Positions 1 through 64,000 of a stretch of DNA of 64,000 nucleotides are shown one piece after another. This stretch comes from Ignavibacteriota bacterium (GTDB lineage Bacteria; Bacteroidota; Ignavibacteria; UBA10030): contig PLMK01000042.1 in assembly GCA_003142475.1 (NCBI GenBank), positions 131,586 through 195,585 of the forward strand, written 5' to 3'. The number at the start of each line of letters is the position of its first letter. Within the stretch, counting starts at the first letter, position 1. The position numbers were made by a program, and so were the translations under genes. Below the pieces are notes generated by a model, which did not search any database, had not been told where the DNA came from, and worked only from the letters and a program-made list of their open reading frames with translations.

Positions 1-5
1 AGGAA

Positions 6-776
6 ATGGAGGAATACGAGCCTCATATTGTCAACGGCACGATCATCTATGCGGGTGTGGATTATGAAGCAATTTTGCGGGAAGCGGAAAAAGAAGCTGA
101 TGTAATTGTGTGGGATGGCGGTAACAACGATATGTCATTCTATCAACCTGATCTCACAATCACAGTTGCAGATCCGCATCGAGCAGGGCACGAAATATCT
201 TATTATCCCGGTGCAGTCAACATTCATCTCGCTGATGTTGTAATCATAAATAAAATTGATACATCATCCCGAATAAATATTGATATTGTTCGGAAGAACA
301 TCGTAAGCATCAATCCGAAAGCGATAATAATCGAAGCGGCGTCGCCTATAAGTGTGGAAAATGAATCCGTCATTCGGAATAAACGCGTCCTAGTGGTGGA
401 AGATGGCCCAACGCTGACACATGGCGAAATGACTTATGGAGCCGGTCACGTCGCGGCACGAAAGTACGGTGCAAAAGAGATTGTCGATCCGCGTCCGTGG
501 GTAGTCAATTCCATTGCTGAAACTTTTAAGAAATATCCACATATTGGAACGTTACTGCCGGCAATGGGGTATGGCGGAAAACAGATCAAAGATCTGGAAA
601 CGACTATCAACAGAGTTGAGTGCGATTCTGTCATTATCGGCACACCGATTGACCTCCGCCGCATCATCAAGATCAACAAGCCAAGCACGCGTATTTATTA
701 CGAGCTGGACGAAATTGCAAAACCGAATTTGAATGAGATTTTGACCGGCTTCATGAAAAAACACGGATTAAAATGA
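6..776 (+). CDS. Conserved hypothetical soluble protein, probably 5'-truncated by the window edge; family not recognised with confidence (weak resemblance to cyclic 2,3-diphosphoglycerate synthetase-like C-terminal regions)
   Basis: ORF is open to the window edge with no in-frame upstream stop; no TM segments or catalytic motifs identified; lies directly upstream of the carbamoyltransferase/carbamate kinase cluster. Confidence 0.35.
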
Positions 777-836
777 ATTTTTGCACGGATATAATATATT
801 ATATCCCTGCAGGTTTAATAAAATGGAGAATAATTT

Positions 837-1850
837 ATGAAACGAGATTTTCTCACTATCGCCGATTGGTCGGAGAAAGAGTTGCTCCAAATCCTCGACT
901 TGTCGAAGAAAATGAAAGCTAATCCTAAAAAATTTGCTAAGTCGTTGGAAGGCAAATCGGTTGCTTTGATTTTTGAGAAGCAATCGCTTCGTACTCACGT
1001 CACGTTTGAAATCGGCATCAAGCAACTCGGTGCCAATACTGTTTATCTCTCAAATGCAGATATCAGCCTTGGTAAACGCGAATCTATTTATGATACGGCA
1101 AAAAACTTAGAACGCTGGGTTGATGCAATTGTAATCCGAACATTTGCTCATAAAAATGTTACAGATCTCGCACGACATGCAGGTTCATGCATTGTAAATG
1201 CACTTACAGATTTTGAACACCCTTGTCAGGCGGTTGGAGATTTTCTCACCATTCAAGAGCATCTTGGCTCTTTCAAGGGAAAAAAGTTCGCGTGGGTTGG
1301 CGATGGAAACAATGTATGCCATTCGCTTATGCTATTGGCGGCAAAAGTTGGAATGAATTTTACTGCTGTTACCCCCGCTGGGCTTCTACCGGATACAAAC
1401 ATCGTAAATCTTGCCAAAGAAATTGCCGCACCGACTGGCGCGAGAATCGAACTCTCAACAAATCCACCTGAAGGTGTGCGCGATGCAGATGTTATATACA
1501 CAGACGTATGGGTTAGTATGGGACAAGAGGCTGACCGTGAAATAAAGATGAAAGCATTTTCTGGATTTCAATTAAACGCAGAATTGATGAAGAATGCAAA
1601 ACCGACTGCCGTCTTTATGCATTGCTTGCCGGCGCATCGCGGAGAAGAAGTAACTGATGAAGTGATGGACTCACCTCAGTCCATTGTGTTCGATGAAGCA
1701 GAGAATCGACTTCACACACAAAAGGCAATTATCTATACGTTGTTGAAGGGACAGAGTCGTGAAAAACTCAATACTGGTAGCGGTCGGCGGAAACTCACTC
1801 ATTCGCGCGGGACAACGCGGAACAATAGCCGAACAGCGCGAAAACGTTAG
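837..1850 (+). CDS. argF: Ornithine carbamoyltransferase (OTCase); the 3' end reads about 30 codons past the expected stop into the carbamate kinase gene
   Basis: STRTR carbamoyl-phosphate motif (QSLRTHVTFE), HPCQ, HCLP ornithine-binding motif (FMHCLPAHRGEEV), C-terminal ENRLHTQKAI; Arg/Lys-rich tail after YTLLKGQ looks like out-of-frame translation. Confidence 0.85.
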   Translation: MKRDFLTIADWSEKELLQILDLSKKMKANPKKFAKSLEGKSVALIFEKQSLRTHVTFEIGIKQLGANTVYLSNADISLGKRESIYDTAKNLERWVDAIVIRTFAHKNVTDLARHAGSCIVNALTDFEHPCQAVGDFLTIQEHLGSFKGKKFAWVGDGNNVCHSLMLLAAKVGMNFTAVTPAGLLPDTNIVNLAKEIAAPTGARIELSTNPPEGVRDADVIYTDVWVSMGQEADREIKMKAFSGFQLNAELMKNAKPTAVFMHCLPAHRGEEVTDEVMDSPQSIVFDEAENRLHTQKAIIYTLLKGQSREKLNTGSGRRKLTHSRGTTRNNSRTARKR

Positions 1851-2697
1851 GATCACTGCTGAGTTTATAGCTGGAATTGCTGCGCGTGGATATTCGCTTG
1901 TTGTCACGCATGGGAACGGTCCGCAAGTCGGTGCACAGTTATTGCGCTCAGAAGCCGGTTCTTCTCAAACATACACGCTTCCGCTGGATATCTGTGTCGC
2001 AATGACGCAAGGTGAGATCGGTTTCGCGTTACAAAATTCCATGCAGATGACGTTTCGGAAACATGGAATCAATCGTCCGGTAGTTACTGTAGTAACACAA
2101 GTGGTCGTTGACAAGAACGATCCAGCATTCCAGCGTCCAACTAAACCGATCGGCCCGTTTTATTCCAAAGAAACTGCTGAACGTAAACGAAAAGAGTTAG
2201 GGTGGAGTATTATTGAAGATGCCGCTCGCGGCTATCGGCGCGTTGTTGCCTCACCTCTTCCGAAAGATATCGTCGAACTTGAAGTGATCAAAGGCTGTCT
2301 TGAACGCGACATCATCGTTGTTGCGGTTGGCGGCGGCGGTATTCCTGTGACTTTTGACGATGGTGAATTGAAAGGCATTGAAGCAGTGATCGATAAAGAC
2401 CGTGCATCCGCTTTGCTTGCTGCGAAATTAGGTATCGAACATTTTATCATTTCCACTGAAGTCCCGGAAGTATACATTAATTACAAGAGACCGAATCAGC
2501 AAAAATTATGTAGCATTACAATGGTGGAAGCAAAAAAACATTTTGCCGATGGACAGTTTAGCGAAGGAAGTATGAAACCAAAGATTGAAGCCGCCATGGA
2601 TTTTCTCAACAACGGCGGTAAAATGGTTACTATCACCGATCCGGAACATCTGATCGCCGCACTCGATGGCGAAGCAGGAACAAGAATAACAAAATAA
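1759..2697 (+). CDS. arcC: Carbamate kinase
   Basis: GTG start; N-terminus MKNSILVAVGGNSL typical of the carbamate kinase / amino-acid kinase family; about 310 aa; glycine-rich VAVGGGGIPV loop. Confidence 0.9.
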   Translation: MKNSILVAVGGNSLIRAGQRGTIAEQRENVRITAEFIAGIAARGYSLVVTHGNGPQVGAQLLRSEAGSSQTYTLPLDICVAMTQGEIGFALQNSMQMTFRKHGINRPVVTVVTQVVVDKNDPAFQRPTKPIGPFYSKETAERKRKELGWSIIEDAARGYRRVVASPLPKDIVELEVIKGCLERDIIVVAVGGGGIPVTFDDGELKGIEAVIDKDRASALLAAKLGIEHFIISTEVPEVYINYKRPNQQKLCSITMVEAKKHFADGQFSEGSMKPKIEAAMDFLNNGGKMVTITDPEHLIAALDGEAGTRITK

Positions 2698-2745
2698 ACA
2701 TTGTAGGGGTGAGTTCTCCTCGCCCATACAAAGCTAAATCAAGGA

Positions 2746-3669
2746 ATGACCATGAAGCTTCAACATATTATAGAATCCCAACAATTTACACTTCCAATGC
2801 TGAATGAATTGTTTAGTCTGGCAGATCAAATGGGAAGTATCGTCATACGCGGCGGTACATTAGATTACCAGCACAAAATTATGGCATCGCTGTTTTATGA
2901 GCCGTCAACTCGGACACGATTCTCATTTGAGTCAGCAATGCTGCGGCTTGGCGGTAAGATCATGTCCACTGAACGTGCACAGGATTTTTCTTCTGTCTCG
3001 TACGGTGAATCGCTGGAAGATACTATCCGCGTGGTCGGTAATTACGCAGATGTGATCGTTTTACGCCACAATCAAATTGGCGGTGTCAAACGGGCTGCGG
3101 CAATATCAACGACTCCGATTATCAATGCCGGCGATGGCAAAGGCGGCCAACATCCGACACAAGCATTGCTTGATCTATTTACCATCTACAAAGAAATTAA
3201 AACTATTGATGGAGTTAAAGTTGCTCTCGTTGGGAATCTATTAGATGGGCGAACGGTTCGTTCGCTTGCCTATTTACTTGGAAAATACGAACGTGTAAAA
3301 ATCTATTTCGTTGCCCCGCCAACACTCCAGATGAAACAAGATATTCTCGATTATTTGAACCGTCATAATGTTTGGTACACCTTGGAAAGCGACTTCAATA
3401 AAATTTTACCCGAAGTTGATGTCGTGTATATGACACGCATCGAAGAAGAAAAAATTCCAGCTGCTTCAATAGAAAGACCATTCAAGCGTTATTTCATCGA
3501 TGAAGAGGTAATGCGGCTCATGCAATCCAATGCAATTCTCATGCACCCATTACCGCGGCTCAACGAAATTTCACCGATAATAGATGCCGATCCTCGTGCA
3601 GCGTACTTCCGCCAGACCAAGAATGGTGTTTTAATACGAATGGCTCTCTTGGTTTCTGTGTTGGATTGA
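2746..3669 (+). CDS. pyrB: Aspartate carbamoyltransferase catalytic subunit
   Basis: STRTR motif (YEPSTRTRFSFE), HPTQALLD, HPLP (not the HCLP of OTCases), about 307 aa. Confidence 0.8.
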   Translation: MTMKLQHIIESQQFTLPMLNELFSLADQMGSIVIRGGTLDYQHKIMASLFYEPSTRTRFSFESAMLRLGGKIMSTERAQDFSSVSYGESLEDTIRVVGNYADVIVLRHNQIGGVKRAAAISTTPIINAGDGKGGQHPTQALLDLFTIYKEIKTIDGVKVALVGNLLDGRTVRSLAYLLGKYERVKIYFVAPPTLQMKQDILDYLNRHNVWYTLESDFNKILPEVDVVYMTRIEEEKIPAASIERPFKRYFIDEEVMRLMQSNAILMHPLPRLNEISPIIDADPRAAYFRQTKNGVLIRMALLVSVLD

Positions 3670-6213
3670 AGAGTGATGTAGTCGTTTTCTGGATTTCCCT
3701 CTTCCATTTTTACTTTTCACAACAACCATGGTTACATCGTCATGCTGTTCGGAGGAGCCGCGAAACTTTTCTACTTTTGTCAGAATTGCATGCTGAATAC
3801 TTTCTGCGGATAAATGCCGCTTCGTCTTCAACAAATCAACGATGGCTTTTTCTCCCAATTGCTGTTTTCCTTCATTCATTGCCTCAGTAATGCCATCCGT
3901 GTAGAAGAGAAAGAGACTATCTGGCTTGATTGGCATTCTTATTTCTTCTATCGTGTCTTCGAACACCGGACCGCGCTCCAATCCCAATCCAATACCGCCG
4001 CCTTCAATGAATCTAATTTTTCCATTCGCGTTAAAAAGTGCTTTATTATGTCCGGCTCTGCAAATACGCACTTCTTTCTTCTTCATATCGAATAACGCTA
4101 GAATCATCGTGATAAATGATCTGCGATCCATACCATCAAAAATGCGCCGGTTAATATTTGTAAGCATTTCTTTCGGCGTGCTGTAAATATGCGCCGCGAG
4201 CTGGACCATTCCCTGAACCTTCGACATATACAACGCGGCAGACATTCCTTTGCCGGAGACATCTGCAACAACAGCAAGAATTTTATTTGGACTCAATTGA
4301 ATGAAGTCATAGTAGTCGCCTCCAACACTCAATGCAGGCACCGACACACCAGAAATATCGAGACCGGAAATTTCTGGATTCTTTTTTGGAAATAATCCTT
4401 GCTGAATTTTTCGTGCGAGATCCAACTCTTCTTTGACACGCTGCTGATCGATTTCCGACTTATGCAGGCGCGAGTTTTCGATAGCAATGGCGGCTTGTCC
4501 AGCAACGGTCGCCAGCAAGTTGATATCTTCCTGCGAATACACTTTACCGGACATTTTAGGTCCAACATTAATGAATCCTACTAATCGATCCTGCAGAAAC
4601 ATTGGTACAGTTAGAACAACACCGGCGTGCAGTAGTTTTTGTTTTTCTTCTTCCCGTAAATCGGTGCTATCGTACTCATCATCAAGTAAGTGGAGGTCTA
4701 TCGGTTTGCGTGTCTTCTGTAAAAGTGCCATCAGTGTATGGTCACCGTCGCCAAACATACAATCTGCTTGATCCAAATTCTGTGAAGCCGAATTGCATCC
4801 TTCTTTCTCTCCACAAATGAACACAGATATTTTTTCAATATGCATTGTTGAAGAGAGGCGTGAAACAATCGAGTTGAGGATGTGTTCCATTTCCATCAAG
4901 CGCGGAAGTTCCTGTGTAAATTCCAACAAGGCCTGCTGGTAATCGTACCGTTCATGGAAAAATATCCTGTCAATCCCGTTCTGAAAACGCTGTTTAACAG
5001 GATCAAAAATAAAAGCGACCACAATAAGCGATACAATAATGAACAATTGATTATCCTGCGCACCAAAAAAGTAATTTACAAGCGTACCAATCCCATAGAC
5101 AGAGACAAAATAAATAGCAGCCAATGCTGCTGTAACAGTTCCATAAATTAAACTGCGGCGAATAACAACATCGACATCCATTAATCGATGACGAAAGATG
5201 GCATATCCAAAAAACATCGGTACAACAACGAGAAGCATCATCGGCAGGAGAATTATGGGATTGAGAAATGCGATAAATTGAAAAAATGTCTGTGCTACAA
5301 GTGCGTAGGCAAATATAATCAAACCAATGGCGACCCCTATCAGCACTGGACGGAGCTGCACACGTTGCTCTTTGGGGACGATGACGAAGTAACTTCGGAC
5401 AAATAAAACAAACCCGGTAAAGAAAAAGATATAGCGAGTTAAAAAGAAAACAACCGTAATCCATTGGGGTCCACGTATTATTATACCATTTACTATCATC
5501 CCGACGAGCGCTAGAAAACTTATACTATACAAAATTATTGTGAGCATCCGGCTCTTGTGTCCTTTTCGTTTCATAGGGAAAAAGAGAAAAAAGCGTATCA
5601 GCGGTGGAGGCGCAGCGATAGAAGTAAAAATGAACATAAACCCGAGTAGCGCAACTCGCCAGGATGGATCAGTTAAAGGACTAATATTAAATGCTGAGAA
5701 CCCGAAAAAGAGCATCAAATAGATACTGTAATGGGCAAACATACGTTGGATTTTTCCCAATGGCTTGACGATAACAACTACATATCCAACAAATAAAAAT
5801 CCAAATCCAAATAAGAATTGACCTAAATATCCAAGATTGATGTATTTGAGGATGAGAACCCGCACATCGAACTGTGTTCCATTCCTTTCAATCGTATATA
5901 TCGCATACGACCCGACAAGCTTATTAATCATGAGTTGTGCATCATTTGATGTTTTGAAGTTCTTCCCATCAATTTTTACAAGGAAATCGCCATCCTTGAT
6001 CCCTGCCTGTTCGGTTACACCACCACTTATAATATTTCTTATGAGGAGCCTTGAGGTATCTTTATCAATCCAAAAGCATTGGTCATTGCCGGTAACACGT
6101 TCGAACATTTGAATCGAAAAATTGAGAAGACAGAGTCCCAACACGATCAAGGTTAATAGAGTATAGATAATCCTGATTGAACGCTGTGATAATTTGGAGA
6201 ATGGATTTGTCAT
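3631..6213 (-). CDS. Membrane sensor protein: N-terminal TM + PDZ domain, 7-8 TM segments, GAF-like region and C-terminal PP2C/SpoIIE-type Ser/Thr phosphatase
   Basis: PDZ-like GIKDGDFLVKIDG; long hydrophobic block; C-terminal PP2C motifs GDYYDF...AVVADVSGKGMSAALYMS...FLFYTDGITEA. Confidence 0.75.
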   Translation of the reverse strand: MTNPFSKLSQRSIRIIYTLLTLIVLGLCLLNFSIQMFERVTGNDQCFWIDKDTSRLLIRNIISGGVTEQAGIKDGDFLVKIDGKNFKTSNDAQLMINKLVGSYAIYTIERNGTQFDVRVLILKYINLGYLGQFLFGFGFLFVGYVVVIVKPLGKIQRMFAHYSIYLMLFFGFSAFNISPLTDPSWRVALLGFMFIFTSIAAPPPLIRFFLFFPMKRKGHKSRMLTIILYSISFLALVGMIVNGIIIRGPQWITVVFFLTRYIFFFTGFVLFVRSYFVIVPKEQRVQLRPVLIGVAIGLIIFAYALVAQTFFQFIAFLNPIILLPMMLLVVVPMFFGYAIFRHRLMDVDVVIRRSLIYGTVTAALAAIYFVSVYGIGTLVNYFFGAQDNQLFIIVSLIVVAFIFDPVKQRFQNGIDRIFFHERYDYQQALLEFTQELPRLMEMEHILNSIVSRLSSTMHIEKISVFICGEKEGCNSASQNLDQADCMFGDGDHTLMALLQKTRKPIDLHLLDDEYDSTDLREEEKQKLLHAGVVLTVPMFLQDRLVGFINVGPKMSGKVYSQEDINLLATVAGQAAIAIENSRLHKSEIDQQRVKEELDLARKIQQGLFPKKNPEISGLDISGVSVPALSVGGDYYDFIQLSPNKILAVVADVSGKGMSAALYMSKVQGMVQLAAHIYSTPKEMLTNINRRIFDGMDRRSFITMILALFDMKKKEVRICRAGHNKALFNANGKIRFIEGGGIGLGLERGPVFEDTIEEIRMPIKPDSLFLFYTDGITEAMNEGKQQLGEKAIVDLLKTKRHLSAESIQHAILTKVEKFRGSSEQHDDVTMVVVKSKNGRGKSRKRLHHSSIQHRNQESHSY

Positions 6214-6358
6214 GGATATTCTCGCTATATGTCAACCAACGGTTAGTAAGTTGTTATCCCTCTTACTCTTCTTTAGAGATACGAAATAGTAAAACAATAA
6301 GTTACTATATTATTACATACACGATAGGAATTAGAAATTTCTTTTCATTCCGCAGTAA

Positions 6359-9166
6359 TCAATTTCGCACAACGCCGGCAATAGGATAACCTATGCTGAA
6401 GTACAAGACAAAAGGTCCAAAGCTCACCGGATGATGCAACAAATCAGTGCGGAGATAAAAACTTCGGCCCAAAGAAAAATCCGCAGGACCAATCGGCGTA
6501 TCTAACCCGAGCGTAACGCCAATGCCATGTTTAAAATCCTCTAAGCGCATTTCTTCCGCCTTCGTCCATACAGCTCCCAAGTCGTAACGCGCTTTAAAGT
6601 ATGTATCGAAGAAAATCGAGAATGGAAGTTTGTACTGGTATTCCAGACTCGCTACCATCAACTGTTTACCGCGCGCATTGTCTTCACGAAATCCAAAGAA
6701 ATTTTCCTGCCCACCAAGCGAGAATTCCTCGCTAAAAGGTAGGGTCTCATCCGCAACACCAATCATAATCCGTGGATGAAGCGTATGATTCTTGATGATG
6801 GTCTGATATCTTTCGTATGAGAAAAACATTTTTGTAAATCCAACAGCATTTACTAATTTTATTAATGCCGATTCATAGGAAAAATCTATAACGATGCCAT
6901 CGGTAGGGTACGGCAATTTATCTTGTGTGTCTACATTCGTTCCAAATCGGATAGATGAAATATTGTATTCTTGATTTGTCAAAGGTTGGTTGTCGATGTT
7001 AAACGTCTGGTTGTAGATGTTATATACTCTGTGCCGTTCCAATCTTCCTTCAATTGTAACGCTTCCTAACCGCTCGAGTTGTGTTCCAAAACTCGCTGAG
7101 CCGCCTTCACGCACTTCTCGATATTCGCCGACTTTTTCACGCTCAAACAGATATGGATCGCTTGATTGCACATCATTATAGACATTTATATCGCGACTGA
7201 GAGAATATCCTTTTAAGCTGAACGTTAAGTAGGAATTGAAGATTCTGATCGCTTTCAATTCTCCAAGATAGGTTTGATTATTAGTCCCTCCACCAATCAG
7301 CAAGCCGATTTCTGCGCCAGCGCCGAATAAATTTTCATTTCGAATATCGATCGATGGCTGGATATTACGTTCATTATCCACACGCAAGCCGAAACGAATC
7401 AATTCTGTACTTCTCTCTCGCGCTTTGATAGTAGTAATATTGAATTTTCCTGTGCTGTCTTCATGATGAGTCGTAACAAGGATCTGTTCAAATAGACTTG
7501 TGCCATAGAGATTTGAAATTCCTTTGGCTACTTTAGAAATATTGAAGAGGCTTGGCGCTTTAAAAGGCAGTTCGCGCCAAATAATCCAATCACGGGACTT
7601 TTTTGTGCCGGTAATATCAATGCGATAAATTGTGCCTTCATCAAGCATAACAGTGGCTGTGGCTGATAAAGAATCGAATGTAATATCGGTTACACGGGCA
7701 AGTGAATAACCGGCAGTACGGTAAATTGTAAGCAAACGTTCAATAGCTCGCTCCACTGAATTCAGGTTTAGATAATTGCCGAGCATGGGCTGAAACACAG
7801 TAAGCAGTGTATCGCAACTAAAAACCTGATTGCCTGAAATTTTAACATTACGAAGAATGAGATTATATATGCTATGGATTTCAATGATCGTAGAATCGGC
7901 GTACTGTTCTACAATTCCTTCCACAGAGGCGTACTCGCCTTTGCTGTACAAATCGTTCACGAAACGGTGCAGGTCTATCTCTGTTATCCAACCGCGCTTC
8001 TCGTACGTCTGAAGACTATCTTGAAATGCCGACGGCAATGAGCCTGACCAAGAAAACCGAGGCGACTTGAATTGCATGGTACTATCCGCGCGAGACAACC
8101 TGAGCGTGCGATCTTCCACAAGTTTTTTCAGTGTGGGAATTAATTCTTCAGCAGAAAGTTCCCCCGCAGTAATCAATGAATCAATACCAGTAAAATCAGA
8201 AGCCAGATGATCACCTAATCTCGGTGTAATAACAATATCTGCTTTTGCTCGCGAAAGTTTATTTGCCTCTTGCATCATAATAGTGGTAATCTGATCTGCA
8301 ATTTCCCAAGGCGCATTGAGTTTGCTCTTTGGCCTTAGCGGACTTACCATATCAACAGCAATAACAATATTTGCTTTTTCTGCAATAGCGACATCCACTG
8401 GAAGATTATCTACCAATCCTCCGTCAAGGAGTTGCATAGAATCGCGTGGCACACTACTGAATAACAATGGTATTGCCATGCTAGCACGCAACGCTTCCGT
8501 CATATCGCCGCTTTCTATTACGATCCTTTTTCCTGTAACAAGATCTGTTGTAACGGCACGGAATGGAATACGAAGATCATTAAAACTAGGATCGGGATGG
8601 TAGATTCCCTGCAGTGTAAGGAGGTTGAGATAATTTGATAATCGTCGGCCTGTAGAAAACGCTTGCGGAATAACCGGCTCTAGACCTTCAAAACGCAATA
8701 CAAGAACGCTCTTGTCGCGCGCAATTTTTTGATCGAAAAAAAGATCACGGCGTTTCGATTCGTCACTGTAACTTAGAAGATCATCCCAATTTGTCGTATC
8801 TACTAAGCTTTGAAGTTGATCGGTTGAGTATCCCATCGCGTACAAACCGCCTATTACACTGCCTATGCTTGTGCCAACAATCAAATCAATAGGAATATCG
8901 TTACGTTCTATAATTCGCAGTACACCAATGGCGGCGATCCCGCGTGCGCCACCGCCGCTGAGCACTAGTGCAACGCGCGGCCGCCGTACCGAATGGACGG
9001 AATTCAATTTAGAATATCGTGACTTCACTTCACGAATATCCGGCTTGATTATGGTTATTCGAGGCTGCGGTGTGGCAATGCCTTGCGCACACGCCAAAAT
9101 CGGCAGAACTGCGAATAAAACAAGGACTATACGAAATATTTGTTGACGCACAGGGATAGGTACCAA
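6359..9166 (-). CDS. Patatin-like phospholipase fused to POTRA + Omp85/BamA-type beta-barrel (PlpD-like type Vd autotransporter)
   Basis: Signal peptide; patatin motifs LSGGGARG, GTSIGS (GxSxG) and DGGLVDNLP (catalytic Asp); C-terminal half beta-rich with surface-antigen (D15)-like terminus. Confidence 0.8.
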   Translation of the reverse strand: MVPIPVRQQIFRIVLVLFAVLPILACAQGIATPQPRITIIKPDIREVKSRYSKLNSVHSVRRPRVALVLSGGGARGIAAIGVLRIIERNDIPIDLIVGTSIGSVIGGLYAMGYSTDQLQSLVDTTNWDDLLSYSDESKRRDLFFDQKIARDKSVLVLRFEGLEPVIPQAFSTGRRLSNYLNLLTLQGIYHPDPSFNDLRIPFRAVTTDLVTGKRIVIESGDMTEALRASMAIPLLFSSVPRDSMQLLDGGLVDNLPVDVAIAEKANIVIAVDMVSPLRPKSKLNAPWEIADQITTIMMQEANKLSRAKADIVITPRLGDHLASDFTGIDSLITAGELSAEELIPTLKKLVEDRTLRLSRADSTMQFKSPRFSWSGSLPSAFQDSLQTYEKRGWITEIDLHRFVNDLYSKGEYASVEGIVEQYADSTIIEIHSIYNLILRNVKISGNQVFSCDTLLTVFQPMLGNYLNLNSVERAIERLLTIYRTAGYSLARVTDITFDSLSATATVMLDEGTIYRIDITGTKKSRDWIIWRELPFKAPSLFNISKVAKGISNLYGTSLFEQILVTTHHEDSTGKFNITTIKARERSTELIRFGLRVDNERNIQPSIDIRNENLFGAGAEIGLLIGGGTNNQTYLGELKAIRIFNSYLTFSLKGYSLSRDINVYNDVQSSDPYLFEREKVGEYREVREGGSASFGTQLERLGSVTIEGRLERHRVYNIYNQTFNIDNQPLTNQEYNISSIRFGTNVDTQDKLPYPTDGIVIDFSYESALIKLVNAVGFTKMFFSYERYQTIIKNHTLHPRIMIGVADETLPFSEEFSLGGQENFFGFREDNARGKQLMVASLEYQYKLPFSIFFDTYFKARYDLGAVWTKAEEMRLEDFKHGIGVTLGLDTPIGPADFSLGRSFYLRTDLLHHPVSFGPFVLYFSIGYPIAGVVRN

Positions 9167-9293
9167 ATAATTTTGTATGAAAGATTACCAAAAAATACGT
9201 CGAATTGCAACGGAAGATCTATTGAAAAGTGATAATACAAAGAGAATAAATAGCGCTGTAAATGCCTTTAGCGGATCTTTAGTTTTTTATTCT

Positions 9294-9494
9294 TCACTTT
9301 GCTCCCGGTCCGCGCAGAATTCTTGCAGGTAGCATGATTAACGTTGAAAGGAAAGCAAAAAGCCCATTCATCGTTAGACCAATGATGCGAAACGGAAGCA
9401 TCAGAAACCAAACGATTGGATATAACACTAGCGCAAGCAACGCCAACGGCCAACATAGAAAAAGAAGAATGATCCAAAGAATAAACGTGAACAT
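9294..9494 (-). CDS. Small hydrophobic membrane protein (YccF/PLDc_N-like), 66 aa
   Basis: Two predicted TM helices, Trp/Pro-rich; preferred over the overlapping 9268..9549 ORF, which has an unusual composition. Confidence 0.4.
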   Translation of the reverse strand: MFTFILWIILLFLCWPLALLALVLYPIVWFLMLPFRIIGLTMNGLFAFLSTLIMLPARILRGPGAK

Positions 9495-9715
9495 TTATAC
9501 CTCCTTTTGATATTCTCTCTATACGGAAAACATGCCAATCAGGTTGCAAATCATTAGCCGACTATTACATCTTGGCGTATTTGCATGGAAACGGTTTCTT
9601 TATTTTCATTACCAACTCTATTATTAGATACTAACTGAGTGGTTTGCTTGGACAGGCAAAAAACATTATATTTTTTCGCAACCAATCACTCGTCATGAAA
9701 GACAGATGAACCATT

Positions 9716-10525
9716 GTGGCTAAAATAATTGTCGTAGCTAATCAAAAAGGAGGCGTTGGCAAAACAACGACCGCTATTAATCTGGCAGCTTCATTAGCTG
9801 CAGCGGAGAAGCGAGTTCTGTTGGTTGATAATGACCCACAGGCAAACGCCACAAGCGGCGTCGGCTCAGCGGGTATCGATGGAAAAACAATTTACGAAGT
9901 ACTTGTTGGAGAAGTAGAAGCAGCGGATGCAATTCAACCGACACAAATGCCTTACCTATCTGTTCTTCCATCACATATCAATCTTGTCGGTGCTGAAATT
10001 GAAATGGTAGAGATGCAGAATCGAGAACACCTGCTCACGAACGCTCTTTTACCAGTACGTGAACGCTTCGACTTTATAGTTGTAGATTGTCCGCCCTCAC
10101 TTGGCTTGTTGACTCTCAATGCTTTAACGGCAGCTGATTCTGTTCTCATTCCTGTTCAATGCGAATACTTTGCATTGGAAGGACTCGGTCAGCTGTTCAA
10201 CACTATCAACATGGTCAAGAAAACGCTGAATCCCAATTTAGATATCGAAGGGGTATTGCTGACAATGTTCGATTCACGCCTCAGGCTCTCAAATCAAATT
10301 GTTGAAGAAGTGAAACGTTACTTCGGCGATAAAGTTTTCGCCACAATTGTTTCACGCAATATCCGATTAAGTGAAGCGCCAAGTTTCGGTAAGCCGATTA
10401 TTCTTTATGATGCAATTTGCATTGGCACACGAAATTACATGGAACTGGCGAAAGAAGTATTAAAGAACAACAAGTTCTTTGCCATTGAACCTCTGTTACA
10501 TGAAAAAACTTTCATCGGGCCATAA
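9716..10525 (+). CDS. parA: Chromosome partitioning ATPase ParA/Soj
   Basis: GTG start; deviant Walker [16 protein letters not shown]; MinD/ParA family length. Confidence 0.9.
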
Positions 10526-10529
10526 GATT

Positions 10530-11438
10530 ATGAGTGATCAGAAAAAATCAGTTCTCGGACGTGGACTTAATGCGCTCATTCCGAAGAACTCGCGGATGGA
10601 AGTAAATGTGCGGGACGGTTCTGTCGGGCGCGACACTGGCGAGACGGGCATCATTGCTAGTATCGACATTGCAAAGATTCAACCGAACCCATTCCAACCA
10701 CGCACGGATTTCGATCAAGAATCGCTATCGGAGCTTACGCGATCGATACAAGAGAAAGGCGTCATTCAGCCGATTACCGTGCGGCGGATTGATGTGGGGT
10801 ATCAAATTATTTCCGGCGAACGGCGTCTCCGTGCAACTCAAGCGGCACACCTACGGCAGATTCCCGCATACATCATTGCCGTCGAGACCGACGAAGAGAT
10901 GCTGGAACTTGCGCTCATCGAAAACATTCAGCGTGAATATCTGAACTCGATGGAAATTGCAAACGCCTATCAGCGCCTCATTGATGAATGCCACATGACC
11001 CAAGATGAGATTGCTAAACGTGTCGGCAAAGATAGAAGCACCGTCACTAATTTCATCCGTTTGCTGAAACTGCCGGTGAAAATACAAGATGGATTACGCA
11101 AAGAGAGAATTTCGATGGGACACGCGCGCGCGCTTATCGCGCTTCCGAATGAACGTGTACAACTGCGGCTGTACGAAAAAATTATAGATGGCGGATTGTC
11201 AGTACGGAAAGTGGAAGATATTGTCCGCGCCGCTCAGCAACCTAAGAAAAAGTCCGGTCCGCACAAAGAAAACAACGGCGCATCGGCAAGTATTCAAAGT
11301 TTGGAAGAAAAATTGCGACAGGCGCTCGGCACAAAAGTCAAAGTTAAAACCAAAGGATCGGGGCGCGGCGAGATCATAGTGGAATACTATTCACTCGACG
11401 ATTTTGACCGGTTGATGGATTTGTTCACTGGGAAATAA
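10530..11438 (+). CDS. parB: Chromosome partitioning protein ParB/Spo0J
   Basis: ATG at 10530 directly after the parA stop; ParB box GLNALIP, IQPNPFQPR, HTH region; ORF-track start 10479 is likely too far upstream. Confidence 0.9.
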   Translation: MSDQKKSVLGRGLNALIPKNSRMEVNVRDGSVGRDTGETGIIASIDIAKIQPNPFQPRTDFDQESLSELTRSIQEKGVIQPITVRRIDVGYQIISGERRLRATQAAHLRQIPAYIIAVETDEEMLELALIENIQREYLNSMEIANAYQRLIDECHMTQDEIAKRVGKDRSTVTNFIRLLKLPVKIQDGLRKERISMGHARALIALPNERVQLRLYEKIIDGGLSVRKVEDIVRAAQQPKKKSGPHKENNGASASIQSLEEKLRQALGTKVKVKTKGSGRGEIIVEYYSLDDFDRLMDLFTGK

Positions 11439-11509
11439 TGAATGACTCATTTGTGATCTGTAAACAGCAAGTAACCACATTAGAATAATTTAGAATTGTA
11501 AAATCAACT

Positions 11510-11905
11510 ATGTCTACGACTATAGAAAAAATTCTAACTGAAAAAGCTCCCGCACCAATTGGCCCTTACAGTCAAGCAATTCTGGTTGATGGAAAATTCC
11601 TTTATACTGCGGGACAGATTCCTCTCGACCCTACAAACGGAAAACTTATTGAAGGTGACATTAAAGAACAAACACGACAGATAATAAAGAACCTTGAAGC
11701 CATTCTTATTGCCGGCGGAGCTTCATTCGCGTCCGTGATTAAAACTACGGTTTTCTTAAAAGATATGAACGAGTTCGCTGCTATGAACGAAGTGTATGCC
11801 GAATTCTTTGGTGCCGCTTCCCCTGCACGCAGTACGGTGGAAGTTGCTCGTCTACCGCGCGATGTGCATATAGAAATTGAAGTTGTTGCCGTTGTTGAAA
11901 AATGA
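11510..11905 (+). CDS. ridA: RidA/YjgF family reactive-intermediate deaminase
   Basis: [11 protein letters not shown]...TAGQIP N-terminal signature; 131 aa. Confidence 0.85.
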
Positions 11906-11928
11906 CCGCTAGCTTGAATAATTTCCCA

Positions 11929-12510
11929 ATGAAAAACCAATCGGTAATGCCGCTGATCGTAGCAATATTCTTTTTTTTTGTTTCATCCATTAATGCTGAC
12001 GCACAAACCAAAGTCACATCGGCTTTGATCAAATCGGATACAACAGAAGCTCAATACTCATCAAAGGACTCAATCGGCGTTCAAGGCAACAAAATAAAAC
12101 TCATTTCTGATGTGAACGCCAAATCCGGATCGTTAGCGATGCTGCTCTCTGCTCTGCTGCCCGGAGCCGGACAAGTGTACGCCCATCGATACTACACTAT
12201 TCCGATATTCTGGGGATTTGGCGTCTACTTTAGTTCGATAGCAATCAAAGCGAATAATCAATATCTAGATTATCGTGGGAAATTTTCGGAATCGGTTAGG
12301 TTGGATACAACAGCTCATTCTGGAGATCAGAACCTATTAAGTGCGCGCGATTTCTATCGCGATCAGCGGGACGAATTTATTCTCTACCTTGGTCTAACGT
12401 ATATCCTCAACATCATTGACGCGTACGTTGGCGCGACGCTATATGATTTTGATGTTTCAGATGAACTTGGCGGCAGCGCGAAAATTCAGTTTCATGTACC
12501 TCTTCCCTAA
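11929..12510 (+). CDS. DUF5683-family secreted/membrane protein
   Basis: Signal peptide; LLPGAGQVYAHRYY motif characteristic of DUF5683; internal ATG at 11929 preferred. Confidence 0.55.
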   Translation: MKNQSVMPLIVAIFFFFVSSINADAQTKVTSALIKSDTTEAQYSSKDSIGVQGNKIKLISDVNAKSGSLAMLLSALLPGAGQVYAHRYYTIPIFWGFGVYFSSIAIKANNQYLDYRGKFSESVRLDTTAHSGDQNLLSARDFYRDQRDEFILYLGLTYILNIIDAYVGATLYDFDVSDELGGSAKIQFHVPLP

Positions 12511-13418
12511 GCAAGCAGATCTCTCAAAGCATCTTCAAGTTTCGGAAATTGAAATTTAAATCCGGCATCACTCAATTTTTTGGGAATCATTTTCTGTCCG
12601 TGCAGCAATAACGGTTCAGCCATCTCGCCAAACGCAAGTTTTAATATAAATACAGGCACATGCATCCAAGACGGTCTGCGAAGAATTTTTCCAAGCTTCT
12701 TGCAAAATTCCAACATTCGGACCGACTCTGGTGCGTCAAGATTTAATGACCCGGTGATATACTCGTTCTCCATCACAAAGAGAATTGCGCTTACTTCATC
12801 CTGTAGATGAATCCATGGAAACCATTGCTTGCCGGAACCCAGCGGTCCGCCGAGGAACAATCGGAATGGTATTAGAAGTTTCTGAAGTGCACCGCCGTTT
12901 CTGTCTAGTACAACTCCTGTTCGCAGCAGAACAACACGCATACCAAACTCTTGTGCTTTTAAAGCTTCCGCTTCCCACAGATCACAGACATCAGCAAGAA
13001 ATCCTGTGCCTTTTAGACTGGCTTCAGTCACTTCGCCTTCTGGCACGTTGCCGTAGTAACCAACAGCAGAAGCGTTTAACAGTACCGAGGGTTTGCGTTT
13101 AGTCTGTTTGATAGCACTGATGATAGCTTGTGTTGATTCAATGCGGCTAGAAAGAATCTTCTCCTTTTGAATTTGTGTCCACCGTTTTGCGCCGATAGGT
13201 TCTCCGGCAAAATTGATAACTGCATCGGTTCCATCAAGAACATCGGTCAAAGCGTTATTCGTCTTCACATCCCAGAACTCTATGCGCACAGCGGTAAAAT
13301 ATTTTCTGGCTTTTTCCGGAGTTCTCGAGAGTAAAATTACTTCATGGTGTGCTTGAAGAAGTCTGTCAATCAGCGTTCTTCCGATCAAACCGCTTCCGCC
13401 GGCTACAACAACTTGCAT
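12507..13418 (-). CDS. TIGR01777/YfcH-family NAD-dependent epimerase-like protein (SDR39U1, DUF1731 C-terminus)
   Basis: N-terminal Rossmann motif VVAGGSGLIG at the internal Met; C-terminal DUF1731-like region; the upstream extension of the ORF lacks homology. Confidence 0.75.
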   Translation of the reverse strand: MQVVVAGGSGLIGRTLIDRLLQAHHEVILLSRTPEKARKYFTAVRIEFWDVKTNNALTDVLDGTDAVINFAGEPIGAKRWTQIQKEKILSSRIESTQAIISAIKQTKRKPSVLLNASAVGYYGNVPEGEVTEASLKGTGFLADVCDLWEAEALKAQEFGMRVVLLRTGVVLDRNGGALQKLLIPFRLFLGGPLGSGKQWFPWIHLQDEVSAILFVMENEYITGSLNLDAPESVRMLEFCKKLGKILRRPSWMHVPVFILKLAFGEMAEPLLLHGQKMIPKKLSDAGFKFQFPKLEDALRDLLA

Positions 13419-13453
13419 TGATTTTTCCTTTAGAGATTGTGTTATGGATTTGT

Positions 13454-14362
13454 CTACCGGAATATCAGTCCGAGTCCGAATAAAATGGAAAACAATAAAG
13501 TTGAAAGGGAAAGGTTTTTCAATTCGGCATTCAATTCCTCGGGGCAAGTATTTTTAATGACGGTTCGGACATGCTTGACGAGAAACGGAAGAGAGCAAAG
13601 AAACAGAAACTGTATCCCCGATCGAAAATTCATGAGTGTGTAGAAGCATCCTGAAAGAACAGCAAGTGCAAGTAGTATGGCTTGATAAATCTTTGCCCGA
13701 TCTCTTCCCAACAGTACGACCAGCGTTCGCTTTGCTGCTTGTGTATCAGTAGCCTCATCGCGCAGATTATTGACATTCAAAACGCCGGCACTCAAAAATC
13801 CGATACATGCGGCAGGAAGAAATACATCCGCTGTTATATGATGGGTATGGAGAGCATATGTTCCGACAGTGCCGATTATTCCAAAAAAAAGAAATACGGA
13901 AAGATCGCCCCATCCACGGTACCCGTATGGATTGTCGCCAATTGTATATTTCAATGCCGCAGCAATAGACGCGATGCCCAAAATGACAAAGAGCACTTTC
14001 ACGGCAGGAAGTTCTCCCTCCGTCCCGGCGATAATTAAGGCGATACCGGCAGCAAAGGAACAAACGGTAACAAGAACAATAGCATAACGCATCGATAAGA
14101 CAGATATCTCACCCGATTGCACCATACGGCGGGGACCGACTCGGTTGGCGTTGTCTTTCCCGTTGGTAAAGTCTCCGTAATCGTTCGCAAGATTGGAAAG
14201 GATTTGCAATAGAATTGTTGTCAGCGCAGCCAGAAGAAAAACATTCCAATGAAACCGTTGCTCTGCTGCAGCAAGAAAACTTCCGAGCAGCGTACTTGAA
14301 AGAGCTAGCAGTAACGTTTTCGGCCGTGCGGCATCAATCCATGGTCTCAAAATATTCATCAT
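13454..14362 (-). CDS. menA: 1,4-dihydroxy-2-naphthoate octaprenyltransferase (UbiA superfamily)
   Basis: WIDAARPKTL N-terminal motif, about 8 TM helices, NDYGD prenyltransferase motif; ubiE lies elsewhere in the window. Confidence 0.8.
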   Translation of the reverse strand: MMNILRPWIDAARPKTLLLALSSTLLGSFLAAAEQRFHWNVFLLAALTTILLQILSNLANDYGDFTNGKDNANRVGPRRMVQSGEISVLSMRYAIVLVTVCSFAAGIALIIAGTEGELPAVKVLFVILGIASIAAALKYTIGDNPYGYRGWGDLSVFLFFGIIGTVGTYALHTHHITADVFLPAACIGFLSAGVLNVNNLRDEATDTQAAKRTLVVLLGRDRAKIYQAILLALAVLSGCFYTLMNFRSGIQFLFLCSLPFLVKHVRTVIKNTCPEELNAELKNLSLSTLLFSILFGLGLIFR

Positions 14363-14449
14363 ATAATAAGGTATTAATTTTCGGAAAGAGAAACCATCTC
14401 CTTCACCTTCCTTCTTCTGCGTATTTTCCGCTATCAATTTAATAGTTAG

Positions 14450-14776
14450 AGGAATAAGGAATGGCTCTTCATCAAGTATACCACTTTTTACTCTTTGTCA
14501 TTTATGCGGTTTTTTCCTATCATTCGTATATTTGTAGCGTTTGTAGCTGGCATTGGCAGCATGACATATCCACGTTTCATGATTTACAATTTAACCGGCG
14601 CCATACTTTGGGTATTATTATTCACGCTGGGTGGATATTTCGTCGGCAATATCCCATTTGTAAGACAGAACTTCAGCTTAGTCATTGTTGCACTTGTGCT
14701 TATTCCTGGTATTCAGGCGACAATAGAATTTGTTCGTCACTCTGTAAGCCGTTCAAGAAAGTGCGGGCTTTTATAA
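14450..14776 (+). pseudogene. C-terminal remnant (about 100 aa) of a DedA/VTT-family membrane protein; N-terminal half absent
   Basis: RFFPIIRIFVAFVAGIGSMTYPRFMIYNLTGAILWVLLFTLGGYFVGN matches the DedA C-terminal signature; the frame opens only at 14450 (TAG at 14447) and the upstream DNA is the menA promoter. Confidence 0.5.
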
Positions 14777-14938
14777 TTCGACTGCAGGGTAAAATTTCAT
14801 TCATGCATTATCACTTTGCTCATTGTAAGGTGATTTTTCCAAGATACCGGAATTTAATTTTCACCTGCTATTGCTTTATATTTATTCCGGATGCTGTTAT
14901 TCTATACATTACTATTGATTAGATTTGTTGGAAATGTT

Positions 14939-15985
14939 ATGCACAAAGCAATTTTTCTTTTCATCAACATAGTCTTTTATGTTTGTTTTTCTTTTGGGCA
15001 AGAAAAATCCGGTGGTTACATCCACGGATTGATTGTGGGAGATTACTTTTACAAAACCAGCGGTGATTCACAACCTTTCGGCAGCGTATCGCAGTTCAGC
15101 CAACCTTTGCCCAAAGATTCTTCTGGTTTTCAGATCCGACGCCTTCATCTTTTCTACGATTATACTTTTTCGAATGAATTTTCCACACGATTTCAACTTG
15201 AAGGGAACGAAAAATCACTTGATCCAAACGGACGTTTGAGTTTATATATGAAGACGGCATATCTCGAATGGAAAAATCTCGTTCCCATGTCGAGTTTGTA
15301 TATCGGACTTGTGCCGACACCAACGTGGATTAATGTTGAAGGACAATGGGGTTATCGCTCCGTTGAAAAGACGATCACGGATTTTCGCGGACTTGGGAGT
15401 TTGACCGATATGGGTGTGCATCTGCGCGGAACGTTGTTCTCCGAAGGGTCCGTTGGATACTCACTGATGATCGGAAACGGCAACGCACAAAAACCCGAAA
15501 ATAATAGGTATAAAAAATATTATGCAATGGTTAACGGAAAACCCGTACAAAACCTGTCTTTGGAAATGTACATGGACTATGAACCGGCAGCACAGGACAA
15601 AGACCGCACGACATGGAAAGCATTTCTTTCCTATCAAGAACCATCATTTATGATTGGCACGGAAATTATTGAACAGCTACAAAAGAGACAAGACACTCTG
15701 TTTGCCGATTATGCTCCATTTGGTATTTCTTTGTTTTCGTGGTACCAAGTATCCGATAATTGGAAAGTATACGGACGAATTGATTATTATGATCCAAACA
15801 GACTTTCTGTAAACACTGATTTTTATGAACGCTTTATCTCTCTAGGTGCAGATTATATGCCGATAAAGAATATCCACTTCATACCGAACATCTGGATCAA
15901 CACGTTCACTGATAAAAGTTCAGCTGGACGAAAAAAAGATGCAGATATTGTTCCGCGCATTACTTTTTTCTTTGTCTTCAATTAA
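14939..15985 (+). CDS. Putative outer-membrane porin-like beta-barrel protein
   Basis: Signal peptide MHKAIFLFINIVFYVCFSFGQE; alternating beta-strand pattern; C-terminal Phe/aromatic-rich end. Confidence 0.5.
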   Translation: MHKAIFLFINIVFYVCFSFGQEKSGGYIHGLIVGDYFYKTSGDSQPFGSVSQFSQPLPKDSSGFQIRRLHLFYDYTFSNEFSTRFQLEGNEKSLDPNGRLSLYMKTAYLEWKNLVPMSSLYIGLVPTPTWINVEGQWGYRSVEKTITDFRGLGSLTDMGVHLRGTLFSEGSVGYSLMIGNGNAQKPENNRYKKYYAMVNGKPVQNLSLEMYMDYEPAAQDKDRTTWKAFLSYQEPSFMIGTEIIEQLQKRQDTLFADYAPFGISLFSWYQVSDNWKVYGRIDYYDPNRLSVNTDFYERFISLGADYMPIKNIHFIPNIWINTFTDKSSAGRKKDADIVPRITFFFVFN

Positions 15986-16020
15986 CTAACTGCTTCTTAA
16001 AACCAAACAAAGACGATTTC

Positions 16021-16479
16021 ATGAACATCACCGTCAGAATTGCCGCAGCTGCTGATTCAACTATTATTGCCGAGTACAACGCTATGATGGCAAAGGAAAC
16101 AGAAGGTATTGAATTAGACCGCGAACGCCTGCGAAAGGGCACGGAAGCTTTGATTGCAGATTCATCGAAAGGTATTTATTATCTGGCAGAAACAGATGGC
16201 AAGGTTGTCGGACAGTTGATGATTACGTACGAGTGGAGTGATTGGCGCAATGCCACGTTCTGGTGGATTCAAAGTGTGTACATCCTACGCGAATACCGCA
16301 AGCAAGGCGTCTTCCGCAAGCTTTATCAATATGTCGAATCGCTCGCCTTAACACACGGCGACGTGTGCGGCTTGCGATTGTATGTTGACGATGCAAATAA
16401 AAGCGCTCAAAAAACTTATGAAGCGCTTGACATGAAACAATCACATTATCGGATGATGGAAGTAGATTTTATTTTGTAG
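16021..16479 (+). CDS. GNAT family N-acetyltransferase
   Basis: Acetyl-CoA binding motif region REYRKQGVFRKLY; 152 aa. Confidence 0.8.
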   Translation: MNITVRIAAAADSTIIAEYNAMMAKETEGIELDRERLRKGTEALIADSSKGIYYLAETDGKVVGQLMITYEWSDWRNATFWWIQSVYILREYRKQGVFRKLYQYVESLALTHGDVCGLRLYVDDANKSAQKTYEALDMKQSHYRMMEVDFIL

Positions 16480-16515
16480 ATCAAGATTTGGTTCGACCAA
16501 TGATAGAGCTGCATT

Positions 16516-17565
16516 CTATTCTATAGTAATCGTTTTTTGTTGAGCGTTGCTCTTTTGGGCCGCATCAATAATCCGAATTACATTTAACGCTTCCTCCGGC
16601 TTCACTACTAATTCCTTCCCGTGAACAATGTGGTCATAGATATTGTCATAAAAAGCACAGTAATTTCCTGGCAATGTTTCGTATTTCTCTCTGAGCCGTT
16701 TATTTTCTTTTTCTATATTTAACAATCCCCACCACTCTTTTGGTTCTTTTCCCCAATTCGGATCATTTGGATTCTGTCCTTGTTTTAATGCTTCTTCTTG
16801 CGGATCAAGTCCCCATTTTAAAAATGAACCGCTCGTTCCGTGAAGAATGTACCGTGGCCCCGGTTCTTTTACAAGTAAGCTGGCTTTCAAAGCCACATTA
16901 ACATTGGGATAATGCAACTTGATATCGTACCAGTCATCAACTTCACCGCCGATTCTCATAATTTTCAGATGCGCTGTCACAGCTTCTGGCATGCCGAATA
17001 GTACGAGTGCCTGATCGATCATGTGCGAACCAAGATTGAAGAGTATACCTGTCCCAGCCGCAGATTGTTCTTTCCATGAATCCGTCTGAACAAGATTCTT
17101 GTAGCGATCAAAGTGCGCCTCATATTCGACAAGTCTCCCAAGCATCTGCTCTTTCACAACACGTTGAACGGTGAGGAAATCTCCATCCCATCGCCGATTC
17201 TGGAATACGGTGAGAATTTTTTCTTTTTGCCGGGCAAGAGCAATTAATGATTTTCCTTGTTCTACTGTCTGCGTGAATGGTTTTTCGACTATAACATGTT
17301 TGCCGGCATCAAGGCATTTTTTAGCATACTCAAAATGCGATTGGTCCGGAGTGTTCACAACAATCAATTCAATCTCATTATCTTGCAGTAAATCTTCAAA
17401 GGAACGTGAAACGACGACATTTGGATATAGCTTTTGCGCTTCGTTTTTTGCTCGTTCTATAATTCGTTTAATTTTAAAATTTTTATGATATGTGAGCAAT
17501 GGTGCATGAAATATTCTACCAGACATTCCAAAAGATGCGATTCCAACAATGATCGTGCGTTCCAT
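16516..17565 (-). CDS. Gfo/Idh/MocA family NAD(P)-dependent oxidoreductase
   Basis: N-terminal Rossmann IGIASFGMSG, EKP motif (VIVEKPF); about 350 aa. Confidence 0.85.
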   Translation of the reverse strand: MERTIIVGIASFGMSGRIFHAPLLTYHKNFKIKRIIERAKNEAQKLYPNVVVSRSFEDLLQDNEIELIVVNTPDQSHFEYAKKCLDAGKHVIVEKPFTQTVEQGKSLIALARQKEKILTVFQNRRWDGDFLTVQRVVKEQMLGRLVEYEAHFDRYKNLVQTDSWKEQSAAGTGILFNLGSHMIDQALVLFGMPEAVTAHLKIMRIGGEVDDWYDIKLHYPNVNVALKASLLVKEPGPRYILHGTSGSFLKWGLDPQEEALKQGQNPNDPNWGKEPKEWWGLLNIEKENKRLREKYETLPGNYCAFYDNIYDHIVHGKELVVKPEEALNVIRIIDAAQKSNAQQKTITIE

Positions 17566-17851
17566 CATGTACACTCTGGGCTAATGAACAAACTGGTCTT
17601 TATGTATGCTAAAGAAACATAACCATAATTAATAGGAAGTGAAACACAATCTTGTTAGCAAATTAACGGAAAGGAATTGTGAGCCTAATAATTTTGTGGA
17701 GAAGATTATCAAACAGAAGATATTAAATGAGTTTTCAACTGCTTGTGAATACAATCGTAAATTTGGAATTCTAAGATGAGCCTAGGTTTGACATGCTTAT
17801 CCTTTCCCCGTATCTTTATATATAATAATTCTTTTTTATGCGTCTAATTAT

Positions 17852-18988
17852 ATGAACTCTTCAAATCCCGTTACCTTTTTTATTACTTATTTTGGACTGT
17901 TGTTCATTCTGCCGCTCACTCTACGTTCACAGACAAATCCAAACTTCGATTTCTCACTCGGCGTCGATTACAGTGCCGCCGAACAAATGTTAGATTATTT
18001 TGACCATCGCATTGGAAATACAAAATATGTTGCAGAGCTTCGCGGTAATCGGCTCGCCGCGGCAACAAGTGTCATGCTTGCGCGCACTGAAAAAACCGAC
18101 GATGACTTCCACCAGCAGCTTGAACTAGCACGGAATAATACAAGATTTGAAAGTGATGTGTATGGTTTTTCACCTGCGAAGAGTCATATACAGGAACTTC
18201 GAAAGCTTCTTCTAGAAATTAAGCATAGACAATTGGATCGCCGTATCGTCGCGACGATCGCCTCATTCTTTCCTGAACAAGCAAAAATCTCTACCAGATT
18301 CTCTGTATACTTCGTTGTAATAGGAAACGAACGTGCTGCCGCGTTTGTTCGGCACGTCATTTGGAATTATGATGTTCCAACTTTTGTCGGTGAAGATCAA
18401 GGGGAGCCTATTATTGTTGTCAATCTAGCTCGTATCGTTGAGGTACCAAACGACGTTGAAGATCAGTTTATTGAAGTATTAAGTACAACAGCACATGAAT
18501 GTTTTCATGCTGTATTTTCAGTTTTACAGAAATCTTTACCCGACTCCACTAAAGCAAAGAACATAGCCGATCAATTATTAGATGTGGTGCAAAACGAAGG
18601 TGTAGCGTACTATCTTTCTTTGCAAACTCATATCGGAGCTAGAACTCCTTCCCAGCAATGGTTTAATGCGACATCGCAAACAGTGGAAATGTTGAATCGT
18701 GCTCTATTAGAAATGTCTTCAACGAATCTAACTCGTGCCCGGGCACAGGAATTGATGATGAATGCCAACCTTTCCGGCTCATTCGAAGGAAACTATGGCG
18801 CTACTGCCGGTATGCGTATGGCGTACGAAATTGATTTGCGCCTCGGTAGGCCGGCACTGACAGCAACGTTAATGACTGGAAGCCGCTCATTTATTTCTAC
18901 GTATATGCAAGCATGCCTTCGCGATGGAAATCTGCCGAAGATCGATAAACAAGTTTCGCGAATGCTTCAATTGAAAAATCTTTATTGA
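17852..18988 (+). CDS. Secreted hypothetical protein with HEXXH motif (putative zinc-dependent peptidase-like, DUF2268-like)
   Basis: Signal peptide; TTAHECFHAV HEXXH motif; no closer family assignment possible by eye. Confidence 0.45.
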   Translation: MNSSNPVTFFITYFGLLFILPLTLRSQTNPNFDFSLGVDYSAAEQMLDYFDHRIGNTKYVAELRGNRLAAATSVMLARTEKTDDDFHQQLELARNNTRFESDVYGFSPAKSHIQELRKLLLEIKHRQLDRRIVATIASFFPEQAKISTRFSVYFVVIGNERAAAFVRHVIWNYDVPTFVGEDQGEPIIVVNLARIVEVPNDVEDQFIEVLSTTAHECFHAVFSVLQKSLPDSTKAKNIADQLLDVVQNEGVAYYLSLQTHIGARTPSQQWFNATSQTVEMLNRALLEMSSTNLTRARAQELMMNANLSGSFEGNYGATAGMRMAYEIDLRLGRPALTATLMTGSRSFISTYMQACLRDGNLPKIDKQVSRMLQLKNLY

Positions 18989-18999
18989 GTGAAATTACA

Positions 19000-21315
19000 T
19001 CAATAGGTTTTACTCAAGAATCCGATACCAATAAGCGCAGGGCTAAGAATGAGAACAAGAAAAACTGCGGTACCCTGGATTCCTAACACCGGCAGTAGCA
19101 CAGAACAAGTCGTTAGAGCGCCAATAGATGAACCGAACACATCAAACGCGTAAACACTTCCTACACTTAATGAACTGTGAAGATAAAATCGATTCACAAG
19201 TCCAAAAATCATTCCGATCAATCCGCCGCTGAATAACGTGACAAACAGTGTGATAGGAATCAGTCGTGCGAACAATAAGAAGTCAAATAATTTTGGCAAG
19301 AAAAGCACAACACCGATAAGCGCCATTAGAACTGCGAATAAGAGAGTCTTTTGTTCATATTTCTTGATAAGCCACGAAGCAACCAGCATACCCCCTACCA
19401 GACCAAGCATGTTTGCAGCGATCACAGCACCAACCATTTCATAAATTGAGCCGAATGCTTCCTGAAAGTTTATCAAGAAGAGAAGATTCAGCGCCATGCC
19501 AGTCATTCCACAGATAGTAATGATCGCGGCAAGTGTAGTTTGTTTTTGCTTCTCACGTTGTCTCCACCGTAAAAGAATAAGCAGTAAGATTAATCCAGAA
19601 CCAACACCGCCAGCAACGAAAATCCAAAAGCGTGTTATGTATAAAAAGAACCAATTGCTTCCCTGAAGGAATCGATTCCAAAGTAATAGATCAAAATAAT
19701 ATGTCACAGGATTATTGTCAGTATTAATTTGAACCTTCTTTGCAGTCTCCAAGGTATTTACAATAAACTTAATTCTGTCTGGCGGCATCAATTCTTCAAA
19801 CATATATTTGGAAAAGTATTCAGCAGAAATTCCGGTAGTGGTATAGCGCTGAGCGAGAGAATCTGGCTGTGAAATTAATAGTGTGGTGCTTGTTGTTCCG
19901 ATAAGTACCGCATGCGTCCCCGGAATAATCAATGTGTTAGTGAAGACGTTTCTAAATGTCTGGTAGATAGAAACATTCAAGTCTTTTAATTCATCCGCAA
20001 GATATTCGGTGGACGATGGAAATGAAAAAGCGAAAATACCGTTATCATTCAGGGATTGATAACATTGCCGAAAGAATTCTACTGTATAGAATCGATTCAA
20101 GCTTGCCGTTGATGGTTCACCAACATTCATTAAAATAACATCGAAGGAAGACATTTTACGATGCAGTAATTCTCGTCCATCCATATATATGATATGAACT
20201 CGCGAATCGTGCAGCGCCCGCTGATCTTGAATATTCATATTTGGTTCGACAAACGGAAGAAGAGCTGGATCGATCTCAACATATTCCACATCTTGAACTG
20301 GATACTTTAAAACTTCTCTCAACACTCCATTGAACCCTCCGCCTAAAATAAGCACGCGTTTCGCGTCGGTACGATGAATCATAATTGAATGCGTAAATAG
20401 TTCAGCATCGTACACATTTGGTATGTTATAGCCGGGTCGACCGTCAGCATATACGGTATGCTGGTTTTCCAGATACAAGAGAGAGAGATTCTGATATTTC
20501 GTATCGATAGAACGGACAAATGTCAACTTATCGTTGATAAACGACCACTGATAAGCATTGATTTTATATTCGAGCGAACGAATGGGCTGAAGTAGAACTG
20601 TAAACACGATGGCCATGCCGATTAAGTAAAGCGTCATTAGCCATTTCTTTTCGGAAGACATAATACACAACACTACACACCAAGCAATTATAACAATGAA
20701 AAAGACAATCTGCAGTGCTGAAAACAGTGCTGCAAAAACGAATGAAAACAATAATCCACCGACAACGCTTCCAAGCGATTCAAGCATATACGCTTTGTTC
20801 ACTCCAAACCAGAGTTCAACTTTTTCCGAAGTCAATAACTTCGCACCGAGCGTGAAAAGCAGTCCCCATAAAAAACAACCGACACTAAGAATAACAAATG
20901 AGAATCCAAGCAGGTCAAGCATAGAGAGAAATTCACCTGTAGGTGTGTGGAGAAATGCGCGGACAAATTTCACCAAGAGAATTTGCGCAAACGTTACGAG
21001 AGGCGTTATAGCAATAATAACAAGAAAGAGACGAGACACATTTCTATTATGTTTGACTATAATATTTCCGAATGCACTACCGAGACCAATCCACACCAAC
21101 CAGCAAGCGAAGATAATTCCAATGCTTAACTCATTGCCGTAGAAGCTGACAAGAAATTCCCGAACAAGAAGAATCTGCGAAAGGATTGAACCGAAGCCGA
21201 TATAAAAAAGAGATACCTGTTTTGAGTGGGAATAATTTGAATCTGTTTTAGAAATAAAAAGCTCAACGAATAGATTACTCCCGGGCTTTCGATTCATTTC
21301 ATTGAATGATGTCAT
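19000..21315 (-). CDS. Fused polytopic membrane protein / spermidine synthase-like aminopropyltransferase
   Basis: About 8 N-terminal TM helices, central SAM-MTase/spermidine synthase fold (VLILGGGFNGVLREVLKY, EIDPALL), further C-terminal TM helices. Confidence 0.75.
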   Translation of the reverse strand: MTSFNEMNRKPGSNLFVELFISKTDSNYSHSKQVSLFYIGFGSILSQILLVREFLVSFYGNELSIGIIFACWLVWIGLGSAFGNIIVKHNRNVSRLFLVIIAITPLVTFAQILLVKFVRAFLHTPTGEFLSMLDLLGFSFVILSVGCFLWGLLFTLGAKLLTSEKVELWFGVNKAYMLESLGSVVGGLLFSFVFAALFSALQIVFFIVIIAWCVVLCIMSSEKKWLMTLYLIGMAIVFTVLLQPIRSLEYKINAYQWSFINDKLTFVRSIDTKYQNLSLLYLENQHTVYADGRPGYNIPNVYDAELFTHSIMIHRTDAKRVLILGGGFNGVLREVLKYPVQDVEYVEIDPALLPFVEPNMNIQDQRALHDSRVHIIYMDGRELLHRKMSSFDVILMNVGEPSTASLNRFYTVEFFRQCYQSLNDNGIFAFSFPSSTEYLADELKDLNVSIYQTFRNVFTNTLIIPGTHAVLIGTTSTTLLISQPDSLAQRYTTTGISAEYFSKYMFEELMPPDRIKFIVNTLETAKKVQINTDNNPVTYYFDLLLWNRFLQGSNWFFLYITRFWIFVAGGVGSGLILLLILLRWRQREKQKQTTLAAIITICGMTGMALNLLFLINFQEAFGSIYEMVGAVIAANMLGLVGGMLVASWLIKKYEQKTLLFAVLMALIGVVLFLPKLFDFLLFARLIPITLFVTLFSGGLIGMIFGLVNRFYLHSSLSVGSVYAFDVFGSSIGALTTCSVLLPVLGIQGTAVFLVLILSPALIGIGFLSKTY

Positions 21316-21317
21316 TT

Positions 21318-22246
21318 CTACTTCTTATACACTGGCATACACCAATTGCGGTACTTTGTCACTCTGCCATACATGGCATCAAAAAATAGACCTCGTAATT
21401 TAAGTGTGAGCGGTCCCATTTTTCCATCAGCGATGAGGCGGTGATCGATCTTAGTAATAGAGGCAATCTGAACGCCGGTTCCACCAAAAAAGAGTTCATC
21501 CGCAAGAAATAATTCAGTCCGATCAATCGAGCGTTCCTGCACCTGCATCCCTAATTCATCTTGTATCAGTTGTATTAACGTACGGCGCACTATACCTTCT
21601 AAAATATTCTCGTTCACTGGCGGCGTTAGGAATACGCCGTTCTTCACTATAAAAATGTTTTCGGCAGAACCTTCGGAGACGTGGCCATTTTGGCTCAGGA
21701 CAATTGCCTCGTCAAATCCAGAAAGCTGCGCATCAGTTTTTTTGAGAGTGCCGAATTAACGTACGCACCGGTTATCTTGCCGCGTGCAGGAATCATATTA
21801 TCCTCCACACGCCACCAGGAGGAAATCGTTACGTGCGCACCTTCTTCCTGCTCTATATAACGTTCAAAAGGAACAGCAGCAATCGAGAGCCTCGGTGTAA
21901 GGTTATGCAAACGCACACCGATAATCTCATCGCCATAAAATGCCAGGGGGCGAATATAAATATTCTCGCGGAAATTCTGCTTTCGAATTAACTCAAGCGT
22001 CACTTCTGTCAAACTTTCTTTTGTGTACGGAAGCTCCATCCGAAGCAGCTTACTGGAATCGATAAAGCGCTTGTAATGATCGAGCGGCCGGAAGACAAAC
22101 ATTTGTTTCTCCTCGTTATTCCAGTACCCGCGGATGCCGCCAAATGTACCCGTACCGTAATTCAATCCATGCGTTAACACACCAACTTTTGCTTCTTTGT
22201 ATGGAACTATCTTGCCGTCGAAAAAGACTAATTCAGGTGTTGCCAT
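21318..22246 (-). pseudogene. ilvE: Branched-chain amino acid aminotransferase (class IV PLP enzyme) disrupted by a 1-nt frameshift in a T7/A7 homopolymer (or sequencing error)
   Basis: Two adjacent same-strand ORFs (21695..22282 and 21318..21647) together cover a full BCAT; shifting frame at the T-run 21737-21743 restores ...AYVNSALSKKTDAQLSGFDEAIVLSQNGHVSEGSAENIFIVKNG... Confidence 0.75.
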
Positions 22247-22437
22247 TTGTAAATCCTTTCTACTCAAAATAAAAACCATCACGGATAGTCTTCCTTGCCT
22301 GTTTGCCGCTTCGCTTTGTCAGGCTCACCTAAGTTTGAAGTGTCACTTAGACGCCATAGCTTCAGCGACGTAGCGCATTAGCGAGCAGGCGGAAGAACTT
22401 TATGGTTTTGATATATAAAAGATAAGAAAAACCCTGA

Positions 22438-23592
22438 TTAACACCAGACACCGGGAATTTTTTCTCCGCAGAACTTACACTTCCCTTTTACAATGTAATT
22501 GGTAAGGACGGTAAACGCGCTTCTCTCAACGATAATCTTCTTGCACTTGTAACAAATAGTGTTTTCTGCCCAATGACCTGCGACATTCCCTAAATAAATA
22601 TATTGTATCCCAGACTTCGCCGCAATATTGTATGCTTTTTCCAGCGTTGCGGTTGGTGTGGGGGGAAGTTGGCTGAGTTTGTAAAGCGGTGTAAACCGGC
22701 TGAAGTGCAGCGGTGCATCGAACAAACCGTTGGTGCATAGCCACTCGCACATTCGTTTGATTGTATCGAAGTTGTCTGTCCACGTTGGGATGACAAGATT
22801 GGTAATCTCCAACCAGACACCTTCTTCGCGCAGCACTTTCAACGTCCTGAGCACCGGTGCGAGTTTACCGGAACCGAGTGTTGCGTATGTTTCCTCATCG
22901 AAAACTTTCAAATCGATATTTGCCGCATCAAGCACCTTGCACAATTGCCGTAAAGGTTTTTCGTTGATGTATCCATTAGACTTCCACAGGTTGCAGATCT
23001 TTTTATCGCGTGCCAGCTTTGCTGTATCGTATGCGTATTCGTAAAATGTTGTCGGCTCGGAGTAAGTGTATGCAATAGATTCAGAATTGGAATTGACACA
23101 CGCTTTGACAACTTCTTCCGGCATCAAGTCAACATTATCGGATTCTTTAGGACTAACTTGTGAAATTTGCCAATTCTGACAATTGAGACACCGGAAATTA
23201 CATCCTGCAACGGCGATTGAGAATGCGTGTGTCGACGGCAAAAAATGGAAAAACGGTTTCTTCTCGATCGGATCGATATGCACAGCGCATGGATTGCCAT
23301 AAGCGATAGTATAAATTTTTCCGCTGCTCGCAACGCGATTTCTGCAAAAACCAACATCACCATCGTTCAACAAGCAACCCTGCGGACATTTTTCACACTG
23401 TAATCCATCAGCGGTCTTTGTATAAAAGAGCGCTTCCTTGCTGAACTTTCCTAAATCATTGTTCGATGTAAGTGAAAACCAATTTGTATTGAACGCGCCG
23501 ATAGCAAGTCCACCAGTACAAAAAGCGCACTGGCGGAGAAATTCACGTTTGGTAATGAAATGTGATTGTATAAATTCCTTTTTTAAATTCAT
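22438..23592 (-). CDS. amrS: AmmeMemoRadiSam system radical SAM enzyme, with Tat-like N-terminal signal
   Basis: CNFRCLNCQNW CxxxCxxC radical-SAM cluster motif; PFL-activase-like; C-terminal Cys pairs (CYKCKK...CKFCGEK); adjacent to MEMO1-AMMECR1 gene; N-terminus TKREFLRQ + hydrophobic stretch. Confidence 0.75.
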   Translation of the reverse strand: MNLKKEFIQSHFITKREFLRQCAFCTGGLAIGAFNTNWFSLTSNNDLGKFSKEALFYTKTADGLQCEKCPQGCLLNDGDVGFCRNRVASSGKIYTIAYGNPCAVHIDPIEKKPFFHFLPSTHAFSIAVAGCNFRCLNCQNWQISQVSPKESDNVDLMPEEVVKACVNSNSESIAYTYSEPTTFYEYAYDTAKLARDKKICNLWKSNGYINEKPLRQLCKVLDAANIDLKVFDEETYATLGSGKLAPVLRTLKVLREEGVWLEITNLVIPTWTDNFDTIKRMCEWLCTNGLFDAPLHFSRFTPLYKLSQLPPTPTATLEKAYNIAAKSGIQYIYLGNVAGHWAENTICYKCKKIIVERSAFTVLTNYIVKGKCKFCGEKIPGVWC

Positions 23593-23633
23593 AACAAAAT
23601 GTTATATCAAAACGATCAACAACGAACAACTGA

Positions 23634-25145
23634 TCACTTACTATTTCTCTTCTTTTCACCGAATACTAACGCTTCATATACATATAACTCAGCATCTTTC
23701 CATCCATTCCAGCCAATACCCGCTTTGTCCTGAGCACAATGACCCAGGAATTCTTCTTTCGTCCATCCAGTTTCAATTGCCACTTGCGGCAGGAATGTTC
23801 CGGAGCGAGATCCTTTTCGGATGTAGATACCGTGTTTGCCAAGTTCTATTTCATCGATTGAGCTGATTCGCCTCATTGGCGTAAGCACGGAGATTTCAAT
23901 TTCAAGTTGCGGAATTTCGTTCGATTCAACAGGTGGGAAGCGATAATCCTGTGTCGACGATGCAATTGCCATCTCCTGCACAACTTTGTATAGCGACTCG
24001 CTCGCATCGAATCTCCCAATGCATCCGCGCAAGTTGCCGTATTTTTTTAGAGTAACAAATGCACCGCAGTTTGTTTTCAATATCGATGACAAATTCTTCT
24101 CGTCTATTTCAGGTTTCGTGTTATTCTTCACATAACGCTCAACTGTGTTACGTGCAATCGCCAGCAGATCTTTCTTGTCTTTATCAGTAAGATTGAATTC
24201 CGATCGTCCCTTCTTCTCTTTCAATGAAACAGCAATTGCATTGTAGCCAACAACTCGGTTCTTCTCTCCATATTCCGTGTCACCGGAATTCTTGTATTGA
24301 ACATGTGTATACGTAACATCGGTATTGCTTTCGGTCATATAAAGAAGCGTTAGTACACTTGTCCAACCGCAAAGGCAGGTGGCAAGGTTGGAAAAACCCT
24401 TCTGCTCGTAATTCGCCATTGAGCGAATAAGATTTTCTGGTGAATTGGTGAGAATCGCATCGACGGTTGCTTTATCGATATTCTTTGCATCAGCGTATGA
24501 TGGATAGTGCGAGAAATCTGTACTGATGACAAAAAGATTCTTCGTGTTTAAGTATGGTCGAAGTGCTTCGGCAATACGCTTGCAGGTTTGAGGCGACTGC
24601 GTTCCAAGAATAATTGGCACAATTTTAAAATCCTTCTTCAATCGATATTGGAGAAAAGGAAGCTGTACTTCCAAACTGTGCTCACGGGCATGTGCATCTG
24701 TTCGATTGGAGAAGATACTGCTATTCTTGATAAGTTGATCTGCAAGCTCAGTGTTCACCTTCACTGTGCCAAGCGGCGTTATAAAATTGCCCTGCGAGTA
24801 AATCGATGCACCCTCAAAAGCGATGTAGTGACTTGAACCGAGGACGAAGATGTTCTCGTATTCTTTCGTCGTATCTATTTGGTTAATCGCCGATGCTGCA
24901 ACTTCCCCAGAAAAAACATATCCTGCATGTGGAGAAATGATTGCAATAATATTTTGAATATTTTTTGATGGGATAGCATTTGTGAAGAGCTGCTTCAATG
25001 TTGCATCGAGTTCTTCCTGCCTGGCGGGATAAAACGAACCTGCAACAGCGGGCTGCCGGTCGATTTTATTTTCTTGCGATTGGCAATCGGCGCATAAAAG
25101 CAGGGAGCAAGAAGCAAGGATTGTAATAGTCTTTGTCTTAAGCAT
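23634..25145 (-). CDS. amrB-amrA: Fusion protein: MEMO1-family (AmmeMemoRadiSam protein B) N-terminal domain + AMMECR1 (protein A) C-terminal domain, with lipoprotein-type signal peptide
   Basis: MEMO motifs AGSFYP and SPHAGYVFSG; AMMECR1 motif GAFVTLKKYGNLRGCIGRF; N-terminus MLKTKTITILASCSLLLC has a lipobox (LASC). Confidence 0.8.
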   Translation of the reverse strand: MLKTKTITILASCSLLLCADCQSQENKIDRQPAVAGSFYPARQEELDATLKQLFTNAIPSKNIQNIIAIISPHAGYVFSGEVAASAINQIDTTKEYENIFVLGSSHYIAFEGASIYSQGNFITPLGTVKVNTELADQLIKNSSIFSNRTDAHAREHSLEVQLPFLQYRLKKDFKIVPIILGTQSPQTCKRIAEALRPYLNTKNLFVISTDFSHYPSYADAKNIDKATVDAILTNSPENLIRSMANYEQKGFSNLATCLCGWTSVLTLLYMTESNTDVTYTHVQYKNSGDTEYGEKNRVVGYNAIAVSLKEKKGRSEFNLTDKDKKDLLAIARNTVERYVKNNTKPEIDEKNLSSILKTNCGAFVTLKKYGNLRGCIGRFDASESLYKVVQEMAIASSTQDYRFPPVESNEIPQLEIEISVLTPMRRISSIDEIELGKHGIYIRKGSRSGTFLPQVAIETGWTKEEFLGHCAQDKAGIGWNGWKDAELYVYEALVFGEKKRNSK

Positions 25146-25277
25146 AAGGCAAACCTTACATTGTCCGATAGAAACTTAGCGAGAAGAAGGAAGAGTTGCA
25201 AGCTGAGTTTGTCGAACGATAGAAATAAACACGCACATAAGCAATTATGTGGCGATCTATTTCTTCCTCTCTCTTAT

Positions 25278-26138
25278 TTAAAATGCAGATTTAGCTAATT
25301 GAACAGATAGCCATAATTCCATCTGTTTTGTTTTTTCTAAATTTCCGAAACGACCACCTTGATGTCCGCTGCCGCGGGATCTTCTACCTCCACCAATGCT
25401 GCCTTCTTCTGCAGGATTATCTTCGCCCACTCCTTCACTATGGTCGTGTCCACTTCCGACGCGCATGTCGCCTTTACTTTGTTCTGGTTTGAATTCACCT
25501 GTTTCGAATTCAATTCCGATGCGGTGATTTGAAATTGGTTCGATGGCAAATGGATGCTCAGAAGTTTTCTTTAATGGTACACGCAATTCATATACTAATG
25601 TCTCACGAGTGCGGCCAAGCTTCACTCGGATATCAGGTGCTTCTAACGCTGAGAACCGTTGAATATTTTCTTTCTTTGGACCAATAATTTCCATTTCAGG
25701 AAACTCTTGGTCAAGAAATAATTGAGGTTTTTCTTCGTTGCTATCAGGAGAAAATCCGGCATGTGTTCTTTGCCGGCTCATTGGATATTGGATACCAAAC
25801 GTCTGATTTCTTCCGTCTTCTCTATCAAACCAAACCGTTAAACCCTGTCGCATAATTTGCATTTGCGTGGATCGATTTTGAGTTTTTAGAAAAATGTAAA
25901 CATATTTATCATCGTTCCGCACACCATAGACCATATCGGATTCTTTATCGTAATATAATCCGCGCTGCCATTCAGAATCGCTGCCATCAATATTCATCTC
26001 GCCCTGCTGCCAATCACTGGCGAGTTTAAAACTACCGCTGCAGCCATTCAGCAGGATCAACACCACCAGCATCGCCAGTAAGGAAAGAGATGGTATGCAT
26101 ATGCACAGCCGTCGTTTTAACATTGTTGTGTTCATCAT
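25278..26138 (-). CDS. Hypothetical lipoprotein with Gly/His/Arg-rich C-terminal tail
   Basis: Signal peptide with lipobox (LLNGC); C-terminus GSGHDHSEGVGEDNPAEEGSIGGGRRSRGSGHQGGRFGN. Confidence 0.45.
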   Translation of the reverse strand: MMNTTMLKRRLCICIPSLSLLAMLVVLILLNGCSGSFKLASDWQQGEMNIDGSDSEWQRGLYYDKESDMVYGVRNDDKYVYIFLKTQNRSTQMQIMRQGLTVWFDREDGRNQTFGIQYPMSRQRTHAGFSPDSNEEKPQLFLDQEFPEMEIIGPKKENIQRFSALEAPDIRVKLGRTRETLVYELRVPLKKTSEHPFAIEPISNHRIGIEFETGEFKPEQSKGDMRVGSGHDHSEGVGEDNPAEEGSIGGGRRSRGSGHQGGRFGNLEKTKQMELWLSVQLAKSAF

Positions 26139-26348
26139 TCTTCCATTTGCTATGTGACAATATCTTTGCTCGTCGATAAATTACATAAATTTGACGAATG
26201 ATAAATGCCTTAGTTTCATAAATGTAATAATTTATATTAAGTTATTGGTATAAAATTTATTTTGTGAAACGTCTGTTTCACTAATTGAGTTCATGGAAAA
26301 AGAATACTACATTTTCTTTAGGAACGACATTCATAAGGAATTAAAAAA

Positions 26349-27122
26349 ATGACATCACTCACTAATACTGTTGTTTTCATCACCGGTGCTAGCAGCGGCA
26401 TTGGCCGTTCGTGTGCACGCACATTTGCTGAAGCCGGCGCAAAACTCATTCTCGCCGCTCGCCGCAAAAACCGATTGGAAAAACTCGCAGCAGACTTAAA
26501 AAAACAATTCAATACCGAAACATTTATTGACGAATTAGACGTACGTGACAACCGTGCTGTAGCAAAGTTTTATAAAAATCTTCCTGTGGAATGGCGGAAT
26601 ATAGACATTCTCGTCAACAATGCCGGACTAAGCCGCGGACTAGATAAGTTATATGAGGGAAAATTTGAAGACTGGGATGAAATGATCGACACGAACGTAA
26701 AGGGGCTGCTCTACGTCAGCCGTACAGTGCTTCCCGGAATGGTAAAGCGTAAGAAAGGCACAGTCATCAACATCGGTTCCATTGCCGGGCATGATGTGTA
26801 CACATGCGGAAATGTGTATTGCGCAACCAAGCATGCCGTCGATGCTCTTACCAAAGGAATGCGGATGGATTTAGTTGATACACCGATTCGCGTATGCACA
26901 GTTGATCCCGGATTAGTGGAAACGGAATTCAGCGAAGTGCGCTTTCACGGCGACAAGGAACGCGCAAAAAAAACATATCAGAACATGACGCCGCTAACAC
27001 CCGACGATATCGCAGACGCCGTTTTATTCGCAGCTACACGTCCACCGCACGTACAAATTGCAGAGTTAATTATTATGCCGACCGCGCAAGCTTCAACAAC
27101 GCTTGTGCATCGCACACAGTGA
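26349..27122 (+). CDS. SDR family NADP-dependent oxidoreductase (YdfG/serine 3-dehydrogenase-like)
   Basis: TGASSGIG cofactor motif, NNAG, catalytic YCATK. Confidence 0.85.
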   Translation: MTSLTNTVVFITGASSGIGRSCARTFAEAGAKLILAARRKNRLEKLAADLKKQFNTETFIDELDVRDNRAVAKFYKNLPVEWRNIDILVNNAGLSRGLDKLYEGKFEDWDEMIDTNVKGLLYVSRTVLPGMVKRKKGTVINIGSIAGHDVYTCGNVYCATKHAVDALTKGMRMDLVDTPIRVCTVDPGLVETEFSEVRFHGDKERAKKTYQNMTPLTPDDIADAVLFAATRPPHVQIAELIIMPTAQASTTLVHRTQ

Positions 27123-27235
27123 CATACTGGAAGTTATCTTGGATGCGACAAAAAAAATATGGAGGCAGGTGTCGACTACGCTTATCCGACTTACATTATT
27201 TTTAAGAAGCTTATATACAAGAGAATTTACTGTCT

Positions 27236-27865
27236 CTACTGAATGATTTTATGTTTATACGCATATTTGACCAATTCGATGTTTGACTTTGCATGAAGTT
27301 TAGCCAGCACGCGTTTGCGGTAGGAGTTGATTGTATTAATTGAAACCTTATACTCCCCGGCAATTTCTTTGGAACTTTTTCCTTCTGCTAATCCTCGTAA
27401 CACTTCGAATTCGCGATCGGACAAATCATGATGTTTTGGCTTTTCTATAGTCTCATCGATAAGATCTGGAAGTTCTTGCTGAACTTCCGGGCTGAAATAT
27501 TTCATACCTCGAGTAACTGTTCGTACTGCTTTGATTAATTCTTCTCCCGGTTCGGATTTTGTTAAGTAGCCGGATGCTCCCGCCTGCAATACTCTGCGCG
27601 CATACTGCGACACAGGAACCATGCTCAAAACCAATACCGGCACTTTCGATTCGATAGATCTAATCGAACTAAGAATTTCAAGTCCCCCTTTTCCCTGAAG
27701 ATTGATATCGAGAACAATGATATCCCACTTATTATTTTTTATTTGCTCCATGGCATCTTCATAAGTTCCTGCCAGCGCGAGTTTTGTAATTTCGAAATTG
27801 TCGGTCAAAATGTGACCAACACCTTCACGCGTAAATTCATGATCATCGACAACAAGCGCTCTCAA
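27236..27865 (-). CDS. Two-component response regulator, NarL/FixJ (LuxR-HTH) family
   Basis: TTG start; receiver domain with VVDDH...D (DINL); C-terminal LuxR-type HTH (LSDREFEVLRGLAEGKSSKEIA). Confidence 0.85.
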   Translation of the reverse strand: MRALVVDDHEFTREGVGHILTDNFEITKLALAGTYEDAMEQIKNNKWDIIVLDINLQGKGGLEILSSIRSIESKVPVLVLSMVPVSQYARRVLQAGASGYLTKSEPGEELIKAVRTVTRGMKYFSPEVQQELPDLIDETIEKPKHHDLSDREFEVLRGLAEGKSSKEIAGEYKVSINTINSYRKRVLAKLHAKSNIELVKYAYKHKIIQ

Positions 27866-28695
27866 AGTGAGTCACCTCCCGCCTTTGCCACATTTGCCTC
27901 GTTTAATTGATTTCCGCCATGGATCGGAGCGCTTAAAATAACGCATGTGCCTTTTCCGGGATTGCTTGTGATTGCAATTTTTCCTCCTAACATCCGGGCG
28001 CGTTCCTGCATGCTCAAAATTCCTAATGATTCAGGATGGGCGATCATCGCCTGGTCAATGCCCTTACCATTGTCTGCAATCTCCACTCGAAGTTCACCAT
28101 CGTTCAATTGCATTGCAACTTCAGCACGCGTTGCCCCTGAATGACGGGCAACATTGGTCAATGCTTCCTGAATGATTCTATAAACTCCGGTTGCCACCGC
28201 ATCATCCAAGGATGGAAGCTTATTTATTTCTTTAAGTTTTACTTCGATTGATGTTCGCTTTGTGAATTCACGCGTATGCCATTCTACCGCCGCTTCCAAT
28301 CCGACTGTATCTAAAATTTTCGGCCGCAATCCGGAAGAGATTCTCTGGACTGTTTTCGTTGTTGTATCCACCATTGCCCGAATAGTTTGGAACCGTTCTT
28401 TTACGACACTTTTCATTGCCGTATGTTTCCCTAACCAGAGCAAATCATACTTGATACCAGTGAGAGCGCCGCCGAGTTCATCGTGCAGTTCGCGGGCAAT
28501 TTGTTTTTGTTCTTCCTCCCGTGCCGATTGAAGTTTTTCTGAAAATATTTGCATTTGGCGGATTCGTTCACGTTGAGCGGCTTCGATTTTGCGATGACTG
28601 CGCACCATCATTATTACAAAAAATAAAAACAGCCCAAGCACTACCGTGGTAACACTGAAAATTGCTGTAAGTATTATGTTCGAGTCTGAGGACAC
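27862..28695 (-). CDS. Sensor histidine kinase (HisKA_3 + HATPase_c) with a single N-terminal TM helix
   Basis: GTG start; H-box ELHDELGGALT, ATPase G-boxes DNGKGI / GLGILSMQERA; 4-nt overlap with the response regulator gene. Confidence 0.8.
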   Translation of the reverse strand: MSSDSNIILTAIFSVTTVVLGLFLFFVIMMVRSHRKIEAAQRERIRQMQIFSEKLQSAREEEQKQIARELHDELGGALTGIKYDLLWLGKHTAMKSVVKERFQTIRAMVDTTTKTVQRISSGLRPKILDTVGLEAAVEWHTREFTKRTSIEVKLKEINKLPSLDDAVATGVYRIIQEALTNVARHSGATRAEVAMQLNDGELRVEIADNGKGIDQAMIAHPESLGILSMQERARMLGGKIAITSNPGKGTCVILSAPIHGGNQLNEANVAKAGGDSL

Positions 28696-29315
28696 AGGAA
28701 TCCTATTGTAAAAAGTATGTTGAAGAGGATTTTAAGGCTCCAATCTAAAGAAGTAACAAGAAATAGATTTTCTGTTGAATAATGTATGAGAATTCCTCGT
28801 AATGCAATAGTCACGAGTGTACCTGCATAATAGATCACAAAGGAAAGAAGAATCCAAAAATAGCTATGGTTCATTAAGGGCTGAATTCGATTACCTATAA
28901 CAACAAACAATGTATATCCAGCTCCAAGAGTAAGGAGAACTTGTGAAGCACTTGCCGTAACTGAATATAATCCATTCATAGGTTCAAATGTAAGTTTTGC
29001 AATAACCCAAAACAGTATATAAAGTAGCATCAACGCCTGAAAAAATCTTTTCATCCGACGCGACTCTTGCCAAATGGAAATGATTGACATAATAAACATG
29101 TATTCTATGAGATAATATACGTGTACAAGTCCTAGAGTAAATTGATATCCTCTAGCGAACCATACAAAATAAATATCTGCAGCAAATGCAACTATGAGAT
29201 AATAAAAGAGGATTTTTATTCCATCATGTAAAATCCTTATTTTAAAAATTCCAGCTCCAATCGGTAAAATCGGACTGAAGTGCGATATATAAGCAAAGAA
29301 AGGATATTGATTCAT
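28674..29315 (-). CDS. Polytopic membrane protein (5-6 TM), possibly the detached sensor module of the downstream histidine kinase
   Basis: Hydrophobic throughout; 3' end overlaps the HK start by 22 nt in another frame. Confidence 0.5.
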   Translation of the reverse strand: MNQYPFFAYISHFSPILPIGAGIFKIRILHDGIKILFYYLIVAFAADIYFVWFARGYQFTLGLVHVYYLIEYMFIMSIISIWQESRRMKRFFQALMLLYILFWVIAKLTFEPMNGLYSVTASASQVLLTLGAGYTLFVVIGNRIQPLMNHSYFWILLSFVIYYAGTLVTIALRGILIHYSTENLFLVTSLDWSLKILFNILFTIGFLCPQTRT

Positions 29316-29506
29316 CTACTAAGTTGTTTCTAAAATAAGTACTATAAGTTTTATAAGTAACTAATCAGAATGTCGTTAAATCAATAAATATACACGTTTG
29401 TTGCGGCATCTGAATTATAATGCAGTAGAGTTGCCTGGTGTACAACTCCTCCACATTATTTTATTTTAAGATAGTAAATGAATTATGCTCTTGCAATCTA
29501 TGCATG

Positions 29507-29878
29507 CTAATTACCACAAAAGGGAGGACATATGATTGTCGGACCAGCTATGAGATTTGATACCATATCTCTACCATGTTTATCAACTCCAACAATCACG
29601 AATCCAAATTTGCCGTCTGCACGCTTGCCATAATATGTGCGAACTCCAACACAGCCGGGTTGCTTCATAGTTTTTTCTACAACATCCTTTCCAATATAGT
29701 GAGCAAGCATTGCATCCGATGGCACAGAGATGCGGTGTATGTTTGTCAAGGCGGTTGCATCCTGTATTGATATTGATTGTCCTGCATTCATAGATTTATC
29801 GGTTGATGGATAGATGATGAGTACGATTGCGCTTAGTGCGAAAATCGAGATAATGGTAAGAGTTCTCTTTATAGACAT
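29507..29878 (-). CDS. Small secreted hypothetical protein (123 aa)
   Basis: N-terminal signal peptide/TM anchor; no recognisable family. Confidence 0.4.
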   Translation of the reverse strand: MSIKRTLTIISIFALSAIVLIIYPSTDKSMNAGQSISIQDATALTNIHRISVPSDAMLAHYIGKDVVEKTMKQPGCVGVRTYYGKRADGKFGFVIVGVDKHGRDMVSNLIAGPTIICPPFCGN

Positions 29879-30744
29879 TTATATTCTCCTTAAGAATAAA
29901 ATATATTTTGTGTGACTGCCAATTGACAGGATATCTTGGAACGTGAAATTCGAAAAGCAGTGCGGCAGGGAGCGACTTGGAGGGGAATTACAATTCTCAA
30001 ACATCGTGGTCCTTTCAATATAGTTTAAGATATGTGACTAAAGAAAACTATGTGTCAATTTTTCATCCAGCATGTTTCTATTAGTCTCCCTTGACTAATA
30101 TTTAAATTTAACATCCTCATAGTCCCGACAAACAAGGATGAGGTTTTCTATCATTACTGCCGCCTATATGCCAGACTGAAGCGGCACCCCGCTAAATTGG
30201 AACGCGTTATTTGATGCAAAAAGCAATATACATTCTGGCCTTGTATAACAATAGTGAAATCAACAATTATTTCTGCCGTTATTTACATATTAAGCTACAC
30301 CATTACGTACTAATTGTCTGTCGTATTTTAACCAATTGTTTGTAGCGATTTTGGTGCAAGTATTTGTCGTAAAAAACAGATAATTTGATAACATTAATAT
30401 GTTCAAGCATGAAAAATGGAATTTTATCGTTCCAATTCCTTGTTTTCTACCATATAATATGGTTTTTCGAGGTATTTATAAACAAATTCTCACTCTTTAA
30501 TTCCGTCCGATCAGCAATATGCATAATGAAATTACGGCAAAGTATTGGTGAAAATACGACATGCAGAATACTTGCTTTTCTATACGCGTTCAATGTATAT
30601 TGGGTTGCAGGGTTTTCGCACTCATAAATATGAGTTGTGAAAAATTTTAAAAGTTTTTTGTACATCAATATTATTTAAGTATACATATTAGATTCCAAAC
30701 CTGTTGGTGGCGTTCAATATGCATATGCATAGAAATCAGAGCAG

Positions 30745-31062
30745 ATGCTGAAAACTATGAACGAGGAGGATAAAAAAATGTCTACTGAAATAATTCTTCA
30801 TGAAGCAACCGCAGTCTTACAAGCTGCACTTCACCATGCATCAGAACTCTCAGAGGTTGGAGTAACTGATGACGAGTTTCTTCTTATGCGTGTTCTCATT
30901 ACGAGCGTCGCTGCGCATTCCTATACTTCGCTGGGAAAGAATATTGACTTACATGACGAAGTGCACAAACTTAAAAATTTGAAGGATGTCATTGTCAGAA
31001 CGGCGGAAAAGCGGTTTGGCCAAACAAACAAGGTGTTGGATGAATTCAGATATGTCGCATAG
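30745..31062 (+). CDS. Hypothetical protein (about 95-105 aa) in the AT-rich accessory region
   Basis: ORF only; helical composition; no homology recognised. Confidence 0.3.
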   Translation: MLKTMNEEDKKMSTEIILHEATAVLQAALHHASELSEVGVTDDEFLLMRVLITSVAAHSYTSLGKNIDLHDEVHKLKNLKDVIVRTAEKRFGQTNKVLDEFRYVA

Positions 31063-31520
31063 CAAAAATCGATTGGCTGAAATATTATGCATATAAACCT
31101 CAACCGCATCACGAATACTTAGAACTCTTGTTGCATGAGAAGCCGACTCCTGTACTCGTTTGTTTCGACAACACGAATATCATATTAACAAATCCAATTA
31201 ACTTGAATGATGTAAGTCACAGATACTGTGCACTGCGTAACCCTTATAAAAGATTACAGCTGATTTGGTCACTTCTCTCCTTCCCAACACGATATCAAAT
31301 TTTATCGGATATCCTCCCATCAAACAAGTTTATCCGACTATTGACACTAGTCAGAATGCGAAGCGGGCTGGCAGCCAGGCGGAATGGGAACGGAGTAATG
31401 TGTGGAGCACTTCTAAATTCCAATTCTATCTGCATGTAATATGGTTTTGCGCAACATCAGCAAGTTATTCATAAGACTCATTACTTCTGCATTTCACAAT
31501 TTTCATCACAGGAGAATGCT

Positions 31521-32321
31521 ATGGCACAACGCAAATCTGTAACACATACAAAATCCAAAGCAGTGCAGAATCATCGTTATGGCTGGGTTCCGGATGTGCC
31601 GGACCAGCGGGATTTTCTTTACGGCACAGTGCGTCCTACTTTTCTGGCGCTTCCATCTCAAATCGATTTGCGCCCATCGTGTTCGCCGGTAGAAAACCAG
31701 GGCAATCTTGGAAGTTGTACGGGCAATGCACTTGCCGGCGCAATCGAGTTCCTAGAACGAAAGGATCGTGTTTCATTTACGGATGCGAGTAGATTGTTCA
31801 TCTATTATAATGAACGGGCTTTGGAAGGTACTATCAAGTCGGATGCAGGGGCAATGATTCGCGATGGAATTAAAACGCTGAAGAAACAGGGAGTGTGTTC
31901 GGAAACGCACTGGCCTTACATCATTTCAAAATTTACAATTAAACCGAGCCCGAAGTGTTACAAAGAAGCGATGAAGCGCCAAATCACATCGTACCATCGC
32001 ATTCTTACGCTCGACGACATGCGGGCTTGCCTTGCAGACGGGTTTCCGTTTGTGTTCGGATTCACGGTATATGAAAGTTTCGAATCGCAGGAAGTTGCCA
32101 GCACAGGCTTTGTGCAAATGCCTCAGTTTAACGAACGCGTACTCGGCGGCCATGCCGTGCTTGCCGTAGGATATGATGATGCTCAAAGACGATTTATCGT
32201 CCGGAACTCGTGGGGTACCGACTGGGGACAGAAAGGATATTTCACAATGCCGTACGAATATCTTGCAAACCGCAATCTTGCCGATGATCTCTGGACAATA
32301 CGAAGAGGAGAAAAGATGTAG
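31521..32321 (+). CDS. Papain-family (C1A) cysteine peptidase, no signal peptide
   Basis: Catalytic Cys box QGNLGSCTGNA, His box GGHAVLAVGYDD, Asn/Trp box NSWGTDWG. Confidence 0.8.
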   Translation: MAQRKSVTHTKSKAVQNHRYGWVPDVPDQRDFLYGTVRPTFLALPSQIDLRPSCSPVENQGNLGSCTGNALAGAIEFLERKDRVSFTDASRLFIYYNERALEGTIKSDAGAMIRDGIKTLKKQGVCSETHWPYIISKFTIKPSPKCYKEAMKRQITSYHRILTLDDMRACLADGFPFVFGFTVYESFESQEVASTGFVQMPQFNERVLGGHAVLAVGYDDAQRRFIVRNSWGTDWGQKGYFTMPYEYLANRNLADDLWTIRRGEKM

Positions 32322-32588
32322 CAATGGCTTTGTAATTCCTTGGCATCAAGAACCCAACTCCGATAGATTTGTAATCTGAGATGTCTAGTGCGTATGCTGT
32401 TACGCCCTGTTTGAATAATCTGCTCTCTCCTTTAAAAGTTTGTATATCTCAAGTCACTTTTGTAGATTAGAACCAGTTCTACTATGATATGTACACGGGG
32501 AGTAGCGTGTGCATATTTACCGACGTAAAAGTTTTCCAAACATACAATGATATTAATGGGCTGAAAAGTGGAGTCTATCTAATCAGTA

Positions 32589-32600
32589 GTTAGGCGGCAT
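32589..32600. repeat. Isolated attC R' core GTTAGGCGGCAT immediately upstream of the first cassette-like ORF
   Basis: 12-mer identical to 42034-42045 and reverse-complementary to the left end (ATGCCGCCTAAC) of the element at 32907. Confidence 0.5.
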
Positions 32601-32917
32601 TGAATCATATGAATACTATCTCCCATATCAACAATTGTCATAAATGTAACGAGACAAAATCTATTCGTTCGAGTGTATTTCGACAGAACGTAAGCTATTT
32701 ATTTCGGCGGCAAGAAAAGGAGTTTCGAGGATCATTCTGTTTCCGTTGCACCTCAATTCTTTTCTTTAAGTGTACTCTTATTACTCTCATTGGAACTTGG
32801 TGGGGTGTTATTGGTGCACTTATCGGACCCGTTTACATTATTCAGAACATTTATTTCTATTTAAAAAGTGTTTTAAGTTTTCTCTTTAGCAATGAAGAAA
32901 CAACTAATGCCGCCTAA
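32600..32917 (+). CDS. Cassette-like ORF: small Cys-rich (CxxC...CxxC) protein with a C-terminal TM segment
   Basis: Starts (TTG 32600 or ATG 32609) right after the GTTAGGC core; stop codon TAA 32915-32917 lies inside GCCTAAC of the following attC-like element. Confidence 0.4.
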   Translation: MNHMNTISHINNCHKCNETKSIRSSVFRQNVSYLFRRQEKEFRGSFCFRCTSILFFKCTLITLIGTWWGVIGALIGPVYIIQNIYFYLKSVLSFLFSNEETTNAA

Positions 32918-33071
32918 CCAGGCGCTCAAGCAGACGGAATGAGCTCACTACAAAATTCATGGCGATCAGAGGTTTAGTACAATTTGAAAGTTATCAGCGC
33001 CGCAGTCCCGCTGTAAGGGATCCTCGATTCGACTCTTAGTCGAATCGGGACTTAGCCGCCATCCGGTAGGT
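32912..33071. repeat. attC-like recombination site A (about 160 bp imperfect inverted repeat: GCCTAAC...GGCGCTCAAG // CTTAGCCGCC...GGTAGGT)
   Basis: Left end GCCTAAC (inverse core), right end GGTAGGT (core-like); ends are mutual imperfect reverse complements; internal hairpins. Confidence 0.6.
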
Positions 33072-33112
33072 TTTATTCATATATTTTAAATAGGGCTATC
33101 AAGGAATCCAAA

Positions 33113-33601
33113 ATGCAATTCGTTTGTATCAATTCAGACCATGATTTATCAAGCGTAGTCAAGGTTCTCAACGAAGCGCATGGGACGATTGCAAAGGAAT
33201 TTGGATTTACAAAAGAAAATAATCCAACAAACAGTGCTTTTATTGATGAGCATGCTTTACGGGCACAATTAAATAAAGGTATAGAATTATATCAATTAAC
33301 AGTAAATGATAAAGTTATCGGTTGCATAGCAATTGAAAAATCGGCAAAAGAAATTGACACTTATTATATTGAGAAGGTTTCTATAATTCCAGAGTATAGA
33401 CATCAAGGATATGGAATTAAAATAATGGAATATGCTGCCGAAAAGATCAAGGCACAAAACGGTAAATGGATTTCAATAGCTTTAATTGATTCAAATACCA
33501 GACTTAAAAATTGGTATTCAAAGCAAGGATTTAAAGAAACAGGAACAAGGGATTTTCCTCATTTGCCATTTAGAGTTTGCTTTATGAAAAAAGAAGTATA
33601 A
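33113..33601 (+). CDS. Cassette-like ORF: GNAT family acetyltransferase
   Basis: GNAT motif-A region HQGYGIKIM; flanked on both sides by attC-like elements. Confidence 0.8.
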   Translation: MQFVCINSDHDLSSVVKVLNEAHGTIAKEFGFTKENNPTNSAFIDEHALRAQLNKGIELYQLTVNDKVIGCIAIEKSAKEIDTYYIEKVSIIPEYRHQGYGIKIMEYAAEKIKAQNGKWISIALIDSNTRLKNWYSKQGFKETGTRDFPHLPFRVCFMKKEV

Positions 33602-33603
33602 AA

Positions 33604-33769
33604 CCTGACTAGGTGCTCAAGTCCCGCTGTCAATATAAATTCTTATATAGCGGGATGTCCAAGATGGCGCTGCAAGCGACAGCGCCTATGGCGCACACTC
33701 GGTTTGTCCAGAAGAAAGAATCACACGAAGAGTGATACAATATTTTTCAAGGAGTGCCATTTCGTTGGG
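33604..33769. repeat. attC-like recombination site B (divergent copy of the same family)
   Basis: Starts 2 nt after the GNAT stop; shares GGTGCTCAAG, GGCGC...GCGCC and TGTCCAGAAGAAAGAATCACACGAAGAGTGATAC modules with copies C-E; right end GTTGGGC (33763-33769) fits GTTRRRY. Confidence 0.5.
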
Positions 33770-33897
33770 CAACCACATAGGAGAGCACAAGATGAAAAAG
33801 GTGATGTATTATTTCTTTTGGATTGGAATTTGATCCCTGGGAATAGATCTAAGAACACTTAGATTACTATATTTCTATACTCAAATAGGATAGCATT

Positions 33898-34602
33898 ATG
33901 AAAATAACAACATTCTATTGCATCATTTTGTGTTTGTATTCGTTTGCGCTGAAAGCACAGGATAGTACAAATAATACAAAGATCGATACATTGCTTTTAT
34001 ATCAAAAGAAAATGTTATCGCAGCAGGAAAAAATATATAACGAAATAGTTCGCTATAAAGAACCGCTCGAGAATAAAAAATTTGGTATTGAATTCAATCC
34101 CGCATATTTTTTAGTAAGCAGCTCACGTTCATATACGGTTTTAAGCGGAGGATTTTCACTTTTTGATGTGGATAGACATGCAGAAATTGCATTTCCGATA
34201 TTTTATCAAAATGGAACAGACGAAAACTCTGGAAATCATGAGTTAACACTTTGGAACCAGGATATAGTTTATAGGAAATTCTTGGGACAACACCAAGACG
34301 GATTTTATATTGAGGGGGGATTGCGTTATACGCATATCAGAGGAGAAGAAGGCGGTGATCTATCACTATTTGGGCTCAGCCTGTTTCCATCATCATCCGC
34401 ACCAATTATAACAACAGATAAAGTCGGAGCGATGTTCGGTATCGGATATAGATATTTTTCAACTTCAGGTATTTATTGGGGAATAAGTTTTGTATGGGGA
34501 TCATATTTTTCTGCTGATAAGCGTACAATACAAGGAATCATAGGTGATGATACGAAAACAATAATAGACTTTGAGATATTAAAATTTGGTTATGCATTCT
34601 AG
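33898..34602 (+). CDS. Outer-membrane beta-barrel protein (about 8-10 strands), family unknown
   Basis: Signal peptide; alternating aromatic beta pattern; C-terminal ...FGYAF. Confidence 0.5.
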   Translation: MKITTFYCIILCLYSFALKAQDSTNNTKIDTLLLYQKKMLSQQEKIYNEIVRYKEPLENKKFGIEFNPAYFLVSSSRSYTVLSGGFSLFDVDRHAEIAFPIFYQNGTDENSGNHELTLWNQDIVYRKFLGQHQDGFYIEGGLRYTHIRGEEGGDLSLFGLSLFPSSSAPIITTDKVGAMFGIGYRYFSTSGIYWGISFVWGSYFSADKRTIQGIIGDDTKTIIDFEILKFGYAF

Positions 34603-34664
34603 CTGCGTTAAACTGATCGTTCCCTAATGTGGCTGTGTTTTAAATCCATGAGAGAATTCTCTAT

Positions 34665-35195
34665 ATGCCAACAGAAGAAGAATTAAAATATCCAATCGGA
34701 AAATTTGTATTTAAACAACCAACACCTGAACTTCGAACAGAATATATTCGTCAGTTTAGAACCGCTCCACCTCTTTTATATGATGCTGTTAAAAATCTCA
34801 CTGAGGATCAACTCCTCAACACATATCGTCCTGGCGGTTGGACTCTTGCTCAGGTTGTGCATCATTTAGTTGAATCAGATGTCAATGCCTATCCTCGACT
34901 TAAGTATGCTCTTACGATAGATGTGCCGGATGTGATGGTGGCAGAACAAGGGTTGTGGGCAGAATTACCCGATGCAAAATCTCCATCAATTGATTTGTCG
35001 TTGGCTCTGTTCGGAGCAATCCGTAATCGTTGGGTAGAAGCATTTGAATCGCTTGACTCAAGTTCTTTCGATCGACAATGGCGGCATTCTCGATATGGCG
35101 TGTTGACGGTCGACACTTTGCTCCAGCAGTATGCATGGCATGCCCAGCATCATACCGCTCAAATAAGCAGCCTTCGAAGACGCATGGGTTGGTAG
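34665..35195 (+). CDS. DinB_2/YfiT-family metal-dependent hydrolase (bacillithiol-transferase-like fold)
   Basis: Conserved His triad context: VVHHLVESD, AWHAQHHTAQI. Confidence 0.7.
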   Translation: MPTEEELKYPIGKFVFKQPTPELRTEYIRQFRTAPPLLYDAVKNLTEDQLLNTYRPGGWTLAQVVHHLVESDVNAYPRLKYALTIDVPDVMVAEQGLWAELPDAKSPSIDLSLALFGAIRNRWVEAFESLDSSSFDRQWRHSRYGVLTVDTLLQQYAWHAQHHTAQISSLRRRMGW

Positions 35196-35212
35196 TGGGG
35201 CACCTAAAAATT

Positions 35213-36136
35213 TTACACGGTGTTCATCAATCCAGCCATATTCTCATAAAATATTTTCTTGATGTCCCCCATCGGTACACGCATTTCCTGAAGCAACTTC
35301 ATCTGATTATCCACAATGTCGTAGCGGTAACCGCGTGGTAAAAAACCTGAATCTGATCCAAATAAAATTCTCTTTGCAGTATAGATTTCTAAGAATTTCT
35401 GAAACACGTGACGCATATCGGGCTTTGTGGGATGTTCGGTAATCCAGGAATTTGATCCAGCAGTGTCGACATAAACGTTCGGACATTGTTTTCCGATTTC
35501 CAAGGTTTCTTCAAACATTCCGGCCCCAAAATTTGGAATGATAAATTTGATTCCGGTAAATTTCTTTGCTACCGGTATCAAATCTTTGGGATTGGCAAAT
35601 TCATCATTAGTCACCGTAGGAATACCGGCGTACTCGCGGTTATGCATAATCAACTTGCCAAATTGCACAAAGATAATGCTGCTGCATTCCTGAATGAGAT
35701 TATAGAGAGGATAGAGCCATTCATCGTTGACATTAATTTGATAAAGTGAAGGATAGAGCAACACTCCCTTCAACTTATCTTCCTTTATCCGCTTTGTGGC
35801 ATTCTCCATCAACAAATTAGAATTAGGATCGATGGTGAACATTCCAGAGAAGCGAGTTGGAAACGCGTTCACTGCTTTGACTATCGATTCTTCATCTCCT
35901 GGAATACTGCCCAAGAGCATCAACCGTTCCAACTTCCATTTGTCGATAATATCAATCCAACGCTTGGCAAGCTGTACAGGATCTTCACCGGGGATTTCGA
36001 TGTGTCCTTTTGACGCAAGGTTCTTAAGCTCAGTGTTGATGTCTGCGCGATTAGGTTTTTGCTTCACTAAAAACTTGAAAAAAGTGTTTGAGTAGAAGTG
36101 AACGTGAGCATCAAATATTTTATAGAGACCAATCAA
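35213..36136 (-). CDS. Amidohydrolase-2 family (TIM-barrel metal-dependent hydrolase)
   Basis: N-terminal DAHVHF metal-binding motif; about 307 aa. Confidence 0.7.
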   Translation of the reverse strand: MIGLYKIFDAHVHFYSNTFFKFLVKQKPNRADINTELKNLASKGHIEIPGEDPVQLAKRWIDIIDKWKLERLMLLGSIPGDEESIVKAVNAFPTRFSGMFTIDPNSNLLMENATKRIKEDKLKGVLLYPSLYQINVNDEWLYPLYNLIQECSSIIFVQFGKLIMHNREYAGIPTVTNDEFANPKDLIPVAKKFTGIKFIIPNFGAGMFEETLEIGKQCPNVYVDTAGSNSWITEHPTKPDMRHVFQKFLEIYTAKRILFGSDSGFLPRGYRYDIVDNQMKLLQEMRVPMGDIKKIFYENMAGLMNTV

Positions 36137-36194
36137 ATTATGAGTTTAAAATGAAAAGGGTTTTTAATCGATATAGTTAATTATCAAACGTTTA

Positions 36195-36938
36195 TCATCT
36201 GGATAATGGTTCTTTCTTTGCAATATAAATAGAAGCGATACCAAAAGTCTGTGGAAAACAAGTTGCATTTGTAAATCCCGCTGAACGCAGCAAAGCACCA
36301 AACTCCTCGCCATCCGGAAACTCTGCTACTGTACTTGGAAGATATTCGTACGCCGAACGATTGTTTGAAACTATTCCTCCAAGCAGAGGAAGGAAGTATC
36401 GTGAATAAAAGCGAAACATTTGTTTTATCGGAAATCGTTTTGGTTGAGAAAATTCTAAAATTATGGTACAGCCACCTATCCGTAAAACACGGTGAAACTC
36501 TTTCAATCCAAGTTCAAGATCTGTAAAATTCCTTACGCCGAATGCAGCCATCACTACATCGAATGAACCGGACTCGAAACGTAGATGTTCGGCTTCGCCA
36601 GATTCGAGTGTGATAAGGTGAGTCAGCTTCCGAGTCTGAATTTTACGACGACCTATTTCCAACATCTTCGGTGAAATATCGATACCGATAATTTGTTCAG
36701 GATTCAACCTCACTGCTTCAATAGCCAAATCAGCAGTGCCTGTTGCGACATCAAGAATTTGTTTCGGTTGAAATGGCTGAAGCAGCTGAATTGCTCTTCG
36801 CCGCCAAATAATATCGATACCGGAACTCAGTGTGTGATTAAGAAAATCGTATCGATGCGCAATGGAATTAAAAAGCGAACGCACAAACGTTTGCTCATAA
36901 ACATTTCGCCTGGGCAATTGACAATTGGTCATTTTCAA
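36195..36938 (-). CDS. ubiE: Demethylmenaquinone / ubiquinone biosynthesis C-methyltransferase
   Basis: UbiE/MenG family N-terminus (FNSIAHRYDFLN), SAM motif VLDVATGTADLA. Confidence 0.85.
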   Translation of the reverse strand: MKMTNCQLPRRNVYEQTFVRSLFNSIAHRYDFLNHTLSSGIDIIWRRRAIQLLQPFQPKQILDVATGTADLAIEAVRLNPEQIIGIDISPKMLEIGRRKIQTRKLTHLITLESGEAEHLRFESGSFDVVMAAFGVRNFTDLELGLKEFHRVLRIGGCTIILEFSQPKRFPIKQMFRFYSRYFLPLLGGIVSNNRSAYEYLPSTVAEFPDGEEFGALLRSAGFTNATCFPQTFGIASIYIAKKEPLSR

Positions 36939-37156
36939 TTATTTAAACAAGCTATTAAACCAATGAATCAACCACATATTCCCCTATTTTATCATCGATA
37001 TTTCAAATCAACAATTTTTCGATTCAAACTTCCAATACTTAAAATATACATAAGAGAGCCAAGAATTCCAATGTTTAACCGCTCTAAGGAGCCAACGAAG
37101 TATCTTGAATCAAATGAAAGATTAACGTATTATTTTATCAACACACTGCCCAGCGG

Positions 37157-37984
37157 ATGCAAACTATGACACCAAATTACATTGATTCTCATGCACATCT
37201 TTTCTTTACCGATTACGCAAATGAACTTACAGCAGTATTATCCCGGGCAAAAGAAGCTGGAGTAAGCGTTATCATCGTTCCTGGAACGGATGTGAAGTCC
37301 AGCCGAGAGGCTATCCAGCTTGCTAATCAGCATGAAAATATTTTTGCATGCGTTGGTATCCATCCGCACGAGGCATTAAAAGCGGGTCACCAAGATTTGG
37401 CGGAGATTGAAAAGCTCTGCGAACATCCGAAAGTAGTTGCTATCGGGGAAATTGGTTTGGATTATCATTATGATTTCTCGCCGCGCGAATTACAGCAAAA
37501 ATATTTTGTTGAACAGATGGAAATTGCAGTACGAAAACACTTGCCGGTTGTTTTGCACATGCGCGAATCAACTGAAGATGTTTTTTCTATCGTAGAAAGG
37601 ACTGTAAATGTAAACCCAAATTGGAAAAAGAACAGTACAGAACCGATGCGCGGTGTATTCCATTGTTTTCCAGGAACAGCGGACCAAGCTGCCTATGTGC
37701 ATGAACTTGGTTTTTGCGTTTCATTTCCCGGTATTGTTACATTTAAGAAATCAAATAGTATCGAAGTTGTGAAGCAGATTGGAATTCAGAATATTTTACT
37801 CGAAACAGATTCTCCCTATATGACGCCAGTCCCTTTGCGTGGAAAAAGGAATGAGCCGGCAAACATAGTGTTGATCGGACGTAAGATTGCAGAAGCGCTT
37901 AACATTTCCGAAGAAGAAGTAGCGCGCATTACTACAGAGAATGCTATGCGTTTGTTTAGTCCACATCAGTTTAGAAAAGAATGA
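37157..37984 (+). CDS. tatD: TatD family metal-dependent DNase/hydrolase
   Basis: IDSHAHL N-terminal motif, EIGLDYHY, conserved His/Asp pattern. Confidence 0.85.
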   Translation: MQTMTPNYIDSHAHLFFTDYANELTAVLSRAKEAGVSVIIVPGTDVKSSREAIQLANQHENIFACVGIHPHEALKAGHQDLAEIEKLCEHPKVVAIGEIGLDYHYDFSPRELQQKYFVEQMEIAVRKHLPVVLHMRESTEDVFSIVERTVNVNPNWKKNSTEPMRGVFHCFPGTADQAAYVHELGFCVSFPGIVTFKKSNSIEVVKQIGIQNILLETDSPYMTPVPLRGKRNEPANIVLIGRKIAEALNISEEEVARITTENAMRLFSPHQFRKE

Positions 37985-38001
37985 AAAATGACAATGAACT
38001 A

Positions 38002-38913
38002 CTACTTTGTTTTCCATTCTTGATAAGTAGAACGATGTTCCTGATCGTAATTGGATAGTGTTTCATATACACTGCGATCAGGATAAGCTTGGAAGGCTTC
38101 AGCAATTTCTCTGTATTTTGCATCAAAAAATTGTTTCACAACTACACTGGAAGAGTTTTGACGCGTGCGAATATCATTAATTGACGCAATCGCTGTGAGC
38201 ATATTACCAAGTGCTTTTTGCTTTTCCGTAGTGAGCAAGTCGATGCCGTCAAAATGATAATTGTTGAAAGCGGTACGGAAGGCATTATACTTTACGCTGG
38301 AGAGTTCGTCTGTAATGCCAAACTTACTGTAGCCGGAAGAAGATTGCTGCCAATCTTTTGCTGCTGCTGAGTTGGCTGCCAATTGTACTGTGTTTAACGC
38401 TTTTTGAAAACAGGGAGACCCGGACATAGGGATGTACGTCTCCAGATCATATCCAATTATGAGATACGCATAGAAATCAAGAAATCCTGTTAATGGATCA
38501 AAAACCATTTCATCATGGTTCATCCGTTGATTAGGTGTGTAGGTGAAGTTCCAACTATTATCCATAATTCGAAGAACAAGTGTTGAGCGGTCAGATTTAT
38601 CATTGCCGATATAAATTGGACGCTGACTTAGTACGACAGCCTGTACCTGATAGCGGTTGTCGCTTGTTGCTGTTGTAAATGAAATATCCAAGCTGCATTG
38701 GATTTTTTCTCCGTCAAGATCTTCGCTTGAGAAGCGTGTATTGTTCATATAACGTTCAATATCTTGACTAAAGCTACGCAGATAACCAAGCTGAGCAGAT
38801 TGGATGGATTCCGTATGGATCGTGACAGAGCAATTGAGTTCTTGAGAAACAAGAAACGGAGTTCCAATTAATAGGAGAATGAAAAACAGGATTGCTACTT
38901 TTACTTTTTTCAT
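38002..38913 (-). CDS. Secreted hypothetical protein (DUF4835-like)
   Basis: Signal peptide at internal Met MKKVKVAILFFILLLIG; no catalytic motifs. Confidence 0.45.
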   Translation of the reverse strand: MKKVKVAILFFILLLIGTPFLVSQELNCSVTIHTESIQSAQLGYLRSFSQDIERYMNNTRFSSEDLDGEKIQCSLDISFTTATSDNRYQVQAVVLSQRPIYIGNDKSDRSTLVLRIMDNSWNFTYTPNQRMNHDEMVFDPLTGFLDFYAYLIIGYDLETYIPMSGSPCFQKALNTVQLAANSAAAKDWQQSSSGYSKFGITDELSSVKYNAFRTAFNNYHFDGIDLLTTEKQKALGNMLTAIASINDIRTRQNSSSVVVKQFFDAKYREIAEAFQAYPDRSVYETLSNYDQEHRSTYQEWKTK

Positions 38914-38927
38914 AGGAGGCTCATTCC

Positions 38928-39794
38928 ATGTTTGAACTAGGAAAATATACCCAAATTCTACTGCCTCAGCAAGTAAAAAGGTTAGGTTGCGCACTTATTG
39001 CTTGTTTGCTCATAAATCATCCGCACCTTTTTACAATGGAAAATAATGGGCTGGGCACGAAAGCCATTGGTATGGCAAATGCTTTCACTGCTGTATCGGA
39101 TAATTGCTGGGCAATCAATTACAATCCGGCAGGCCTTACCAGCGTAACTGCATTCCAATGTTCTGCGTTTATCGTTCCAGATCAATTCGGATTACAGGAA
39201 CTGCAAACAACGGCACTTGCTGCGGCGATGCCGCTTTCCTTTGCATCGATTGGAATTAAAGTAGAGAAATTCGGTTTCGATCTATATTCGGAAACAGAAT
39301 TTGGAATAGCGCTTGCTAAAAAGATTGACAGAAATATTTCAGCCGGATTATATTTCGGATATCAGCGGCTTGATATTGCTCGATACGGTACTGCCGGCAG
39401 CTTTTCCATCGATGGAGGATTAATTGCGCACATAATAGAAAGCGTAAATGTCGGTTTCAGTGTTCACAACATTACAGATGCAACTCTTGGAAGAACTGGT
39501 GAGAAGATGCCTCAAGTGTTTGACCTGGGGGCTTGTTGGCTACCGTTTCACGATTTTCATATTTCAATTGAAATGGAAAAAGATATTCGTTTCCCCGCGA
39601 GTATAAAAATGGGGATTGAGCAAATCGTGTTTTCCGTGATTGCGCTTCGTGCAGGAGTAGCAAATAATCCGGATAAGTATTCAGCAGGGATCGCTGTAAG
39701 ATATTTATTATTTGAGTTTGGATATGCTGGTTACAGTCATCCAGATCTCGGCTGGACTCATCAGATCGAACTTTCTCTCAAACTTGATAAATAA
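38928..39794 (+). CDS. Putative outer-membrane beta-barrel protein (T9SS PorQ/PorV-like or FadL-like, uncertain)
   Basis: Hydrophobic N-terminus; beta-rich; divergent from and overlapping the start region of the 38002-38913 gene. Confidence 0.4.
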   Translation: MFELGKYTQILLPQQVKRLGCALIACLLINHPHLFTMENNGLGTKAIGMANAFTAVSDNCWAINYNPAGLTSVTAFQCSAFIVPDQFGLQELQTTALAAAMPLSFASIGIKVEKFGFDLYSETEFGIALAKKIDRNISAGLYFGYQRLDIARYGTAGSFSIDGGLIAHIIESVNVGFSVHNITDATLGRTGEKMPQVFDLGACWLPFHDFHISIEMEKDIRFPASIKMGIEQIVFSVIALRAGVANNPDKYSAGIAVRYLLFEFGYAGYSHPDLGWTHQIELSLKLDK

Positions 39795-39796
39795 CT

Positions 39797-41815
39797 ATGC
39801 GTGCTTTTTTATTTATCTTATTCAGCATTGCCATTGCATCTCTTGCCAGCGCGCAAGAACAGTTAATATCAGATACATCAGATGTTTGGGAAGACAGTTA
39901 TTGGGAAAAGATATTGGAAACTGCCGTACAATCCGATGAAAATTCTACCATTGCCGAAGAAACAACTCAGCTTGAAGACGATCCACTTAATCTCAATACA
40001 GCTTCAGTAGAAGAACTACATCGAATTCCCGCAATATCAAATCTTATTGTTTCCAGGATTATTGATAGACGTAAACGCGAACGATTTACTTCTATAGATG
40101 AACTATTAGAGATCGAAGGAATGACACCGGAATTGCTTTCCTTCATTCGCAGGTTTGTGAGAATTGGAAGGATGAAGAAGGGTCCCAGCCTCAGTGCATC
40201 TTTTCTCAGCAGAACATCAACAGAAATTGAAGAGCGGCAAGGATTTATCAATGGCGCGTATCCCGGCACGCCGATAAAAATACTAAATCGATTTCATCTT
40301 TCAATCGGTAAGAATAAATCACCTTTATCATCCTCGGTTTCTGAATTGGAAGTTGGTGTGCTGACTGAAAAAGATCCCGGTGAACGAAGCATTACAAATT
40401 TCTCAACCTATTTCGCTGGCTTTTCCATCCCGTCAATCTCAACGCATTTTATAATTGGAGATTATCAAATGGAAGCCGCAGAGGGATTGATCTTCTGGAG
40501 TTCATCAGCGTTCGGAAAAGGAAGTGACGTTATTACGCCAGTAAGGAAAAATGGCGGCGGAATTCACCCGTACCTTTCATCTGATGAGAATTCTTTCTTC
40601 CGCGGTATCAGTGCTTCGATTGATTTAGACAAATTGCAGGTCCAAGTTATGTATTCCAACAAAACACTTAATGCAACAATAGATTCGCTCGGAAATATCT
40701 CGTCTCTATACAGCAGTGGATTATTCCGTACCGAAAGTGAACAACGCAAACAGAACTCATCACGAGAGACACTAATCGGATGCCGTGCAGTTACATATCT
40801 TTTAGATGGATTGAAGATTGGAGGTACCTGTTATCGTACTCGATTTGTGAATCCGTTCATGCTCATAGGCAATAATGGCGAAAGTGCATCTGAATTATGG
40901 ATGGAAGGAATGGATCTTTCTTTCACAAGCAAAAATATAGATGTGTTTTCAGAATGCGCTATTGATCGCGCAAACGCACTTGCTGTCATTGCAGGAATAA
41001 CTTATGAACCTGCTGCAATGCTTGCCTTGACAATTACTGCCAGGGATTATCCTTCTGCATTCCAAAGCATCCACGGAAATGCTTTTGGTGAGTTATCCGG
41101 ACAAGTGCAAAATGAGAGTGGTGTGTATGTCGGAATTCGAACGCAGCCCATGAAAGGATTGTGCATATCAACGTACTACGATCAGTTTGAACATTCTCAG
41201 CCGACGTATTTGATTCCAACGCCATCGCATGGCAACGATTTCCTTGCACTTGCAGAATATAACCTAACGGAACAATTTGAAATTGCATTTCGGTTCAAGA
41301 GAAAAGATTCGCCGTCTGCAATTTATGAAAATGATTTATACACAAGAATAGTTCAGCAGACAATTCCGAGAGTCCAGCACAATTATAGGCTGACAGGTGA
41401 ATTCGCATCGTCTCCATCGTTACGTTTATCAAGCAGAGTCGAATGGGTGACAGTTGACTACGGCGGAATACAGAGTGCAGAACAGGGGATGCTGATGTCT
41501 CAAGAAATTAAATGGAATTTATTTTATTCGCTGACAGCACAAGCACGACTTGCTATCTTTGAGACGGACTCCTACGATTCCGCAATTTACGAATTTGAAG
41601 ATGAAGTCCCTGGGGCGTACTCAAATCCCGCTCTCTATGGACGCGGCATGCGCTGGTATTGTATTTTGCGTTATCAGGTCTTTTCAAAAATGTATGTTGC
41701 TGCGAAGTATGCACAAACGGTTAAAGAAGGCGTTAAGTCAATAGGCACCGGCAATGATGAAATTAGTGGAGACAGCCAAAGCATTGTAAGCATACAATTA
41801 GAGGTTCGATTCTGA
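39797..41815 (+). CDS. Large secreted protein with ComEA-like helix-hairpin-helix DNA-binding region and C-terminal beta-rich (probable outer-membrane) domain
   Basis: Signal peptide; HhH motif LNLNTASVEELHRIPAISNLIVSRIIDRR; C-terminal ...QLEVRF. Confidence 0.55.
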   Translation: MRAFLFILFSIAIASLASAQEQLISDTSDVWEDSYWEKILETAVQSDENSTIAEETTQLEDDPLNLNTASVEELHRIPAISNLIVSRIIDRRKRERFTSIDELLEIEGMTPELLSFIRRFVRIGRMKKGPSLSASFLSRTSTEIEERQGFINGAYPGTPIKILNRFHLSIGKNKSPLSSSVSELEVGVLTEKDPGERSITNFSTYFAGFSIPSISTHFIIGDYQMEAAEGLIFWSSSAFGKGSDVITPVRKNGGGIHPYLSSDENSFFRGISASIDLDKLQVQVMYSNKTLNATIDSLGNISSLYSSGLFRTESEQRKQNSSRETLIGCRAVTYLLDGLKIGGTCYRTRFVNPFMLIGNNGESASELWMEGMDLSFTSKNIDVFSECAIDRANALAVIAGITYEPAAMLALTITARDYPSAFQSIHGNAFGELSGQVQNESGVYVGIRTQPMKGLCISTYYDQFEHSQPTYLIPTPSHGNDFLALAEYNLTEQFEIAFRFKRKDSPSAIYENDLYTRIVQQTIPRVQHNYRLTGEFASSPSLRLSSRVEWVTVDYGGIQSAEQGMLMSQEIKWNLFYSLTAQARLAIFETDSYDSAIYEFEDEVPGAYSNPALYGRGMRWYCILRYQVFSKMYVAAKYAQTVKEGVKSIGTGNDEISGDSQSIVSIQLEVRF

Positions 41816-42018
41816 CGCCTTGTGATAGCTTTTTTATTAGTCGTTCTTTTTTTTATCTTGATACAAAAGATCAATAAATGTGATTGATTGACATTTCGGG
41901 GAATTGCAGATAATGATTTTAATCGTCGTTTTTCTTCAAAGTACTTTGGTTCTTAATAATAAACTTTTCAGTATGAACTTGTTTCGTCATCTACATTTTG
42001 ATAATATTCAGCATAGTG

Positions 42019-42045
42019 GCTTAGCCGCCATCCGTTAGGCGGCAT
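42019..42045. repeat. Right half (L'-R') of an attC-like site: CTTAGCCGCCATCCGTTAGGCGGCAT; left half not found
   Basis: Near-identical to the right end of element A (33049-33071); contains consensus core GTTAGGC at 42034-42040; sits 38 bp upstream of the first cassette ORF. Confidence 0.5.
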
Positions 42046-42082
42046 TTTCTATGACATTGTGTAGAATTATGGGAGATTTGAG

Positions 42083-42451
42083 ATGCCCGACGTGAAGTTT
42101 GAAGATCATGGTAATAAAAAAATACTTCTCATAGATTTTTCAAATGCCAAAGACAGTCAAGGTATTGTTGATACAGCAGAAGAAGTCATGCGGCTTGTTC
42201 GCTCGATCAATCAGCAACGGTCAATTCGTGGAATGCTTGATCTTTCTGGTACACCCTTGAATAAAGTCGTCAGAGAGACTATGAGAAAAATGTCTAAGAA
42301 CAATGGACCATATATGAAATTAGTTGCTTTTGTTGGGCTTGGCATCCTTTTATCTCCTTTGTTCAAGGTACTGTTATTTGTGAGCGGGAAATCAAATCAC
42401 AGAGTGTTCAGTACAAGACACGATGCATTCGATTGGTTAGTCGGGAACTAA
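42083..42451 (+). CDS. Cassette-like ORF: hypothetical protein (122 aa)
   Basis: Own RBS (GGGAG); followed 14 bp later by attC-like element C. Confidence 0.45.
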   Translation: MPDVKFEDHGNKKILLIDFSNAKDSQGIVDTAEEVMRLVRSINQQRSIRGMLDLSGTPLNKVVRETMRKMSKNNGPYMKLVAFVGLGILLSPLFKVLLFVSGKSNHRVFSTRHDAFDWLVGN

Positions 42452-42465
42452 AAAATAGAAATGCC

Positions 42466-42665
42466 GCCTACCCAGGCGCTCAAGTGGCGCCGGAAGCGCT
42501 ATGGCGCCTAAAGCGCTCATTCGGCTTATCCAAAAGAATGAATCACGCGAAGCGTGATACTAACATTATTTAAAAATGGTGAATGAATTTGGTTCGTTTT
42601 GTGTATATTGTGCGCCAAAGGCGCAAAAGTTATCAGCGTGGCAGCTTAGCGCCCGTCCGATAGGC
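42466..42665. repeat. attC-like recombination site C (200 bp)
   Basis: Left GCCTACC-CAGGCGCTCAAG, right CTTAGCGCCCGTCC-GATAGGC; contains a perfect ATCACGCGAAGCGTGAT hairpin; next ORF starts 8 bp downstream. Confidence 0.6.
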
Positions 42666-42672
42666 AGCTATT

Positions 42673-43080
42673 ATGAAAACACAAATGACAAAGCAGATTA
42701 TCTACAATTTTGTTGAGGCAATCAACGAACATAACGTTGACAAAATCTGTTCGCTCATGACAGACGATCATAAATTCATTGATTCTCAGGGCAACGAAGC
42801 TGTAGGTAAAGAGCAAATGAGGGCAGGATGGATTGGATACTTTCAATTGTTTCCCGATTATAAAGTCGAAATTACAGAATTGTTTTTTAATGGAAACACT
42901 GCTGCAGTGTTTGGTTTTGCAGGCGGCACATTTCAAGGATTGAGTGATAAGAAGGAAAATTATTGGTATCTGCCTGCTTCGTGGAAAGCGATTACCAAGG
43001 ATGGAAAAATTCATTTGTGGCAAGTTTATGCTGATTCAAAAATTCCTTATGACATTATCAATGCAAGCAAAACACAATAG
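42673..43080 (+). CDS. Cassette-like ORF: SnoaL/NTF2-like (ketosteroid isomerase-fold) protein
   Basis: SnoaL-like pattern (IDSQGNEAVGKEQMRAGWIGYF...); stop TAG 43078-43080 abuts attC-like element D. Confidence 0.65.
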   Translation: MKTQMTKQIIYNFVEAINEHNVDKICSLMTDDHKFIDSQGNEAVGKEQMRAGWIGYFQLFPDYKVEITELFFNGNTAAVFGFAGGTFQGLSDKKENYWYLPASWKAITKDGKIHLWQVYADSKIPYDIINASKTQ

Positions 43081-43082
43081 CT

Positions 43083-43230
43083 GCCTACTCAGGCGCTCAC
43101 TCGGCTTGTCCAAAAGAATGAATCACGCGAAGCGTGATACTAATATTATTTAAGAATGGTGAATGAATTTGGTTCGTTATCAAAATATTGATAGTTATCA
43201 GCGCCGCAACTTAGCGCCCGTACGTTAGGC
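43083..43230. repeat. attC-like recombination site D (148 bp; canonical GTTAGGC core at 43224-43230)
   Basis: Left GCCTACT-CAGGCGCTCAC, right TTAGCGCCCGTAC-GTTAGGC; same ATCACGCGAAGCGTGAT hairpin. Confidence 0.65.
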
Positions 43231-43268
43231 AGCAAAACGTTCTTCAACAAATACAGGAGGATAATCCA

Positions 43269-43625
43269 ATGGGTGCTTTTACTCTTCTTTCGATGATACC
43301 GTGGGATACAATCTTCAAATACAGTCCGATTATTGTTGAAGCTGGCCAAAAGATTTTCAACAGTGTCAACAAATATTTCGGGAATACTTTGAAAGAAAGC
43401 GGCAAACCCAAAAAGGCTTCATTAGAACAATTAGATAAAAGAATAAAACTCTTAGAACAAAATGAACTTGAACAAGCGGATCTGATTGAAAAAATTGCTG
43501 TTCAGATAAACGAACTATCTATCGCCGCCAAGATTATTTCAAATAGAACATTGCTTGCACTTTCTATTTCATCTTTGTCGTTGGTTATCTCACTTGTTTT
43601 ACTTGTGATAAGAGTAGTAAGATAA
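43269..43625 (+). CDS. Cassette-like ORF: hypothetical tail-anchored membrane protein (118 aa)
   Basis: Strong RBS AGGAGG; C-terminal TM helix; stop TAA 43623-43625 followed by attC-like element E. Confidence 0.4.
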   Translation: MGAFTLLSMIPWDTIFKYSPIIVEAGQKIFNSVNKYFGNTLKESGKPKKASLEQLDKRIKLLEQNELEQADLIEKIAVQINELSIAAKIISNRTLLALSISSLSLVISLVLLVIRVVR

Positions 43626-43635
43626 TCGTTGTGCT

Positions 43636-43835
43636 GCCTATCCAGGTACTCCAGCTCGGCTTGTCCAGAAGAATGAATCACGCGAAGCGTGATACTAACA
43701 TTATTTAAAAATAGTGAATGAATTTGGTTCGTTATCAAAATATTGAAAGTTATCAGTGCGTCCGTTCCACATTTCAGGTGCAATGCAATCGCTTAGCGTT
43801 AAGAACGCAACAGACTTTGCACCTGTCCATTAGGC
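43636..43835. repeat. attC-like recombination site E (200 bp)
   Basis: Left GCCTATC-CAGG, conserved core with ATCACGCGAAGCGTGAT hairpin, right ATTAGGC; an extra GGTGCAA...TTGCACC hairpin is inserted. Confidence 0.55.
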
Positions 43836-43868
43836 AACCATGAGGAATATTTTTTTAGGAGCTCTAAA

Positions 43869-44243
43869 ATGTTAACAACACTACTCTTATTCGGCGGACT
43901 TTATTGTTTCGCATTTTCAGTATTTCATATTCTTTTTTGGAAGATCTTTCGTTGGCGTCAGGATTTGCACCGACTTTCACCAACGAATCGTGCTATCATG
44001 CAGATTCTTAACATGCGATTGATCTATATTTTTGTGTTTTTTGGTGTCATATCAATTGTCTTTCAGAACGAACTTCTGTTCACGGCATTTGGTAGATTCG
44101 TTATCATTGTTATTGCGGTGTTCTGGTTCATGCGAGCAATTGAACAGGTCATGTTCTTTGGTATCAAGAATTATGTTTCATTCGCATTATTTATTGTATT
44201 CCTTTTAGGTGGTGGACTCTATGCGTTGCTATTAATTGCATAA
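43869..44243 (+). CDS. Cassette-like ORF: 4-TM membrane protein (124 aa)
   Basis: RBS AGGAG; hydrophobic; no downstream attC-like site (array interrupted by transposase remnant). Confidence 0.45.
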   Translation: MLTTLLLFGGLYCFAFSVFHILFWKIFRWRQDLHRLSPTNRAIMQILNMRLIYIFVFFGVISIVFQNELLFTAFGRFVIIVIAVFWFMRAIEQVMFFGIKNYVSFALFIVFLLGGGLYALLLIA

Positions 44244-44354
44244 TAGAGTATGCTCGACTAACCGGGTGTTCTACAAAGTGGTTTGGCAAAGCCATCGCTT
44301 GGCATAGAGCGCTATGGTGTCGAAGGATCACATTTCGAACGCTAAAATCTTACT

Positions 44355-44576
44355 ATGAGAATGAACATGCTACGGCTTACCCGGCTAACCCTTAGTTTTA
44401 GTAAAAAGTTAGAGAAACACAAAGCCGCTATTGTATTACATTTCTTTCATTATAACTTTATGCGTATCCATCAAACGCTTAGAGTAACACCGGCAATGCA
44501 AGCATGTGTATCAAATCACATTGGGAACTGGCAGGAATTCTTAGGAATCGCAAAAACAGCAAGAAAGGCGGCATAA
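44355..44576 (+). pseudogene. C-terminal remnant of a DDE transposase (IS1/IS1595-like), 5'-truncated
   Basis: HFFHYNFMRIHQTLRVTPAMQACVSNHIGNW resembles the YNFxRxHxxL...TPAM...W tail of DDE transposases; no N-terminal catalytic region upstream. Confidence 0.5.
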
Positions 44577-44809
44577 ATAACAACTAATAAATAGAATTGA
44601 CCAGTCCAATAATACAATTGCAGCTTTTTTCCGTCAAAATAGGAGGTATATTGGTGGCATGTTTTTGGTGGTTAAGATATAATAATATTACATAATAGGA
44701 GGGGTAATAATTTGACAAAACTTAATTTTTTATTACCTTGCGTAGCAACCTACCCGCCTCATAAGATGGTAAATGAAACTAAATAATCGTCTCAAACGTT
44801 TTATTTAGT

Positions 44810-45148
44810 ATGGAAAAAGAACAAATGGCAAAAAAACAAATTGCGCTAAGAATAATCGGACAAAAAAAGGGCAGCATCTATATAGCTGTTTGCCTTGAAA
44901 CCGATATCTTTATTCAAGCCTCTTCCGTTCCAGAAATAAAGAGAAAAATGGCAGATGCTCTTACGGCGTACTTTAAATCATTTAGTTCAGACGAGATAGA
45001 ACAAGGTGTCTTTTTTAGAAAAGCACCTATGAAGTATCGGATTGGTTGGCATTTATTGACGGTTGTTAGTTTTACAGGTAAAATTTTAAAATCAATAAAC
45101 TTTAATGCCAATTACGATCCATACTCCCAACATCTAAAGCTTGCCTAA
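44810..45148 (+). CDS. hicB: HicB-like antitoxin (UPF0150 fold)
   Basis: YIAVCLETDIFIQASSVPEIKRKMADALTAYF resembles the HicB N-terminal domain; overlaps the hicA-like gene by 8 nt. Confidence 0.5.
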   Translation: MEKEQMAKKQIALRIIGQKKGSIYIAVCLETDIFIQASSVPEIKRKMADALTAYFKSFSSDEIEQGVFFRKAPMKYRIGWHLLTVVSFTGKILKSINFNANYDPYSQHLKLA

Positions 45149-45437
45149 ACAATATCCGCCCTTAACCCCTGAAGAAGTATTGGCAATTTTAAAAGTGCAG
45201 GGCTTTACATTGGACAATACTGTCGGTAGCCATGCGAACCATGTCGGTTATACCAACGACATTAAAAGAAGAGTCACGGTAGACCTAAAGATCAAAGGCT
45301 ACTCTCCAGAGTTGATGAAAAGCATGATAAGGCAGAGCGGTTTATCCCGTGAAGATTTTTATTGTTCAACCAAAAAAACAGCTGTAAAAATTAATATGAG
45401 AAAAAAGGTTATTAAGACTGAGATTGCCCCAAAGTAA
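45141..45437 (+). CDS. hicA: HicA-family mRNA interferase toxin
   Basis: VLAILKVQGFTLDNTVGSHANHV...IKGYSPELMKSMIRQSGL matches the HicA/YcfA signature (GSHxxx). Confidence 0.6.
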   Translation: MPKQYPPLTPEEVLAILKVQGFTLDNTVGSHANHVGYTNDIKRRVTVDLKIKGYSPELMKSMIRQSGLSREDFYCSTKKTAVKINMRKKVIKTEIAPK

Positions 45438-45606
45438 AACATCTGTTCATTCCCTCTTTTCCCTGTCTCAAAAGACCCCACTACTAACTTTTTTAGGCGC
45501 TTGCAATTAAAACGAAATTGGTAGACATTTGAACGTTCATTAATATTTTAAACTTATCAAATAATCATTTTTAATCACTTATAATCTGATTTTCCATATT
45601 CACCTT

Positions 45607-47364
45607 TTGGAAACCAGACAAGAAAAACGACCAAACCATAATATCGGAATTTCAATGAAGCGCACACCAAAGTTAAACAAAGTTCCTCATATCGATTCCA
45701 TTCAGGATATGGTGATTAAATCAGCAGGCAAGCATGGTGACAAACTCGCACTCGAGGATTTAAAAGATACACCTATTCCAAAAGTCAGTTACAATACATT
45801 ATTGAAGTACGTGCTTAAATTTGGAACAGCACTACACAACCTCAAATTGCCAGAGCGGAGCCATATCGCCGTCATTTCTGAAAACCGTGTGCAATGGTGC
45901 TTGACATATCTTACGTCGATGTGTTTTAATTACGTCATCGTCCCAATCGATGCGAAACTCAGCACCAACGAAATTCTCAACATCATCCACGAATCAGATA
46001 CCAATGTCATTGTATTTTCCGAATCCTTCGATTCAATGCTGCGCGAGAAGCGCCATTCACTAAAGCATATTAAATATTTTATAAGTATGGATTTGCTAAC
46101 GAAGAAAGACGGCTTTCTTTCAATGATCGAGTTGATCAATAACAGCCAGGGGTGTACTGTGGATGCTTTGCCACGGATAGATGCACGAGAATTGGCAGTA
46201 ATCATTTTTACTTCAGGTACACTCGGCAGAGCGAAAGGTGTCATGCTCAGTCAGCGGAATCTCGCTGCTAATCTCATCGCCATGGTCAGTATGATGATGA
46301 TCTATCCAGAAGATCGCTTCCTTTCTGTTCTCCCCATTCATCATACGTACGAATGCACGTGTGGATTTCTCTGTCCGTTATATTCCGGCGCATCGGTACA
46401 CTATGCTCGTTCACTCAAAACAGTGGTGGACGATCTTCAACAAGTGAAGGCAACGATGCTTCTCAGCGTACCGCTTATGTTTGATAAAATGTTCAAGCGC
46501 GTATATCAGGCAATTCATGAAAAACGCTTAACATCGATCATTGTACCGCCGCTGATTAAAATAACAGACTTCGCTGCGCGTTTTGGTTGGAAGAGCTCCA
46601 AGAAACTTGTTTTCGCTGAAATCCACAAACGCTTCGGCGGGCATATTCGCGCATTCATTGCCGGTGGAGCCGCTCCTGATCCAATGGTTGCAAAAGGGCT
46701 TCGCGATCTCGGCTTTACATTCGTGCAAGGATACGGCCTAACGGAAACATCTCCTATTCTCGCATTGAACCAGCTTGAGAATTTCAAAGATGATGCCGCC
46801 GGACTTCCGCTTCCCGGTGTTGAATTGAAGATTCATTCACCTAATGAAGATGGTGTCGGCGAGGTGTGGGCAAAAGGGACAAATGTAATGATTGGTTTAT
46901 ATAAAAATGAAAAAGCGACTCGTGAAGCATTTGAAGACAGCTGGTTTATGACCGGTGATCTCGGCTCTATCGATGAAGACGGCTTCCTTCACATTTGCGG
47001 GCGGAAGAAAAATGTAATCATTTCACGAAGTGGAAAAAATGTTTTCCCTGAGGAAATTGAAGACACTCTGCAGCGCAGTCCGTACATTCAGGAGTGCCTT
47101 GTCTACGGTGAAGATGATCCGAAATTAGATGAAATTATTTCGGCACAAATTGTTGTCGATGCGGAAGCGTTCATAGAGTTGTCAGAAGCTCGCGGTGTGC
47201 CAATCACTCCGGAACTTATCAACGACATAATAGCAGGTGAAGTAAAAAGGGCAAATGCCGAACTGACCAGCTTCAAACAGATTAAGAAATTCACAATCCG
47301 TGAATTAGAATTTGAGAAAACGACGACACAAAAGATCAAACGGTATCTAGCGCTGCCGAAGTAA
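45607..47364 (+). CDS. Long-chain-fatty-acid--CoA ligase (AMP-dependent synthetase/ligase family)
   Basis: AMP-binding motif IIFTSGTLGRAKGVMLS; GYGLTE; C-terminal KIKR. Confidence 0.8.
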   Translation: METRQEKRPNHNIGISMKRTPKLNKVPHIDSIQDMVIKSAGKHGDKLALEDLKDTPIPKVSYNTLLKYVLKFGTALHNLKLPERSHIAVISENRVQWCLTYLTSMCFNYVIVPIDAKLSTNEILNIIHESDTNVIVFSESFDSMLREKRHSLKHIKYFISMDLLTKKDGFLSMIELINNSQGCTVDALPRIDARELAVIIFTSGTLGRAKGVMLSQRNLAANLIAMVSMMMIYPEDRFLSVLPIHHTYECTCGFLCPLYSGASVHYARSLKTVVDDLQQVKATMLLSVPLMFDKMFKRVYQAIHEKRLTSIIVPPLIKITDFAARFGWKSSKKLVFAEIHKRFGGHIRAFIAGGAAPDPMVAKGLRDLGFTFVQGYGLTETSPILALNQLENFKDDAAGLPLPGVELKIHSPNEDGVGEVWAKGTNVMIGLYKNEKATREAFEDSWFMTGDLGSIDEDGFLHICGRKKNVIISRSGKNVFPEEIEDTLQRSPYIQECLVYGEDDPKLDEIISAQIVVDAEAFIELSEARGVPITPELINDIIAGEVKRANAELTSFKQIKKFTIRELEFEKTTTQKIKRYLALPK

Positions 47365-47406
47365 ACCATACGCGATTTATCGTAGTCAGATAACCATCGG
47401 TAAATC

Positions 47407-48567
47407 ATGTCCTCTCCTCAAAAATATATAGCTCATTTAGATCTTGACTGCTTTTTTGTCTCTGTCGAACGGATCAAGAATCCGGAACTTATTGGGAAAT
47501 CAGTTGTTGTCGGTGGGAGCGCAGCCGGGCGAGGTGTCGTGGCATCGGCCTCATACGAAGCACGCAAGTTTGGTATTCATTCTGCCATGCCTACGGCACG
47601 AGCGCAGCGGCTTTGTCCAAATCTTATCGTCGTGCATGGAAGTCATGGCGAATACGGACGCATCTCGAAGAAACTTTATGAACGGATGTGCGAACTTGCA
47701 CCTGTAGTCGAACGCGCATCTATTGATGAAATGAATATGGATTTTACAGGATGTGAAAATCTCTACCATAATGATCTGCCCGGTTTCATGAAGACGATTC
47801 AGAAACTTGTGCTAGATGAATTCAAGCTTCCTTGTACCATAGGTCTCGCCTCCAACAAAACCATCGCAAAGATCGCAGTGAACCAGGTAAAACCCGTCGG
47901 TATTGTTTTCGTTCCTCACGGAACGGAAGCTGCATATCTTGCACCTCTGGATATCGGCGTCATTCCTGGTGTCGGTAAGAAAACAGAAGAATATTTGCGG
48001 GAAAAGGGATTCCATAAAGTTTCCGATATACAACAAAGAACGGAAAAAGAAATTCTGGACATTTTAGGCAAGCATGGATTATGGATATACAATGTAGCAT
48101 TCGGGCACGGTTCCGATGTGATCGGCGACGATTGGGACGCAAAAAGTATTTCGCGCGAAGAGACATTTGCCAACGATATATCAAATAGAAAAGAATTAGA
48201 GAAAACGATTTTTGAATTGACCGAAGATGTCTGTCAGAAACTCCGTGAATATGGATGGAAAGCACACACTATTACACTGAAGCTCCGTACTTCCGATTTC
48301 AAGACAATCAGCCGGGCGAAGAGCGTCGCACCAACTAATGACGATACTGTAGTTTCTCGCACGGCAAAAGAACTTCTTCAATCCTCCTATACAGGAAAAC
48401 TACCGGTTCGGCTAATTGGAGTACGGCTTTCCAATTTCGATGAAGAAGATCAACTTCAATTATCCCTCTCCCCTACTAATAAAAAGAAGCAAGACATTCT
48501 AAGAGTTGTCGACAAAATCCGTAAAAAATTCGGCGACAAAATAATCCATCTAGGAGGGCAAGAGTAG
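47407..48567 (+). CDS. dinB: DNA polymerase IV (Y-family)
   Basis: IAHLDLDCFFVSVE N-terminal motif, SIDE catalytic region, little-finger domain length. Confidence 0.9.
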   Translation: MSSPQKYIAHLDLDCFFVSVERIKNPELIGKSVVVGGSAAGRGVVASASYEARKFGIHSAMPTARAQRLCPNLIVVHGSHGEYGRISKKLYERMCELAPVVERASIDEMNMDFTGCENLYHNDLPGFMKTIQKLVLDEFKLPCTIGLASNKTIAKIAVNQVKPVGIVFVPHGTEAAYLAPLDIGVIPGVGKKTEEYLREKGFHKVSDIQQRTEKEILDILGKHGLWIYNVAFGHGSDVIGDDWDAKSISREETFANDISNRKELEKTIFELTEDVCQKLREYGWKAHTITLKLRTSDFKTISRAKSVAPTNDDTVVSRTAKELLQSSYTGKLPVRLIGVRLSNFDEEDQLQLSLSPTNKKKQDILRVVDKIRKKFGDKIIHLGGQE

Positions 48568-48638
48568 AAACATTCAATTGAACATCTCTACAAAAAACGA
48601 ATTTTGGCTTCCACTCAACAAAATCGTATCTTAAATAT

Positions 48639-49493
48639 ATGGCACGATTCAAACTTACAATTGAATATGAAGGCACGCGTTTCAGCGGCTGGCAGGTGCA
48701 AAAAAACGCGCGAACAGTGCAGGGCGAAATCAACGATGCAATAGGCAAAGTCTTCGGTACTCATGGATTCGAGTTCTACGGCTCAGGCCGCACAGACGCC
48801 GGCGTCCACGCGTTGCAGCAGGTAGCGCATCTCGACATCAAAACAGTGCTCGCACCGGAAATCATCCGGATGAAATTAAACGACGAACTCCCCGCCGATA
48901 TCAACATTATCGAAATTGAAAAAGCCAGCAATGAATTTCATGCGCGGCACGATGCAATGGCACGAAGCTATTTGTACCAAATTTCGCGGCGGCGGACAGC
49001 GTTCGGCAAGCGATTTGTCTGGTGGATAAAAGACCCGCTCGATATCGTAAAGATGCGCGAGACGGCAGAGATGTTTATCGGACTCAAAGATTTTCAATCC
49101 TTCACCGCCGACGAACCTGAAGAAAAATCCACAAAAGTGCATATCAATTCGATTGATGTGCAGCAAGCTGGAGACTTAATTCTCATTCGTATCGTTGGAT
49201 CGCATTTTATCTGGAAAATGGTCCGGCAAATCATCGGCGTGCTGGCAGAAGTCGGACGCGGCAAGATGCCATTAAATGACGTTAAGAAATTTCTCCACGC
49301 CAAATCGGACGAGCCGGCAAAGCTTACCGCTCCGCCATCTGGTTTGTTCCTCGAGCGTGTCTATTATAAAGGCGATATCTGGTTGAAAGATATAAAACCG
49401 ATGATGGAAATTTCCACAGGCAGAAAAGTGCACTCAGTCAAACAACAAGAAATTCAGAACGCCGAACAACCGATTAAGCACCTGAAACATTAA
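48639..49493 (+). CDS. truA: tRNA pseudouridine(38-40) synthase
   Basis: IEYEGTRFSGWQ N-terminal signature; GRTDAGVHA catalytic Asp motif. Confidence 0.9.
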   Translation: MARFKLTIEYEGTRFSGWQVQKNARTVQGEINDAIGKVFGTHGFEFYGSGRTDAGVHALQQVAHLDIKTVLAPEIIRMKLNDELPADINIIEIEKASNEFHARHDAMARSYLYQISRRRTAFGKRFVWWIKDPLDIVKMRETAEMFIGLKDFQSFTADEPEEKSTKVHINSIDVQQAGDLILIRIVGSHFIWKMVRQIIGVLAEVGRGKMPLNDVKKFLHAKSDEPAKLTAPPSGLFLERVYYKGDIWLKDIKPMMEISTGRKVHSVKQQEIQNAEQPIKHLKH

Positions 49494-49532
49494 CCATTAG
49501 TTACTTAGTTGGAGAAATCAATCGGACAATAA

Positions 49533-50546
49533 ATGTTCAAGATTTTTTCTGCTATAAATAAAACAATGATGAATCCGCTTCGAACAATACTCATTCTACT
49601 TGTCTTCATCGCTTCCTGTATGACCGAAGGATATTCTCAATCCGCAGATTCCAGCAAGTCGGCAAAAAGGATCTCCGTTACAATTGACGATCTTCCGTTA
49701 AATATTGCACTACGTGTATCGACCGAAGAGATGAAATCGATTGTAGAAAAGCTTATTTCAAAAATCAGAACCGAAGGTATCCCGGTAGTTGGTTTTGTGA
49801 ATGAAAACAAACTCGAGGTTAACGGTAAACTTGACTTGCAGCGTGTGAATATTTTAAAAACCTGGCTCGACTCAGGTATAGAGTTGGGAAATCATACCTA
49901 TTCACATAAAAGTGCAAACGGTGTACCAGTCAGCGAATATGAACAGGATATTATACAGGGTGAAAGAACCATTAAGAACTTGATGGCCGATAGAGGAATG
50001 AACCTTCGCTATTTTCGTCATCCATTTCTCATGACGGGCAGAAGTATCGAAGTAACCAATGAAATTGCGGAATTTCTTCACCAACATAATTATACAATTG
50101 CTCCTGTCACAATAGATAATTCCGAATGGATATTCTCGGTTGCCTTTGACAAAGCAAAGAGAATCAATGATACAACGTTGATGAAAAGGATCGGTCAAGA
50201 GTACATCGGATATATGAAATCAAAGATTCAATATTTTGAACACCAATCCGACAAGCTTTTCATGCGGCAGATTAATCAAATTCTGTTAATTCATTCCAAT
50301 CGATTGAATTCGGAATACTTCAATATTTTATGCACCATGATCAAAGATCAAGGCTATCGTTTTATCACACTTGACGAAGCACTCAAAGACCCTGCCTATT
50401 CATCGAGCGACACATATACAGGAAAAGGTGGAATTTCATGGCTTGACCGCTGGGCAATCACTCAAAGCAAGACGAAAGAATTTTTTGCCGATGAACCGAG
50501 AACTCCGTTATATATTATGCAACTTGCAAATGTAGATAGTGAGTAG
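49533..50546 (+). CDS. Polysaccharide deacetylase (NodB homology / CE4 family), secreted
   Basis: Signal peptide; TIDD...HTYSH metal-binding motifs. Confidence 0.7.
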   Translation: MFKIFSAINKTMMNPLRTILILLVFIASCMTEGYSQSADSSKSAKRISVTIDDLPLNIALRVSTEEMKSIVEKLISKIRTEGIPVVGFVNENKLEVNGKLDLQRVNILKTWLDSGIELGNHTYSHKSANGVPVSEYEQDIIQGERTIKNLMADRGMNLRYFRHPFLMTGRSIEVTNEIAEFLHQHNYTIAPVTIDNSEWIFSVAFDKAKRINDTTLMKRIGQEYIGYMKSKIQYFEHQSDKLFMRQINQILLIHSNRLNSEYFNILCTMIKDQGYRFITLDEALKDPAYSSSDTYTGKGGISWLDRWAITQSKTKEFFADEPRTPLYIMQLANVDSE

Positions 50547-50782
50547 AAACGGGTGCAGCAGAATTTAATAATGGACTGTAGGAAAAAAATATCTTCCCGA
50601 GAATCGACGCTCATCAAGAAGCAAAGGAAGGATGATCCTCCTCAATTCTGCGACTTTTCTTGCAGGCACGCGGAATTTGCCCAGCCCGATGCAATTGGCG
50701 CATGCAGAAAAGAACTTGCTGTATTTTGTACATTATATAAAAGACACAACAATAAAAACTCCCCTTGTATCGAAAAGAAGAA

Positions 50783-52042
50783 ATGAAAACTGCAAAACAC
50801 GTGTCCCTGCAACTTAATAGAGAATTAAACGATATTGCCGAGCCATATGTAAAGCTCGTTCTTGCCGTTGGACAGCACGATGCTGACTATGTAGATGCTT
50901 ACTACGGCCCACCAGAATGGCAGGCAGAAACAAAAGCTGAAAAACAATCGTTAGACACGATACTGCAAACAGCGCTTCCTCTAAAAACTAAATTAGACAA
51001 ACTCCGCAGCAAGCAGAACGAAGAAATTTTACAGCTTCGCCATCAATACTTGAAGAAACAAATCTCGTCGCTCATTGCCCGCGTTGAAGTATTAGGCGGG
51101 AAGAAACTTTCATTCGATGAAGAAGCAAAGGCATATTATGATGTTGAACCACCGGTGTTTGCGGAAGAGCATTTCAAAAAACTTGTTGCAGAATTGGAAA
51201 CGATTGTACCGGGCAAGGGACCAATTCCCGAACGCATCGAAAATTTTCGCGAACAATTTACTATTACTCCGGACAAGTTAGATAAAGTATTTAGTGCCGC
51301 AATTTTCGAATGCCGTCAACGCGCAAAGAAGCACATCATCCTGCCGGAGAATGAAACATTCCGGTTGGAATACGTGCATAACAAAGCGTGGAGCGGCTAT
51401 AATTGGTATAAAGGGAATAACGAAAGTCTCATTCAGATTAACACAGACTTGCCGATTTTTATGGAACGCGCCATTGATCTTGCCGCACACGAAGGATATC
51501 CGGGGCATCATGTGTACAATTGTTTATTAGAGACAGCATTTGCACGTAAATTTGGATGGGTGGAGTTCACTGTATATCCTCTCTTCAGCTCGCAGTCGTT
51601 GATAGCAGAAGGGACCGCCAATTTTGGTATTGAAGTTGCGTTCCCGGGAAAAGAACGAATGGAATTTGAACGCGAGAGACTCTTCCCGCTTGCGGGGTTA
51701 GATAAAAGTCAGGCGGAAAAATATTCCAGGGTTCAGGAGCTTGCCGCAAAACTCAGTTATGCCGGCAACGAAGCCGCTCGAAAGTATCTCAACGGAGAAA
51801 TCTCGCGCGATGAGGCCGCTCAATGGCTCGTTCAATATGCTCTTATGTCGCCGGAACGCGCGCAGCAGCGCACACGTTTTTTCGATCAGTACCGCAGTTA
51901 CGTCATCAACTACAATCTCGGTTTGGATTTAGTACGGCAATACATCGAACGACGCGGCGGAACGGAAGACAAACCGGAAAAACGCTGGGAAGAATTCACT
52001 CGCCTCCTTGCATCACCTCGTTTGCCTTCGGGATTACTTTAG
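50783..52042 (+). CDS. HEGYPGHH-motif protein (DUF885-like putative metallo-hydrolase), paralog 1, no signal peptide
   Basis: About 75-90% identical over long stretches to the next gene; AAHEGYPGHHVYN motif; ATG at 50783 preferred over TTG 50765. Confidence 0.45.
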   Translation: MKTAKHVSLQLNRELNDIAEPYVKLVLAVGQHDADYVDAYYGPPEWQAETKAEKQSLDTILQTALPLKTKLDKLRSKQNEEILQLRHQYLKKQISSLIARVEVLGGKKLSFDEEAKAYYDVEPPVFAEEHFKKLVAELETIVPGKGPIPERIENFREQFTITPDKLDKVFSAAIFECRQRAKKHIILPENETFRLEYVHNKAWSGYNWYKGNNESLIQINTDLPIFMERAIDLAAHEGYPGHHVYNCLLETAFARKFGWVEFTVYPLFSSQSLIAEGTANFGIEVAFPGKERMEFERERLFPLAGLDKSQAEKYSRVQELAAKLSYAGNEAARKYLNGEISRDEAAQWLVQYALMSPERAQQRTRFFDQYRSYVINYNLGLDLVRQYIERRGGTEDKPEKRWEEFTRLLASPRLPSGLL

Positions 52043-52086
52043 ATAGTTATATTACTAGGATTTTTTTATAACATTGGGAGAAGAGA

Positions 52087-53415
52087 ATGAGACCACAACG
52101 ACTATTCATTTTAACTGTGATTTTTTTCATCGTTGCAAGTATAGGGTACAGCAAGGAAATTAATAATGTAAGGTTATATCCCGACCTTAACTCAAGACTG
52201 AATCAAATTGCTAAATCATACGTTAAACTCGTTCTTGCTGTCGGACAATACGATTCTAATTACGTCGATGCTTTTTATGGTCCCAAGGAATGGCTAACGG
52301 AAGCACAATCAGCAAAGAAGTCACTTGATGCTATCAGGCAGAAGGCGCTTCCTCTTGCAGCAGAGCTGGATTCGCTCGACAGCACCCACGAAGAAGAAAT
52401 ACTACAACTGCGTCATCAGTATTTGAAGAAGCAACTTTCGTCGCTCATCGCTCGTGTTGAGACACTGGGCGGCAAGAAGCTCTCATTCGACGAAGAGGCA
52501 AAAGCATATTACGATGTCGACCCGCCGAGTTTTCCAGAAGAACATTTCAAGAAGCTTATTGCCGAATTAGACACGATAGTCCCCGGCAAGGGATCGATTT
52601 CTGAGCGTGTCGTAAACTACCGTCGACAATTCACCATTATCCCGGATAAAGTTGACACAGTTTTACGTGTTGCTATCCGAGAGTGTCGAATTCGTACAAA
52701 GAAGCACATCAAATTATCAGACGACGAAACTTACCGGCTAGAATATGTTCACAATAAATCATGGGGCGCGTACAATTGGTATAAAGGAAACAACGAAAGC
52801 CTTATTCAAATCAATACCGACATGCCGATGCCCCTTCATTCTGTGATCGACCTTGCTGCTCACGAAGGTTATCCAGGGCATCACGTATACAATAGCTTGC
52901 TTGAAACAAATTTTGCATCTAAGCGCGGCTGGGTAGAATTTACTGTTTATGCACTTTTCAGTCCACAATCGCTCATCGCCGAGGGAACCGCAAACTTCGG
53001 CATTGAAGTCGCATTCCCCGGGAAGGAGCGAATGGAATTCGAGCGCGACGCACTCTTCCCGCTTGCGGGACTGGATAAAAGTCTGGCAGAAAAATATTCG
53101 AAAGTACAGGCTCTTATTGCAAAGCTCAGTTATGCCGAAAATGAGGCCGCACGCCGGTATCTCAATGGTGAAATCTCGGGTGATGAAGCTGCACAATGGC
53201 TTGTCAATTATGCGTTGAGGAGTCCAAAGGAGGCACAGGCGTCGATACGCTTCTTTGACCAGTACCGCAGCTACGTAATCAATTACAATCTTGGGATGGA
53301 TTTAGTCCGGCAGTACATTGAACGCCGCGGCGGAACGGAAGACAATCCGGAAAAACGCTGGGAAGAATTCACGAAACTTATTTCATCGCCGCGCTTACCG
53401 TCAGGATTACTCTAA
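52087..53415 (+). CDS. HEGYPGHH-motif protein (DUF885-like), paralog 2, with signal peptide
   Basis: Signal peptide MRPQRLFILTVIFFIVASIGYS; same motifs as paralog 1. Confidence 0.45.
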   Translation: MRPQRLFILTVIFFIVASIGYSKEINNVRLYPDLNSRLNQIAKSYVKLVLAVGQYDSNYVDAFYGPKEWLTEAQSAKKSLDAIRQKALPLAAELDSLDSTHEEEILQLRHQYLKKQLSSLIARVETLGGKKLSFDEEAKAYYDVDPPSFPEEHFKKLIAELDTIVPGKGSISERVVNYRRQFTIIPDKVDTVLRVAIRECRIRTKKHIKLSDDETYRLEYVHNKSWGAYNWYKGNNESLIQINTDMPMPLHSVIDLAAHEGYPGHHVYNSLLETNFASKRGWVEFTVYALFSPQSLIAEGTANFGIEVAFPGKERMEFERDALFPLAGLDKSLAEKYSKVQALIAKLSYAENEAARRYLNGEISGDEAAQWLVNYALRSPKEAQASIRFFDQYRSYVINYNLGMDLVRQYIERRGGTEDNPEKRWEEFTKLISSPRLPSGLL

Positions 53416-54669
53416 ATGTCACCTGTAAAATCAAAAATACCAAAAGGAGAACGTCCGTACCTCGACCGATTATTGGATGAAGTCCGTTATCGGCTTACTA
53501 CAGTAGAAGACATCGATGTTGCGGGTCAATCCATTCCGCGCTTCGTTGGTGAATTCTGGACATCACAACAACGGCAAGCGTTGTCATTGCACGAAGTTTC
53601 TTATCGCGCCTGCTTCAAACCACAGCTTCCGCGATTCTTCATTGAATATTTAACCAATGAAGGCGACACAGTGTACGATCCCTTCAGCGGACGCGGCACC
53701 ACAGCATTAGAAGCAGGATTACTTTGCAGAAAAGTTATTGCAAACGATGCGAATCCTTTAAACACACTTCTGTGCCAACCGCGCTTCTTCCCTCCTTCAC
53801 TTGAAGAATTGATGAAACGTTTAGACAGCATTCCTATCAAAGAAAAAGCGGAAGCTGATATCGACCTTTCGATGTTCTATCATCCAAAAACAGAAGCGGA
53901 AATTGTTTCAATGAAAGAATATTTGGATGAACGTCGCGAGAGCGGCACGGAAGATAACATTGACCGATGGATTCGCATGGTCGCCACTAATCGCTTGACC
54001 GGGCATTCAAAAGGTTTTTTTTCTGTATATACATTGCCGCCGAATCAAGCAGTAAGCGCAGACAGTCAACGGAAAATCAATGTAAAGATGCAGCAGGAAC
54101 CGGAACACCGCGACACTCGCGTCATCATTTTTAAAAAGTCAAAAACGCTTCTCAGCGACGTAACAATGGTCGATCGGGAAAATCTGCAACGCGCGGGTGA
54201 AACTGCGCGCTTCCTTACCTTCGATGCGCGCGCAACAAAAGCTATAGCTGCCAATTCTGTACAGCTTACCGTCACCTCGCCTCCATTTCTTGATGTTGTT
54301 GACTATGTGCAGGACAATTGGTTAAGATGCTGGTTTAACAGTCTCGATGCATCAGATGCTGCCAAGACTATTACAATGTCGCGGTCATTAGAGGAATGGT
54401 CGGCAATAATGTTTGGTGTCTTTCGTGAACTTTATCGTATTACTAAATCTCGCGGATTTGTGGCGTTTGAGGTCGGCGAGGTGCGAAATAAGGTAATTAA
54501 GTTAGACGAACATGTTGTACCGCTCGGCATTAAAGCGGGATTTTCGTGCGTCGGCATCATTGTCAACCAACAGTACTTCACCAAGACATCTAACATCTGG
54601 GGTGTTGATAACAACGATAAAGGAACAAATTCCAACCGTATTGTAATCTTTAGAAAAGAAGCAAAATGA
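53416..54669 (+). CDS. DNA methyltransferase (N4-cytosine or N6-adenine amino-MTase), apparently orphan
   Basis: SAM motif I DPFSGRGTT (about aa 88) and catalytic motif IV SPPF (TVTSPPFLDVVDY, about aa 290); start codon directly abuts the upstream stop. Confidence 0.75.
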   Translation: MSPVKSKIPKGERPYLDRLLDEVRYRLTTVEDIDVAGQSIPRFVGEFWTSQQRQALSLHEVSYRACFKPQLPRFFIEYLTNEGDTVYDPFSGRGTTALEAGLLCRKVIANDANPLNTLLCQPRFFPPSLEELMKRLDSIPIKEKAEADIDLSMFYHPKTEAEIVSMKEYLDERRESGTEDNIDRWIRMVATNRLTGHSKGFFSVYTLPPNQAVSADSQRKINVKMQQEPEHRDTRVIIFKKSKTLLSDVTMVDRENLQRAGETARFLTFDARATKAIAANSVQLTVTSPPFLDVVDYVQDNWLRCWFNSLDASDAAKTITMSRSLEEWSAIMFGVFRELYRITKSRGFVAFEVGEVRNKVIKLDEHVVPLGIKAGFSCVGIIVNQQYFTKTSNIWGVDNNDKGTNSNRIVIFRKEAK

Positions 54670-55343
54670 GCAGACATATCATTCTCGCACTCACAACGCT
54701 ATTAGGTGTTTCTTGTTCAAGCGAACAATTTATGCTTCGAAATAATGACCGAATAATATTTTTGGGCGATTCCATTACATTGCTCGGAGTAAAACCTAAC
54801 GGATACATTTCGCTCATCAAAGATTCACTCTCAAAGAAATTCCCTTCCATCGAAATTATTGGCGCAGGTATCGGCGGAAACAAAGTACCCGATCTTCACG
54901 CAAGAATCGATGCCGATGTTATTGCCAAAAACCCGACAATCGTCGTTATCTATATCGGTATCAACGATGTGTGGCATTTTATTACACCCGGCCAGGTTGG
55001 TACATCGAAAGATGTGTATGAATCAGGATTGGAAAATATTATCGTTAAAATAAGGCAAACGGGTGCACGCGTTATTCTCTGTACTCCAACCGTCATTGGT
55101 GAGAAAAAGAATAGAGCAAATCAACTGGATGCGCAATTGGATGAATATGCAGGAATCAGTCGACGCGTTGCCCAAAAAATGAAAATAGAACTGTGCGATT
55201 TGCGAAACGCATTTGTAAGCTACCTTCAAACACATAATCCGAATAATGCCGAACAGGGTATTCTGACAGTCGATAAAGCACATTTGAATGATGAAGGTAA
55301 TCGGCTCGTTGCTCAAGAAATACTCAATGTATTAGGACAGTAA
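54666..55343 (+). CDS. SGNH/GDSL-family hydrolase (lipase/acylesterase), secreted
   Basis: Block I FLGDSIT with catalytic Ser; signal peptide; DxxH-like C-terminal block (DKAHLN). Confidence 0.75.
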   Translation: MSRHIILALTTLLGVSCSSEQFMLRNNDRIIFLGDSITLLGVKPNGYISLIKDSLSKKFPSIEIIGAGIGGNKVPDLHARIDADVIAKNPTIVVIYIGINDVWHFITPGQVGTSKDVYESGLENIIVKIRQTGARVILCTPTVIGEKKNRANQLDAQLDEYAGISRRVAQKMKIELCDLRNAFVSYLQTHNPNNAEQGILTVDKAHLNDEGNRLVAQEILNVLGQ

Positions 55344-55426
55344 TAAGCCATTGGTAGCGAGGAATAAACAAACTCATCGCCGAATTACTCGATCATTTTA
55401 TCATCTTTTTCTTTATATATTATAGC

Positions 55427-56278
55427 ATGAACAAAAACGAATTGCAAAGCCTTCACGTGATCATTCATCGTGCCCTCGAAGAAGATTTAGGTGATGGTGA
55501 CATCACCACGTTAAGCACAGTGCCCATGCGATCAGTATTAAAGGGAACATTTATCGCAAAAGAAGCCGGGATTATTGCCGGACTCGAAGTTGTACGTGAG
55601 ACTCTAAAATATTTGGATCCTGGGATTTCATTTTCCGCGCATGTCCACGATGGTAAACGCGTTTCCAAAGGAACTGTTCTAGCCATGGTGCGCGGCAATG
55701 GACGCGCATTGCTGGTAGCAGAACGAACAGCGCTCAATTTCTTCCAGCGAATGTCCGGTATCGCCACCACAACCCGTGCATATGTGAATGCTGTGCGCAA
55801 AACAAAAGCAATTATTGTTGATACGCGGAAAACAGCTCCCGGCTTGCGACTATTGGATAAATGGGCAGTGCGGCTCGGCGGCGGGCATAATCATCGCTTC
55901 GGCCTCTATGATATGGTACTTATTAAAGAGAACCATATAGCGGCGGCAGGTGGAATATCGCAGGCGGTTGCTCGTGTCCGTGCAACGGATAGGAAAAAAC
56001 GTGCAATCGAAGTTGAAGTACGCACTCTCAACGAATTACGCGAAACACTAGAACTAAATGTGGATAGAATATTGTTAGATAATATGAACCTCAAGCAAAT
56101 GCATGAGGCGGTTCGGATTACAGATGGAAAAACAGAATTGGAAGCATCTGGCAATGTTTCATTGGAGAACGTAGCTGCGGTTGCCGCTACAGGCGTAGAT
56201 ATCATTTCCGTCGGTAAGCTGACACACTCTGTGCGCGCATTGGATATTAGTTTTCTTATTGAACAAGTAAAAAAATGA
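55427..56278 (+). CDS. nadC: Nicotinate-nucleotide pyrophosphorylase (quinolinate phosphoribosyltransferase)
   Basis: QPRTase family length and conserved DTRKT / LDNM regions. Confidence 0.9.
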   Translation: MNKNELQSLHVIIHRALEEDLGDGDITTLSTVPMRSVLKGTFIAKEAGIIAGLEVVRETLKYLDPGISFSAHVHDGKRVSKGTVLAMVRGNGRALLVAERTALNFFQRMSGIATTTRAYVNAVRKTKAIIVDTRKTAPGLRLLDKWAVRLGGGHNHRFGLYDMVLIKENHIAAAGGISQAVARVRATDRKKRAIEVEVRTLNELRETLELNVDRILLDNMNLKQMHEAVRITDGKTELEASGNVSLENVAAVAATGVDIISVGKLTHSVRALDISFLIEQVKK

Positions 56279-57336
56279 ATACAATGTCAGTCGAATCAAT
56301 TTATCAAGACCTGAAAACCAAACTGCACGATGTAGTACCGGACGTTGAGCTACGTTTGAAATCGGAAATTGCATTTGAGATTAATAAATTAAAGAAAGAG
56401 CGCAACGCTGTAATTCTCGGGCACAATTATATGGAACCGGCGCTTTTTTACTCGATTCCAGATTATGTGGGAGACTCGCTGGAACTCAGCCGCATCGCCA
56501 GCAAAACAGAAAAAGATATTATCGTTTTCTGCGGTGTTCGCTTTATGGCAGAAACAGCAAAGATTTTATCTCCTCAAAAAACTGTTTTGATTCCGGCAAA
56601 GAAAGCCGGATGTTCACTTGCAGATGGGATTACAGCGGAAGATGTCCGCCAATTGAAATCTAAGTTTCCCGGTGTTCCGGTTGTAACATATGTGAATACG
56701 ACAGCAGAAGTTAAGGCAGAATCGGATATTTGCTGTACCTCAAGCAATGCTGTTGCAGTCGTCAAATCACTGAAGAGTGAGACGGTTATTTTCCTGCCGG
56801 ATGAATATCTTGCTCGCAATGTCGCACATGAAACAGGGCGGCATATTATTTTCCCAGCTCTAACCGGCGGTGATCCAGGAAACGAAACACTTCTCGATAA
56901 ACCTATCATCGGCTGGAAAGCGCGGTGCGAAGTGCACGAAAAATTCACAGTGGAAGATATTCAGAATGTACATAAGCAGTTTCCTGATGTCGTTATTCTG
57001 GCGCATCCCGAATGCAGTCCGGAAGTTGTAGCGGCATCGGATTATTCCGGCAGTACTACCCAAATGATCCGCCATGTCCAGCAGACGAATGCTCCACGCT
57101 ATCTATTACTCACGGAATGCTCCATGGGCGATAATATTATGGCTGCAAATCCTGAAAAGAATATGCTTCGTCTATGCAGCATTCGATGTCCGCATATGAA
57201 TGAAATTACGTTGGAAGATACCCTGGAAGCTCTCCGAAAAACTCAGCATGTTGTCGAAGTGCCGGAAGAAATTCGCGTGCGAGCGTATCGCGCGGTCGAA
57301 CGGATGCTGCAAATAATTCCGTCAGCGGCAGATTGA
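56275..57336 (+). CDS. nadA: Quinolinate synthase
   Basis: NadA family; three conserved Cys regions (CSLADGI, CTSSNA, ECSMGD); overlaps nadC by 4 nt. Confidence 0.9.
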   Translation: MNTMSVESIYQDLKTKLHDVVPDVELRLKSEIAFEINKLKKERNAVILGHNYMEPALFYSIPDYVGDSLELSRIASKTEKDIIVFCGVRFMAETAKILSPQKTVLIPAKKAGCSLADGITAEDVRQLKSKFPGVPVVTYVNTTAEVKAESDICCTSSNAVAVVKSLKSETVIFLPDEYLARNVAHETGRHIIFPALTGGDPGNETLLDKPIIGWKARCEVHEKFTVEDIQNVHKQFPDVVILAHPECSPEVVAASDYSGSTTQMIRHVQQTNAPRYLLLTECSMGDNIMAANPEKNMLRLCSIRCPHMNEITLEDTLEALRKTQHVVEVPEEIRVRAYRAVERMLQIIPSAAD

Positions 57337-57349
57337 AGAATCCAAACAT

Positions 57350-58939
57350 TTGAAATTAATAGACAAAATTATGCAAGAATATATTGAATGTGATGTGCTC
57401 ATTATCGGAAGCGGCGTTGCCGGATGTATTGCTGCGCTGCAGCTTGCAGATGCCGGAATCAAAGTAGTAATGGCAACACGTTCATCAAATCCAGAAGAGT
57501 CAAATACTTTCTATGCACAAGGCGGCATTGTATATGAAGGTAAAGGTGATTCACCGGAACTTCTTGCCAAAGACATACTGCATGCCGGTGCAGGTTATTG
57601 CAATCCTCAAGCGGTAGAACTTCTTGCTAAGATAGCTCCAAGACTTGTTCGGTCTCTTTTTCTAGAAAAACTTTCAATTCCTTTTGACAGAACACCTTCA
57701 GGAGAACTTTCGCTTGTATTGGAAGGCGGCCATACGATTGCGCGCATTATTCATGCGGCAGATTCCACAGGAAAATTAATTGAAACACATCTGATAAGCG
57801 CAGTAAAGTCGAACGCTAACATAACATTGCTTACCGGAAGAACAGCAGTCGATTTGTTAACACCAGCCCATCATTCAAAAAATCGTCTTTCTGTGTATGA
57901 TCCTCTTTCCTGCAACGGTGCATTTCTTCTCGATCAAGAATCGGGTCGTGTAGAGCGTGTGTTAGCGCGGGCCACCATTCTTGCTACAGGCGGATTAGGA
58001 CAAATATTTCTACGAACAACAAATCCTGCTGGAGCACGCGGCGACGGATTATCAATCGCATACCGTGCGGGAGCACGAGTAATAAATTGTGAATTCGTAC
58101 AGTTTCATCCCACTGCGTTTTATCATCCTAACGCACCGTTCTTTCTTATTTCCGAGGCCGTTCGTGGAGCAGGCGCACACTTGCTCGATGCCAAAGGCAA
58201 TCAATTTATGCAGAAATATGATCCCGAATGGAAAGATCTGGCTCCGCGGGATGTTGTAGCACGCAGTATTCATCAGGAAATGCTTACAAGCGGAAACACG
58301 AATGTATATCTTGATATAGCTTCTCATCTTCCCGCGGGCGATATCCGTGCACGCTTCCCTTCTATCTATGAAAAATGCCTTGAGTATGATGTAGATATCA
58401 CGTACGAACCTATTCCTATCGTGCCAGCAGCACATTATTTTTGTGGCGGTGTGTGGGTAGATTTATGGGGACGGACAACATTGAATCATTTATATGCAGT
58501 GGGTGAAGTTGCATGCACGGGACTCCATGGTGCCAACCGACTTGCGAGTACTTCGTTGTTGGAAGGTGTTGTATGGGGATATAGAGCCGCAGAAAATTTC
58601 CTTGACACATTGAAAGAACATCCTCAACCGGCGGCTGATGATATTCCACCGTGGCGAGAAACGGGGACAGAAATGCCCGACTCCGCACTTATCAATCAAG
58701 ATATGAGCGTCATCAAAAATATAATGTGGAATTACACCGGCTTAATCCGCACAACTGAACGTTTGCAGCGAGCCATGCGGGAATTGCGCCACCTTGAATC
58801 TGAGATTGAACGATTTTACCGTGCTGTAAAGTTAACAGATGATATCATTGGTTTGCGCAATGCCGTACGTGCCGCTATCATTGTTACAATATCCGCGTGG
58901 GAAAATACAACGAGTGTTGGCTGTCATTTTAGGCAGTAG
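57350..58939 (+). CDS. nadB: L-aspartate oxidase
   Basis: FAD-binding GSGVAG N-terminus, fumarate reductase/succinate dehydrogenase flavoprotein-like motifs (GLHGANRLASTSLLEG). Confidence 0.9.
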   Translation: MKLIDKIMQEYIECDVLIIGSGVAGCIAALQLADAGIKVVMATRSSNPEESNTFYAQGGIVYEGKGDSPELLAKDILHAGAGYCNPQAVELLAKIAPRLVRSLFLEKLSIPFDRTPSGELSLVLEGGHTIARIIHAADSTGKLIETHLISAVKSNANITLLTGRTAVDLLTPAHHSKNRLSVYDPLSCNGAFLLDQESGRVERVLARATILATGGLGQIFLRTTNPAGARGDGLSIAYRAGARVINCEFVQFHPTAFYHPNAPFFLISEAVRGAGAHLLDAKGNQFMQKYDPEWKDLAPRDVVARSIHQEMLTSGNTNVYLDIASHLPAGDIRARFPSIYEKCLEYDVDITYEPIPIVPAAHYFCGGVWVDLWGRTTLNHLYAVGEVACTGLHGANRLASTSLLEGVVWGYRAAENFLDTLKEHPQPAADDIPPWRETGTEMPDSALINQDMSVIKNIMWNYTGLIRTTERLQRAMRELRHLESEIERFYRAVKLTDDIIGLRNAVRAAIIVTISAWENTTSVGCHFRQ

Positions 58940-59010
58940 CACCAAGTTCCTTTTTTTAATCGCAAGTTTTCGGTATTATTCATTTACAACATCATCGAAA
59001 GGAATAAATA

Positions 59011-59973
59011 ATGTACAGACCGCAGATCACGGTCGTGGATTGCACTATCCGCGACGGCGGATTGATGAATAAATCACAGTTCACACTGGATTGCGTGCAA
59101 GCGGTCTACAAGGCCATTTGCGAATCAGGTGTTCATATTGTTGAACTCGGGTACCGGAACAGCCGGAAAATGTTCGATCCGGAAAAATACGGTGCATGGC
59201 GTTTCTGTGATGATGATATGATAAAGAAAGTCGTTGGAGACAAAAAATATCCCTACACAAAGATCGCTGTTATGATGGACGCACACAAAAGCTCCATCGA
59301 AGATCTGCTTCCAAAGGAAAAAAGTCTTGTGGATGTGGTTCGCTGTGCCACATATGTAAAAGACATTGATAAATGCATTATGATAGTCAATGATGCCGTT
59401 GCAAAAGGATACGAGACTACAATTAACATTATGTCTATTTCCACCGCACCGGAGCGTGAACTCAATGAGGCATTGCAGCAGATCAAAGAAGAAACCAAGA
59501 TCAAGGCGTGTTACATCGTAGATAGTTTTGGCAACTTATATTCTGAAGACATTGATTATTTTGTTTCCAAGTACCAAAAACTTCTGCCCGGCATTGAGGT
59601 CGGTGTTCACATGCATAACAATCAACAATTGGCATTCGCCAACACGATTGAAGGCATCATCCGCGGCGCAAATTATATGGACGGAACACTCTATGGTTTA
59701 GGCCGAGGGGCCGGAAATTGCTGTCTGGAACTTTTACTCGGCTTTCTGAAAAATCCTAAGTTTAATATGCGACCGCTTCTTGACGTTATTGGATCACATA
59801 TTATTCCCCTGCAGAAAGAAATTAATTGGGGTTATTCAGTTCCTTACATGATAACAGGAATAATGAACAGGCATCCCGAGGAAGCAATCAAGCTGATGAT
59901 GCTCCCAGAAAAAGATCCGACAAAATATAATTTCCGCACATTCTATGAAAGGATGTTGGACCCAGAGCCGTAG
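59011..59973 (+). CDS. HMGL-like / pyruvate carboxyltransferase-fold aldolase (DmpG-like 4-hydroxy-2-oxovalerate aldolase family, uncertain)
   Basis: N-terminal DCTIRDGG TIM-barrel metal-binding motif; HMHNN second metal-binding motif. Confidence 0.55.
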   Translation: MYRPQITVVDCTIRDGGLMNKSQFTLDCVQAVYKAICESGVHIVELGYRNSRKMFDPEKYGAWRFCDDDMIKKVVGDKKYPYTKIAVMMDAHKSSIEDLLPKEKSLVDVVRCATYVKDIDKCIMIVNDAVAKGYETTINIMSISTAPERELNEALQQIKEETKIKACYIVDSFGNLYSEDIDYFVSKYQKLLPGIEVGVHMHNNQQLAFANTIEGIIRGANYMDGTLYGLGRGAGNCCLELLLGFLKNPKFNMRPLLDVIGSHIIPLQKEINWGYSVPYMITGIMNRHPEEAIKLMMLPEKDPTKYNFRTFYERMLDPEP

Positions 59974-60442
59974 ACAAAAAGGTAAAAGATCAACACCGTT
60001 AGAATTTAGAGTGCAGAGAAATTGGAATATTCATAAAGGAGGATTTATAGGATTACTGGATAGCATTGGTAAAGTGCTCAGTGGTGGTGGAGCACAAACC
60101 AATCTCGTTAATGAAGTGATAGGATTGCTCAACAATAAACAAACCGGCGGAATTGCTGGTTTGGTAGAGGAATTTTCTGGAAAAGGATTGGGTGACATCG
60201 CAAAATCCTGGGTTGGAATGGATCCAAACCTTCCGGTTACTCCCCAGCAAATTCAACAAGTACTCGGGAATGACGCGATCAAACAGCTTGCGTCAAAAAT
60301 GGGTATTAATTCAGATCAGATGGCCCAACAACTCTCCGCTATTCTTCCAAAAGTTGTGGATAAGCTTACACCGAATGGTCAGATTCCTGAGGGAGATCTT
60401 ATGTCAAAAGGGATGGACCTCCTCAAGGGTTTTATGAAATAA
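59945..60442 (+). CDS. YidB-like (DUF937) protein; true start uncertain (no ATG/GTG near the conserved N-terminus)
   Basis: GFIGLLDSIGKVLSGGG and GLGDIAKSWVG motifs typical of DUF937; AAGGAGG RBS at about 60037 but no canonical start follows. Confidence 0.45.
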   Translation: MKGCWTQSRRQKGKRSTPLEFRVQRNWNIHKGGFIGLLDSIGKVLSGGGAQTNLVNEVIGLLNNKQTGGIAGLVEEFSGKGLGDIAKSWVGMDPNLPVTPQQIQQVLGNDAIKQLASKMGINSDQMAQQLSAILPKVVDKLTPNGQIPEGDLMSKGMDLLKGFMK

Positions 60443-60461
60443 TTTGACTTAAGCCAAATCC

Positions 60462-60510
60462 AACAGGTGCTATGCAAGTCGGAACCGTTGTAATTGGACA
60501 CCTGTTTTTC
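60462..60510 (+). terminator. Candidate intrinsic terminator
   Basis: AACAGGTG...CACCTGTT 8-bp stem (60462-60469 / 60499-60506) followed by TTTTT; loop is unusually long (29 nt). Confidence 0.35.
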
Positions 60511-60719
60511 TCCTTCAGACAGACTCCGTTTAATTTAACCAGATGTTTTATAGAGTAGTTTGACCTTCTTTGAAATTTTATCACACCGAACAACAATATC
60601 ATCCTTGATATTTCTTTAAGTTTGATACAGAAGCCAAAATATTGTATGTTTCTGCTAAGTAAAAAATTATGCATTGACAAATAGTCTTCCAACCCACCAA
60701 TTATCATACAGGAGGTATT

Positions 60720-61610
60720 ATGTTATTTCTTCTTAGTCTCGTTATCGTCATCGGAGCTATAATCATTTGGATGAACGCACGTAAAAAAGTACGCGACGAA
60801 CACAATCCCATATTTAAAACAACTGCATCTGCTGCCGGATTAGCAGCATTAGTGTTTGCGCTTATCGCATTGTCGCAGATGTTTACTGTCGTACCCGCTG
60901 GAAATGTCGGTGTTGTTGACTTCTTCGGCACGGTATCCGACAACACGTTAAAAGCCGGTATCAATTTCGTTAATCCATTTGCGCGTGTGATTAAGTTATC
61001 CGTACAAACACAAGAGATCAAAGAAGTGATGGACGTTCCATCGAAGGAAGGAATGACCGTGCAGCTCGAAATTAGTGCACTGTATCATCTCAATCCGGAG
61101 AAAGCAGCGGATGTCTATAAATCAGTTGGAGAAAATTATGTCGAAGTTCTGCTCGAACCGCAGTTCCGTTCTGTCGCTCGCGGCGTCACTGCCGGATATG
61201 AAGCCAAGGCACTCTATACTTCCGAGCGGGAAATGCTAGCACAGATTCTTTTGACTGATTTAGAAAAACTTGTTGAGCCAAGAGGTGTTACTGTTGAATC
61301 AACACCGCTGCGCCGCATCGGACTCCCCCCCGGTTTACAAGCATCGATTGAAGCGAAACTGCAAGCTGAGCAGCAGAGCCAACAAATGCAATTTGTGTTG
61401 ACAAAAGAGAAACAGGAAGCCGACCGCAAACGGATTGAAGCGCAGGGTATTTCGGATTTCCAAAACATCGTTGCACACAATATCAGCGATCAATTGCTGC
61501 GCTGGAAAGGCATCGAAGCGACAGAAAAACTTGCTAACTCCCAGAATACAAAGGTTATCATCATCGGCGCCGGTAAAGATGGTTTGCCGTTGATTCTTGA
61601 TACTAAATAA
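60720..61610 (+). CDS. SPFH/band-7 (prohibitin/HflC-like) membrane protein
   Basis: N-terminal TM helix then SPFH domain; coiled-coil EAKLQAEQQSQQMQ. Confidence 0.8.
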   Translation: MLFLLSLVIVIGAIIIWMNARKKVRDEHNPIFKTTASAAGLAALVFALIALSQMFTVVPAGNVGVVDFFGTVSDNTLKAGINFVNPFARVIKLSVQTQEIKEVMDVPSKEGMTVQLEISALYHLNPEKAADVYKSVGENYVEVLLEPQFRSVARGVTAGYEAKALYTSEREMLAQILLTDLEKLVEPRGVTVESTPLRRIGLPPGLQASIEAKLQAEQQSQQMQFVLTKEKQEADRKRIEAQGISDFQNIVAHNISDQLLRWKGIEATEKLANSQNTKVIIIGAGKDGLPLILDTK

Positions 61611-61657
61611 CAAGTATCTTTGATTCAATATTAAAAGTATTTATGGTGGAGATATCC

Positions 61658-62590
61658 ATGAAAAATAATATTGATCGTCGTGAATTTATTAGGCAGAGTG
61701 TCGCGGCAGGTGTCGTCGCTGCTATAGGATCAGCCTCTCTTCCCTCTACTCTCTTTGGAAATTTCATTCCTTCCAAAATCGATATTTCTGTTGTAAACGG
61801 GACAGATTTTTTTGAGAATACAATGAAAGCTGTCGAAATGTTCGACGGTATGAGTAAGTTTGTTCCGAAAGGAAGCAAGGTCGGACTGCTTATTAACTCT
61901 CCTTGGAGCAAACCAGGAACGTATACAAACCCTGATGTCGCACTTGCTGTTTTGAAGATGTGCTTCGATGCAGGCGCAAAAGAAATATATTCCATTGAAG
62001 ATGCTTCGACGAATTACTGGAAACGGAGTAAACTCTACGGGAAGTTTGAAAAAGAAGTCGGCAAAATTCAATCGGGTGGTTCTAAAACGACTGCGAAGAT
62101 TCCAAAAGGAAAATGTCTGAAGGAAGCCGAAATTTCAAAGACCCTTCTTGAGTGCGATGTCCTCATCAACATTCCGATTGTGAAAAACCATCAAGGCACA
62201 AACTTCACGGCCAACTTGAAAAATATGATGGGTGCATGCTCGGGCTCGACAAACAGATTTTTCCACAAGGGTTCCGGGAAAAGCGGACTGTTTGGATACT
62301 ACGATGACACCGAATTTCTTTCGCAGTGCATTGCCGATGTGAATTTAATGCGTCAACCAAATCTTTGTGTTGTTGATGCAACAGAATTTGTTATTACTAA
62401 TGGGCCGGCCGGTCCAGGTGAGATCAAAAAAGCCCATAAAGTAATCGCCGGTACAAACCGTGTCTCCGTTGATGCCTATTGCTCAACTTTGCTCGGATTA
62501 ATTCCTCAGGACATTTTGATGATTCAGTACGCTCGCGAACATGGCCTCGGCAAAATTGACTTAAAGAAACTAACGATCAAAGAAATCTAA
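61658..62590 (+). CDS. DUF362-domain protein with twin-arginine (Tat) signal
   Basis: RREFIRQSVAAGVVAAIGSA Tat motif; RBS GGAG before ATG 61658. Confidence 0.55.
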   Translation: MKNNIDRREFIRQSVAAGVVAAIGSASLPSTLFGNFIPSKIDISVVNGTDFFENTMKAVEMFDGMSKFVPKGSKVGLLINSPWSKPGTYTNPDVALAVLKMCFDAGAKEIYSIEDASTNYWKRSKLYGKFEKEVGKIQSGGSKTTAKIPKGKCLKEAEISKTLLECDVLINIPIVKNHQGTNFTANLKNMMGACSGSTNRFFHKGSGKSGLFGYYDDTEFLSQCIADVNLMRQPNLCVVDATEFVITNGPAGPGEIKKAHKVIAGTNRVSVDAYCSTLLGLIPQDILMIQYAREHGLGKIDLKKLTIKEI

Positions 62591-62619
62591 TTGCCTCCCT
62601 CGCATATCAAGGGCAAATG

Positions 62620-63531
62620 ATGAAAGCGTTCTTTCAATTGTTTTTGAGCATTGCATTTTTGAACGCATTTCTTTCCCGAATTGCGTTTCCGCAAAGTCAG
62701 AATATCTTGACGTATCTTCCCGTCACAGATGAGTTTAAAGGATGGTATCAACAAGATTCGGCTCGAATATTTGTTGGTGAAGATCTCTTTACACTCATCG
62801 ATGGCGGGGCAGATATTTATCTCGAATATGGTTTTCGACAAGTAGTTGCGGTTGAATATCGAAACAATCATGAGAATTCGATCAAACTTGAGATATACGA
62901 AATGTCGGATGCTTCAGCGGCATATGGAATGTTTTCACTTAATATCAGCACTCGTGGAAAGAAAATTCAGATTGGCAACGAAGGTAGGATCTCTGATTAC
63001 TACCTTATTTTCTGGAAGAATATGTTTCTCGTTTTTCTCTCCAGCGCCGACACCGCAGAAGAAACTACTTCCAGTATTCTGGCGATGGCAACAGCTATCA
63101 ATCAACGCCTCGGTGCGATAGGAACAAAACCAGAATTGGTGTCTTATCTTCCAAACAGCGGTTTGCAATCTTGTGCTTTTCTGAGAGGCAATCTTGGTCT
63201 TTCCACTTTCTATACATTCGATACAAAAAAAATATTCGGAATGAAAGAAGGAGTTGTGGGAATATATCCGACTCATCATCTCTTTATCTTCAAACACAAT
63301 TCTGATAGTGAGACCGAAAAAGAGTATCTTATAATTCAAGATATTTTTAAAACCGGCAGCCGATTTTCCAATTTCAAAGAGTATATCAGACGCTGCACGA
63401 TGACCGATCAAAAAGGCGCTCAACTCTGCATGACATATTCTAAGAATCTTATCGTTATTATTCTTTCTCAACAAAAGAATGACATTATGACAATTTGCGA
63501 TAATGTGATGAGCTCTCTCAATAACCATTAA
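62620..63531 (+). CDS. Secreted hypothetical protein (about 300 aa)
   Basis: Signal peptide MKAFFQLFLSIAFLNAFLSRIAFPQ; no family recognised. Confidence 0.4.
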   Translation: MKAFFQLFLSIAFLNAFLSRIAFPQSQNILTYLPVTDEFKGWYQQDSARIFVGEDLFTLIDGGADIYLEYGFRQVVAVEYRNNHENSIKLEIYEMSDASAAYGMFSLNISTRGKKIQIGNEGRISDYYLIFWKNMFLVFLSSADTAEETTSSILAMATAINQRLGAIGTKPELVSYLPNSGLQSCAFLRGNLGLSTFYTFDTKKIFGMKEGVVGIYPTHHLFIFKHNSDSETEKEYLIIQDIFKTGSRFSNFKEYIRRCTMTDQKGAQLCMTYSKNLIVIILSQQKNDIMTICDNVMSSLNNH

Positions 63532-63721
63532 GTGTCCATAAGCGATGCAGACATTGCAGATAATCGAAAACTTCTGCTTTCGTGCTATGGTATCCGAGGA
63601 TACGAAATTATAGTTCACAATTTAAAAAACCGTGCAGCATATGACCAGCAAACAGCGAGATGTTATAAAAAAATATCTTGAGTTACACGGACATATACAA
63701 TGATTTACTGAAAGTTCTAGA

Positions 63722-64000
63722 ATGTCTGACTACAAAACACCTGTCCTCTTCATTGGTCACGGTTCGCCAATGAACATTATCTATAAAAACGAATATACAA
63801 AATCACTGCAGAAATTGGGAATGTCTCTTCAAAAACCGGACGCTATACTTGTCGTATCTGCGCATTGGCTCACAGAAGGAACATTTGTCTGCTCTGCAGA
63901 TAAGCCGGAACAAATCTATGATTTTTATGGTTTCCCAGATGAACTCTATGCTGTGAAGTACCATCCTCCCGGAGCGCGTGCAATTGCAGAGTCCATCGCA
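63722..64000 (+). CDS. ygiD: Class III extradiol dioxygenase (4,5-DOPA dioxygenase/YgiD-like), 3'-truncated by window edge
   Basis: N-terminus PVLFIGHGSPMN...VSAHW typical of the LigB/YgiD family. Confidence 0.7.
   Translation, partial: MSDYKTPVLFIGHGSPMNIIYKNEYTKSLQKLGMSLQKPDAILVVSAHWLTEGTFVCSADKPEQIYDFYGFPDELYAVKYHPPGARAIAESIA

Follow-up and report, generated by a model that had tools for sequence, protein, structure and literature searches.

MEMO1 and AMMECR1, both with links to disease, show conservation from archaea to humans, and in bacteria they have a radical SAM partner. In this study, an AmmeMemoRadiSam locus was investigated in the window (the whole 64,000-nucleotide stretch of Ignavibacteriota DNA that was analyzed). 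Both polypeptides of this locus begin with putative export signals. The question raised by the locus is on which side of the cytoplasmic membrane such a system works.

The fused MEMO–AMMECR1 protein

The features of the fused gene were as follows.
23634..25145, minus strand: gene of the MEMO (B)–AMMECR1 (A) fusion, 503 aa (open reading frame; TIGR04336 and TIGR04335, PF01875 and PF01871)
24228..25058, minus strand: Memo domain, aa 30–306 (Pfam and NCBIfam matches)
23661..24167, minus strand: AMMECR1 domain, aa 327–495 (Pfam and NCBIfam matches; PDB relatives 1zq7 and 1vaj)
25077..25145, minus strand: predicted Sec-type signal peptide, aa 1–23, with conserved n-, h-, and c-regions and a predicted cut between CQS and Q24

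The preliminary description had read components B and A as one 503-aa protein. In agreement with this, a single open reading frame matched TIGR04336 with 261 bits (cutoff 26; aa 30–306) and then TIGR04335 with 170.2 bits (cutoff 99; aa 327–495). The PHAG, SSH, and DFSH motifs were kept in the Memo domain in an alignment to human MEMO1 (7kq8); we take them to correspond to MEMO1 His49, His81, and Asp189/His192. All 120 homolog clusters listed (64–100% identity) were fused, about 500 aa long, and carried both Pfam domains, except for a few truncated calls. Independent assemblies (JGI, ENA, NCBI, and Logan) contained the identical protein on at least 24 contigs. The suspicion that the fusion was an assembly or frameshift artefact of two genes was not borne out.

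The N-terminus of the fusion has a basic n-region (K3 and K5) followed by a hydrophobic stretch with a mean Kyte–Doolittle value of 2.35. The c-region reads C21-Q-S before Q24, where signal peptidase I is predicted to cut, with Cys21 at −3. The basic residues, the hydropathy, the small residues at −3 and −1, and Gln at +1 are those of a Sec signal cleaved by signal peptidase I under the Q-rule. The Q-rule applies in Ignavibacterium album, with a Q-value of 77% (PMC5837995). Comparison of homologs showed that Gln was the most conserved residue of the c-region. In 101 of 110 homologs, the conserved Cys stood 8 residues ahead of the DRQPAVAG anchor, with x-S/A-Q after it; the residue ahead of it was D or N in 70 of the 110, and C21 was missing in six full-length homologs. 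The conserved C21-x-S-Q24 fits cleavage by signal peptidase I before Gln. The signal peptide was kept in full-length homologs and was flagged in 29 loci across phyla.

A lipoprotein signal with the lipobox LASC had been proposed earlier for this N-terminus. A lipobox was defined as [LVI]-[ASTVI]-[GAS]-C after an uncharged h-region, with Cys at roughly position 15–35. LASC was rejected, since it ends at Cys13, too close to the N-terminus, K3 and K5 fall within the span meant to be uncharged, and Cys13 is absent from many homologs. The context of C21, with D or N ahead of it, also departs from that of a signal peptidase II site. The fusion signal is more likely of the signal peptidase I (Q-rule) type than a lipoprotein signal. 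Canonical lipoboxes were observed on fusions in other phyla: LVGC (L049), PLGC (L080), and SASC (L077).

The radical SAM enzyme and its leader

The features of the radical SAM gene were as follows.
22438..23592, minus strand: AmmeMemoRadiSam radical SAM enzyme gene, 384 aa (TIGR04337)
22444..23424, minus strand: radical SAM core with extra Cys sets (PF04055, PF13353)
23494..23592, minus strand: putative Tat-type signal or anchor, aa 1–33 (conservation of the KR motif)
23533..23553, minus strand: T14-K-R-E-F-L-R20 motif, followed by the h-region CAFCTGGLAIGAF

The gene adjoins the fusion gene, 41 bp downstream on the same strand. The protein scored 325.1 bits against TIGR04337 (cutoff 220), and the match begins only at aa 57, leaving a 56-aa N-terminal extension. 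In an alignment of 25 diverse relatives, the CX3CX2C motif (C131/C135/C138) was invariant, and the further sets C66/C69/C73/C83 and C347/C350/C372/C375 were invariant or nearly so. The leader Cys residues (CAFC) were considered as cluster ligands and rejected, as conservation was lost in the more distant homologs.

The leader contains T-K-R-E-F-L-R-Q, then the uncharged stretch given above, with a mean Kyte–Doolittle value of 1.72. Among the close homologs listed (64–98% identity), 118 of 120 had KR-x-F-[LIMT], with K and R invariant; the two others were truncated gene calls. In the 25 diverse relatives, R16 was invariant, and K15 aligned with the first R of SRRxFLK-type motifs. RR motifs were present in about 30 of the best 150 representatives (36–50% identity). 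The uncharged stretch of the homologs had a median length of 15 aa and a mean Kyte–Doolittle value of 1.2. The Tat-like start noted in the preliminary description was thus upheld by the KR-x-F conservation and by the alignment with RR signals.

The strict Tat rule demands consecutive RR in S/T-R-R-x-F-L-K. The window sequence T-K-R-E-F-L-R departs from it there, and the five other positions fit; in 25 orthologous loci, RR stands at the aligned position. The h-region is uncharged and moderately hydrophobic (1.72, versus 2.35 in the fusion), and the passenger is an Fe-S protein, as expected of a Tat substrate. The leader therefore resembles those of Tat-exported Fe-S proteins in its S/T-x-R-x-F-L-K-type motif, mild h-region, and Fe-S passenger, and differs from them in having KR instead of RR in this lineage. 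There is no clear AxA cleavage site, so the leader may remain as a membrane tether; an anchor of this kind would be similar to the uncleaved Tat signal of Rieske proteins. Judged by alignment with its relatives, the extension is a twin-arginine-type signal with KR for RR, homologous to Tat signals and outside the strict RR rule. A rule-based Tat predictor with RR as a requirement would not accept the KR pair, so the assignment rests on homology. Tat-signal profile models (NCBIfam and Pfam, E up to 10) gave no match on this N-terminus; two RR controls were also missed. In E. coli test substrates, lysine substitution in the Tat motif is reported to be tolerated poorly (PMC7317946). A DUF362 protein in the same window (61643..62590) carries a canonical DRREFIRQ Tat signal, which suggests that the organism uses RR Tat signals.

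Downstream start codons might have removed both putative signals. The first in-frame ATG, GTG, or TTG after the start was codon 74 in the radical SAM gene and codon 50 in the fusion gene, each within the conserved domain, and in both genes a stop codon lies just upstream of the ATG. This objection was consequently dismissed.

A 13-TM membrane protein with a SpeE-like domain

The features of a further gene of the locus were as follows.
19000..21315, minus strand: gene of a 771-aa, 13-TM protein named 'fused MFS/spermidine synthase' (PF01564, 81 bits; NF037959)
19621..20580, minus strand: aminopropyltransferase-fold domain, aa 246–565, between TM7 and TM8, predicted to face outwards

By comparison of gene neighborhoods, this SpeE-like membrane protein is the conserved third gene of the putatively exported variant; it was absent from the preliminary description. 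It scored 50.8 bits against the subfamily model NF037959 (cutoff 40) and 87.8 bits against the SpeE equivalog TIGR00417, far below the cutoff of 249.55. Of 36 signal-bearing radical SAM genes, 31 had the 13-TM gene no more than 3.5 kb away, versus 2 of 9 signal-less ones (Fisher p = 5e-4, not corrected for phylogeny). In two loci (L001 and L007), it sits between the fusion and radical SAM genes.

The topology was investigated by our own hydropathy and positive-inside analysis, using an alignment-based consensus of 45 homologs. The summed mean K+R was 26.6 for the even loops versus 6.0 for the short odd loops. The SpeE-like domain is odd loop 7 and is predicted to face outwards. A per-sequence TM-parity test was noisy, with 30 versus 14 of 44 proteins.

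The AF2 model of the SpeE-like domain had a pLDDT of 87. The best Foldseek match was 1uir (E = 1e-11, TM 0.74 on the target, about 280 aligned columns). The domain shares with SpeE (1uir, 1inl, and 3o4f) the whole fold, the glycine-rich loop, and the acidic ribose-binding residue. It differs from SpeE in being inserted between 7 and 6 TM helices with a predicted outward orientation, and also in its active center. Relative to Thermotoga maritima SpeE (1inl), GGGDG is replaced by GGGFNG, with Phe for the dcSAM-selective Asp, and DSTDP by NVGEP, so that the catalytic DxxDP becomes N-x-x-E-P. The family consensus at this catalytic position was N-L-P-x-P-x-T.

Distribution and sister enzymes

A genome scan for radical SAM loci, with a 10-sequence alignment as query, gave 81 loci in about ten phyla. 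Signal-bearing radical SAM enzymes co-occurred with signal-bearing fusions and the 13-TM gene, and the linkage of the fusion and radical SAM genes was seen in most of the loci. The 83 radical SAM open reading frames comprised 29 KR, 25 RR, 3 RK, and 1 KK that is probably a false call, besides 8 with a Sec-like or TM segment and 17 with no signal. KR, not RR, was found throughout Ignavibacteriota and Bacteroidota. The idea that the extensions are specific to one lineage did not hold, as they mark a widespread subfamily. The variant occurs in Mangrovibacterium marinum DSM 28823, so at least one carrier is in culture and the localization is open to direct test.

The closest radical SAM relatives outside this clade were fused to FMN_bind, NapH-like, DsbD_2, or CBM_11 modules. 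In P0255 and P0280, an N-terminal TM is followed by FMN_bind and the radical SAM domain, with no TM between the two. In P0250, a signal is followed by CBM_11 and the radical SAM domain. In P0256 and P0267, six TMs separate FMN_bind from the radical SAM domain, and the CxxxCP loops are on the K/R-rich side. A search of the NapH-like fusions for a twin-arginine motif ahead of their last TM gave no clear instance. Sec-like, strongly hydrophobic N-termini without RR were seen in a number of Omnitrophota orthologs and in the fusions P0248, P0250, and P0280, which is hard to square with export of an Fe-S enzyme and speaks against an extracytoplasmic location.

The sister enzymes (48–51% identity), with their FMN_bind, Fer4_5 (CxxxCP), and DsbD_2 fusions, are similar to NosR/NapH-like and DsbD-type flavinylation-associated systems (PMC8238504). 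FMN_bind located N-terminal to NapH-like proteins has been described as extracytosolic, and the main text of Meheust et al. 2021 mentions no Memo, AMMECR1, or radical SAM partners (PMC8238504). The window enzyme differs from its sisters in lacking such a module, and no redox module adjoining the fusion and radical SAM genes is encoded in the window.

Comparison with known systems

The window locus was consistent with the AmmeMemoRadiSam system (TIGR04335/TIGR04336/TIGR04337). The scores exceeded the curated cutoffs of all three models, the two genes are neighbors on the same strand, and the CX3CX2C and Memo His/Asp motifs are kept. It differs in its single B–A polypeptide, in the predicted export signals on both proteins, and in an extra conserved 13-TM SpeE-like component. 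Classic members among the representatives are about 330–345 aa long and have no leader.

The closest characterized and structurally solved relatives of the radical SAM core are the glycyl-radical activases (PFL-AE, TIGR02493), whose substrate is a protein. The window enzyme differs from PFL-AE: it scored 56.8 bits against TIGR02493 (cutoff 231.75), bears additional Cys clusters at its N- and C-terminal ends, and has no glycyl-radical enzyme nearby.

Burroughs et al. 2019 (J Biol Chem 294:10211) is reportedly the main comparative study of Memo–AMMECR1–radical SAM contexts. Literature searches, whose coverage did not include that study, found nothing relevant on radical SAM together with Tat, on AmmeMemoRadiSam, or on Memo and AMMECR1 with radical SAM. 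We know of no radical SAM enzyme that is a demonstrated substrate of Tat.

Localization and proposed mechanism

All of the evidence on localization was computational. The earlier proposal of a location outside the cytoplasm, for the radical SAM enzyme as well as for MEMO/AMMECR1, gained support from the conserved signals, the KR/RR homology, the lack of alternative start codons, the co-occurrence with a membrane protein whose soluble domain is predicted to lie outside, and the sister fusions. The locus is probably an extracytoplasmic version of the AmmeMemoRadiSam system. In such a system, the fusion would pass unfolded through Sec and be cut before Gln24, and the radical SAM enzyme may remain tethered by an uncleaved signal. 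The SpeE-like domain would lie on the same outer face as both. The radical SAM enzyme may act there on the Memo–AMMECR1 protein itself or on a cell-envelope molecule; the former is suggested because its nearest characterized relatives, the glycyl-radical activases, act on proteins.

Other steps are more speculative. The SpeE-like membrane protein might bind SAM or a SAM-derived ligand outside, and might supply a cosubstrate or perform a coupled alkyl transfer. Electrons might come from membrane-spanning redox modules, which are fused to the enzyme in sister lineages (FMN_bind, NapH/NosR-like, and DsbD_2). We know of no SAM pool or SAM exporter in the periplasm, nor of electron donors for radical SAM enzymes there. 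The full scheme would be the first radical SAM system working outside the cytoplasm, with a Tat-exported radical SAM enzyme active on the outer face of the inner membrane, a Sec-exported Memo–AMMECR1 protein, a 13-TM presenter of SAM or a SAM-derived ligand by way of its catalytically altered outer SpeE-like domain, and electrons from membrane modules with FMN, Fe-S, or thiol groups. This scheme is tentative and, taken as a whole, rather doubtful.

A cytoplasmic maturase could also be considered. The radical SAM enzyme would then modify the Memo–AMMECR1 precursor before Sec export, on the model of the anaerobic sulfatase-maturing enzymes that act on sulfatases. Its Tat-like leader would be vestigial or regulatory, and the KR segment would serve only for chaperone binding or for retention of the enzyme at the membrane. 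Vestigial Tat motifs occur on cytoplasmic enzymes such as NarG, and the lack of a known SAM supply in the periplasm agrees with this explanation. The consistent use of KR in Ignavibacteriota and Bacteroidota also fits, as Lys substitutions impair Tat export in model substrates (PMC7317946). However, the h-region of the radical SAM enzyme is fully conserved, unlike vestigial leaders, and orthologs in other phyla carry textbook RR signals. In the sister fusions, the enzyme shares its side of the membrane with FMN_bind and CBM_11, and the conserved membrane partner is predicted to expose a soluble domain outwards. A cytoplasmic maturase was considered unlikely. A membrane-anchored complex facing the cytoplasm, in which the N-terminal segments are anchors and the SpeE-like domain lies inside like the central loop of an MFS protein, was judged improbable as well. 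Both N-terminal hydrophobic segments follow positive charges, an arrangement that predicts an N-in, C-out orientation, and the Q-rule-type motif of the fusion points to cleavage and export of this protein. In MFS proteins the central loop is cytoplasmic, the NCBI name of the partner refers to MFS, and the per-sequence test put 14 of 44 proteins in the opposite orientation; the consensus, however, showed clean alternation, with 7 TMs ahead of the domain and the K/R-rich loops on the other side. The cytoplasmic location of SAM and reductants is in favor of the inward-facing complex.

Misassigned starts, or a fusion produced by a frameshift or by faulty assembly, can be given almost no credence. 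No direct sign of such an artefact was found; the split of a class IV aminotransferase gene might hint at sequence errors in the region, but that split was reproduced in independent assemblies. Neither gene has an alternative start, the identical fusion recurs in the independent assemblies, and most of the 120 homolog clusters listed, all with both domains, are of equal length.

With an extracytoplasmic system, all parts of which are predicted to lie outside, the possible substrates of MEMO1/AMMECR1 in these bacteria would be narrowed to envelope-exposed molecules or the partner proteins themselves. The variant adds a conserved partner with a SAM-binding-type fold. It would also challenge the assumption that radical SAM chemistry is confined to the cytoplasm, because this chemistry depends on SAM, on a low-potential electron donor, and on a cluster that is sensitive to oxygen. 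The FMN_bind, NapH-like, and DsbD_2 fusions point to a route by which electrons could reach an extracytoplasmic radical SAM enzyme.

Other features of the locus

A scan for sigma-70 promoters and intrinsic terminators in 18800..26400 gave no more sites than shuffled sequence. A 286-aa lipoprotein-like open reading frame upstream (25278..26138) was considered as a further component and rejected; it had no family match and was found only on contigs of the same species. The class IV aminotransferase gene mentioned above neighbors the locus, and its split form was the same in the independent assemblies.

Identity and Setting of the Gene Pair

The preliminary description had reported a Memo-AMMECR1 fusion gene and a gene for an AmmeMemoRadiSam radical SAM enzyme (rSAM). 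Both open reading frames were found at the coordinates given there; they lie on the (-) strand and are separated by 41 bp. They are listed below with the other genes considered.

Features of the window
19000..21315, (-), gene of a 771-aa multi-TM protein, assigned to NCBIfam "fused MFS/spermidine synthase"
21318..21647 and 21695..22282, (-), split class IV (branched-chain/D-amino-acid) aminotransferase, between the rSAM and membrane protein genes
22438..23592, (-), rSAM gene, 384-aa product matching TIGR04337
23634..25145, (-), fusion gene, 503-aa product matching TIGR04336/Memo and TIGR04335/AMMECR1
25278..26138, (-), ORF of 286 aa immediately upstream of the fusion gene; lipoprotein-like at the N-terminus (…LLNGC), rich in Gly/Arg in its C-terminal part
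27236..28695, (-), HisKA_3 histidine kinase and LuxR-type response regulator, upstream on the same strand as the system
61643..62590, (+), DUF362 protein of 315 aa with the canonical twin-arginine signal DRREFIRQ (NNIDRREFIRQSVAAGVVAAIGSA)

Residues 30–306 of the fusion matched AmmeMemoRadiSam protein B (TIGR04336/Memo; 261 bits, cutoff 26), and residues 327–495 matched protein A (TIGR04335/AMMECR1; 170 bits, cutoff 99). The rSAM matched TIGR04337 with 325 bits (cutoff 220), the match starting only at residue 57. Alignment to human MEMO1 showed that the Memo part retains the PHAG, SSH, and DFSH motifs. Alignment of 25 relatives showed that the rSAM retains C131-x3-C135-x2-C138 and two more invariant Cys sets. 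Named homologs came from Ignavibacteriales / "Bacteroidota" MAGs. By every curated criterion, the locus is an AmmeMemoRadiSam member. It differs from that system in the fusion of A and B in B-A order, the export signals on both polypeptides, the conserved SpeE-like membrane partner, and the KR variant of the Tat motif on the rSAM. Annotation pipelines have already named the fused proteins and the membrane protein. Among the papers searched, none described an exported variant or a Tat-targeted radical SAM enzyme, though an earlier description may exist.

In both genes an in-frame stop precedes the ATG, with no other start in between. The next in-frame ATG, GTG, or TTG is codon 74 in the rSAM and codon 50 in the fusion, both within conserved domains, so that later starts do not account for the N-terminal extensions. 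Assembly did not create the fusion, since the identical protein occurs on at least 24 contigs of independent assemblies and both domains are present in all 120 homolog clusters listed, down to 64% identity. Most of these homologs are about 500 aa long.

Since three independent metagenome contigs reproduce the split of the aminotransferase gene, it reflects a genuine frameshift or pseudogene, or else a gene in two parts. The gene is absent from this position in L006, an 82%-identity relative in which the rSAM and membrane protein genes are adjacent. The 286-aa ORF had no Pfam or NCBIfam match and was found only in same-species contigs. The kinase/regulator pair is parted from the system by a divergently oriented short-chain dehydrogenase gene. 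No redox module is encoded near the system genes in the window.

Leader of the Radical SAM Enzyme

The motif [S/T]-K-R-x-F-[L/I/M]-[R/K] was present in 118 of the 120 rSAM homologs listed (64–98% identity), the other two being truncated gene calls. In these 118, K and R are invariant, and the motif precedes an uncharged stretch of modest hydrophobicity with a median length of 15 residues. An exhaustive search among 50%-identity representatives showed that classic members are about 330–345 aa long and leaderless. Of the best 150 representatives, about 30 are 370–396 aa long and start with a canonical twin-arginine motif, such as TRRRFLA, SRRDFIK, NRREFLG, or SRREFLK. When 25 proteins of this kind were aligned, window R16 was invariant and K15 paired with the first arginine of RR, so the window leader is homologous to bona fide Tat-type signals.

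In a comparison of 81 loci, the KR form was characteristic of Ignavibacteriota and Bacteroidota, and the RR form predominated in Desulfobacterales/Thermodesulfobacteriota, Omnitrophota, and other phyla. As the textbook signal of the DUF362 protein shows, RR-type Tat signals are in use in this organism; KR belongs to this protein family and not to the organism. The Tat-like N-terminus proposed earlier is conserved and related to RR signals, but it carries KR where the strict rule asks for RR, and would be rejected by RR-requiring predictors. Natural KR signals exist in Salmonella TtrB and the plant Rieske protein. In model Tat substrates, however, lysine in place of arginine is reported to be poorly tolerated (PMC7317946). 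No AxA-type cleavage site is conserved in the leader homologs, so the leader may be retained as a membrane tether, by analogy with Rieske proteins.

Leader of the Fusion Protein

Every full-length fusion homolog starts with a basic n-region, followed by a hydrophobic core of 12–16 residues. LASC (Cys13), taken in the preliminary description for a lipobox, was ruled out: homologs do not conserve Cys13, and neither its position nor the nearby charges fit the rules for a lipobox. The rest of that observation was real. The conserved residue is Cys21: in 101 of 110 homologs it stands 8 residues ahead of DRQPAVAG, where the Memo domain starts, mostly with D or N before it and x-S/A-Q after it. Six full-length homologs lack Cys21 and retain the Gln. 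In Ignavibacterium album, signal peptidase I cleavage follows a "Q-rule": Gln is exposed in 77% of the predicted substrates (PMC5837995). Because of this rule, the conserved x-S/A-Q, and the absence of the Cys from some homologs, we favor a Sec/SPI signal over a lipoprotein signal, with putative cleavage between C-Q-S and Q24 and Cys at −3. Lipidation is possible, since orthologous fusions of some other phyla carry canonical lipoboxes (LVGC, PLGC, SASC).

Conserved Membrane Protein

A relative with 67% identity carries the genes for the fusion, a 729-aa Spermine_synth membrane protein, and the rSAM, in this order. One genome per species was scanned, and the resulting 81 loci were analyzed by ORF, phmmer, and leader analysis. 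A cluster recurred: a signal-bearing Memo-AMMECR1 fusion, a homolog (about 700–830 aa) of the ORF at 19000..21315, and a leader-bearing rSAM. Among rSAMs with flanks of at least 3 kb, 31 of 36 leader-bearing enzymes and 2 of 9 leaderless ones had the membrane protein gene no more than 3.5 kb away (Fisher p = 5e-4, phylogeny ignored). Five loci of Bacteroidales/Paludibacter MAGs (L031, L038, L040, L042, and L061) have leaderless fusions and rSAMs and no SpeE-like membrane gene. The A-B fusion is therefore not tied to export; the membrane gene is.

An alignment of 45 sequences gave 13 consensus TM segments (7 + 6) and a clean K+R alternation, with summed per-loop means of 26.6 in even loops vs. 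6.0 in short odd loops. By this alternation, the domain of 320 aa that follows TM7 and precedes TM8 falls on the K/R-poor, predicted outer side. The AlphaFold2 model was confident (pLDDT 87, pTM 0.85), and the domain superposed on polyamine aminopropyltransferases (TM 0.74 on target). Compared with canonical spermidine synthase, Phe replaces the Asp of GGGDG and N-V-G-E-P stands in place of the catalytic DxxDP (family consensus N-L-P-x-P-x-T), whereas the acidic ribose-binding residue is retained. By its motifs the protein is not a canonical spermidine synthase; with its SpeE fold, the domain probably binds an adenosyl ligand.

Sister Architectures

Outside the Ignavibacteria clade, the rSAM representatives nearest to the window enzyme (48–51% identity) are fusion proteins.

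Domain architectures of sister representatives
P0255, P0280: N-terminal TM, FMN_bind, and rSAM, with no TM between domains
P0250: signal, CBM_11, and rSAM
P0253: signal, beta-propeller, and rSAM
P0249, P0251: DsbD_2 and rSAM
P0252, P0256, P0267: FMN_bind, NapH-like Fer4_5, and rSAM

P0256 and P0267 have six TM segments between FMN_bind and rSAM, with both CxxxCP loops on the K/R-rich side, which puts the rSAM on the FMN_bind side. FMN_bind of NapH-like systems is described as extracytosolic (PMC8238504); Memo, AMMECR1, and radical SAM partners are absent from the main text of that paper. The sister architectures lend independent support to an outside location of the rSAM. By analogy, the FMN_bind, NapH-like, and DsbD_2 partners suggest a possible electron source.

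Proposed Model and Alternatives

The AmmeMemoRadiSam domains are intact, and alignments show both leaders and the membrane partner to be conserved. Together with the sister fusions predicted to lie outside, this supports and extends the earlier interpretation that rSAM and fusion are exported from the cytoplasm. The cluster-loaded rSAM would be exported by Tat, possibly membrane-tethered, and the fusion by Sec, followed by SPI cleavage. The SpeE-like domain would face outside. The target of the rSAM would be the fusion protein or an envelope substrate; the nearest characterized relatives of the enzyme are protein-directed glycyl-radical activases, though it scores far below their cutoff. Speculatively, the membrane protein might supply or use SAM outside.

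This export reading has several weak points. The motif is KR instead of RR, the window has no redox module close to the system genes, and no periplasmic SAM pool is known. Certain Omnitrophota orthologs and certain fusions start with a hydrophobic, Sec-like segment that lacks RR. The calls on topology and localization are all computational. The rSAM might instead stay cytoplasmic and modify the fusion before its export, its leader being vestigial; we consider this unlikely. A membrane-anchored, inward-facing complex seems marginally less likely again, the SpeE-like domain being predicted to face outward. That the features are artefacts is hardly credible given their recurrence. Export of both proteins is the reading preferred here.

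Further Variants of the System

P0248, one of the rSAM representatives, is a single polypeptide of 835 aa with an N-terminal signal-like segment, Memo, AMMECR1, and rSAM; it has no RR and no internal Tat-like segment. In an Omnitrophota MAG (L068:1808-5792), a separate DsbD_2-type membrane protein gene lies between the leader-bearing rSAM and the SpeE-like gene, matching the DsbD_2-rSAM fusions of other genomes. In two genomes (L027:1961-9149 and L069:6673-9119), a leaderless cytoplasmic-type rSAM adjoins a leader-bearing one; in L027 the leaderless rSAM comes with a Memo gene that is separate and not fused. A single genome can therefore hold the cytoplasmic and the exported version as paralogs.

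Follow-up and report, generated by a model that had tools for sequence, protein, structure and literature searches.

A probable remnant of a sedentary chromosomal integron with decayed attC sites in a member of the Ignavibacteriota

Introduction

How did two small, co-oriented genes come to be bounded by imperfect inverted repeats in the chromosome of an Ignavibacteriota bacterium? The question is raised by positions 32589-33769 of a 64-kb stretch of its DNA (hereafter the window, by which we mean the whole stretch), where a preliminary description, made from the sequence alone, proposed two integron gene cassettes, one encoding a Cys-rich protein and the other a GNAT acetyltransferase. [quoted passage not shown] One known form of this system is the sedentary chromosomal integron, of which the Vibrio cholerae superintegron and its VCR repeats are an example, and a cluster of attC sites lacking an integron integrase is reportedly what Cury and colleagues defined in 2016 as a CALIN. 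The CALIN definition is also given by Néron et al. (2022; PMC9024848), where CALINs are proposed to be degraded integrons and integrons are reported in Ignavibacteriae.

Results

Reading the sequence from 32000 to 34500 together with the ORF listing, we recovered every motif position given in the preliminary description. The left motif GTTAGGCGGCAT begins at 32589, where an R' box GTTAGGC (32589-32595, + strand) within an attI-like site forms the head of the array. Cassette 1 (32590..33065, +) consists of ORF1 (102 aa; 32609-32917 from its ATG, with a TTG at 32600) and its attC, element 1 (32912..33071, +). As had been claimed, the TAA stop of ORF1 (32915-32917) lies inside GCCTAAC (32912-32918), and the element that begins there is 160 nt long and ends in GGTAGGT. 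Cassette 2 (33066..33764, +) consists of the GNAT ORF (33113-33601) and element 2 (33603..33770, +); the latter ends in GTTGGGC, as described, and its length is 168 nt instead of the 166 first given. The preliminary description spoke of GTTAGGC/GCCTAAC cores for the cluster as a whole; the left core of this second element is ACCTGAC and not the canonical RYYYAAC. Each ORF had been credited with its own ribosome-binding site; a clear Shine-Dalgarno-like sequence, AAGGAA, precedes the GNAT ORF alone, ORF1 having none. Both genes had also been called promoterless; a sigma-70 scan of the region returned 13 sites where 11 are expected, with no enrichment of promoters or terminators, and the terminator scan found no T-run after the hairpins of the elements.

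The boxes of element 1 are a canonical R'' GCCTAAC, L'' GCTCAAG, L' CTTAGC and a mutated R' GGTAGGT, its left and right halves coming from different subtypes. In element 2 it is the R'' that is mutated (ACCTGAC), the R' (GTTGGGC) being canonical, and the interior is enlarged by additional hairpins together with a decayed copy of the central module of the family. We identify it as an attC because its left end and that of element 1 are 83% identical, because a 41-nt module is common to it and to a second cluster of the window at 83-90% identity, and because in the orthologous GNAT cassette of locus L055 the attC is short and its ACCTAAC intact. The second cluster (cluster 2; 42016..43835, +), assigned to the same attC family from its repeats, Pfam, nhmmer and the clade-specific model R2 described below, contains four small ORFs in the same orientation, with a SnoaL-like protein among their products according to Pfam. 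It includes a partial attC right end at 42016-42040, recognized from the repeat families, and attCs at 42466-42665, 43083-43230 and 43636-43835 (all +), recognized from repeat families D3, D5, D6 and D7, R2 and nhmmer. For the left-end motif CCTRACYAGGYGCTCAAG, 0.09 copies are expected in the window; there are four, two of them in cluster 2.

The preliminary description had suggested an attC covariance model (CM) as a check. We built a canonical CM from 14 different class 1/3 attCs out of seven plasmid integrons, annotating no structure beyond the R and L stems. In the window its best matches were at chance level (E ≥ 1), and the elements scored below 5 bits (about 3 bits for element 1), yet the same model recognized the elements of relatives over its full length (E 3e-7 to 0.03), sites of 150-231 nt among them. 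From these matches in relatives we built a clade-specific CM, R2, which holds no window sequence. R2 recognized element 1 (32912-33071) over the full model with 42.3 bits (E 3.7e-10) and with the same boundaries as read by eye, and it gave 43.3, 38.2 and 10.6 bits for the sites of cluster 2, all of its window matches being on the + strand; element 2 was missed by both R2 and the canonical CM. A search with nhmmer matched the left end of element 1 at E 8e-6 and its right end at E 0.004. Profile HMMs made only from the ends of relatives' attCs matched the window solely at the ORF boundaries of the elements, always on the + strand (E 6e-6 to 0.03), and Rfam at its gathering thresholds had no match to the window elements. 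Since the window sites are decayed, a refutation test that relies on the canonical model would give a false negative here.

To describe the structure, we aligned the ends only of 15 relatives' sites and five window sites. The family stem has 19 bp, of which the R box contributes 7 and the L stem 12, with a 2 x 5-nt internal loop between them. In the L stem, GCTCAAG pairs with CTT-AGC and leaves one C (a G on the bottom strand) bulged. In this alignment 87.6% of the cells are paired, against 19-46% in slid controls, and the L stem shows compensatory changes. Elements 1 and 2 each keep 7 of the 12 L-stem pairs, and are degraded but recognizable. The attC architecture described in the literature has the layout R''/L''/L'/R' with extrahelical bases, an unpaired central spacer and a variable terminal structure (PMC5027507), and the predicted layout of the family stem matches it. 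The bottom-strand folding that had also been recommended was less informative: unconstrained DNA folding of both strands closed a single element end to end, the one at 43083-43230 in cluster 2, with modest z-scores, and minimum-free-energy folding alone is uninformative for such long, decayed sites as these.

The relatives place this repeat family in a wider context. The central hairpin module of the elements occurs at 32 loci in species-representative genomes, all of them Ignavibacteriota or 'Bacteroidota' MAGs from peat or fen. At many of these loci the module lies inside full-length elements with intact ends GCCTAACCAGGCGCTCAAG ... CTTAGCGCCnnTCCGTTAGGC (GCCTAAC...GTTAGGC), with one co-oriented ORF between successive full-length elements, of which there are up to seven in 8 kb. 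Across the clade the attCs range from about 47 to 331 nt and have conserved non-palindromic interior modules. One array (L017) ends at the conserved motif GTCTAATCATAGTTAGGC, beyond which lies a divergent ORF of 319 aa. This ORF scores 453 bits against TIGR02249 (cut-off 265), aligns over its full length with VchIntIA (PDB 2a3v; E 8e-92) and is 48% identical to IntI1; judged by these similarities, it is an integron integrase. A second intact IntI, 60% identical to it, is found at L018 and a truncated one at L016, and both intI genes are preceded by an attI motif of the L017 type with upstream direct repeats. Because arrays of the repeat family adjoin IntI and the conserved motif, we take the family to be the attC family of the clade and the motif to be its attI. 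One of the interior modules, the hairpin GAATCACGCGAAGCGTGATAC, is also part of a second repeat of the relatives, which is palindromic and unrelated to the family; we looked for this second repeat in the window, where it is absent.

The ends of the cassettes are complementary to each other. A perfect 13-nt inverted repeat, GTTAGGCGGCATT/AATGCCGCCTAAC, brackets ORF1, with GTTAGGCGGCATT at 32589-32601, and a 9-nt inverted repeat, AGGTTTTAT/ATAAAACCT, brackets the GNAT gene. In the family as a whole, the complementarity of cassette ends continues past the 7-nt core with a median exact run of 5 nt and a mode of 7-8 nt (n=37), against a run of 0 in the control, where the ends across a single attC were compared (n=27). 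We considered whether this end complementarity of 11-16 nt is a new feature and rejected the idea, because an extension of about 5 nt past the core is found equally in class 1/3 cassettes, among them the plasmid cassettes aacA4, catB3, blaOXA-129, blaGES-1, psp, aadA2 and qacL. It is an ordinary property of cassettes and agrees further with the cassette reading, in which a cassette consists of one ORF followed by its attC and starts with a sequence (TTRRRY...) complementary to its own R''.

At the head of the array, the simple site GTCTATCTAATCAGTAGTTAGGC (32573..32595, +) carries the motif common to the heads of relatives' arrays, GTCYRTCTAATCA(G)TAGTTAGG, which is also found in the IntI-adjacent arrays of L017, L018 and L016, and on this ground we regard 32573-32595 as a putative attI-like site. 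Its core is identical to that of L026. We also considered L026 as an orthologous locus and rejected it, only the attI core being matched. With the L017 integrase as query, tblastn found no IntI-like ORF in the 64-kb window (best E 0.3), and Pfam found no recombinase among the neighbouring ORFs. The best intI match in the window (32376..32435, - strand), divergent from the array, aligns with the first ~60 nt of intI from L017, L018 and L016 with a 1-nt gap, that is, with about the first 20 codons in frameshifted form. By itself the match is marginal (blastn 24/29, E 0.07; tblastn E 0.3), and it lies at the position and on the strand expected for the 5' end of a divergent intI upstream of attI. 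Because of this position and orientation, a remnant of a deleted intI is the likeliest reading, and we call the segment a probable delta-intI. Attention should be paid to the relative SPRUCE 408, a MAG that has at least three attI-headed arrays without an integrase nearby (L026, L030, L032) and also the integrase-bearing array L017, on the same contig as L026. Since relatives have such arrays, it is not certain that an adjacent integrase existed here, and one may never have been present at the window array.

The cargo was characterized gene by gene. The ORF1 protein has a CxxC...CxxC N-terminus followed by hydrophobic segments; it had no match in Pfam or NCBIfam, and a homologue search among 5.8 billion proteins returned only the protein itself, so that we describe it as an ORFan and, from its sequence, as a predicted zinc-ribbon-like membrane protein. 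The GNAT domain is recognized by Pfam Acetyltransf_7/10/1 (E 3e-12 to 4e-11), and the ORF is below every curated NCBIfam cut-off. A copy of this cassette in L055 is 96% identical in nucleotides and 94% in amino acids and has different neighbours; the homology starts at the R' box and stops just after R''/L'', so that the GNAT cassette occurs in two contexts as a discrete unit bounded at recombination sites. With a dN/dS of 0.19, the GNAT gene is probably under purifying selection. The exact GNAT protein is present in 44 blocks of the metagenome collection, and the gene order is identical on all 24 metagenome contigs that carry it and that we read; on this evidence the array looks fixed in the species.

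The array does not stop where the preliminary description had ended it. Beyond element 2, a 234-aa ORF (33898-34602) has homologues in L040 and L041 (80% identical) and in L051, L054 and L043, and on these five metagenome contigs the homologues are single cassettes between intact attCs. The sequence past its stop, CTGCGTTAAACTGATCG (34603-34619), aligns with CTGCGCCCTAACCAGTCG of the relatives and would be a vestigial R''/L''. We therefore extend the array past its earlier end, to at least 34613, with the 234-aa gene as a probable cassette 3 with putative boundaries (33765..34619, +). At the distal end lies a DinB/YfiT-family gene (34665..35195, +; Pfam DinB_2, E 8e-20; NCBIfam YfiT, 171.6 bits against a cut-off of 160). 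There is no recognizable attC 3' of it, and the next gene is convergent and 17 nt away. The order is then attI-derived GTTAGGC, ORF1, attC, GNAT, attC, the 234-aa gene, vestigial attC and possibly DinB, all genes being co-oriented.

The decay of the sites is concentrated at particular positions. Window elements keep 12-17 of the 19 stem pairs (13 in each of elements 1 and 2, of which only 9 are Watson-Crick in element 2), whereas the relatives' mean is 17.6. Within the R boxes of the window, mutations affect 8 of 30 triplet cells (AAC/GTT) and 1 of the 40 remaining cells (p 0.004), and the inner L stem has 1 mutated cell in 60; hardly any site has escaped triplet mutation. R' reads GTT at 41 of the relatives' 45 sites and at 2 of the 5 in the window, a comparison in which sites were ascertained on the L' box only and so were not preselected for intact triplets. 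The window triplets vary from site to site (GGT, GAT, ATT and GTT; AAC, GAC, ACC, ACT and ATC), and sites that differ in this way are expected to recombine poorly with each other. Triplet decay and the invariant gene order on the contigs read suggest that the cassettes are probably immobilised.

Discussion

In this study, we have explored whether the genes of this region are integron cassettes, and several approaches uphold that reading. The repeat family forms cassette arrays that adjoin a true IntI in relatives, the canonical attC model recognizes those relatives while the clade-specific model recognizes element 1 (E 4e-10), and the GNAT cassette recurs elsewhere as a self-contained unit. 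Our data show that the elements share homology with attC sites, that the region is built like a cassette array, and that other sequences carry both the GNAT cassette and homologues of the 234-aa gene as separate cassettes. Based on our results, we conclude with high confidence that region 32589-33769 is a remnant of a sedentary chromosomal integron with decayed attCs, of which the integrase was probably deleted and the cassettes are probably locked in place. The locus is a known kind of element, a degraded chromosomal integron or CALIN in the sense of PMC9024848.

One could instead suppose that the resemblance to attC is accidental and that we are dealing with intergenic repeats of the REP or MITE type, or with structured intergenic elements such as terminators. 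Their length (148-200 nt), their interiors that are not simple palindromes, the presence of the GAATCACGCGAAGCGTGATAC module in an unrelated palindromic repeat of relatives and the failure of the canonical CM in the window could all be quoted in support of this explanation. According to the preliminary description, such behaviour should show itself as a repeat scattered without association with ORF boundaries; in the window, however, the copies lie only directly 3' of co-oriented ORFs, in two clusters and on one strand. Moreover, complementarity joins the ends of each cassette and not the ends of each element, the canonical attC model recognizes the family in relatives, where it adjoins a true IntI and attI, and the hairpins lack the T-run of a terminator. 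We consider that this explanation is largely refuted and give it almost no credence.

Another possibility is that the array is still active, as a CALIN with its own attI that is served in trans by an integrase elsewhere in the genome. The precedent is SPRUCE 408, with its attI-headed arrays away from an integrase (L026, L030, L032) and another that has one (L017). Against this, the site-to-site differences of the triplets in the window mean that the micro-homology between partners is lost, stems are down to 13 of 19 pairs, cassette content does not vary on the 24 contigs read, and a probable intI remnant is present at the array head. An array active in trans is, in our opinion, improbable, and we retain the integron remnant with locked cassettes as the preferred reading.

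Under this preferred reading, the following sequence of events can be proposed. IntI would have inserted circular cassettes one by one at attI (32573-32595), the folded bottom strand of each cassette's attC recombining with attI at G|TT of GTTAGGC. Successive insertions would have led to the present layout, in which co-orientation would let all genes be read from upstream. The intI gene would then have been deleted, leaving approximately its first 60 nt, and decay of the attCs would have followed this loss, with mutation centred on the AAC/GTT triplets, at which strand exchange depends on micro-homology, loss of stem pairs and expansion of the interiors. The cassettes would now be locked and act as ordinary chromosomal genes, of which GNAT would still be maintained by purifying selection.

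It is useful to compare the locus with the known systems. The locus resembles a CALIN in that its co-oriented cassettes are separated by two or more attC-derived sites and that an integrase is lacking nearby. Unlike a typical CALIN, the window array keeps an attI-like head and a probable intI stub, and its sites are too decayed for the canonical attC CM built here, so that IntegronFinder might not report the locus as a CALIN. In common with the Vibrio cholerae superintegron (a comparison that draws in part on PMC5371416), it is a chromosomal array with attCs that are closely related within the clade and with cargo mostly of unknown function, and a toxin-antitoxin pair, HicAB (44810-45437), adjoins cluster 2. 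There are clear differences from the superintegron: the window arrays are tiny (2-4 cassettes) and the integrase is lost, the array is in two clusters about 8.7 kb apart with housekeeping-like genes between them, and the attCs of the clade, between about 47 and 331 nt long, contain conserved interior modules that are not palindromic. With class 1/3 cassettes the family has in common the order RYYYAAC, ~5 nt, GCTCAAGC ... GCTTAGC, 5-8 nt, GTTRRRY, the same bulged base and the ~5-nt end complementarity past the core; the attC of blaIMP-45, TTCTAACAAGTCGCTCAAGC...GCTTAGCTCGGCGTTAGAT, has the box layout of the window family. The window differs from these cassettes in that it has no resistance gene, transposon context or integrase, its triplets are mutated, and its variable terminal structures are much longer.

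Our findings document a further degraded chromosomal integron, from an uncultivated lineage that has been little studied, with a cargo (an ORFan predicted to be a zinc-ribbon-like membrane protein, and a GNAT) that has no evident clinical relevance. They also indicate that a canonical attC model can miss relics of this kind, and that comparison with relatives and a clade-specific model recover such sites; at up to ~330 nt, the attCs of this clade may in addition exceed the size limits of standard finders.

In conclusion, the very long attCs, the integrase-less attI-headed arrays and the triplet-focused decay leave the current picture of integron biology unchanged, and they bear on how cassettes become permanent residents of a genome. 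A hypothesis that we put forward tentatively, and consider rather unlikely, is that the decay is not neutral, and that cassettes survive in integrase-less or trans-served arrays because their recombination triplets have been knocked out; linked to it is the idea that integrons of Ignavibacteriota are distributed systems, with one IntI serving several attI-headed arrays around the chromosome. If the first of these were true, the knock-out of triplets would offer integron cargo a way to settle permanently in the chromosome as ordinary genes.

A second cassette cluster

A second cluster of cassettes lies at 41960-44400 of the window, and its attC sites belong to the same family as those of the decayed integron array at cluster 1. 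It begins with a partial attC of which we found the right half only (42016-42040), followed by four co-oriented small ORFs at 42083-42451, 42673-43080 (SnoaL-like), 43269-43625 and 43869-44243. Complementary ends of 11-16 nt are present on every cassette, and the recombination triplets are mutated, reading ACC/GAT, ACT/GTT and ATC/ATT.

Directly past this cluster (44355-45437) are a 73-aa ORF and an ORF pair that we read as a putative HicB/HicA toxin-antitoxin system. By eye, the 73-aa ORF resembles the C-terminus of a transposase; it has no match in Pfam or NCBIfam. In the pair, the HicA match is under the Pfam cut-off and the putative HicB gave no match. It is typical to find toxin-antitoxin pairs alongside the arrays of chromosomal integrons. 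Elsewhere in the window, a DinB-fold gene lying where the cluster 1 array ends (34665-35195) scores over the NCBIfam cut-off as a YfiT-family bacillithiol transferase (171.6 vs 160 bits). Two neighbouring paralogous genes at 50765-53415, encoding 425 and 442 aa, share 73-82% DNA identity, which indicates a tandem duplication.

Modular attC sites

In related Ignavibacteriota loci, attC length inside single arrays ranges from about 47-54 nt up to 313-331 nt, as illustrated by a long site at L033 1841-2171, a short one in the same locus (2784-2837), and a 313-nt site on the minus strand of L025. These differences result from modular insertions in the variable terminal structure, and the longest sites may be too large for the attC lengths that standard finders allow. 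A module located within the interiors of long attCs is the hairpin GAATCACGCGAAGCGTGATAC, which includes GCGAAGC, a sequence known to form an unusually stable DNA mini-hairpin. Copies are found in the window at 33723-33743, 42545-42565, 43125-43145 and 43680-43700, and the hairpin was also observed in relatives (L008, L013, L018, L021, L023, L024, L027, L031, L036 and L038). In relatives it is also central to an unrelated palindromic repeat of ~75 nt (..CCCAGCCGGAGGCnTAAAATT-hairpin-ATTATCAGGCTTCCAGCTG..), which is not found in the window. The module is common to both repeat families.

Integrase decay and arrays without an integrase

Integrase decay has occurred independently in this clade: in the related locus L016 (833-1021), intI is cut off after about 63 codons, with attI and the upstream direct repeats still intact beside it. 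In the window, a gene-poor, low-GC stretch (0.35; 29300-31500), upstream of the C1-peptidase gene that adjoins the probable intI remnant, may mark the rearrangement that took away the integrase.

Arrays with intact attCs and an attI-like head were found in L026 (~5740), L030 (~2812), L032 (~846) and L020 (~6899), with no integrase in about 1-7 kb of flanking DNA. The place expected for intI is taken by an E1 dehydrogenase gene in L030 and by a PfkB kinase gene in L032. Since an integrase is present at L017, in the same MAG that holds L026, L030 and L032, these observations hint that several attI-headed arrays are served in trans.

Follow-up and report, generated by a model that had tools for sequence, protein, structure and literature searches.

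Positions 41948-44243 of the window (the whole 64-kb stretch of DNA analysed here) hold four small ORFs in the same orientation, together with three full attC sites and one that is 5'-truncated; this group is here termed cluster 2. The features of the locus are as follows:

39797-41815, + strand: gene of a ComEA-like HHH_3 protein, 672 aa (PF12836 on record); flanking core gene and anchor of the locus
41948-42040, + strand: 5'-truncated attC, with inner modules m3/m4, L' and R' GTTAGGC (42034-42040) kept; left edge of the array
42035-42659, + strand: cassette K1, its ends being the G|TT crossover points; ORF 42083-42451, 122 aa
42466-42665, + strand: attC C, 200 nt; R'' GCCTACC, R' GATAGGC, both core triplets mutated
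42660-43224, + strand: cassette K2; ORF 42673-43080, 135 aa, SnoaL/NTF2-like
43083-43230, + strand: attC D, 148 nt; R'' GCCTACT mutated, R' GTTAGGC canonical
43225-43829, + strand: cassette K3; ORF 43269-43625, 118 aa
43636-43835, + strand: attC E, 200 nt; R'' GCCTATC and R' ATTAGGC, both mutated; L boxes GGTAC/GCACC
43830-44243, + strand: start of cassette K4; ORF 43869-44243, 124 aa; no attC downstream
44256-44271, + strand: possible degenerate R''-L'' remnant of the K4 attC, GACTAACCGGGTGTTC; weak, seen by eye only
44355-44576, + strand: possible 3' remnant of an IS1-family transposase gene (DDE_Tnp_IS1, E 0.12); weak
44810-45437, + strand: two overlapping genes, of 112 and 98 aa, for a putative HicA-like toxin and its upstream partner

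Layout of the array and its cassette proteins

The four ORFs (118-135 aa, all on the + strand) exist at the coordinates given in the original prediction. Their stop codons fall 3-15 nt ahead of a left core and their start codons 7-42 nt past a right core, and the attC sites begin at 41948, 42466, 43083 and 43636, a spacing of 555-625 bp. Measured from R'' to R', C, D and E are 200, 148 and 200 nt long, which agrees with the predicted 148-200 bp, and both their left cores and the GTTAGGC of D read as had been described. These three elements have 105 nt in common at 84-94% identity. Moreover, an identical 30-mer occurs three times in the cluster-2 elements, against 0 in dinucleotide shuffles. 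Each cassette comprises a single ORF, co-oriented with the others, with an attC at its 3' end except after K4; the claim that every ORF is followed by an attC holds for the first three, but the fourth has none that is recognisable with half-site HMMs. These HMMs, which served as our attC detector, were trained solely on integrase-linked attC sites of other genomes.

At the left edge, what had been described as an orphan L'-R' half is present but is larger than that, being the 3' 93 nt of an attC of ~158 nt that has lost R'', L'' and ~60 nt at its 5' end. It aligns with the 3' ~97 nt of 158-nt attCs at two loci of relatives (L020 and L011) and is matched by the right-half HMM at E 3e-7. At the right edge there is no half-site HMM match downstream of K4, so the string at 44256-44271 is undetected by the HMMs; it is also out of register with the right end of E. 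The DDE_Tnp_IS1 match covers the C-terminal end of the profile, and a transposase tail here is doubtful. The putative HicA-like pair separates the array from the next core gene; the HicA_toxin match (E 2e-5, 25 bits) falls under the cut-off of 27, and the half-site HMMs found no attC near these genes. A tRNA scan found none, so this is not a tRNA-linked island. Rfam, which includes no family for attC, returned no RNA match, either for the whole window at gathering thresholds or for 41800-44700 by E-value, and PADLOC gave chance-level matches only for nine proteins (those of the two clusters described here and of the adjacent gene pair).

The K1 protein has no Pfam match itself, a PDB sequence search with it came back empty, and its single-sequence structure prediction (pLDDT 51) was unusable. 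However, 12 of 35 members of its family match PF11964 (SpoIIAA-like), and by sequence the protein is remotely SpoIIAA/STAS-like. The K2 protein matches PF12680 (SnoaL_2) at E 7e-15, in line with its earlier description as SnoaL/NTF2-like; the exact protein is found on at least 24 contigs, with the same gene order in every place shown. K3 encodes a coiled coil with a C-terminal membrane anchor. A homolog of the K3 protein, 82% identical (dN/dS 0.085/0.248), sits within an unrelated cassette array of another MAG (L004); there, homology begins at the R' box and the inner region of the attC is different. K4 encodes a predicted multi-pass membrane protein whose family amounts to only 21 protein clusters in the database. 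The contexts of its homologs are mixed, partly non-cassette and without the cluster-2 attC family, and are uninformative on the lost K4 attC. It had been proposed that conservation of the cassette ORFs as core genes of relatives would refute the prediction; the cassette proteins of the window have no homolog in the relatives' loci examined, where core genes are 60-88% identical. This absence and the recurrence of K3 in L004 point to turnover of cassettes.

Register and anatomy of the attC sites

The bottom strand of a working attC folds as a hairpin in which R'' pairs with R' and L'' with L' and a G is extrahelical. IntI cuts this hairpin between the A and the C of 5'-AAC-3', which leads to excision and re-insertion at attI. 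In the window, when the 8 nt that flank each R'' on its outer side are set against the reverse complement of the previous element's R' flank, 6-7 positions agree (mean 6.75), compared with an average of 3.25/8 for the element's own R' flank. The 8 nt beyond the two ends of K1 are complementary at 7/8, and the same cassette register runs throughout the long arrays of relatives.

The anatomy of the family was read from 67 distinct sites, including C, D and E and site A of a second group of cassettes in the window (cluster 1, below). Positions 2-7 of the R box are paired in 84-99% of these sites and the L box in 72-99%, with compensatory L-box variants (GGCGCT/AGCGCC, GCGGCT/AGCCGC, GCAACT/AGTTGC and GGCACT/AGTGCC). 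In 62/67 sites, A, C, D and E among them, the top strand has a bulged C, which corresponds to an extrahelical bottom-strand G: top-strand GGCGCT[C]AAG faces CTT-AGCGCC, leaving a bulged bottom-strand G, and a 6-bp L stem lies between the bulged base and an unpaired spacer. An extrahelical base near L'' together with a 6-bp stem is a described trait of attC sites (PMC5027507). When folded as DNA without constraints, the bottom strand of D formed both the R-box and the L-box stems. The canonical hairpin was not returned for either strand of A, B, C and E because local hairpins dominate, and z-scores were modest (-2 to -4). RNAalifold on nine long attCs recovered the R box and an invariant inner hairpin, but gave no covariation in the variable region and so no sign there of a conserved long-range structure.

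The half-site HMMs match the window at cluster 2 and cluster 1 only, with E-values down to 1e-7. C is matched by both the left-half (E 5e-4) and right-half (E 5e-6) models, D by the right half (E 3e-6) and E by the left half (E 2e-3). Scanning metagenomes for a window-specific attC 20-mer gave one unrelated coding match only, which is uninformative on further arrays of the same genome. On these sequence grounds the cluster-2 elements are attC sites and the units are integron gene cassettes; the register, the R and L pairing, the integrase-linked homologs and the confinement to two clusters all uphold the predicted CALIN-type array.

Could the elements instead be dispersed repeats of the MITE or REP type, unrelated to integrons and lying between small genes? 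They carry a 21-nt hairpin, GAATCACGCGAAGCGTGATAC, with a GCGAAGC core, that recurs in relatives in a different palindromic element of ~75 nt without flanking attC R and L boxes, and a gene like those of REP-associated transposases (RAYT), with GTAG-type palindromes in its flanks, adjoins intI in L038 and L046. Nevertheless, the ends of each element pair with the neighbour's end and not with its own, no target-site duplications are visible at the ends on inspection of the sequence, and the R and L boxes agree with those of attC sites linked to integrases. Instead of being dispersed, as the original prediction recognised a MITE would be, copies occur only in two co-oriented arrays with one ORF per unit. 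Moreover, the window has neither palindromic elements nor a RAYT gene, and attCs of only 54-64 nt in the same arrays do without the hairpin module, so that the module is inserted in an attC and does not itself constitute the element. An origin as MITE or REP repeats is thereby already contradicted, and we regard it as extremely improbable.

The length of these attC sites is itself unusual. In relatives they range from 54 to 375 bp, and the differences arise from optional, ordered and sequence-conserved modules in the long variable region; the length usually quoted is 57-141 nt (PMC5027507), and family attCs of 54-375 nt with such modules set this array apart from other sedentary integrons. The earlier comparison with VCR-type repeats sharing a core of about 80 bp was apt as to the homogeneity of the sites, but that core, rather than being the attC proper, is an optional module inserted into the variable terminal structure. 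The hairpin module resembles an intrinsic terminator on the antisense strand. It is conceivable, though we think it unlikely, that the attCs of this lineage are not ordinary hairpins, with a variable region of >300 nt whose modules are either colonising hairpin elements, perhaps a second, REP/RAYT-related class of single-strand hairpin element, or regulatory, in which case they may act for example in antisense termination or control of strand choice. The likeness to REP/RAYT REPtrons (PMC8266576) lies in a short stable hairpin found in two element contexts and in the RAYT-like gene beside intI in two relatives; unlike REPtrons, the window lacks a RAYT or free palindrome and the hairpin is inside attC, and a link between hairpin and RAYT is hypothetical. 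Were the modules colonising or regulatory, they would constitute a new layer of integron biology and a possible reason for under-calling by standard attC searches, which are built around the 57-141-nt range (PMC5027507). Size-limited searches may miss parts of such arrays, given that attCs reach 200 nt in the window and as much as 375 nt in relatives.

An integron at the same junction in relatives

The window contains no recognisable integrase gene, as had been noted: tblastn of IntI1 and four Ignavibacteriota IntI proteins against all 64 kb gave a best E of about 0.6-3. A candidate intI trace of 26 aa on the - strand at 32351-32428 (RNSIRTRHLRL..QIYRSWV), which aligns with the N-terminus of IntI, is unproven, at E 0.6-3 for the whole window; it reached E 0.004 only when two short excerpts of the window were searched. 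At four loci of related Ignavibacteriota MAGs (L011, L012, L038 and L039) this attC family accompanies integron integrases that score 442-454 bits on TIGR02249, the cut-off being 265. Canonical attC arrays lie beside intI in L011, L038 and L039; L012 has a single attC left half, at the edge of the locus.

The gene order leading up to cluster 2 is conserved among relatives and runs DinB, amidohydrolase, UbiE, TatD, DUF4835, a 288-aa gene and HHH_3, with DinB at its start in L038 and L039 only. The HHH_3 orthologs are 75-80% identical, or 60% in the most distant (L045). In three of five relatives (L038, L039 and L046) intI and then cassettes follow directly downstream of the HHH_3 ortholog, laid out as intI on the minus strand, attI, and cassettes on the plus strand; the other two, L040 and L045, have an empty site after HHH_3. 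The intI at this junction is confirmed by TIGR02249 in L038 and L039; the putative intI of L046 is a 318-aa tyrosine recombinase (PF13495 and PF00589 on record). L046 also has a 234-aa ORF equal in length to one in the window, but the two are not homologous. A common location in relatives and homogeneous attC sites, the marks of a sedentary chromosomal integron, are both found here, and because intI, attI and cassettes occupy the HHH_3 junction in three relatives, cluster 2 appears, from this synteny, to be that integron minus intI and attI. It has neither the intI nor the adjoining attI of a complete integron, and opens inside an attC.

A probable second part of the platform is found elsewhere in the window:

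32572-32598, + strand: attI-like site, AGTCTATCTAATCAGTAG|TTAGGCGGC, which opens cluster 1
32600-33770, + strand: cluster 1, with ORF 32600-32917, attC A (32912-33071), GNAT ORF 33113-33601 and attC B (33603-33770)

The attI-like site, which is without intI, is identical at 26/27 nt to the site adjoining intI in L039 (blastn E 6e-6, whole window) and is also like the attI of L011. The attC family and cassette register of cluster 1 are those of cluster 2. This attI with two cassettes lies 9.4 kb upstream of cluster 2, so that a simple deletion is no sufficient explanation; its non-syntenic place implies that a rearrangement took place in the region.

It might be argued that the cassettes were not always at this junction, IntI having inserted them at a secondary site or a translocated array fragment having carried them in, and that the adjacency to the ComEA-like gene is a coincidence. 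Secondary-site insertion and rearrangement are both possible origins of CALINs (PMC4889954), the attI-led mini-array of cluster 1 is non-syntenic, and synteny downstream of HHH_3 is not conserved among relatives. Against such an arrival, three independent relatives carry the integron at the same junction and in the same orientation, and an array that opens inside an attC fits the breakpoint of a deletion or rearrangement, not a GTT junction made by an integrase. We therefore consider arrival from elsewhere to be quite improbable.

Mutated recombination cores and the probable present state of the array

The consensus cores of the attC family are GCCTAAC and GTTAGGC. With paired-site detection and one scoring rule for relatives and window, the ..AAC of R'' and the GTT.. 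of R' were both intact in 58/63 sites of relatives and in 0/4 of the window (Fisher p 1.6e-4), a comparison that rests on only 4 window sites and in which one-base R'' changes would perhaps be tolerated by an integrase. Canonical cores in the window are confined to the R'' of A and the R' of B, D and the truncated site; R'' deviates by one or two bases in B, C, D and E, and R' does so in A, C and E. The window sites read, from their sequence, as decayed members of the attC family and not as another kind of site. A 2.8-kb region is 100% identical in 4/5 metagenome contigs, from different samples, and 99.7% identical in the fifth. The cassette ORFs are intact despite the mutated recombination cores.

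Taken together, these data point to the array being the remnant of a sedentary chromosomal integron, now most likely a frozen CALIN, a reading to which we give a probability of roughly 85%. The ancestral state would have been a sedentary chromosomal integron directly downstream of the ComEA-like gene. In the lineage of the window, intI and attI would have been lost from the junction; the first attC lacks its 5' part, and the recombination core is point-mutated at most of the sites that are left. With intI and attI gone, the first attC halved and the cores mutated, what remains would most likely be a frozen, non-recombining CALIN. For expression the cassettes, presumed to be promoterless although a consensus scan for promoters was uninformative, would depend on internal promoters or on read-through from the upstream gene, which has the same orientation.

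The alternative is a CALIN that is still live, its cassettes reshuffled in trans by an integrase encoded elsewhere in the genome. About half of CALINs are found in genomes that encode IntI (PMC4889954), a related MAG (SPRUCE 408) has many dispersed arrays and an intI, GTTAGGC is kept in the R' of D and of the truncated site, and the L boxes and extrahelical base are intact in C and D. However, at least one core triplet is mutated in each of the full sites, and the leftmost site, being without R'' and L'', is unable to fold. Moreover, the array is invariant across samples, and none of the best 120 IntI homologs is on a contig of 812,404 bp, which is how long the longest contig with this locus is. 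A live array is therefore unlikely, and we favour the frozen CALIN.

A CALIN, in the definition used by IntegronFinder, is a cluster of attC sites without an integron integrase (Cury et al. 2016, PMC4889954; Neron et al. 2022, PMC9024848), and cluster 2, with at least 2 attC sites <4 kb apart and no integron integrase nearby, belongs to this known kind of degraded integron. Like other CALINs, it has co-oriented cassettes of unknown function with three full and one truncated attC, no intI in 64 kb, and a presumed origin by integron degradation. It differs in that the degradation is documented here, sister genomes having kept intI and attI at the same junction, and in that most of its sites have core-triplet mutations and two are 200 nt long. 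For 95% of CALINs there is no recognisable intI pseudogene nearby (PMC4889954). With the superintegron of Vibrio cholerae and its VCRs the locus shares a fixed chromosomal location in relatives, a lineage-specific family of highly similar attC sites with a long branched variable terminal structure, cassettes of unknown function and a toxin-antitoxin-like pair beside the array; unlike the superintegron, it belongs to the Ignavibacteriota, has only four cassettes and would have lost its integrase. Integrons of the Bacteroidetes/Chlorobi group (Chlorobi, Ignavibacteriae), which IntegronFinder surveys have recorded (PMC9024848), come from the same phylum-level group, and the relatives studied here likewise carry TIGR02249 integrases with cassette arrays. 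Those surveys give counts only, whereas here an attC family, an attI and a ComEA-like locus are described from sequences.

Integrons matter because they capture and shuffle genes. The present locus is an ordinary type of element and leaves the working principles of integrons unchanged, but it is a clear example of their decay. CALINs occur widely, yet how they arose is mostly a matter of guesswork. Here the locus amounts to a before-and-after series, in which the integron is intact in sister lineages whilst in the lineage of the window it is integrase-less, its platform split and its cores mutating. It may thus serve as a case study in how an integron decays and how cassettes become domesticated into the chromosome.

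Integron cassettes with attC sites in cluster 2

The four ORFs of the original prediction are all present as listed, on the plus strand, and three full repeat elements (C, D and E, with the left and right cores as their end points) lie between them.

Features of cluster 2 and its flanks, with the attC sites of cluster 1, the second array at 32.6-33.8 kb (window positions)
32912-33071: attC A, cluster 1
33603-33770: attC B, cluster 1
39797-41815: ComEA-like HHH_3 protein gene, immediately left of the array
41948-42040: truncated first attC
42083-42451, +: ORF of cassette K1, 122 aa
42466-42665: element C, 200 nt
42673-43080, +: ORF of cassette K2
43083-43230: element D, 148 nt
43269-43625, +: ORF of cassette K3
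43636-43835: element E, 200 nt
43869-44243, +: ORF of cassette K4
44810-45437: HicA-like gene and upstream partner (HicA_toxin E 2e-5, below cut-off)
From 45607: AMP-binding enzyme, the next core gene

C, D and E have 105 nt in common at 84-94% identity, and an identical 30-mer common to the elements occurs in three copies in the window compared with none in dinucleotide shuffles. Rfam gave no match in the window, either at gathering thresholds or by E-value, and no tRNA genes are found there. The truncated first attC aligns with the 3′-terminal ~97 nt of attCs that are 158 nt long at two other loci (L020 and L011); the site is entered part-way, 132 nt past the HHH_3 stop codon, and the 60 nt 5′ of it are unrelated.

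A reading of these elements as dispersed repeats or a MITE is contradicted most tellingly by the register of their end sequences. Reverse-complemented, the octamer flanking each R'' on its outer side agrees with the octamer just beyond the preceding element's R' at 6-7 of 8 positions (mean 6.75); its agreement with the right end of its own element is ~3 of 8. For example, the truncated site's right end reads GTTAGGCGGCATTTTCTAT and the left end of C, reverse-complemented, GGTAGGCGGCATTTCTAT. This register is the product of a crossover inside R' (G/TT) and would not be seen with a MITE. Long arrays in relatives keep the same cassette register throughout. Among 67 distinct sites of the family, the window's A, C, D and E included, R-box positions 2-7 are paired in 84-99% and the 6-bp L box in 72-99%, with compensatory L-box variants (GGCGCT/AGCGCC in 28 sites, GCGGCT/AGCCGC in 4, GCAACT/AGTTGC in 2 and GGCACT/AGTGCC in 1). 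A bulged top-strand C in 62/67 sites corresponds, on the bottom strand that recombines, to an extrahelical G adjoining the 6-bp stem. Such an arrangement of R and L boxes and extrahelical base is that described for attC sites (PMC5027507). The R and L stems form in an unconstrained fold of the D bottom strand. Half-site HMMs trained on sites from other genomes only gave matches in the window that were confined to clusters 1 and 2 (left half at 32906, E 1e-7; 42460, E 5e-4; 43631, E 2e-3; right half at 42014, E 3e-7; 43201, E 3e-6; 42636, E 5e-6). On their sequences, we regard the elements as integron cassettes with attC sites, not dispersed repeats.

The prediction that an attC-like site accompanies each of the four ORFs holds for K1-K3 and fails for K4, after which the half-site HMMs detect no attC; only a weak R''-L''-like string is seen at 44256-44271. 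The ORF at 44355-44576 only marginally resembles the C terminus of an IS1 transposase domain (E 0.12), and truncation of the array by an IS is plausible.

Long modular attC sites and a shared hairpin

Among relatives, the shortest attC of this family measures 54 nt and the longest 375 nt. Those of 54-64 nt contain R and L boxes, a short hairpin and little else; long sites carry optional modules in a fixed order, namely a pre-hairpin stretch with the hairpin GAATCACGCGAAGCGTGATAC (module 1), an AATGAGC...CATGGCG block (module 2), CATGAACTTGTTTCGTT (module 3) and TTGAAAATTATCAGCGCCGCAG (module 4). C, D and E possess modules 1 and 3 and lack module 2; module 4 is present in D and E. The 80-bp core noted originally is conserved across the elements, but since the optional modules are absent from the 54-64-nt sites it is an insert within the variable terminal structure and not the attC proper. 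Quoted attC lengths are 57-141 nt, with long and branched variable regions possible in chromosomal integrons (PMC5027507); the sites of this family extend that quoted range.

The 21-nt hairpin also lies at the centre of a different, ~75-nt palindromic element of relatives (TGTCATTCCCAGCCGGAGGCGTAAAATT-GAATCACGCGAAGCGTGATAC-ATTATCAGGCTTCCAGCTGTCGGGAATC), whose flanks are without attC R and L boxes (loci L001, L002, L007, L012, L015, L017, L018, L021, L025, L030 and L032). In L012 it is found just downstream of intI, and the window contains none. At 42542-42558, 43122-43138 and 43677-43693 the hairpin, read on the minus strand, is followed by a T-rich antisense tail, TCATTCTTTT, together matching a simple intrinsic-terminator pattern (a consensus match only). 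RNAalifold found no covariation in the attC variable region.

Related integrons, the probable native locus and a split platform

A 21-nt core from the elements was found at 32 loci in the species-representative genome collection, many of them long cassette arrays and all in Ignavibacteriota or "Bacteroidota" MAGs whose names (SPRUCE, fen_) point to peat/fen sources. Integrases in four loci match NCBIfam TIGR02249 "integron integrase" (cut-off 265 bits) at 453 (L011), 449 (L012), 442 (L038) and 454 bits (L039). The layout of L011 is classical, with intI divergent from the array, then attI (...GCAGTCTAATCATAG/TTAGGCAGC), then cassettes with the same attC family. Integrons are already on record in Ignavibacteriae and Chlorobi (PMC9024848).

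Orthologs of the HHH_3 gene are 75-80% identical and synteny is conserved (amidohydrolase, UbiE, TatD, DUF4835, a 288-aa gene, HHH_3, with DinB ahead of the block in L038 and L039). In three relatives, L038 (GCA_026390575.1), L039 (JGI 3300052918) and L046 (SPRUCE 123 MAG), the HHH_3 gene is directly followed by intI on the minus strand and then by plus-strand cassettes, which in L038 and L039 have canonical attC sites. No integron follows the gene in L040 (75% identity) or L045 (60%). As originally stated for the window, no IntI homolog exists anywhere in its 64 kb; the 120 IntI homologs closest to it in the protein database include none on a contig of 812,404 bp, the size of the longest one that carries this locus. 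We infer that cluster 2 is a native-site sedentary integron after loss of intI and attI.

A 704-aa HEAT-repeat/peptidyl-prolyl isomerase gene lies between TatD and DUF4835 in L038, L039, L040 and L046; it is absent from the window, where 17 nt separate the two genes (37984-38002), and from the more distant L045. Between the ComEA-like gene and intI, L038 (12020-12825) and L046 (10183-10713) carry 84%-identical REP-associated-tyrosine-transposase-like genes, that of L038 scoring 69.7 bits with NF047646 (below the cut-off of 80) and having tandem GTAG-type palindromes 5′ of it, that of L046 recorded as PF01797 Y1_Tnp. A REPtron-like unit here adjoins the integron platform.

Cluster 1 opens with an attI-like site at 32572-32598 (AGTCTATCTAATCAGTAG/TTAGGCGGC). 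It shares 26/27 nt with the attI that adjoins intI in L039 (blastn E 6e-6, whole window), and we therefore reject an orphan attC half at this position. Two cassettes, one with a 105-aa ORF and one with a GNAT acetyltransferase gene, occupy 32600-33770; there is no integrase, and the cluster lies left of the syntenic DinB gene. On the minus strand at 32351-32428, the translation REQIIQTGRNSIRTRHLRLQIYRSWV is weakly like the N-terminal part of IntI, residues 3-31 in the L011 protein. This 26-aa trace is doubtful (E ~0.6-3 for the whole window, 0.004 only with two short excerpts searched); its position and orientation are as expected for intI beside the attI-like site. Because attI and two cassettes sit 9.4 kb upstream of the native locus, the integron platform was split and partly relocated, not simply deleted.

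By eye, CCCTAATGTGGCTG at 34622-34635, after a 234-aa ORF (33898-34602), resembles the reverse complement of B's outer right flank, CCTATGTGGTTG; this gene may be a third cluster 1 cassette whose attC was lost from R'' onward. Just upstream of the C1-peptidase gene and cluster 1, 29300-31500 is low in GC (0.35 vs ~0.42 elsewhere) with few, short ORFs, and is possibly DNA of foreign origin or in decay. A tandem gene duplication unrelated to the array lies at 50765-53415, where two neighbouring paralogs of 425 and 442 aa produce direct repeats with 73-82% identity at a spacing of 1373 nt (repeat-scan families D1, D2 and D4).

Cassette turnover, decay and stasis

K1 itself has no Pfam match; its family comprises ~190 clusters, and 12/35 members sampled match SpoIIAA-like PF11964. 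K2 is SnoaL/NTF2-like (PF12680, E 7e-15), K3 a coiled-coil protein with a C-terminal anchor, and K4 a small membrane protein whose family numbers just 21 clusters. No defence system was matched. A K3 copy in the array of another MAG (L004) is 82% identical (dN/dS 0.085/0.248); homology begins at the R' box, R''-L'' is similar and the inner attC part is different. Far from being conserved core genes, the cassettes have no protein homologs in the relatives' loci examined, where identity of the neighbouring core genes is 60-88%; cassettes are expected to turn over in this way.

Under one detection rule for relatives and window alike, both the R'' ..AAC and R' GTT.. triplets are kept in 58/63 sites of relatives vs 0/4 in the window (Fisher p 1.6e-4; R'' and R' cores: A, GCCTAAC and GGTAGGT; C, GCCTACC and GATAGGC; D, GCCTACT and GTTAGGC; E, GCCTATC and ATTAGGC). 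IntI cleaves at bottom-strand AAC, the complement of top-strand GTT (PMC5027507). These core-triplet changes and the truncated first site argue that most window cassettes would no longer be excisable. The cassette ORFs are intact. At least 24 contigs, drawn from several metagenomes, encode the exact K2 protein, with the same gene order in every place shown, and a 2.8-kb region is 100% identical in 4/5 contigs compared and 99.7% in the fifth. Compared with the window, metagenome contig L035 has 12 differences across 17.6 kb; 9 of them fall in a 46-nt stretch inside ORF K3 (43484-43529), which looks like a patch recombined from a diverged K3 allele or like strains mixed in assembly.

Taken together, the data confirm the original observation and support its interpretation as an integron cassette array: cluster 2 is a CALIN (a cluster of attC sites lacking an integron integrase), the degraded and probably inert remnant of an Ignavibacteriota sedentary chromosomal integron. 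CALINs are a known kind of element, of which this is a new and unusually well-documented example; only its long modular attC sites, with their shared hairpin unit, might open a new direction.

Follow-up and report, generated by a model that had tools for sequence, protein, structure and literature searches.

Long repeats behind small genes of Ignavibacteriota are probably attC sites with mosaic interiors

Introduction

Small open reading frames (ORFs) in a contig of an Ignavibacteriota bacterium are separated by long, mutually similar elements that contain a stable hairpin and have GTTAGGC-like ends. A sequence-only reading of the stretch analyzed here (64 kb, referred to as the window) had offered two identities for these elements: a new family of long attC sites, or a non-integron miniature transposable element (MITE) that borrows such ends. 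The attC site is the sole sequence that a gene cassette needs in order to move. Its length is given as 57 to 141 bp (PMC5371416), with a variable terminal structure (VTS) of 20 to 100 nt (PMC4889954). The question raised by the longer elements of this locus is whether they are attC sites at all and, if so, what their interiors consist of.

Results

A repeat search of the window recovered a 105-nt family at positions 42520-42624, 43100-43204, and 43655-43759, with 84 to 94% identity to the reference copy, and a 41-nt family that adds 33698-33738. The core that had been claimed for copies C, D, and E is thus present, spanning about 105 nt and including the ATCACGC-GAA-GCGTGAT hairpin (GAATCACGCGAAGCGTGATAC) at 42540-42560, 43120-43140, and 43675-43695. 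Folded as DNA, this 7-bp hairpin reaches -6.7 kcal/mol (z = -4.5), and none of 200 shuffled sequences was equally stable. Judging from the alignment, three copies with at least 84% identity over 105 nt cannot be coincidence. The fourth member, copy B, had been called a diverged copy, which is borne out by its hairpin variant (GAATCACACGAAGAGTGATAC, 33718-33738), whose stem has one A.A mismatch; this copy is also truncated. Measured from GCCTA.. through ..TAGGC, the elements span 200 nt (C), 148 nt (D), 200 nt (E), and 160 nt (A), and their excess over the usual attC length had been noted correctly. The features of the locus are as follows, with H, X, and Y denoting interior modules.

32571..32595 (+): attI-like start of cluster 1 (GAGTCTATCTAATCAGTAGTTAGGC), with no integrase upstream
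32600..32917 (+): cassette ORF, 105 aa, without Pfam match
32912..33071 (+): attC copy A, 160 nt, X-type interior modules, no H hairpin; R'' GCCTAAC, R' degenerate (GGTAGGT)
33113..33601 (+): cassette ORF, GNAT acetyltransferase (Pfam)
33605..33775 (+), end approximate: attC copy B, 5' part only, truncated, without L'/R' end; R'' degenerate (CCTGACT); H module at 33699-33738, one pair of its stem being broken
41948..42040 (+): attC 3' half (..ATGAACTTGTTTCGTC..CTTAGCCGCCATCCGTTAGGC) that opens cluster 2
42083..42451 (+): cassette ORF, 122 aa, without Pfam match
42466..42665 (+): attC copy C, the feature under study, 200 nt; R'' GCCTACC, L'' GCTCAAGT, L' GCTTAGC, R' GATAGGC; interior of GC hairpins, H module (hairpin 42540-42560), and Y module
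42673..43080 (+): cassette ORF, SnoaL-like (Pfam)
43083..43230 (+): attC copy D, 148 nt; R'' GCCTACT, R' GTTAGGC; interior of H module (hairpin 43120-43140) and Y module
43269..43625 (+): cassette ORF, 118 aa (window cassette 3)
43636..43835 (+): attC copy E, 200 nt; R'' GCCTATC, R' ATTAGGC; interior of H module (hairpin 43675-43695), Y module, and one extra hairpin
43869..44243 (+): last cassette ORF, 124 aa, hydrophobic, without Pfam match
44258..44576 (+): right border of cluster 2, where a short ORF (44355-44576) comes after a possible degenerate R''/L'' (CGACTAACCGGGTGTTC)

The elements form two clusters, at 32.6 to 33.8 kb and at 41.9 to 44.3 kb. Each element begins 1 to 15 nt past the stop codon of a small plus-strand ORF and ends 20 to 45 nt before the next ORF. 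The 73-aa product of the ORF at 44355-44576 had no Pfam match; it may correspond to the C-terminal end of an IS1595-type transposase, which it recalls.

To place these elements in a wider family, we searched the 21-mer hairpin pattern (19 fixed bases) in 596 Gb of genomes, which yielded 42 loci against about 4 calculated chance matches (related loci are given below as L numbers). All but one of the loci came from Ignavibacteriota/'Bacteroidota' metagenome-assembled genomes (MAGs), the exception (L022) being a coding-looking chance match. Inside elements bounded by GCCTAACCAGGCGCTC ... CTTAGCGCCnnTCCGTTAGGC and arranged in same-strand arrays, we counted 34 hairpin copies. Viral contigs gave no match to the pattern, and a phage origin of the repeat was rejected on this basis. 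The 72 sites compared across the family measured 51 to 414 nt (median, 223 nt), 68 of them exceeding 141 nt and 47 exceeding 200 nt, with the reservation that the site finder may mis-pair ends, as for example in three sites of 51 to 57 nt and in those longer than 350 nt. Since this finder requires near-consensus end boxes, the set is biased toward intact sites. The cassette bodies had a median length of 660 nt.

The base of these sites has the anatomy of an attC. Its canonical form comprises, on the 5' side, R'' GCCTAAC, a 5-nt spacer, and L'' GCTCAAGC and, on the 3' side, L' GCTTAGC, an 8-nt spacer, and R' GTTAGGC. The L'' sequence pairs with GCTT-AGC, and the C that bulges on the top strand corresponds to an extrahelical G on the bottom strand. 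Mutually complementary R'' (RYYYAAC) and R' (GTTRRRY) boxes, here GCCTAAC ... GTTAGGC, are thus combined in the family with an R-L spacer and an extrahelical bottom-strand base, and the position at the 3' end of an ORF and the arrays of one orientation were observed both in the window and in its relatives. The R box was Watson-Crick paired at the inner five positions in 63 to 71 of the 72 sites. The adjoining GGCGCT/AGCGCC helix had compensatory variants (GCGGCT/AGCCGC and GCAACT/AGTTGC), and a minority of sites set the GGCGCT 5' arm against a noncomplementary 3' arm such as AGTTGC. The length departs from what has been described for attC, both in the window and in the family; length being a description rather than a mechanistic requirement, this makes the repeats a variant and does not exclude their membership.

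Related loci connect the family to integron integrases. Proteins encoded in L018 and L019 scored 453 and 450 bits, respectively, on the 'integron integrase' model TIGR02249 (cut-off, 265), and their genes and the arrays of this attC family diverge from intervening attI-like repeats. Metagenomic relatives of this IntI (90 to 100% identity) had the same layout, with attCs of 155 to 218 nt. Altogether, an integrase together with an attI was found in L018, L019, L048, L049, L051, and L055 but not in the 64-kb window.

Further evidence came from the cassette flanks. When the 6 nt beyond GTTAGGC were compared with the 6 nt before the GCCTAAC of the same cassette, 4.82 of 6 positions were complementary on average, and 20 of 38 pairs were perfect; the controls gave 2.22 of 6 (flanks of the same composite site) and 2.31 of 6 (random pairs). 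The signal was retained in cassettes whose own attC was longer than 200 nt (4.77) or 250 nt (4.68) or carried the H hairpin (4.78), and the window itself provides two examples (TTAGGCGGCAT / ATGCCGCCTA and TTAGGCAGCAAAACG / CGTTGTGCTGCCTA). Complementarity of this kind is what crossover at G|TT leaves behind. Consistently, the only window cassette with a homologue in the related loci compared, the 118-aa cassette 3, is 82% identical to a cassette of a different array in L009, and similarity between the two runs from the G|TT point as far as R''/L'', with unrelated sequence outside.

By analogy with the established integron model, the bottom strand of such a site would fold, and IntI would bind its R and L boxes and exchange strands at the G|TT of R'. 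The sequences show that each cassette bears its R'' flank in complementary form past the crossover point and that an integrase gene lies, together with an attI-like site, directly upstream of arrays of this family in related genomes. Folding of the bottom strand gave an R helix, an internal loop, a second helix, and a bulged G. The R-box pairing probability predicted by the thermodynamic model had a median of about 0.35, long sites included; the corresponding bottom-strand values in the window were 0.57 for D, 0.036 for C, 7e-4 for E, and 3e-4 for A. When the interior was shuffled and the 32-nt arms were kept, the predicted probability of R-box pairing did not change (54 sites; Wilcoxon p = 0.68). 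An aid of the interior modules to site folding is thus unsupported in this model, and we see no sign that the modules serve recombination.

The interior itself is, as read from the alignments, a same-orientation mosaic of optional modules, mostly small local hairpins, within a variable region of about 100 to 370 nt. What appeared as the conserved core of C, D, and E is, in the same comparison, no single unit but joins an H module, which is optional, to a Y module. The H part comprises TCGGCTTGTCCAGAAGAAT and the 7-bp ATCACGC/GCGTGAT hairpin and continues through an A/T-rich linker into the Y module (..ATGAAYTTGKTTCGTT..TTGAAARTTATCAGCGCCGCA). The exact hairpin was present in 23 of the 72 sites, and module-less sites of 51 to 57 nt occur in the same arrays. 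Where present, H occupies one fixed place, directly inside the L-box stem. Interiors were more alike within than between genomes (Jaccard, 0.056 versus 0.033; permutation p < 0.0005), and C, D, and E were each other's nearest relatives among the sites compared. This mutual likeness is in keeping with the homogeneity that chromosomal attC sites are known to have within a host.

We analyzed 32 distinct H modules, picked by their 5' flank and not by the hairpin. Their loop was GAA, AAA, GGA, GGT, AGA, AAC, or ATA. In the alignment of the H hairpin, 98.7% of cells were paired. Two stem pairs had undergone double compensatory changes, from A-T to G-C in 7 rows and from G-C to T-A in 5 rows, a level of covariation reached in none of 500 shuffles. 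What is maintained, to judge from these substitutions, is the H stem and not the d(GCGAAGC) motif. The prominence given to this motif in the sequence-only reading therefore holds for C, D, and E, where the heptamer is exact, and fails for the family, in which the loop varies. An invariant ATAC follows the hairpin (GTAT precedes it on the other strand).

Parts of this inventory also occur elsewhere. In the same genomes, the 21-nt hairpin caps an unrelated intergenic palindrome of about 80 nt (TGTCATTCCCAGCCGGAGGC..hairpin..GGCTTCCAGCTGTCGGGAAT) and appears in a third context; these non-attC copies are intergenic and have both orientations. The 10-mer AGCCGGAGGC occurred 28 times in 316 kb, compared to 0.6 expected occurrences, and in every case a short hairpin came next, its sequence varying. 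Seven such units lie inside attCs, and in several of them (L029, L035, and L025) the unit is inserted where the 5' arm of the H hairpin ends. The likeness between the H 5' flank and the AGCCGGAGGC unit was not significant (p of about 0.02 with the shared GAAT and 0.18 without it), and homology of the two was rejected for this reason. All modules other than the H hairpin and the AGCCGGAGGC units were confined to attCs, with fixed order and strand.

That the whole element of 148 to 200 nt might be a nonautonomous transposable element of the MITE or REP type, with ends that merely resemble attC, is suggested by its stable hairpin, by its dispersal in multiple copies, which number dozens per genome (about 20 hairpin matches in MAG SPRUCE 408), and by the hairpin copies outside cassette arrays. 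However, full elements are confined to arrays behind small same-strand ORFs and are never antisense. They end in R''/R' boxes and not in terminal inverted repeats with target duplications, their flanks carry the integron crossover signature, and their arrays adjoin integrase and attI in relatives. Insertion into genes or random intergenic sites with target duplications, named beforehand as the finding that would speak for a MITE, was not seen for full elements, nor did these occupy many sites in either orientation as expected of a MITE. We thus rejected the MITE proposal, which we consider very improbable. An element acting on transcripts between cassettes, be it an antisense intrinsic terminator, a promoter of the downstream cassette, or a small RNA, is also unlikely, if somewhat less so. 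On the minus strand, a T-rich tail (ATCACGCTTCGCGTGAT TCATTCTTTT) comes after the hairpin, which scores as terminator-like in C, D, and E; 41800-44400 contains 6 terminator-like sites versus 2.0 +/- 1.4 in shuffled sequences, and the covariation of the H stem would suit an RNA equally well. Yet the stem has just 4 G-C pairs, the T-rich tail is interrupted, and the hairpin module is optional among otherwise similar sites; the mixed, inconsistent orientations of the non-attC copies relative to neighboring genes led us to reject a terminator role argued from gene orientation there. A promoter inside the repeat was discarded in the absence of any sigma-70-like site in C, D, or E, where inspection by eye also found no Bacteroidetes-type TAnnTTTG. 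Rfam matched nothing in the whole window at gathering score and nothing in 41800-44400 at E <= 1; from 17 related loci it recovered two tRNAs and no other family. A known RNA family was dismissed on these negatives.

A proposal that concerns the origin of the interior, and is for that reason compatible with the attC explanation, deserves more weight. The sites would be attCs, and H, perhaps with other modules, would be a selfish or mobile mini-hairpin that spreads, through insertion or gene conversion, into hairpin loops, the attC variable region among them, and the extra length would be accumulated 'junk' tolerated by IntI. We regard this as a serious possibility that we nevertheless do not favor. 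It would account for the reuse of the 21-nt hairpin in other palindromes, the excess of the AGCCGGAGGC 10-mer with its hairpins and its placement after the H 5' arm within attCs, the optional nature of H, the unrelated attC interior next to a homologous cassette in another genome, and the indifference of predicted folding to shuffling. Against it, we found no transposase, target duplication, or pair of empty and filled sites for any module; the H flank shows no significant likeness to the AGCCGGAGGC unit, H sits at a fixed position, and the attC-confined modules with their fixed order and strand fit lineage duplication and deletion better than free insertion. Because the hairpin also occurs outside integrons, a small part of the original suspicion of a mobile element survives, for the hairpin module alone. 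A bolder variant, which strikes us as rather doubtful, is that the single-stranded loop of the attC hairpin is a landing pad for tiny loop-targeting elements, namely AGCCGGAGGC-hairpin-ATAC units, which would also nest within each other and in other intergenic palindromes.

Taking these lines together, with evidence for attC identity that is comparative throughout, we consider the repeats to be attC sites of a lineage-specific family of peat/wetland Ignavibacteriota, with mosaic interiors and with the window copies as relics, at a probability of roughly 0.88. The proposal of a long attC family is accordingly upheld by the arrays, the integrase link in relatives, and the circular-permutation signature.

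Within the window, the sites appear decayed. Their triplets are AAC/GGT in A, ACC/GAT in C, ACT/GTT in D, and ATC/ATT in E; AAC and GTT are thus both retained in none of the 4 complete window sites, compared to 62 of 68 sites elsewhere. The extrahelical base and L box are plainly recognizable in A and C but have eroded in D and E. Pfam scans covering the ORFs from about 23.6 to 48.6 kb detected no integron integrase, and neither did a tblastn search of the entire window (64 kb); when IntI was used to scan metagenomes, none of the contigs obtained came from the sample in which the window locus lies. At least two clustered attCs with no integrase nearby, the definition of a CALIN, are found in cluster 1 (A and truncated B) as well as in cluster 2 (the half site with C, D, and E). 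Since no complete site has both triplets, truncation has affected two sites, and many metagenomes share the identical arrangement (for the SnoaL cassette, on every metagenome contig among the matches listed), we read the window sites as fixed and probably inactive relics of integron cassette clusters. No function can be claimed for them, because the window lacks an integrase and the R boxes are degenerate.

The attI-like start of cluster 1 shares 24 identical nt with the array start in L030 and resembles the sites that adjoin intI in L018 (GCAGTCTAATCATAGTTAGGCAGC) and L019 (GTCCGTCTAATCATAGTTAGCACGC). The half site at 41948-42040 had 85 to 97% matches to attC 3' halves in L010, L018, L030, and L033. 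Given this attI-like start in one cluster and truncated sites in both, the two look like remnants of one complete integron that has been split by about 8 kb of ordinary genes. Copy B and the half site are not the halves of one split attC, as both contain the Y-core segment.

Discussion

Integrons are already known in Ignavibacteriae (PMC9024848), and what is unusual here is the size and mosaic build of the attC sites. Conservation of attCs within taxa has been documented (PMC8352920), as have longer VTSs in sedentary integrons (PMC5371416). Like the chromosomal-integron attCs of Vibrio cholerae (VCRs), the sites described here are host specific and mutually similar, form long same-strand arrays in which they follow small ORFs, and exceed attCs of mobile integrons in size and branching. 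VCRs measure about 120 to 130 nt and are imperfect inverted repeats along their length, whereas here only the basal 25 bp or so form an inverted repeat; the rest is a directional hairpin mosaic that lacks the imperfect palindrome of classical attC sites and VCRs. With mobile-integron attCs, for which we used the aadA7 site, they share R'' RYYYAAC, R' GTTRRRY, an unpaired spacer, crossover at G|TT, and a GYTCAAGC / GCTTAR L box whose extra top-strand C yields an extrahelical bottom-strand G. They differ from these in that part of the spacer is base paired (GGC/GCC) and in their median length. Compared with a CALIN, the term for attC clusters that lack an integron integrase (Cury et al. 2016, PMC4889954), the window similarly has two clusters of at least two attCs with cassettes and no intI in 64 kb, and it differs by the attI-like start in one cluster and the truncated sites in both.

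The interiors also invite comparison outside integrons. REP elements and BIMEs of enterobacteria are mosaics of palindromic units that a REP-associated (HUH) transposase mobilizes, and REPs carry a GTAG, which the invariant ATAC after the hairpin recalls. Common to both are short hairpin units in variable mosaics with optional members and the intergenic dispersal of related hairpins, but the mosaic described here lies inside a site-specific recombination site with fixed strand and order. That attC interiors can host foreign DNA is known from the IS1111-attC group and group IIC-attC introns, which insert into attC sites; those elements bear genes and span 1.5 to 2 kb, whereas the modules here are noncoding and 20 to 100 nt long. 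With d(GCGAAGC) mini-hairpin DNA (PMC13037366), copies C, D, and E share the exact heptamer atop a 7-bp stem, but the loops AAA, AGA, GGT, AAC, and ATA of other members lack the G.A pair, and the heptamer is not conserved in the family.

The accepted attC size range shapes both models and software. Sites with a median of 223 nt and a maximum of 414 nt that combine a canonical base with the crossover signature would imply that the integrase tolerates larger and more complex terminal structures than this range suggests. If the default attC size ceiling of IntegronFinder is 200 nt, 47 of the 72 sites would be missed, and cassettes of peat/wetland Ignavibacteriota would be undercounted. Were the landing-pad idea true, attCs would reach lengths above 400 nt by accretion and stay recombination competent, in a previously undescribed interplay of REP-like mini-elements and integron sites, and standard integron detection with a size ceiling would miss most cassettes in such lineages.

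For the window itself the message is modest: two decayed, integrase-less clusters with a GNAT protein, a SnoaL-like protein, and several small unknown proteins. For the family, the optional modules would provide a natural deletion and insertion series in which the variable terminal structure can be related to folding, competition with SSB, and recombination. The hairpin that attCs share with an unrelated palindrome may offer a small lead on the origin of attC interiors and possibly of attC sites.

Repeat elements and cassettes of the window

A repeat search of the window returned a family of 105-nt direct repeats at 42520-42624, 43100-43204 and 43655-43759, with identities of 84-94%, and a second family of 41 nt that brings in copy B (33698-33738). 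Together with reading of the sequence, this upheld the earlier claim that copies C, D and E have a core and hairpin in common and that copy B is diverged. The elements are the following.

32912-33071, + strand: copy A, related element of 160 nt without the hairpin
from 33605, + strand: copy B, diverged and truncated
42466-42665, + strand: copy C, full element of 200 nt (sequence reading)
43083-43230, + strand: copy D, full element of 148 nt (sequence reading)
43636-43835, + strand: copy E, full element of 200 nt (sequence reading)

As DNA, the ATCACGC-GAA-GCGTGAT hairpin is calculated at -6.7 kcal/mol, and none of 200 shuffles was as stable. At 148-200 nt, copies C, D and E lie outside the attC range of 57-141 bp in the literature (PMC5371416), which the sequence-only reading had cited rightly; the variable terminal region (VTS) of attC is given as 20-100 nt (PMC4889954).

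A small + strand ORF has its stop codon directly before each element, and 20-45 nt separate the element's end from the next ORF. The cassette ORFs encode a 105-aa protein, a GNAT protein, a 122-aa protein, a SnoaL-like protein, a 118-aa protein of unknown function (coiled-coil-like N-terminal part, hydrophobic C-terminal end) and a 124-aa protein. The 5' ends of the window copies read GCCGCCTA(A/C)CCAGGCGCTCAAG and the 3' ends CTTAGCGCCnnnCGTTAGGC, which are the attC inverse-core and core sites, respectively.

Related arrays and integron integrases

A scan of 185,579 species genomes for the pattern GAATCACNCGAAGNGTGATAC yielded 42 loci, nearly all in Ignavibacteriota MAGs (some labelled Bacteroidota) from peat, fen and similar samples, with matches in three contexts. 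In 34 copies, the hairpin lies within long elements that bear the window-type end boxes and form same-strand arrays with a spacing of 0.6-2.7 kb; in ∼14, it tips an ∼80-nt palindrome, TGTCATTCCCAGCCGGAGGC..hairpin..GGCTTCCAGCTGTCGGGAAT, from which attC ends are absent; the third context comprises 3 copies.

Integrons were already known in Ignavibacteriae (PMC9024848). Proteins of two related loci, L018 and L019, scored 453 and 450 bits against the NCBIfam model TIGR02249 "integron integrase" (cut-off, 265 bits). In L018, intI points away from an attI-like region that has direct repeats (GTTAGGCTGCAATATGCAGTCTAAC ...), after which come cassettes that are each closed by a 155-185-nt site of the window's attC family. 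L019 has the same order of intI, attI-like region and cassettes, as do metagenomic contigs with integrases 90-100% identical, where the sites measure 155-218 nt.

Crossover signature

Integron exchange occurs at G|TT of the R' box; the bases beyond this point are thus part of the downstream cassette, whose own R'' flank they complement. When 72 sites were paired by a fuzzy search for end boxes, the 6 nt beyond GTTAGGC and the 6 nt preceding GCCTAAC of the same cassette were complementary at an average of 4.82 positions out of 6 (perfectly in 20/38). The figure was 2.22 when both flanks came from a single composite site and 2.31 for random pairs. The match extends over 10-16 nt in the window (e.g., TTAGGCAGCAAAACG versus CGTTGTGCTGCCTA) and was equally strong where the cassette's own site exceeds 250 nt or bears the hairpin module. 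Furthermore, window cassette 3 (43269-43625, 118 aa) has a homologue with 82% amino-acid identity in a different array (L009 5572-5853). DNA similarity between the two runs from the G|TT point through the ORF to R''/L'', with none beyond; the array neighbours differ, and the attC interiors are unrelated.

The sequence-only reading had offered two explanations, a new long attC family or a non-integron MITE with GTTAGGC-like ends. Flank complementarity and the cassette 3/L009 boundary together rule out the MITE, and the attC family is supported by the same evidence as well as by the integrases of relatives. The repeats are attC sites; the family they belong to is lineage-specific, and its modular variable region is exceptionally long.

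A canonical base and a modular interior

R'' (GCCTAAC) pairs with R' (GTTAGGC), the inner five positions being Watson-Crick in 63-71 of the 72 sites. The spacer next to this helix, 5 nt by 8 nt, is part paired (GGC/GCC), and the helix beside it carries compensatory variants. L'' (GCTCAAGC) pairs with L' (GCTT-AGC), and an extra C appears on the bottom strand as an extrahelical G. The attC base is canonical, and what is unusual is everything beyond it. Sites measured 51-414 nt (median, 223; n = 72), with 68 exceeding 141 nt and 47 exceeding 200 nt. Minimal sites of 51-57 nt (GCCTAACCAGGCGCTTCCCGCAATCCCGATATATCGGGAGCCGATCCGTTAGGC; L033 (+) 663 and 2147, L040 (+) 4659), which carry no interior modules and pair their L boxes differently (GGCGCTCCCG / CGGGAGCC), share arrays with sites of >300 nt.

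The attC interior is a directional mosaic, not a long imperfect palindrome, with these components.

H module: TCGGCTTGTCCAGA..hairpin
X module: AATGAGCTCACTGCAAAATTCATGGCGAGCATAGG..
Y module: ..ATGAACTTGTTTCGTT..TTGAAAATTATCAGCGCCGCAG, a part-duplicate of the X end
Alternative 3' module: includes a mini-hairpin of its own
G+C-rich hairpins: at least six, optional

Apart from the hairpin and the AGCCGGAGGC unit, modules were found only in attCs and on a constant strand. Copies C, D and E, whose closest relatives are one another, have a derived arrangement in which only an A/T-rich linker stands between H and Y; X is present in copy A, which lacks H. Interiors were more alike within than between genomes (Jaccard, 0.056 versus 0.033; p < 0.0005), as is also known in other chromosomal integrons (PMC8352920).

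Shared right-hand segments (TTGTGTATATTGAAAA, ATCAACATATTGAAAA, GGGTGCATGTTGA) come after ..TTTCGTT or ..GGGCTCCGCCTGTT in L043 (+) 2235, L029 (-) 7185, L041 (-) 606, L040 (+) 6201, L042 (-) 3248 and L011 (+) 1933. The sequence ..GGGCTCCGCCTGTT also closes real cassettes, as ..CCTGTT|AGGCGGC. This pattern would fit mosaics made by recombination at internal GTT sites.

Conservation and folding of the hairpin

When the 5' flank, and not the hairpin, was used to pick out H modules, 32 distinct versions were obtained. In their 7-bp stem, 98.7% of cells are paired, with double compensatory changes at two positions (A-T to G-C, 7 rows; G-C to T-A, 5 rows), a covariation matched by 0/500 shuffles. 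The loop varies (GAA, AAA, GGA, GGT, AGA, AAC, ATA); the d(GCGAAGC) mini-hairpin motif (PMC13037366), presented earlier as part of a conserved core, is therefore common yet not what is conserved. H itself is optional, and the exact hairpin was present in 23/72 sites.

Both strands were folded, as had been suggested, with DNA parameters and the R box forced to pair. The median probability of the R-box-paired state was ∼0.35 on either strand, sites of >300 nt included; the window values were 0.57 (D), 0.036 (C), 7e-4 (E) and 3e-4 (A). Shuffling the interior with the 32-nt arms kept did not change this probability. In the folding model, the long basal stem explains the good folding, and the modules have no effect on it in either direction.

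Hairpin units beyond attC sites

In 316 kb of related loci, the 10-mer AGCCGGAGGC is ∼46-fold over-represented (28 versus 0.6 expected). In every case a variable short hairpin comes next and then (A)TAC, and the unit is usually enclosed, as part of the loop, by a larger hairpin, GTCATTCCC...GGGAAT. Such nested intergenic palindromes, GTCATTCCC(GC)...(GC)GGGAAT around AGCCGGAGGC(C)TGAGAAT, a variable 6-8-bp hairpin and (A)TAC, occur across L006-L047 (e.g., L019 2600-2690, L012 4437-4560 and L018 (- strand) 2487), one copy lying ∼100 nt 3' of intI in L019. They had no Rfam match, and their orientation to genes was inconsistent. Seven AGCCGGAGGC-type units lie within attCs. Several attC-internal units are inserted in the H hairpin, directly at the end of its 5' arm (GAATCACGC|AGCCGGAGGCC), creating nested hairpins (L029 (-) 7185, L035 (+) 2077, L025 (-) 5095 and 6334, L010 (-) 4611, L009 (+) 4687); they end in a new mini-hairpin, TTGCAC-GAA-GTGCAA-TAC, and bring the sites to 330-414 nt.

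The hairpin module may be a passenger or selfish in origin, which the AGCCGGAGGC excess and the nested insertions would fit. The likeness between the H 5' flank and the AGCCGGAGGC unit was not significant. Of a transcript-level role for the modules there is only a hint, namely that the minus strand scores as terminator-like: there, the hairpins at 42542-42558, 43122-43138 and 43677-43693 are followed by TCATTCTTTT and passed a simple terminator-like filter in 3/3 cases. Against such a role stand the lack of Rfam matches, the absence of a promoter and the mixed gene orientations around non-attC hairpin copies.

Decay of the window sites

The R''/R' triplets of the window are AAC/GGT (A), ACC/GAT (C), ACT/GTT (D) and ATC/ATT (E), so that the conserved pair (AAC + GTT) is intact in 0/4 complete sites, versus 62/68 others in a comparison set skewed toward intact boxes by the end-box search. 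The 3' half of copy B is missing, cluster 2 (41.9-44.3 kb) begins with a lone 3' half of an attC (41948-42040), and its right edge abuts an apparent IS fragment. Two features mark the cluster edges.

32571-32595: start of cluster 1 (32.6-33.8 kb), GAGTCTATCTAATCAGTAGTTAGG, 24 nt identical to L030 5725-5748
44355-44576: short ORF (..FSKKLEKHKAAIVLHFFHYNFMRIHQTLRVTPAMQA..) at the right edge of cluster 2, IS-fragment candidate

The short ORF had no Pfam match; its product is presumably similar to the C terminus of IS1595-type transposases. L030 5725-5748 is the start of an array without integrase in another genome, with a palindrome, AGATAGACT-G-AGTCTATCT, upstream. GAGTCTATCTAATCAGTAGTTAGG also resembles attI-like cores beside intI (..GTCTAATCATAGTTAGG..; L018 ∼3870-3945 and L019 ∼1285-1310) and may represent either a relic of attI or a secondary insertion site that is conserved.

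No integrase was found by Pfam scans of the ORFs at ∼23.6-48.6 kb or by tblastn with IntI1 over the whole 64-kb window. Ordinary-looking genes (DinB, amidohydrolase, UbiE, TatD, DUF4835 and a ComEA-like HHH protein) lie between the clusters. Gene order was identical on every contig among the matches listed, from many metagenomes and including one contig of 812 kb. We read the locus as two CALIN-type remnants (attC clusters without integron integrase) fixed in the species. With its sites decayed and integrase absent, the local biology is ordinary.

Just past cluster 2, small ORFs of 112 and 98 aa overlap at 44810-45437; the second matches the HicA toxin weakly (E = 2e-5, short of the Pfam cut-off), and the two may form a toxin-antitoxin pair. 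No attC of the long family follows them. Tandem paralogous ORFs of 425 and 442 aa (50765-53415; 73-82% DNA identity at a 1373-nt offset) had no Pfam match; 3' of them lie an ORF that contains part of a DNA methylase domain (N6_N4_Mtase) and a GDSL lipase.

Significance

We found no description of an attC of comparable size or build in the literature searched. The interest lies in the attC family rather than in the window: its sites push attC architecture past the limits so far accepted, standard tools probably under-detect it, and it shows small hairpin units common to recombination sites and other intergenic palindromes.
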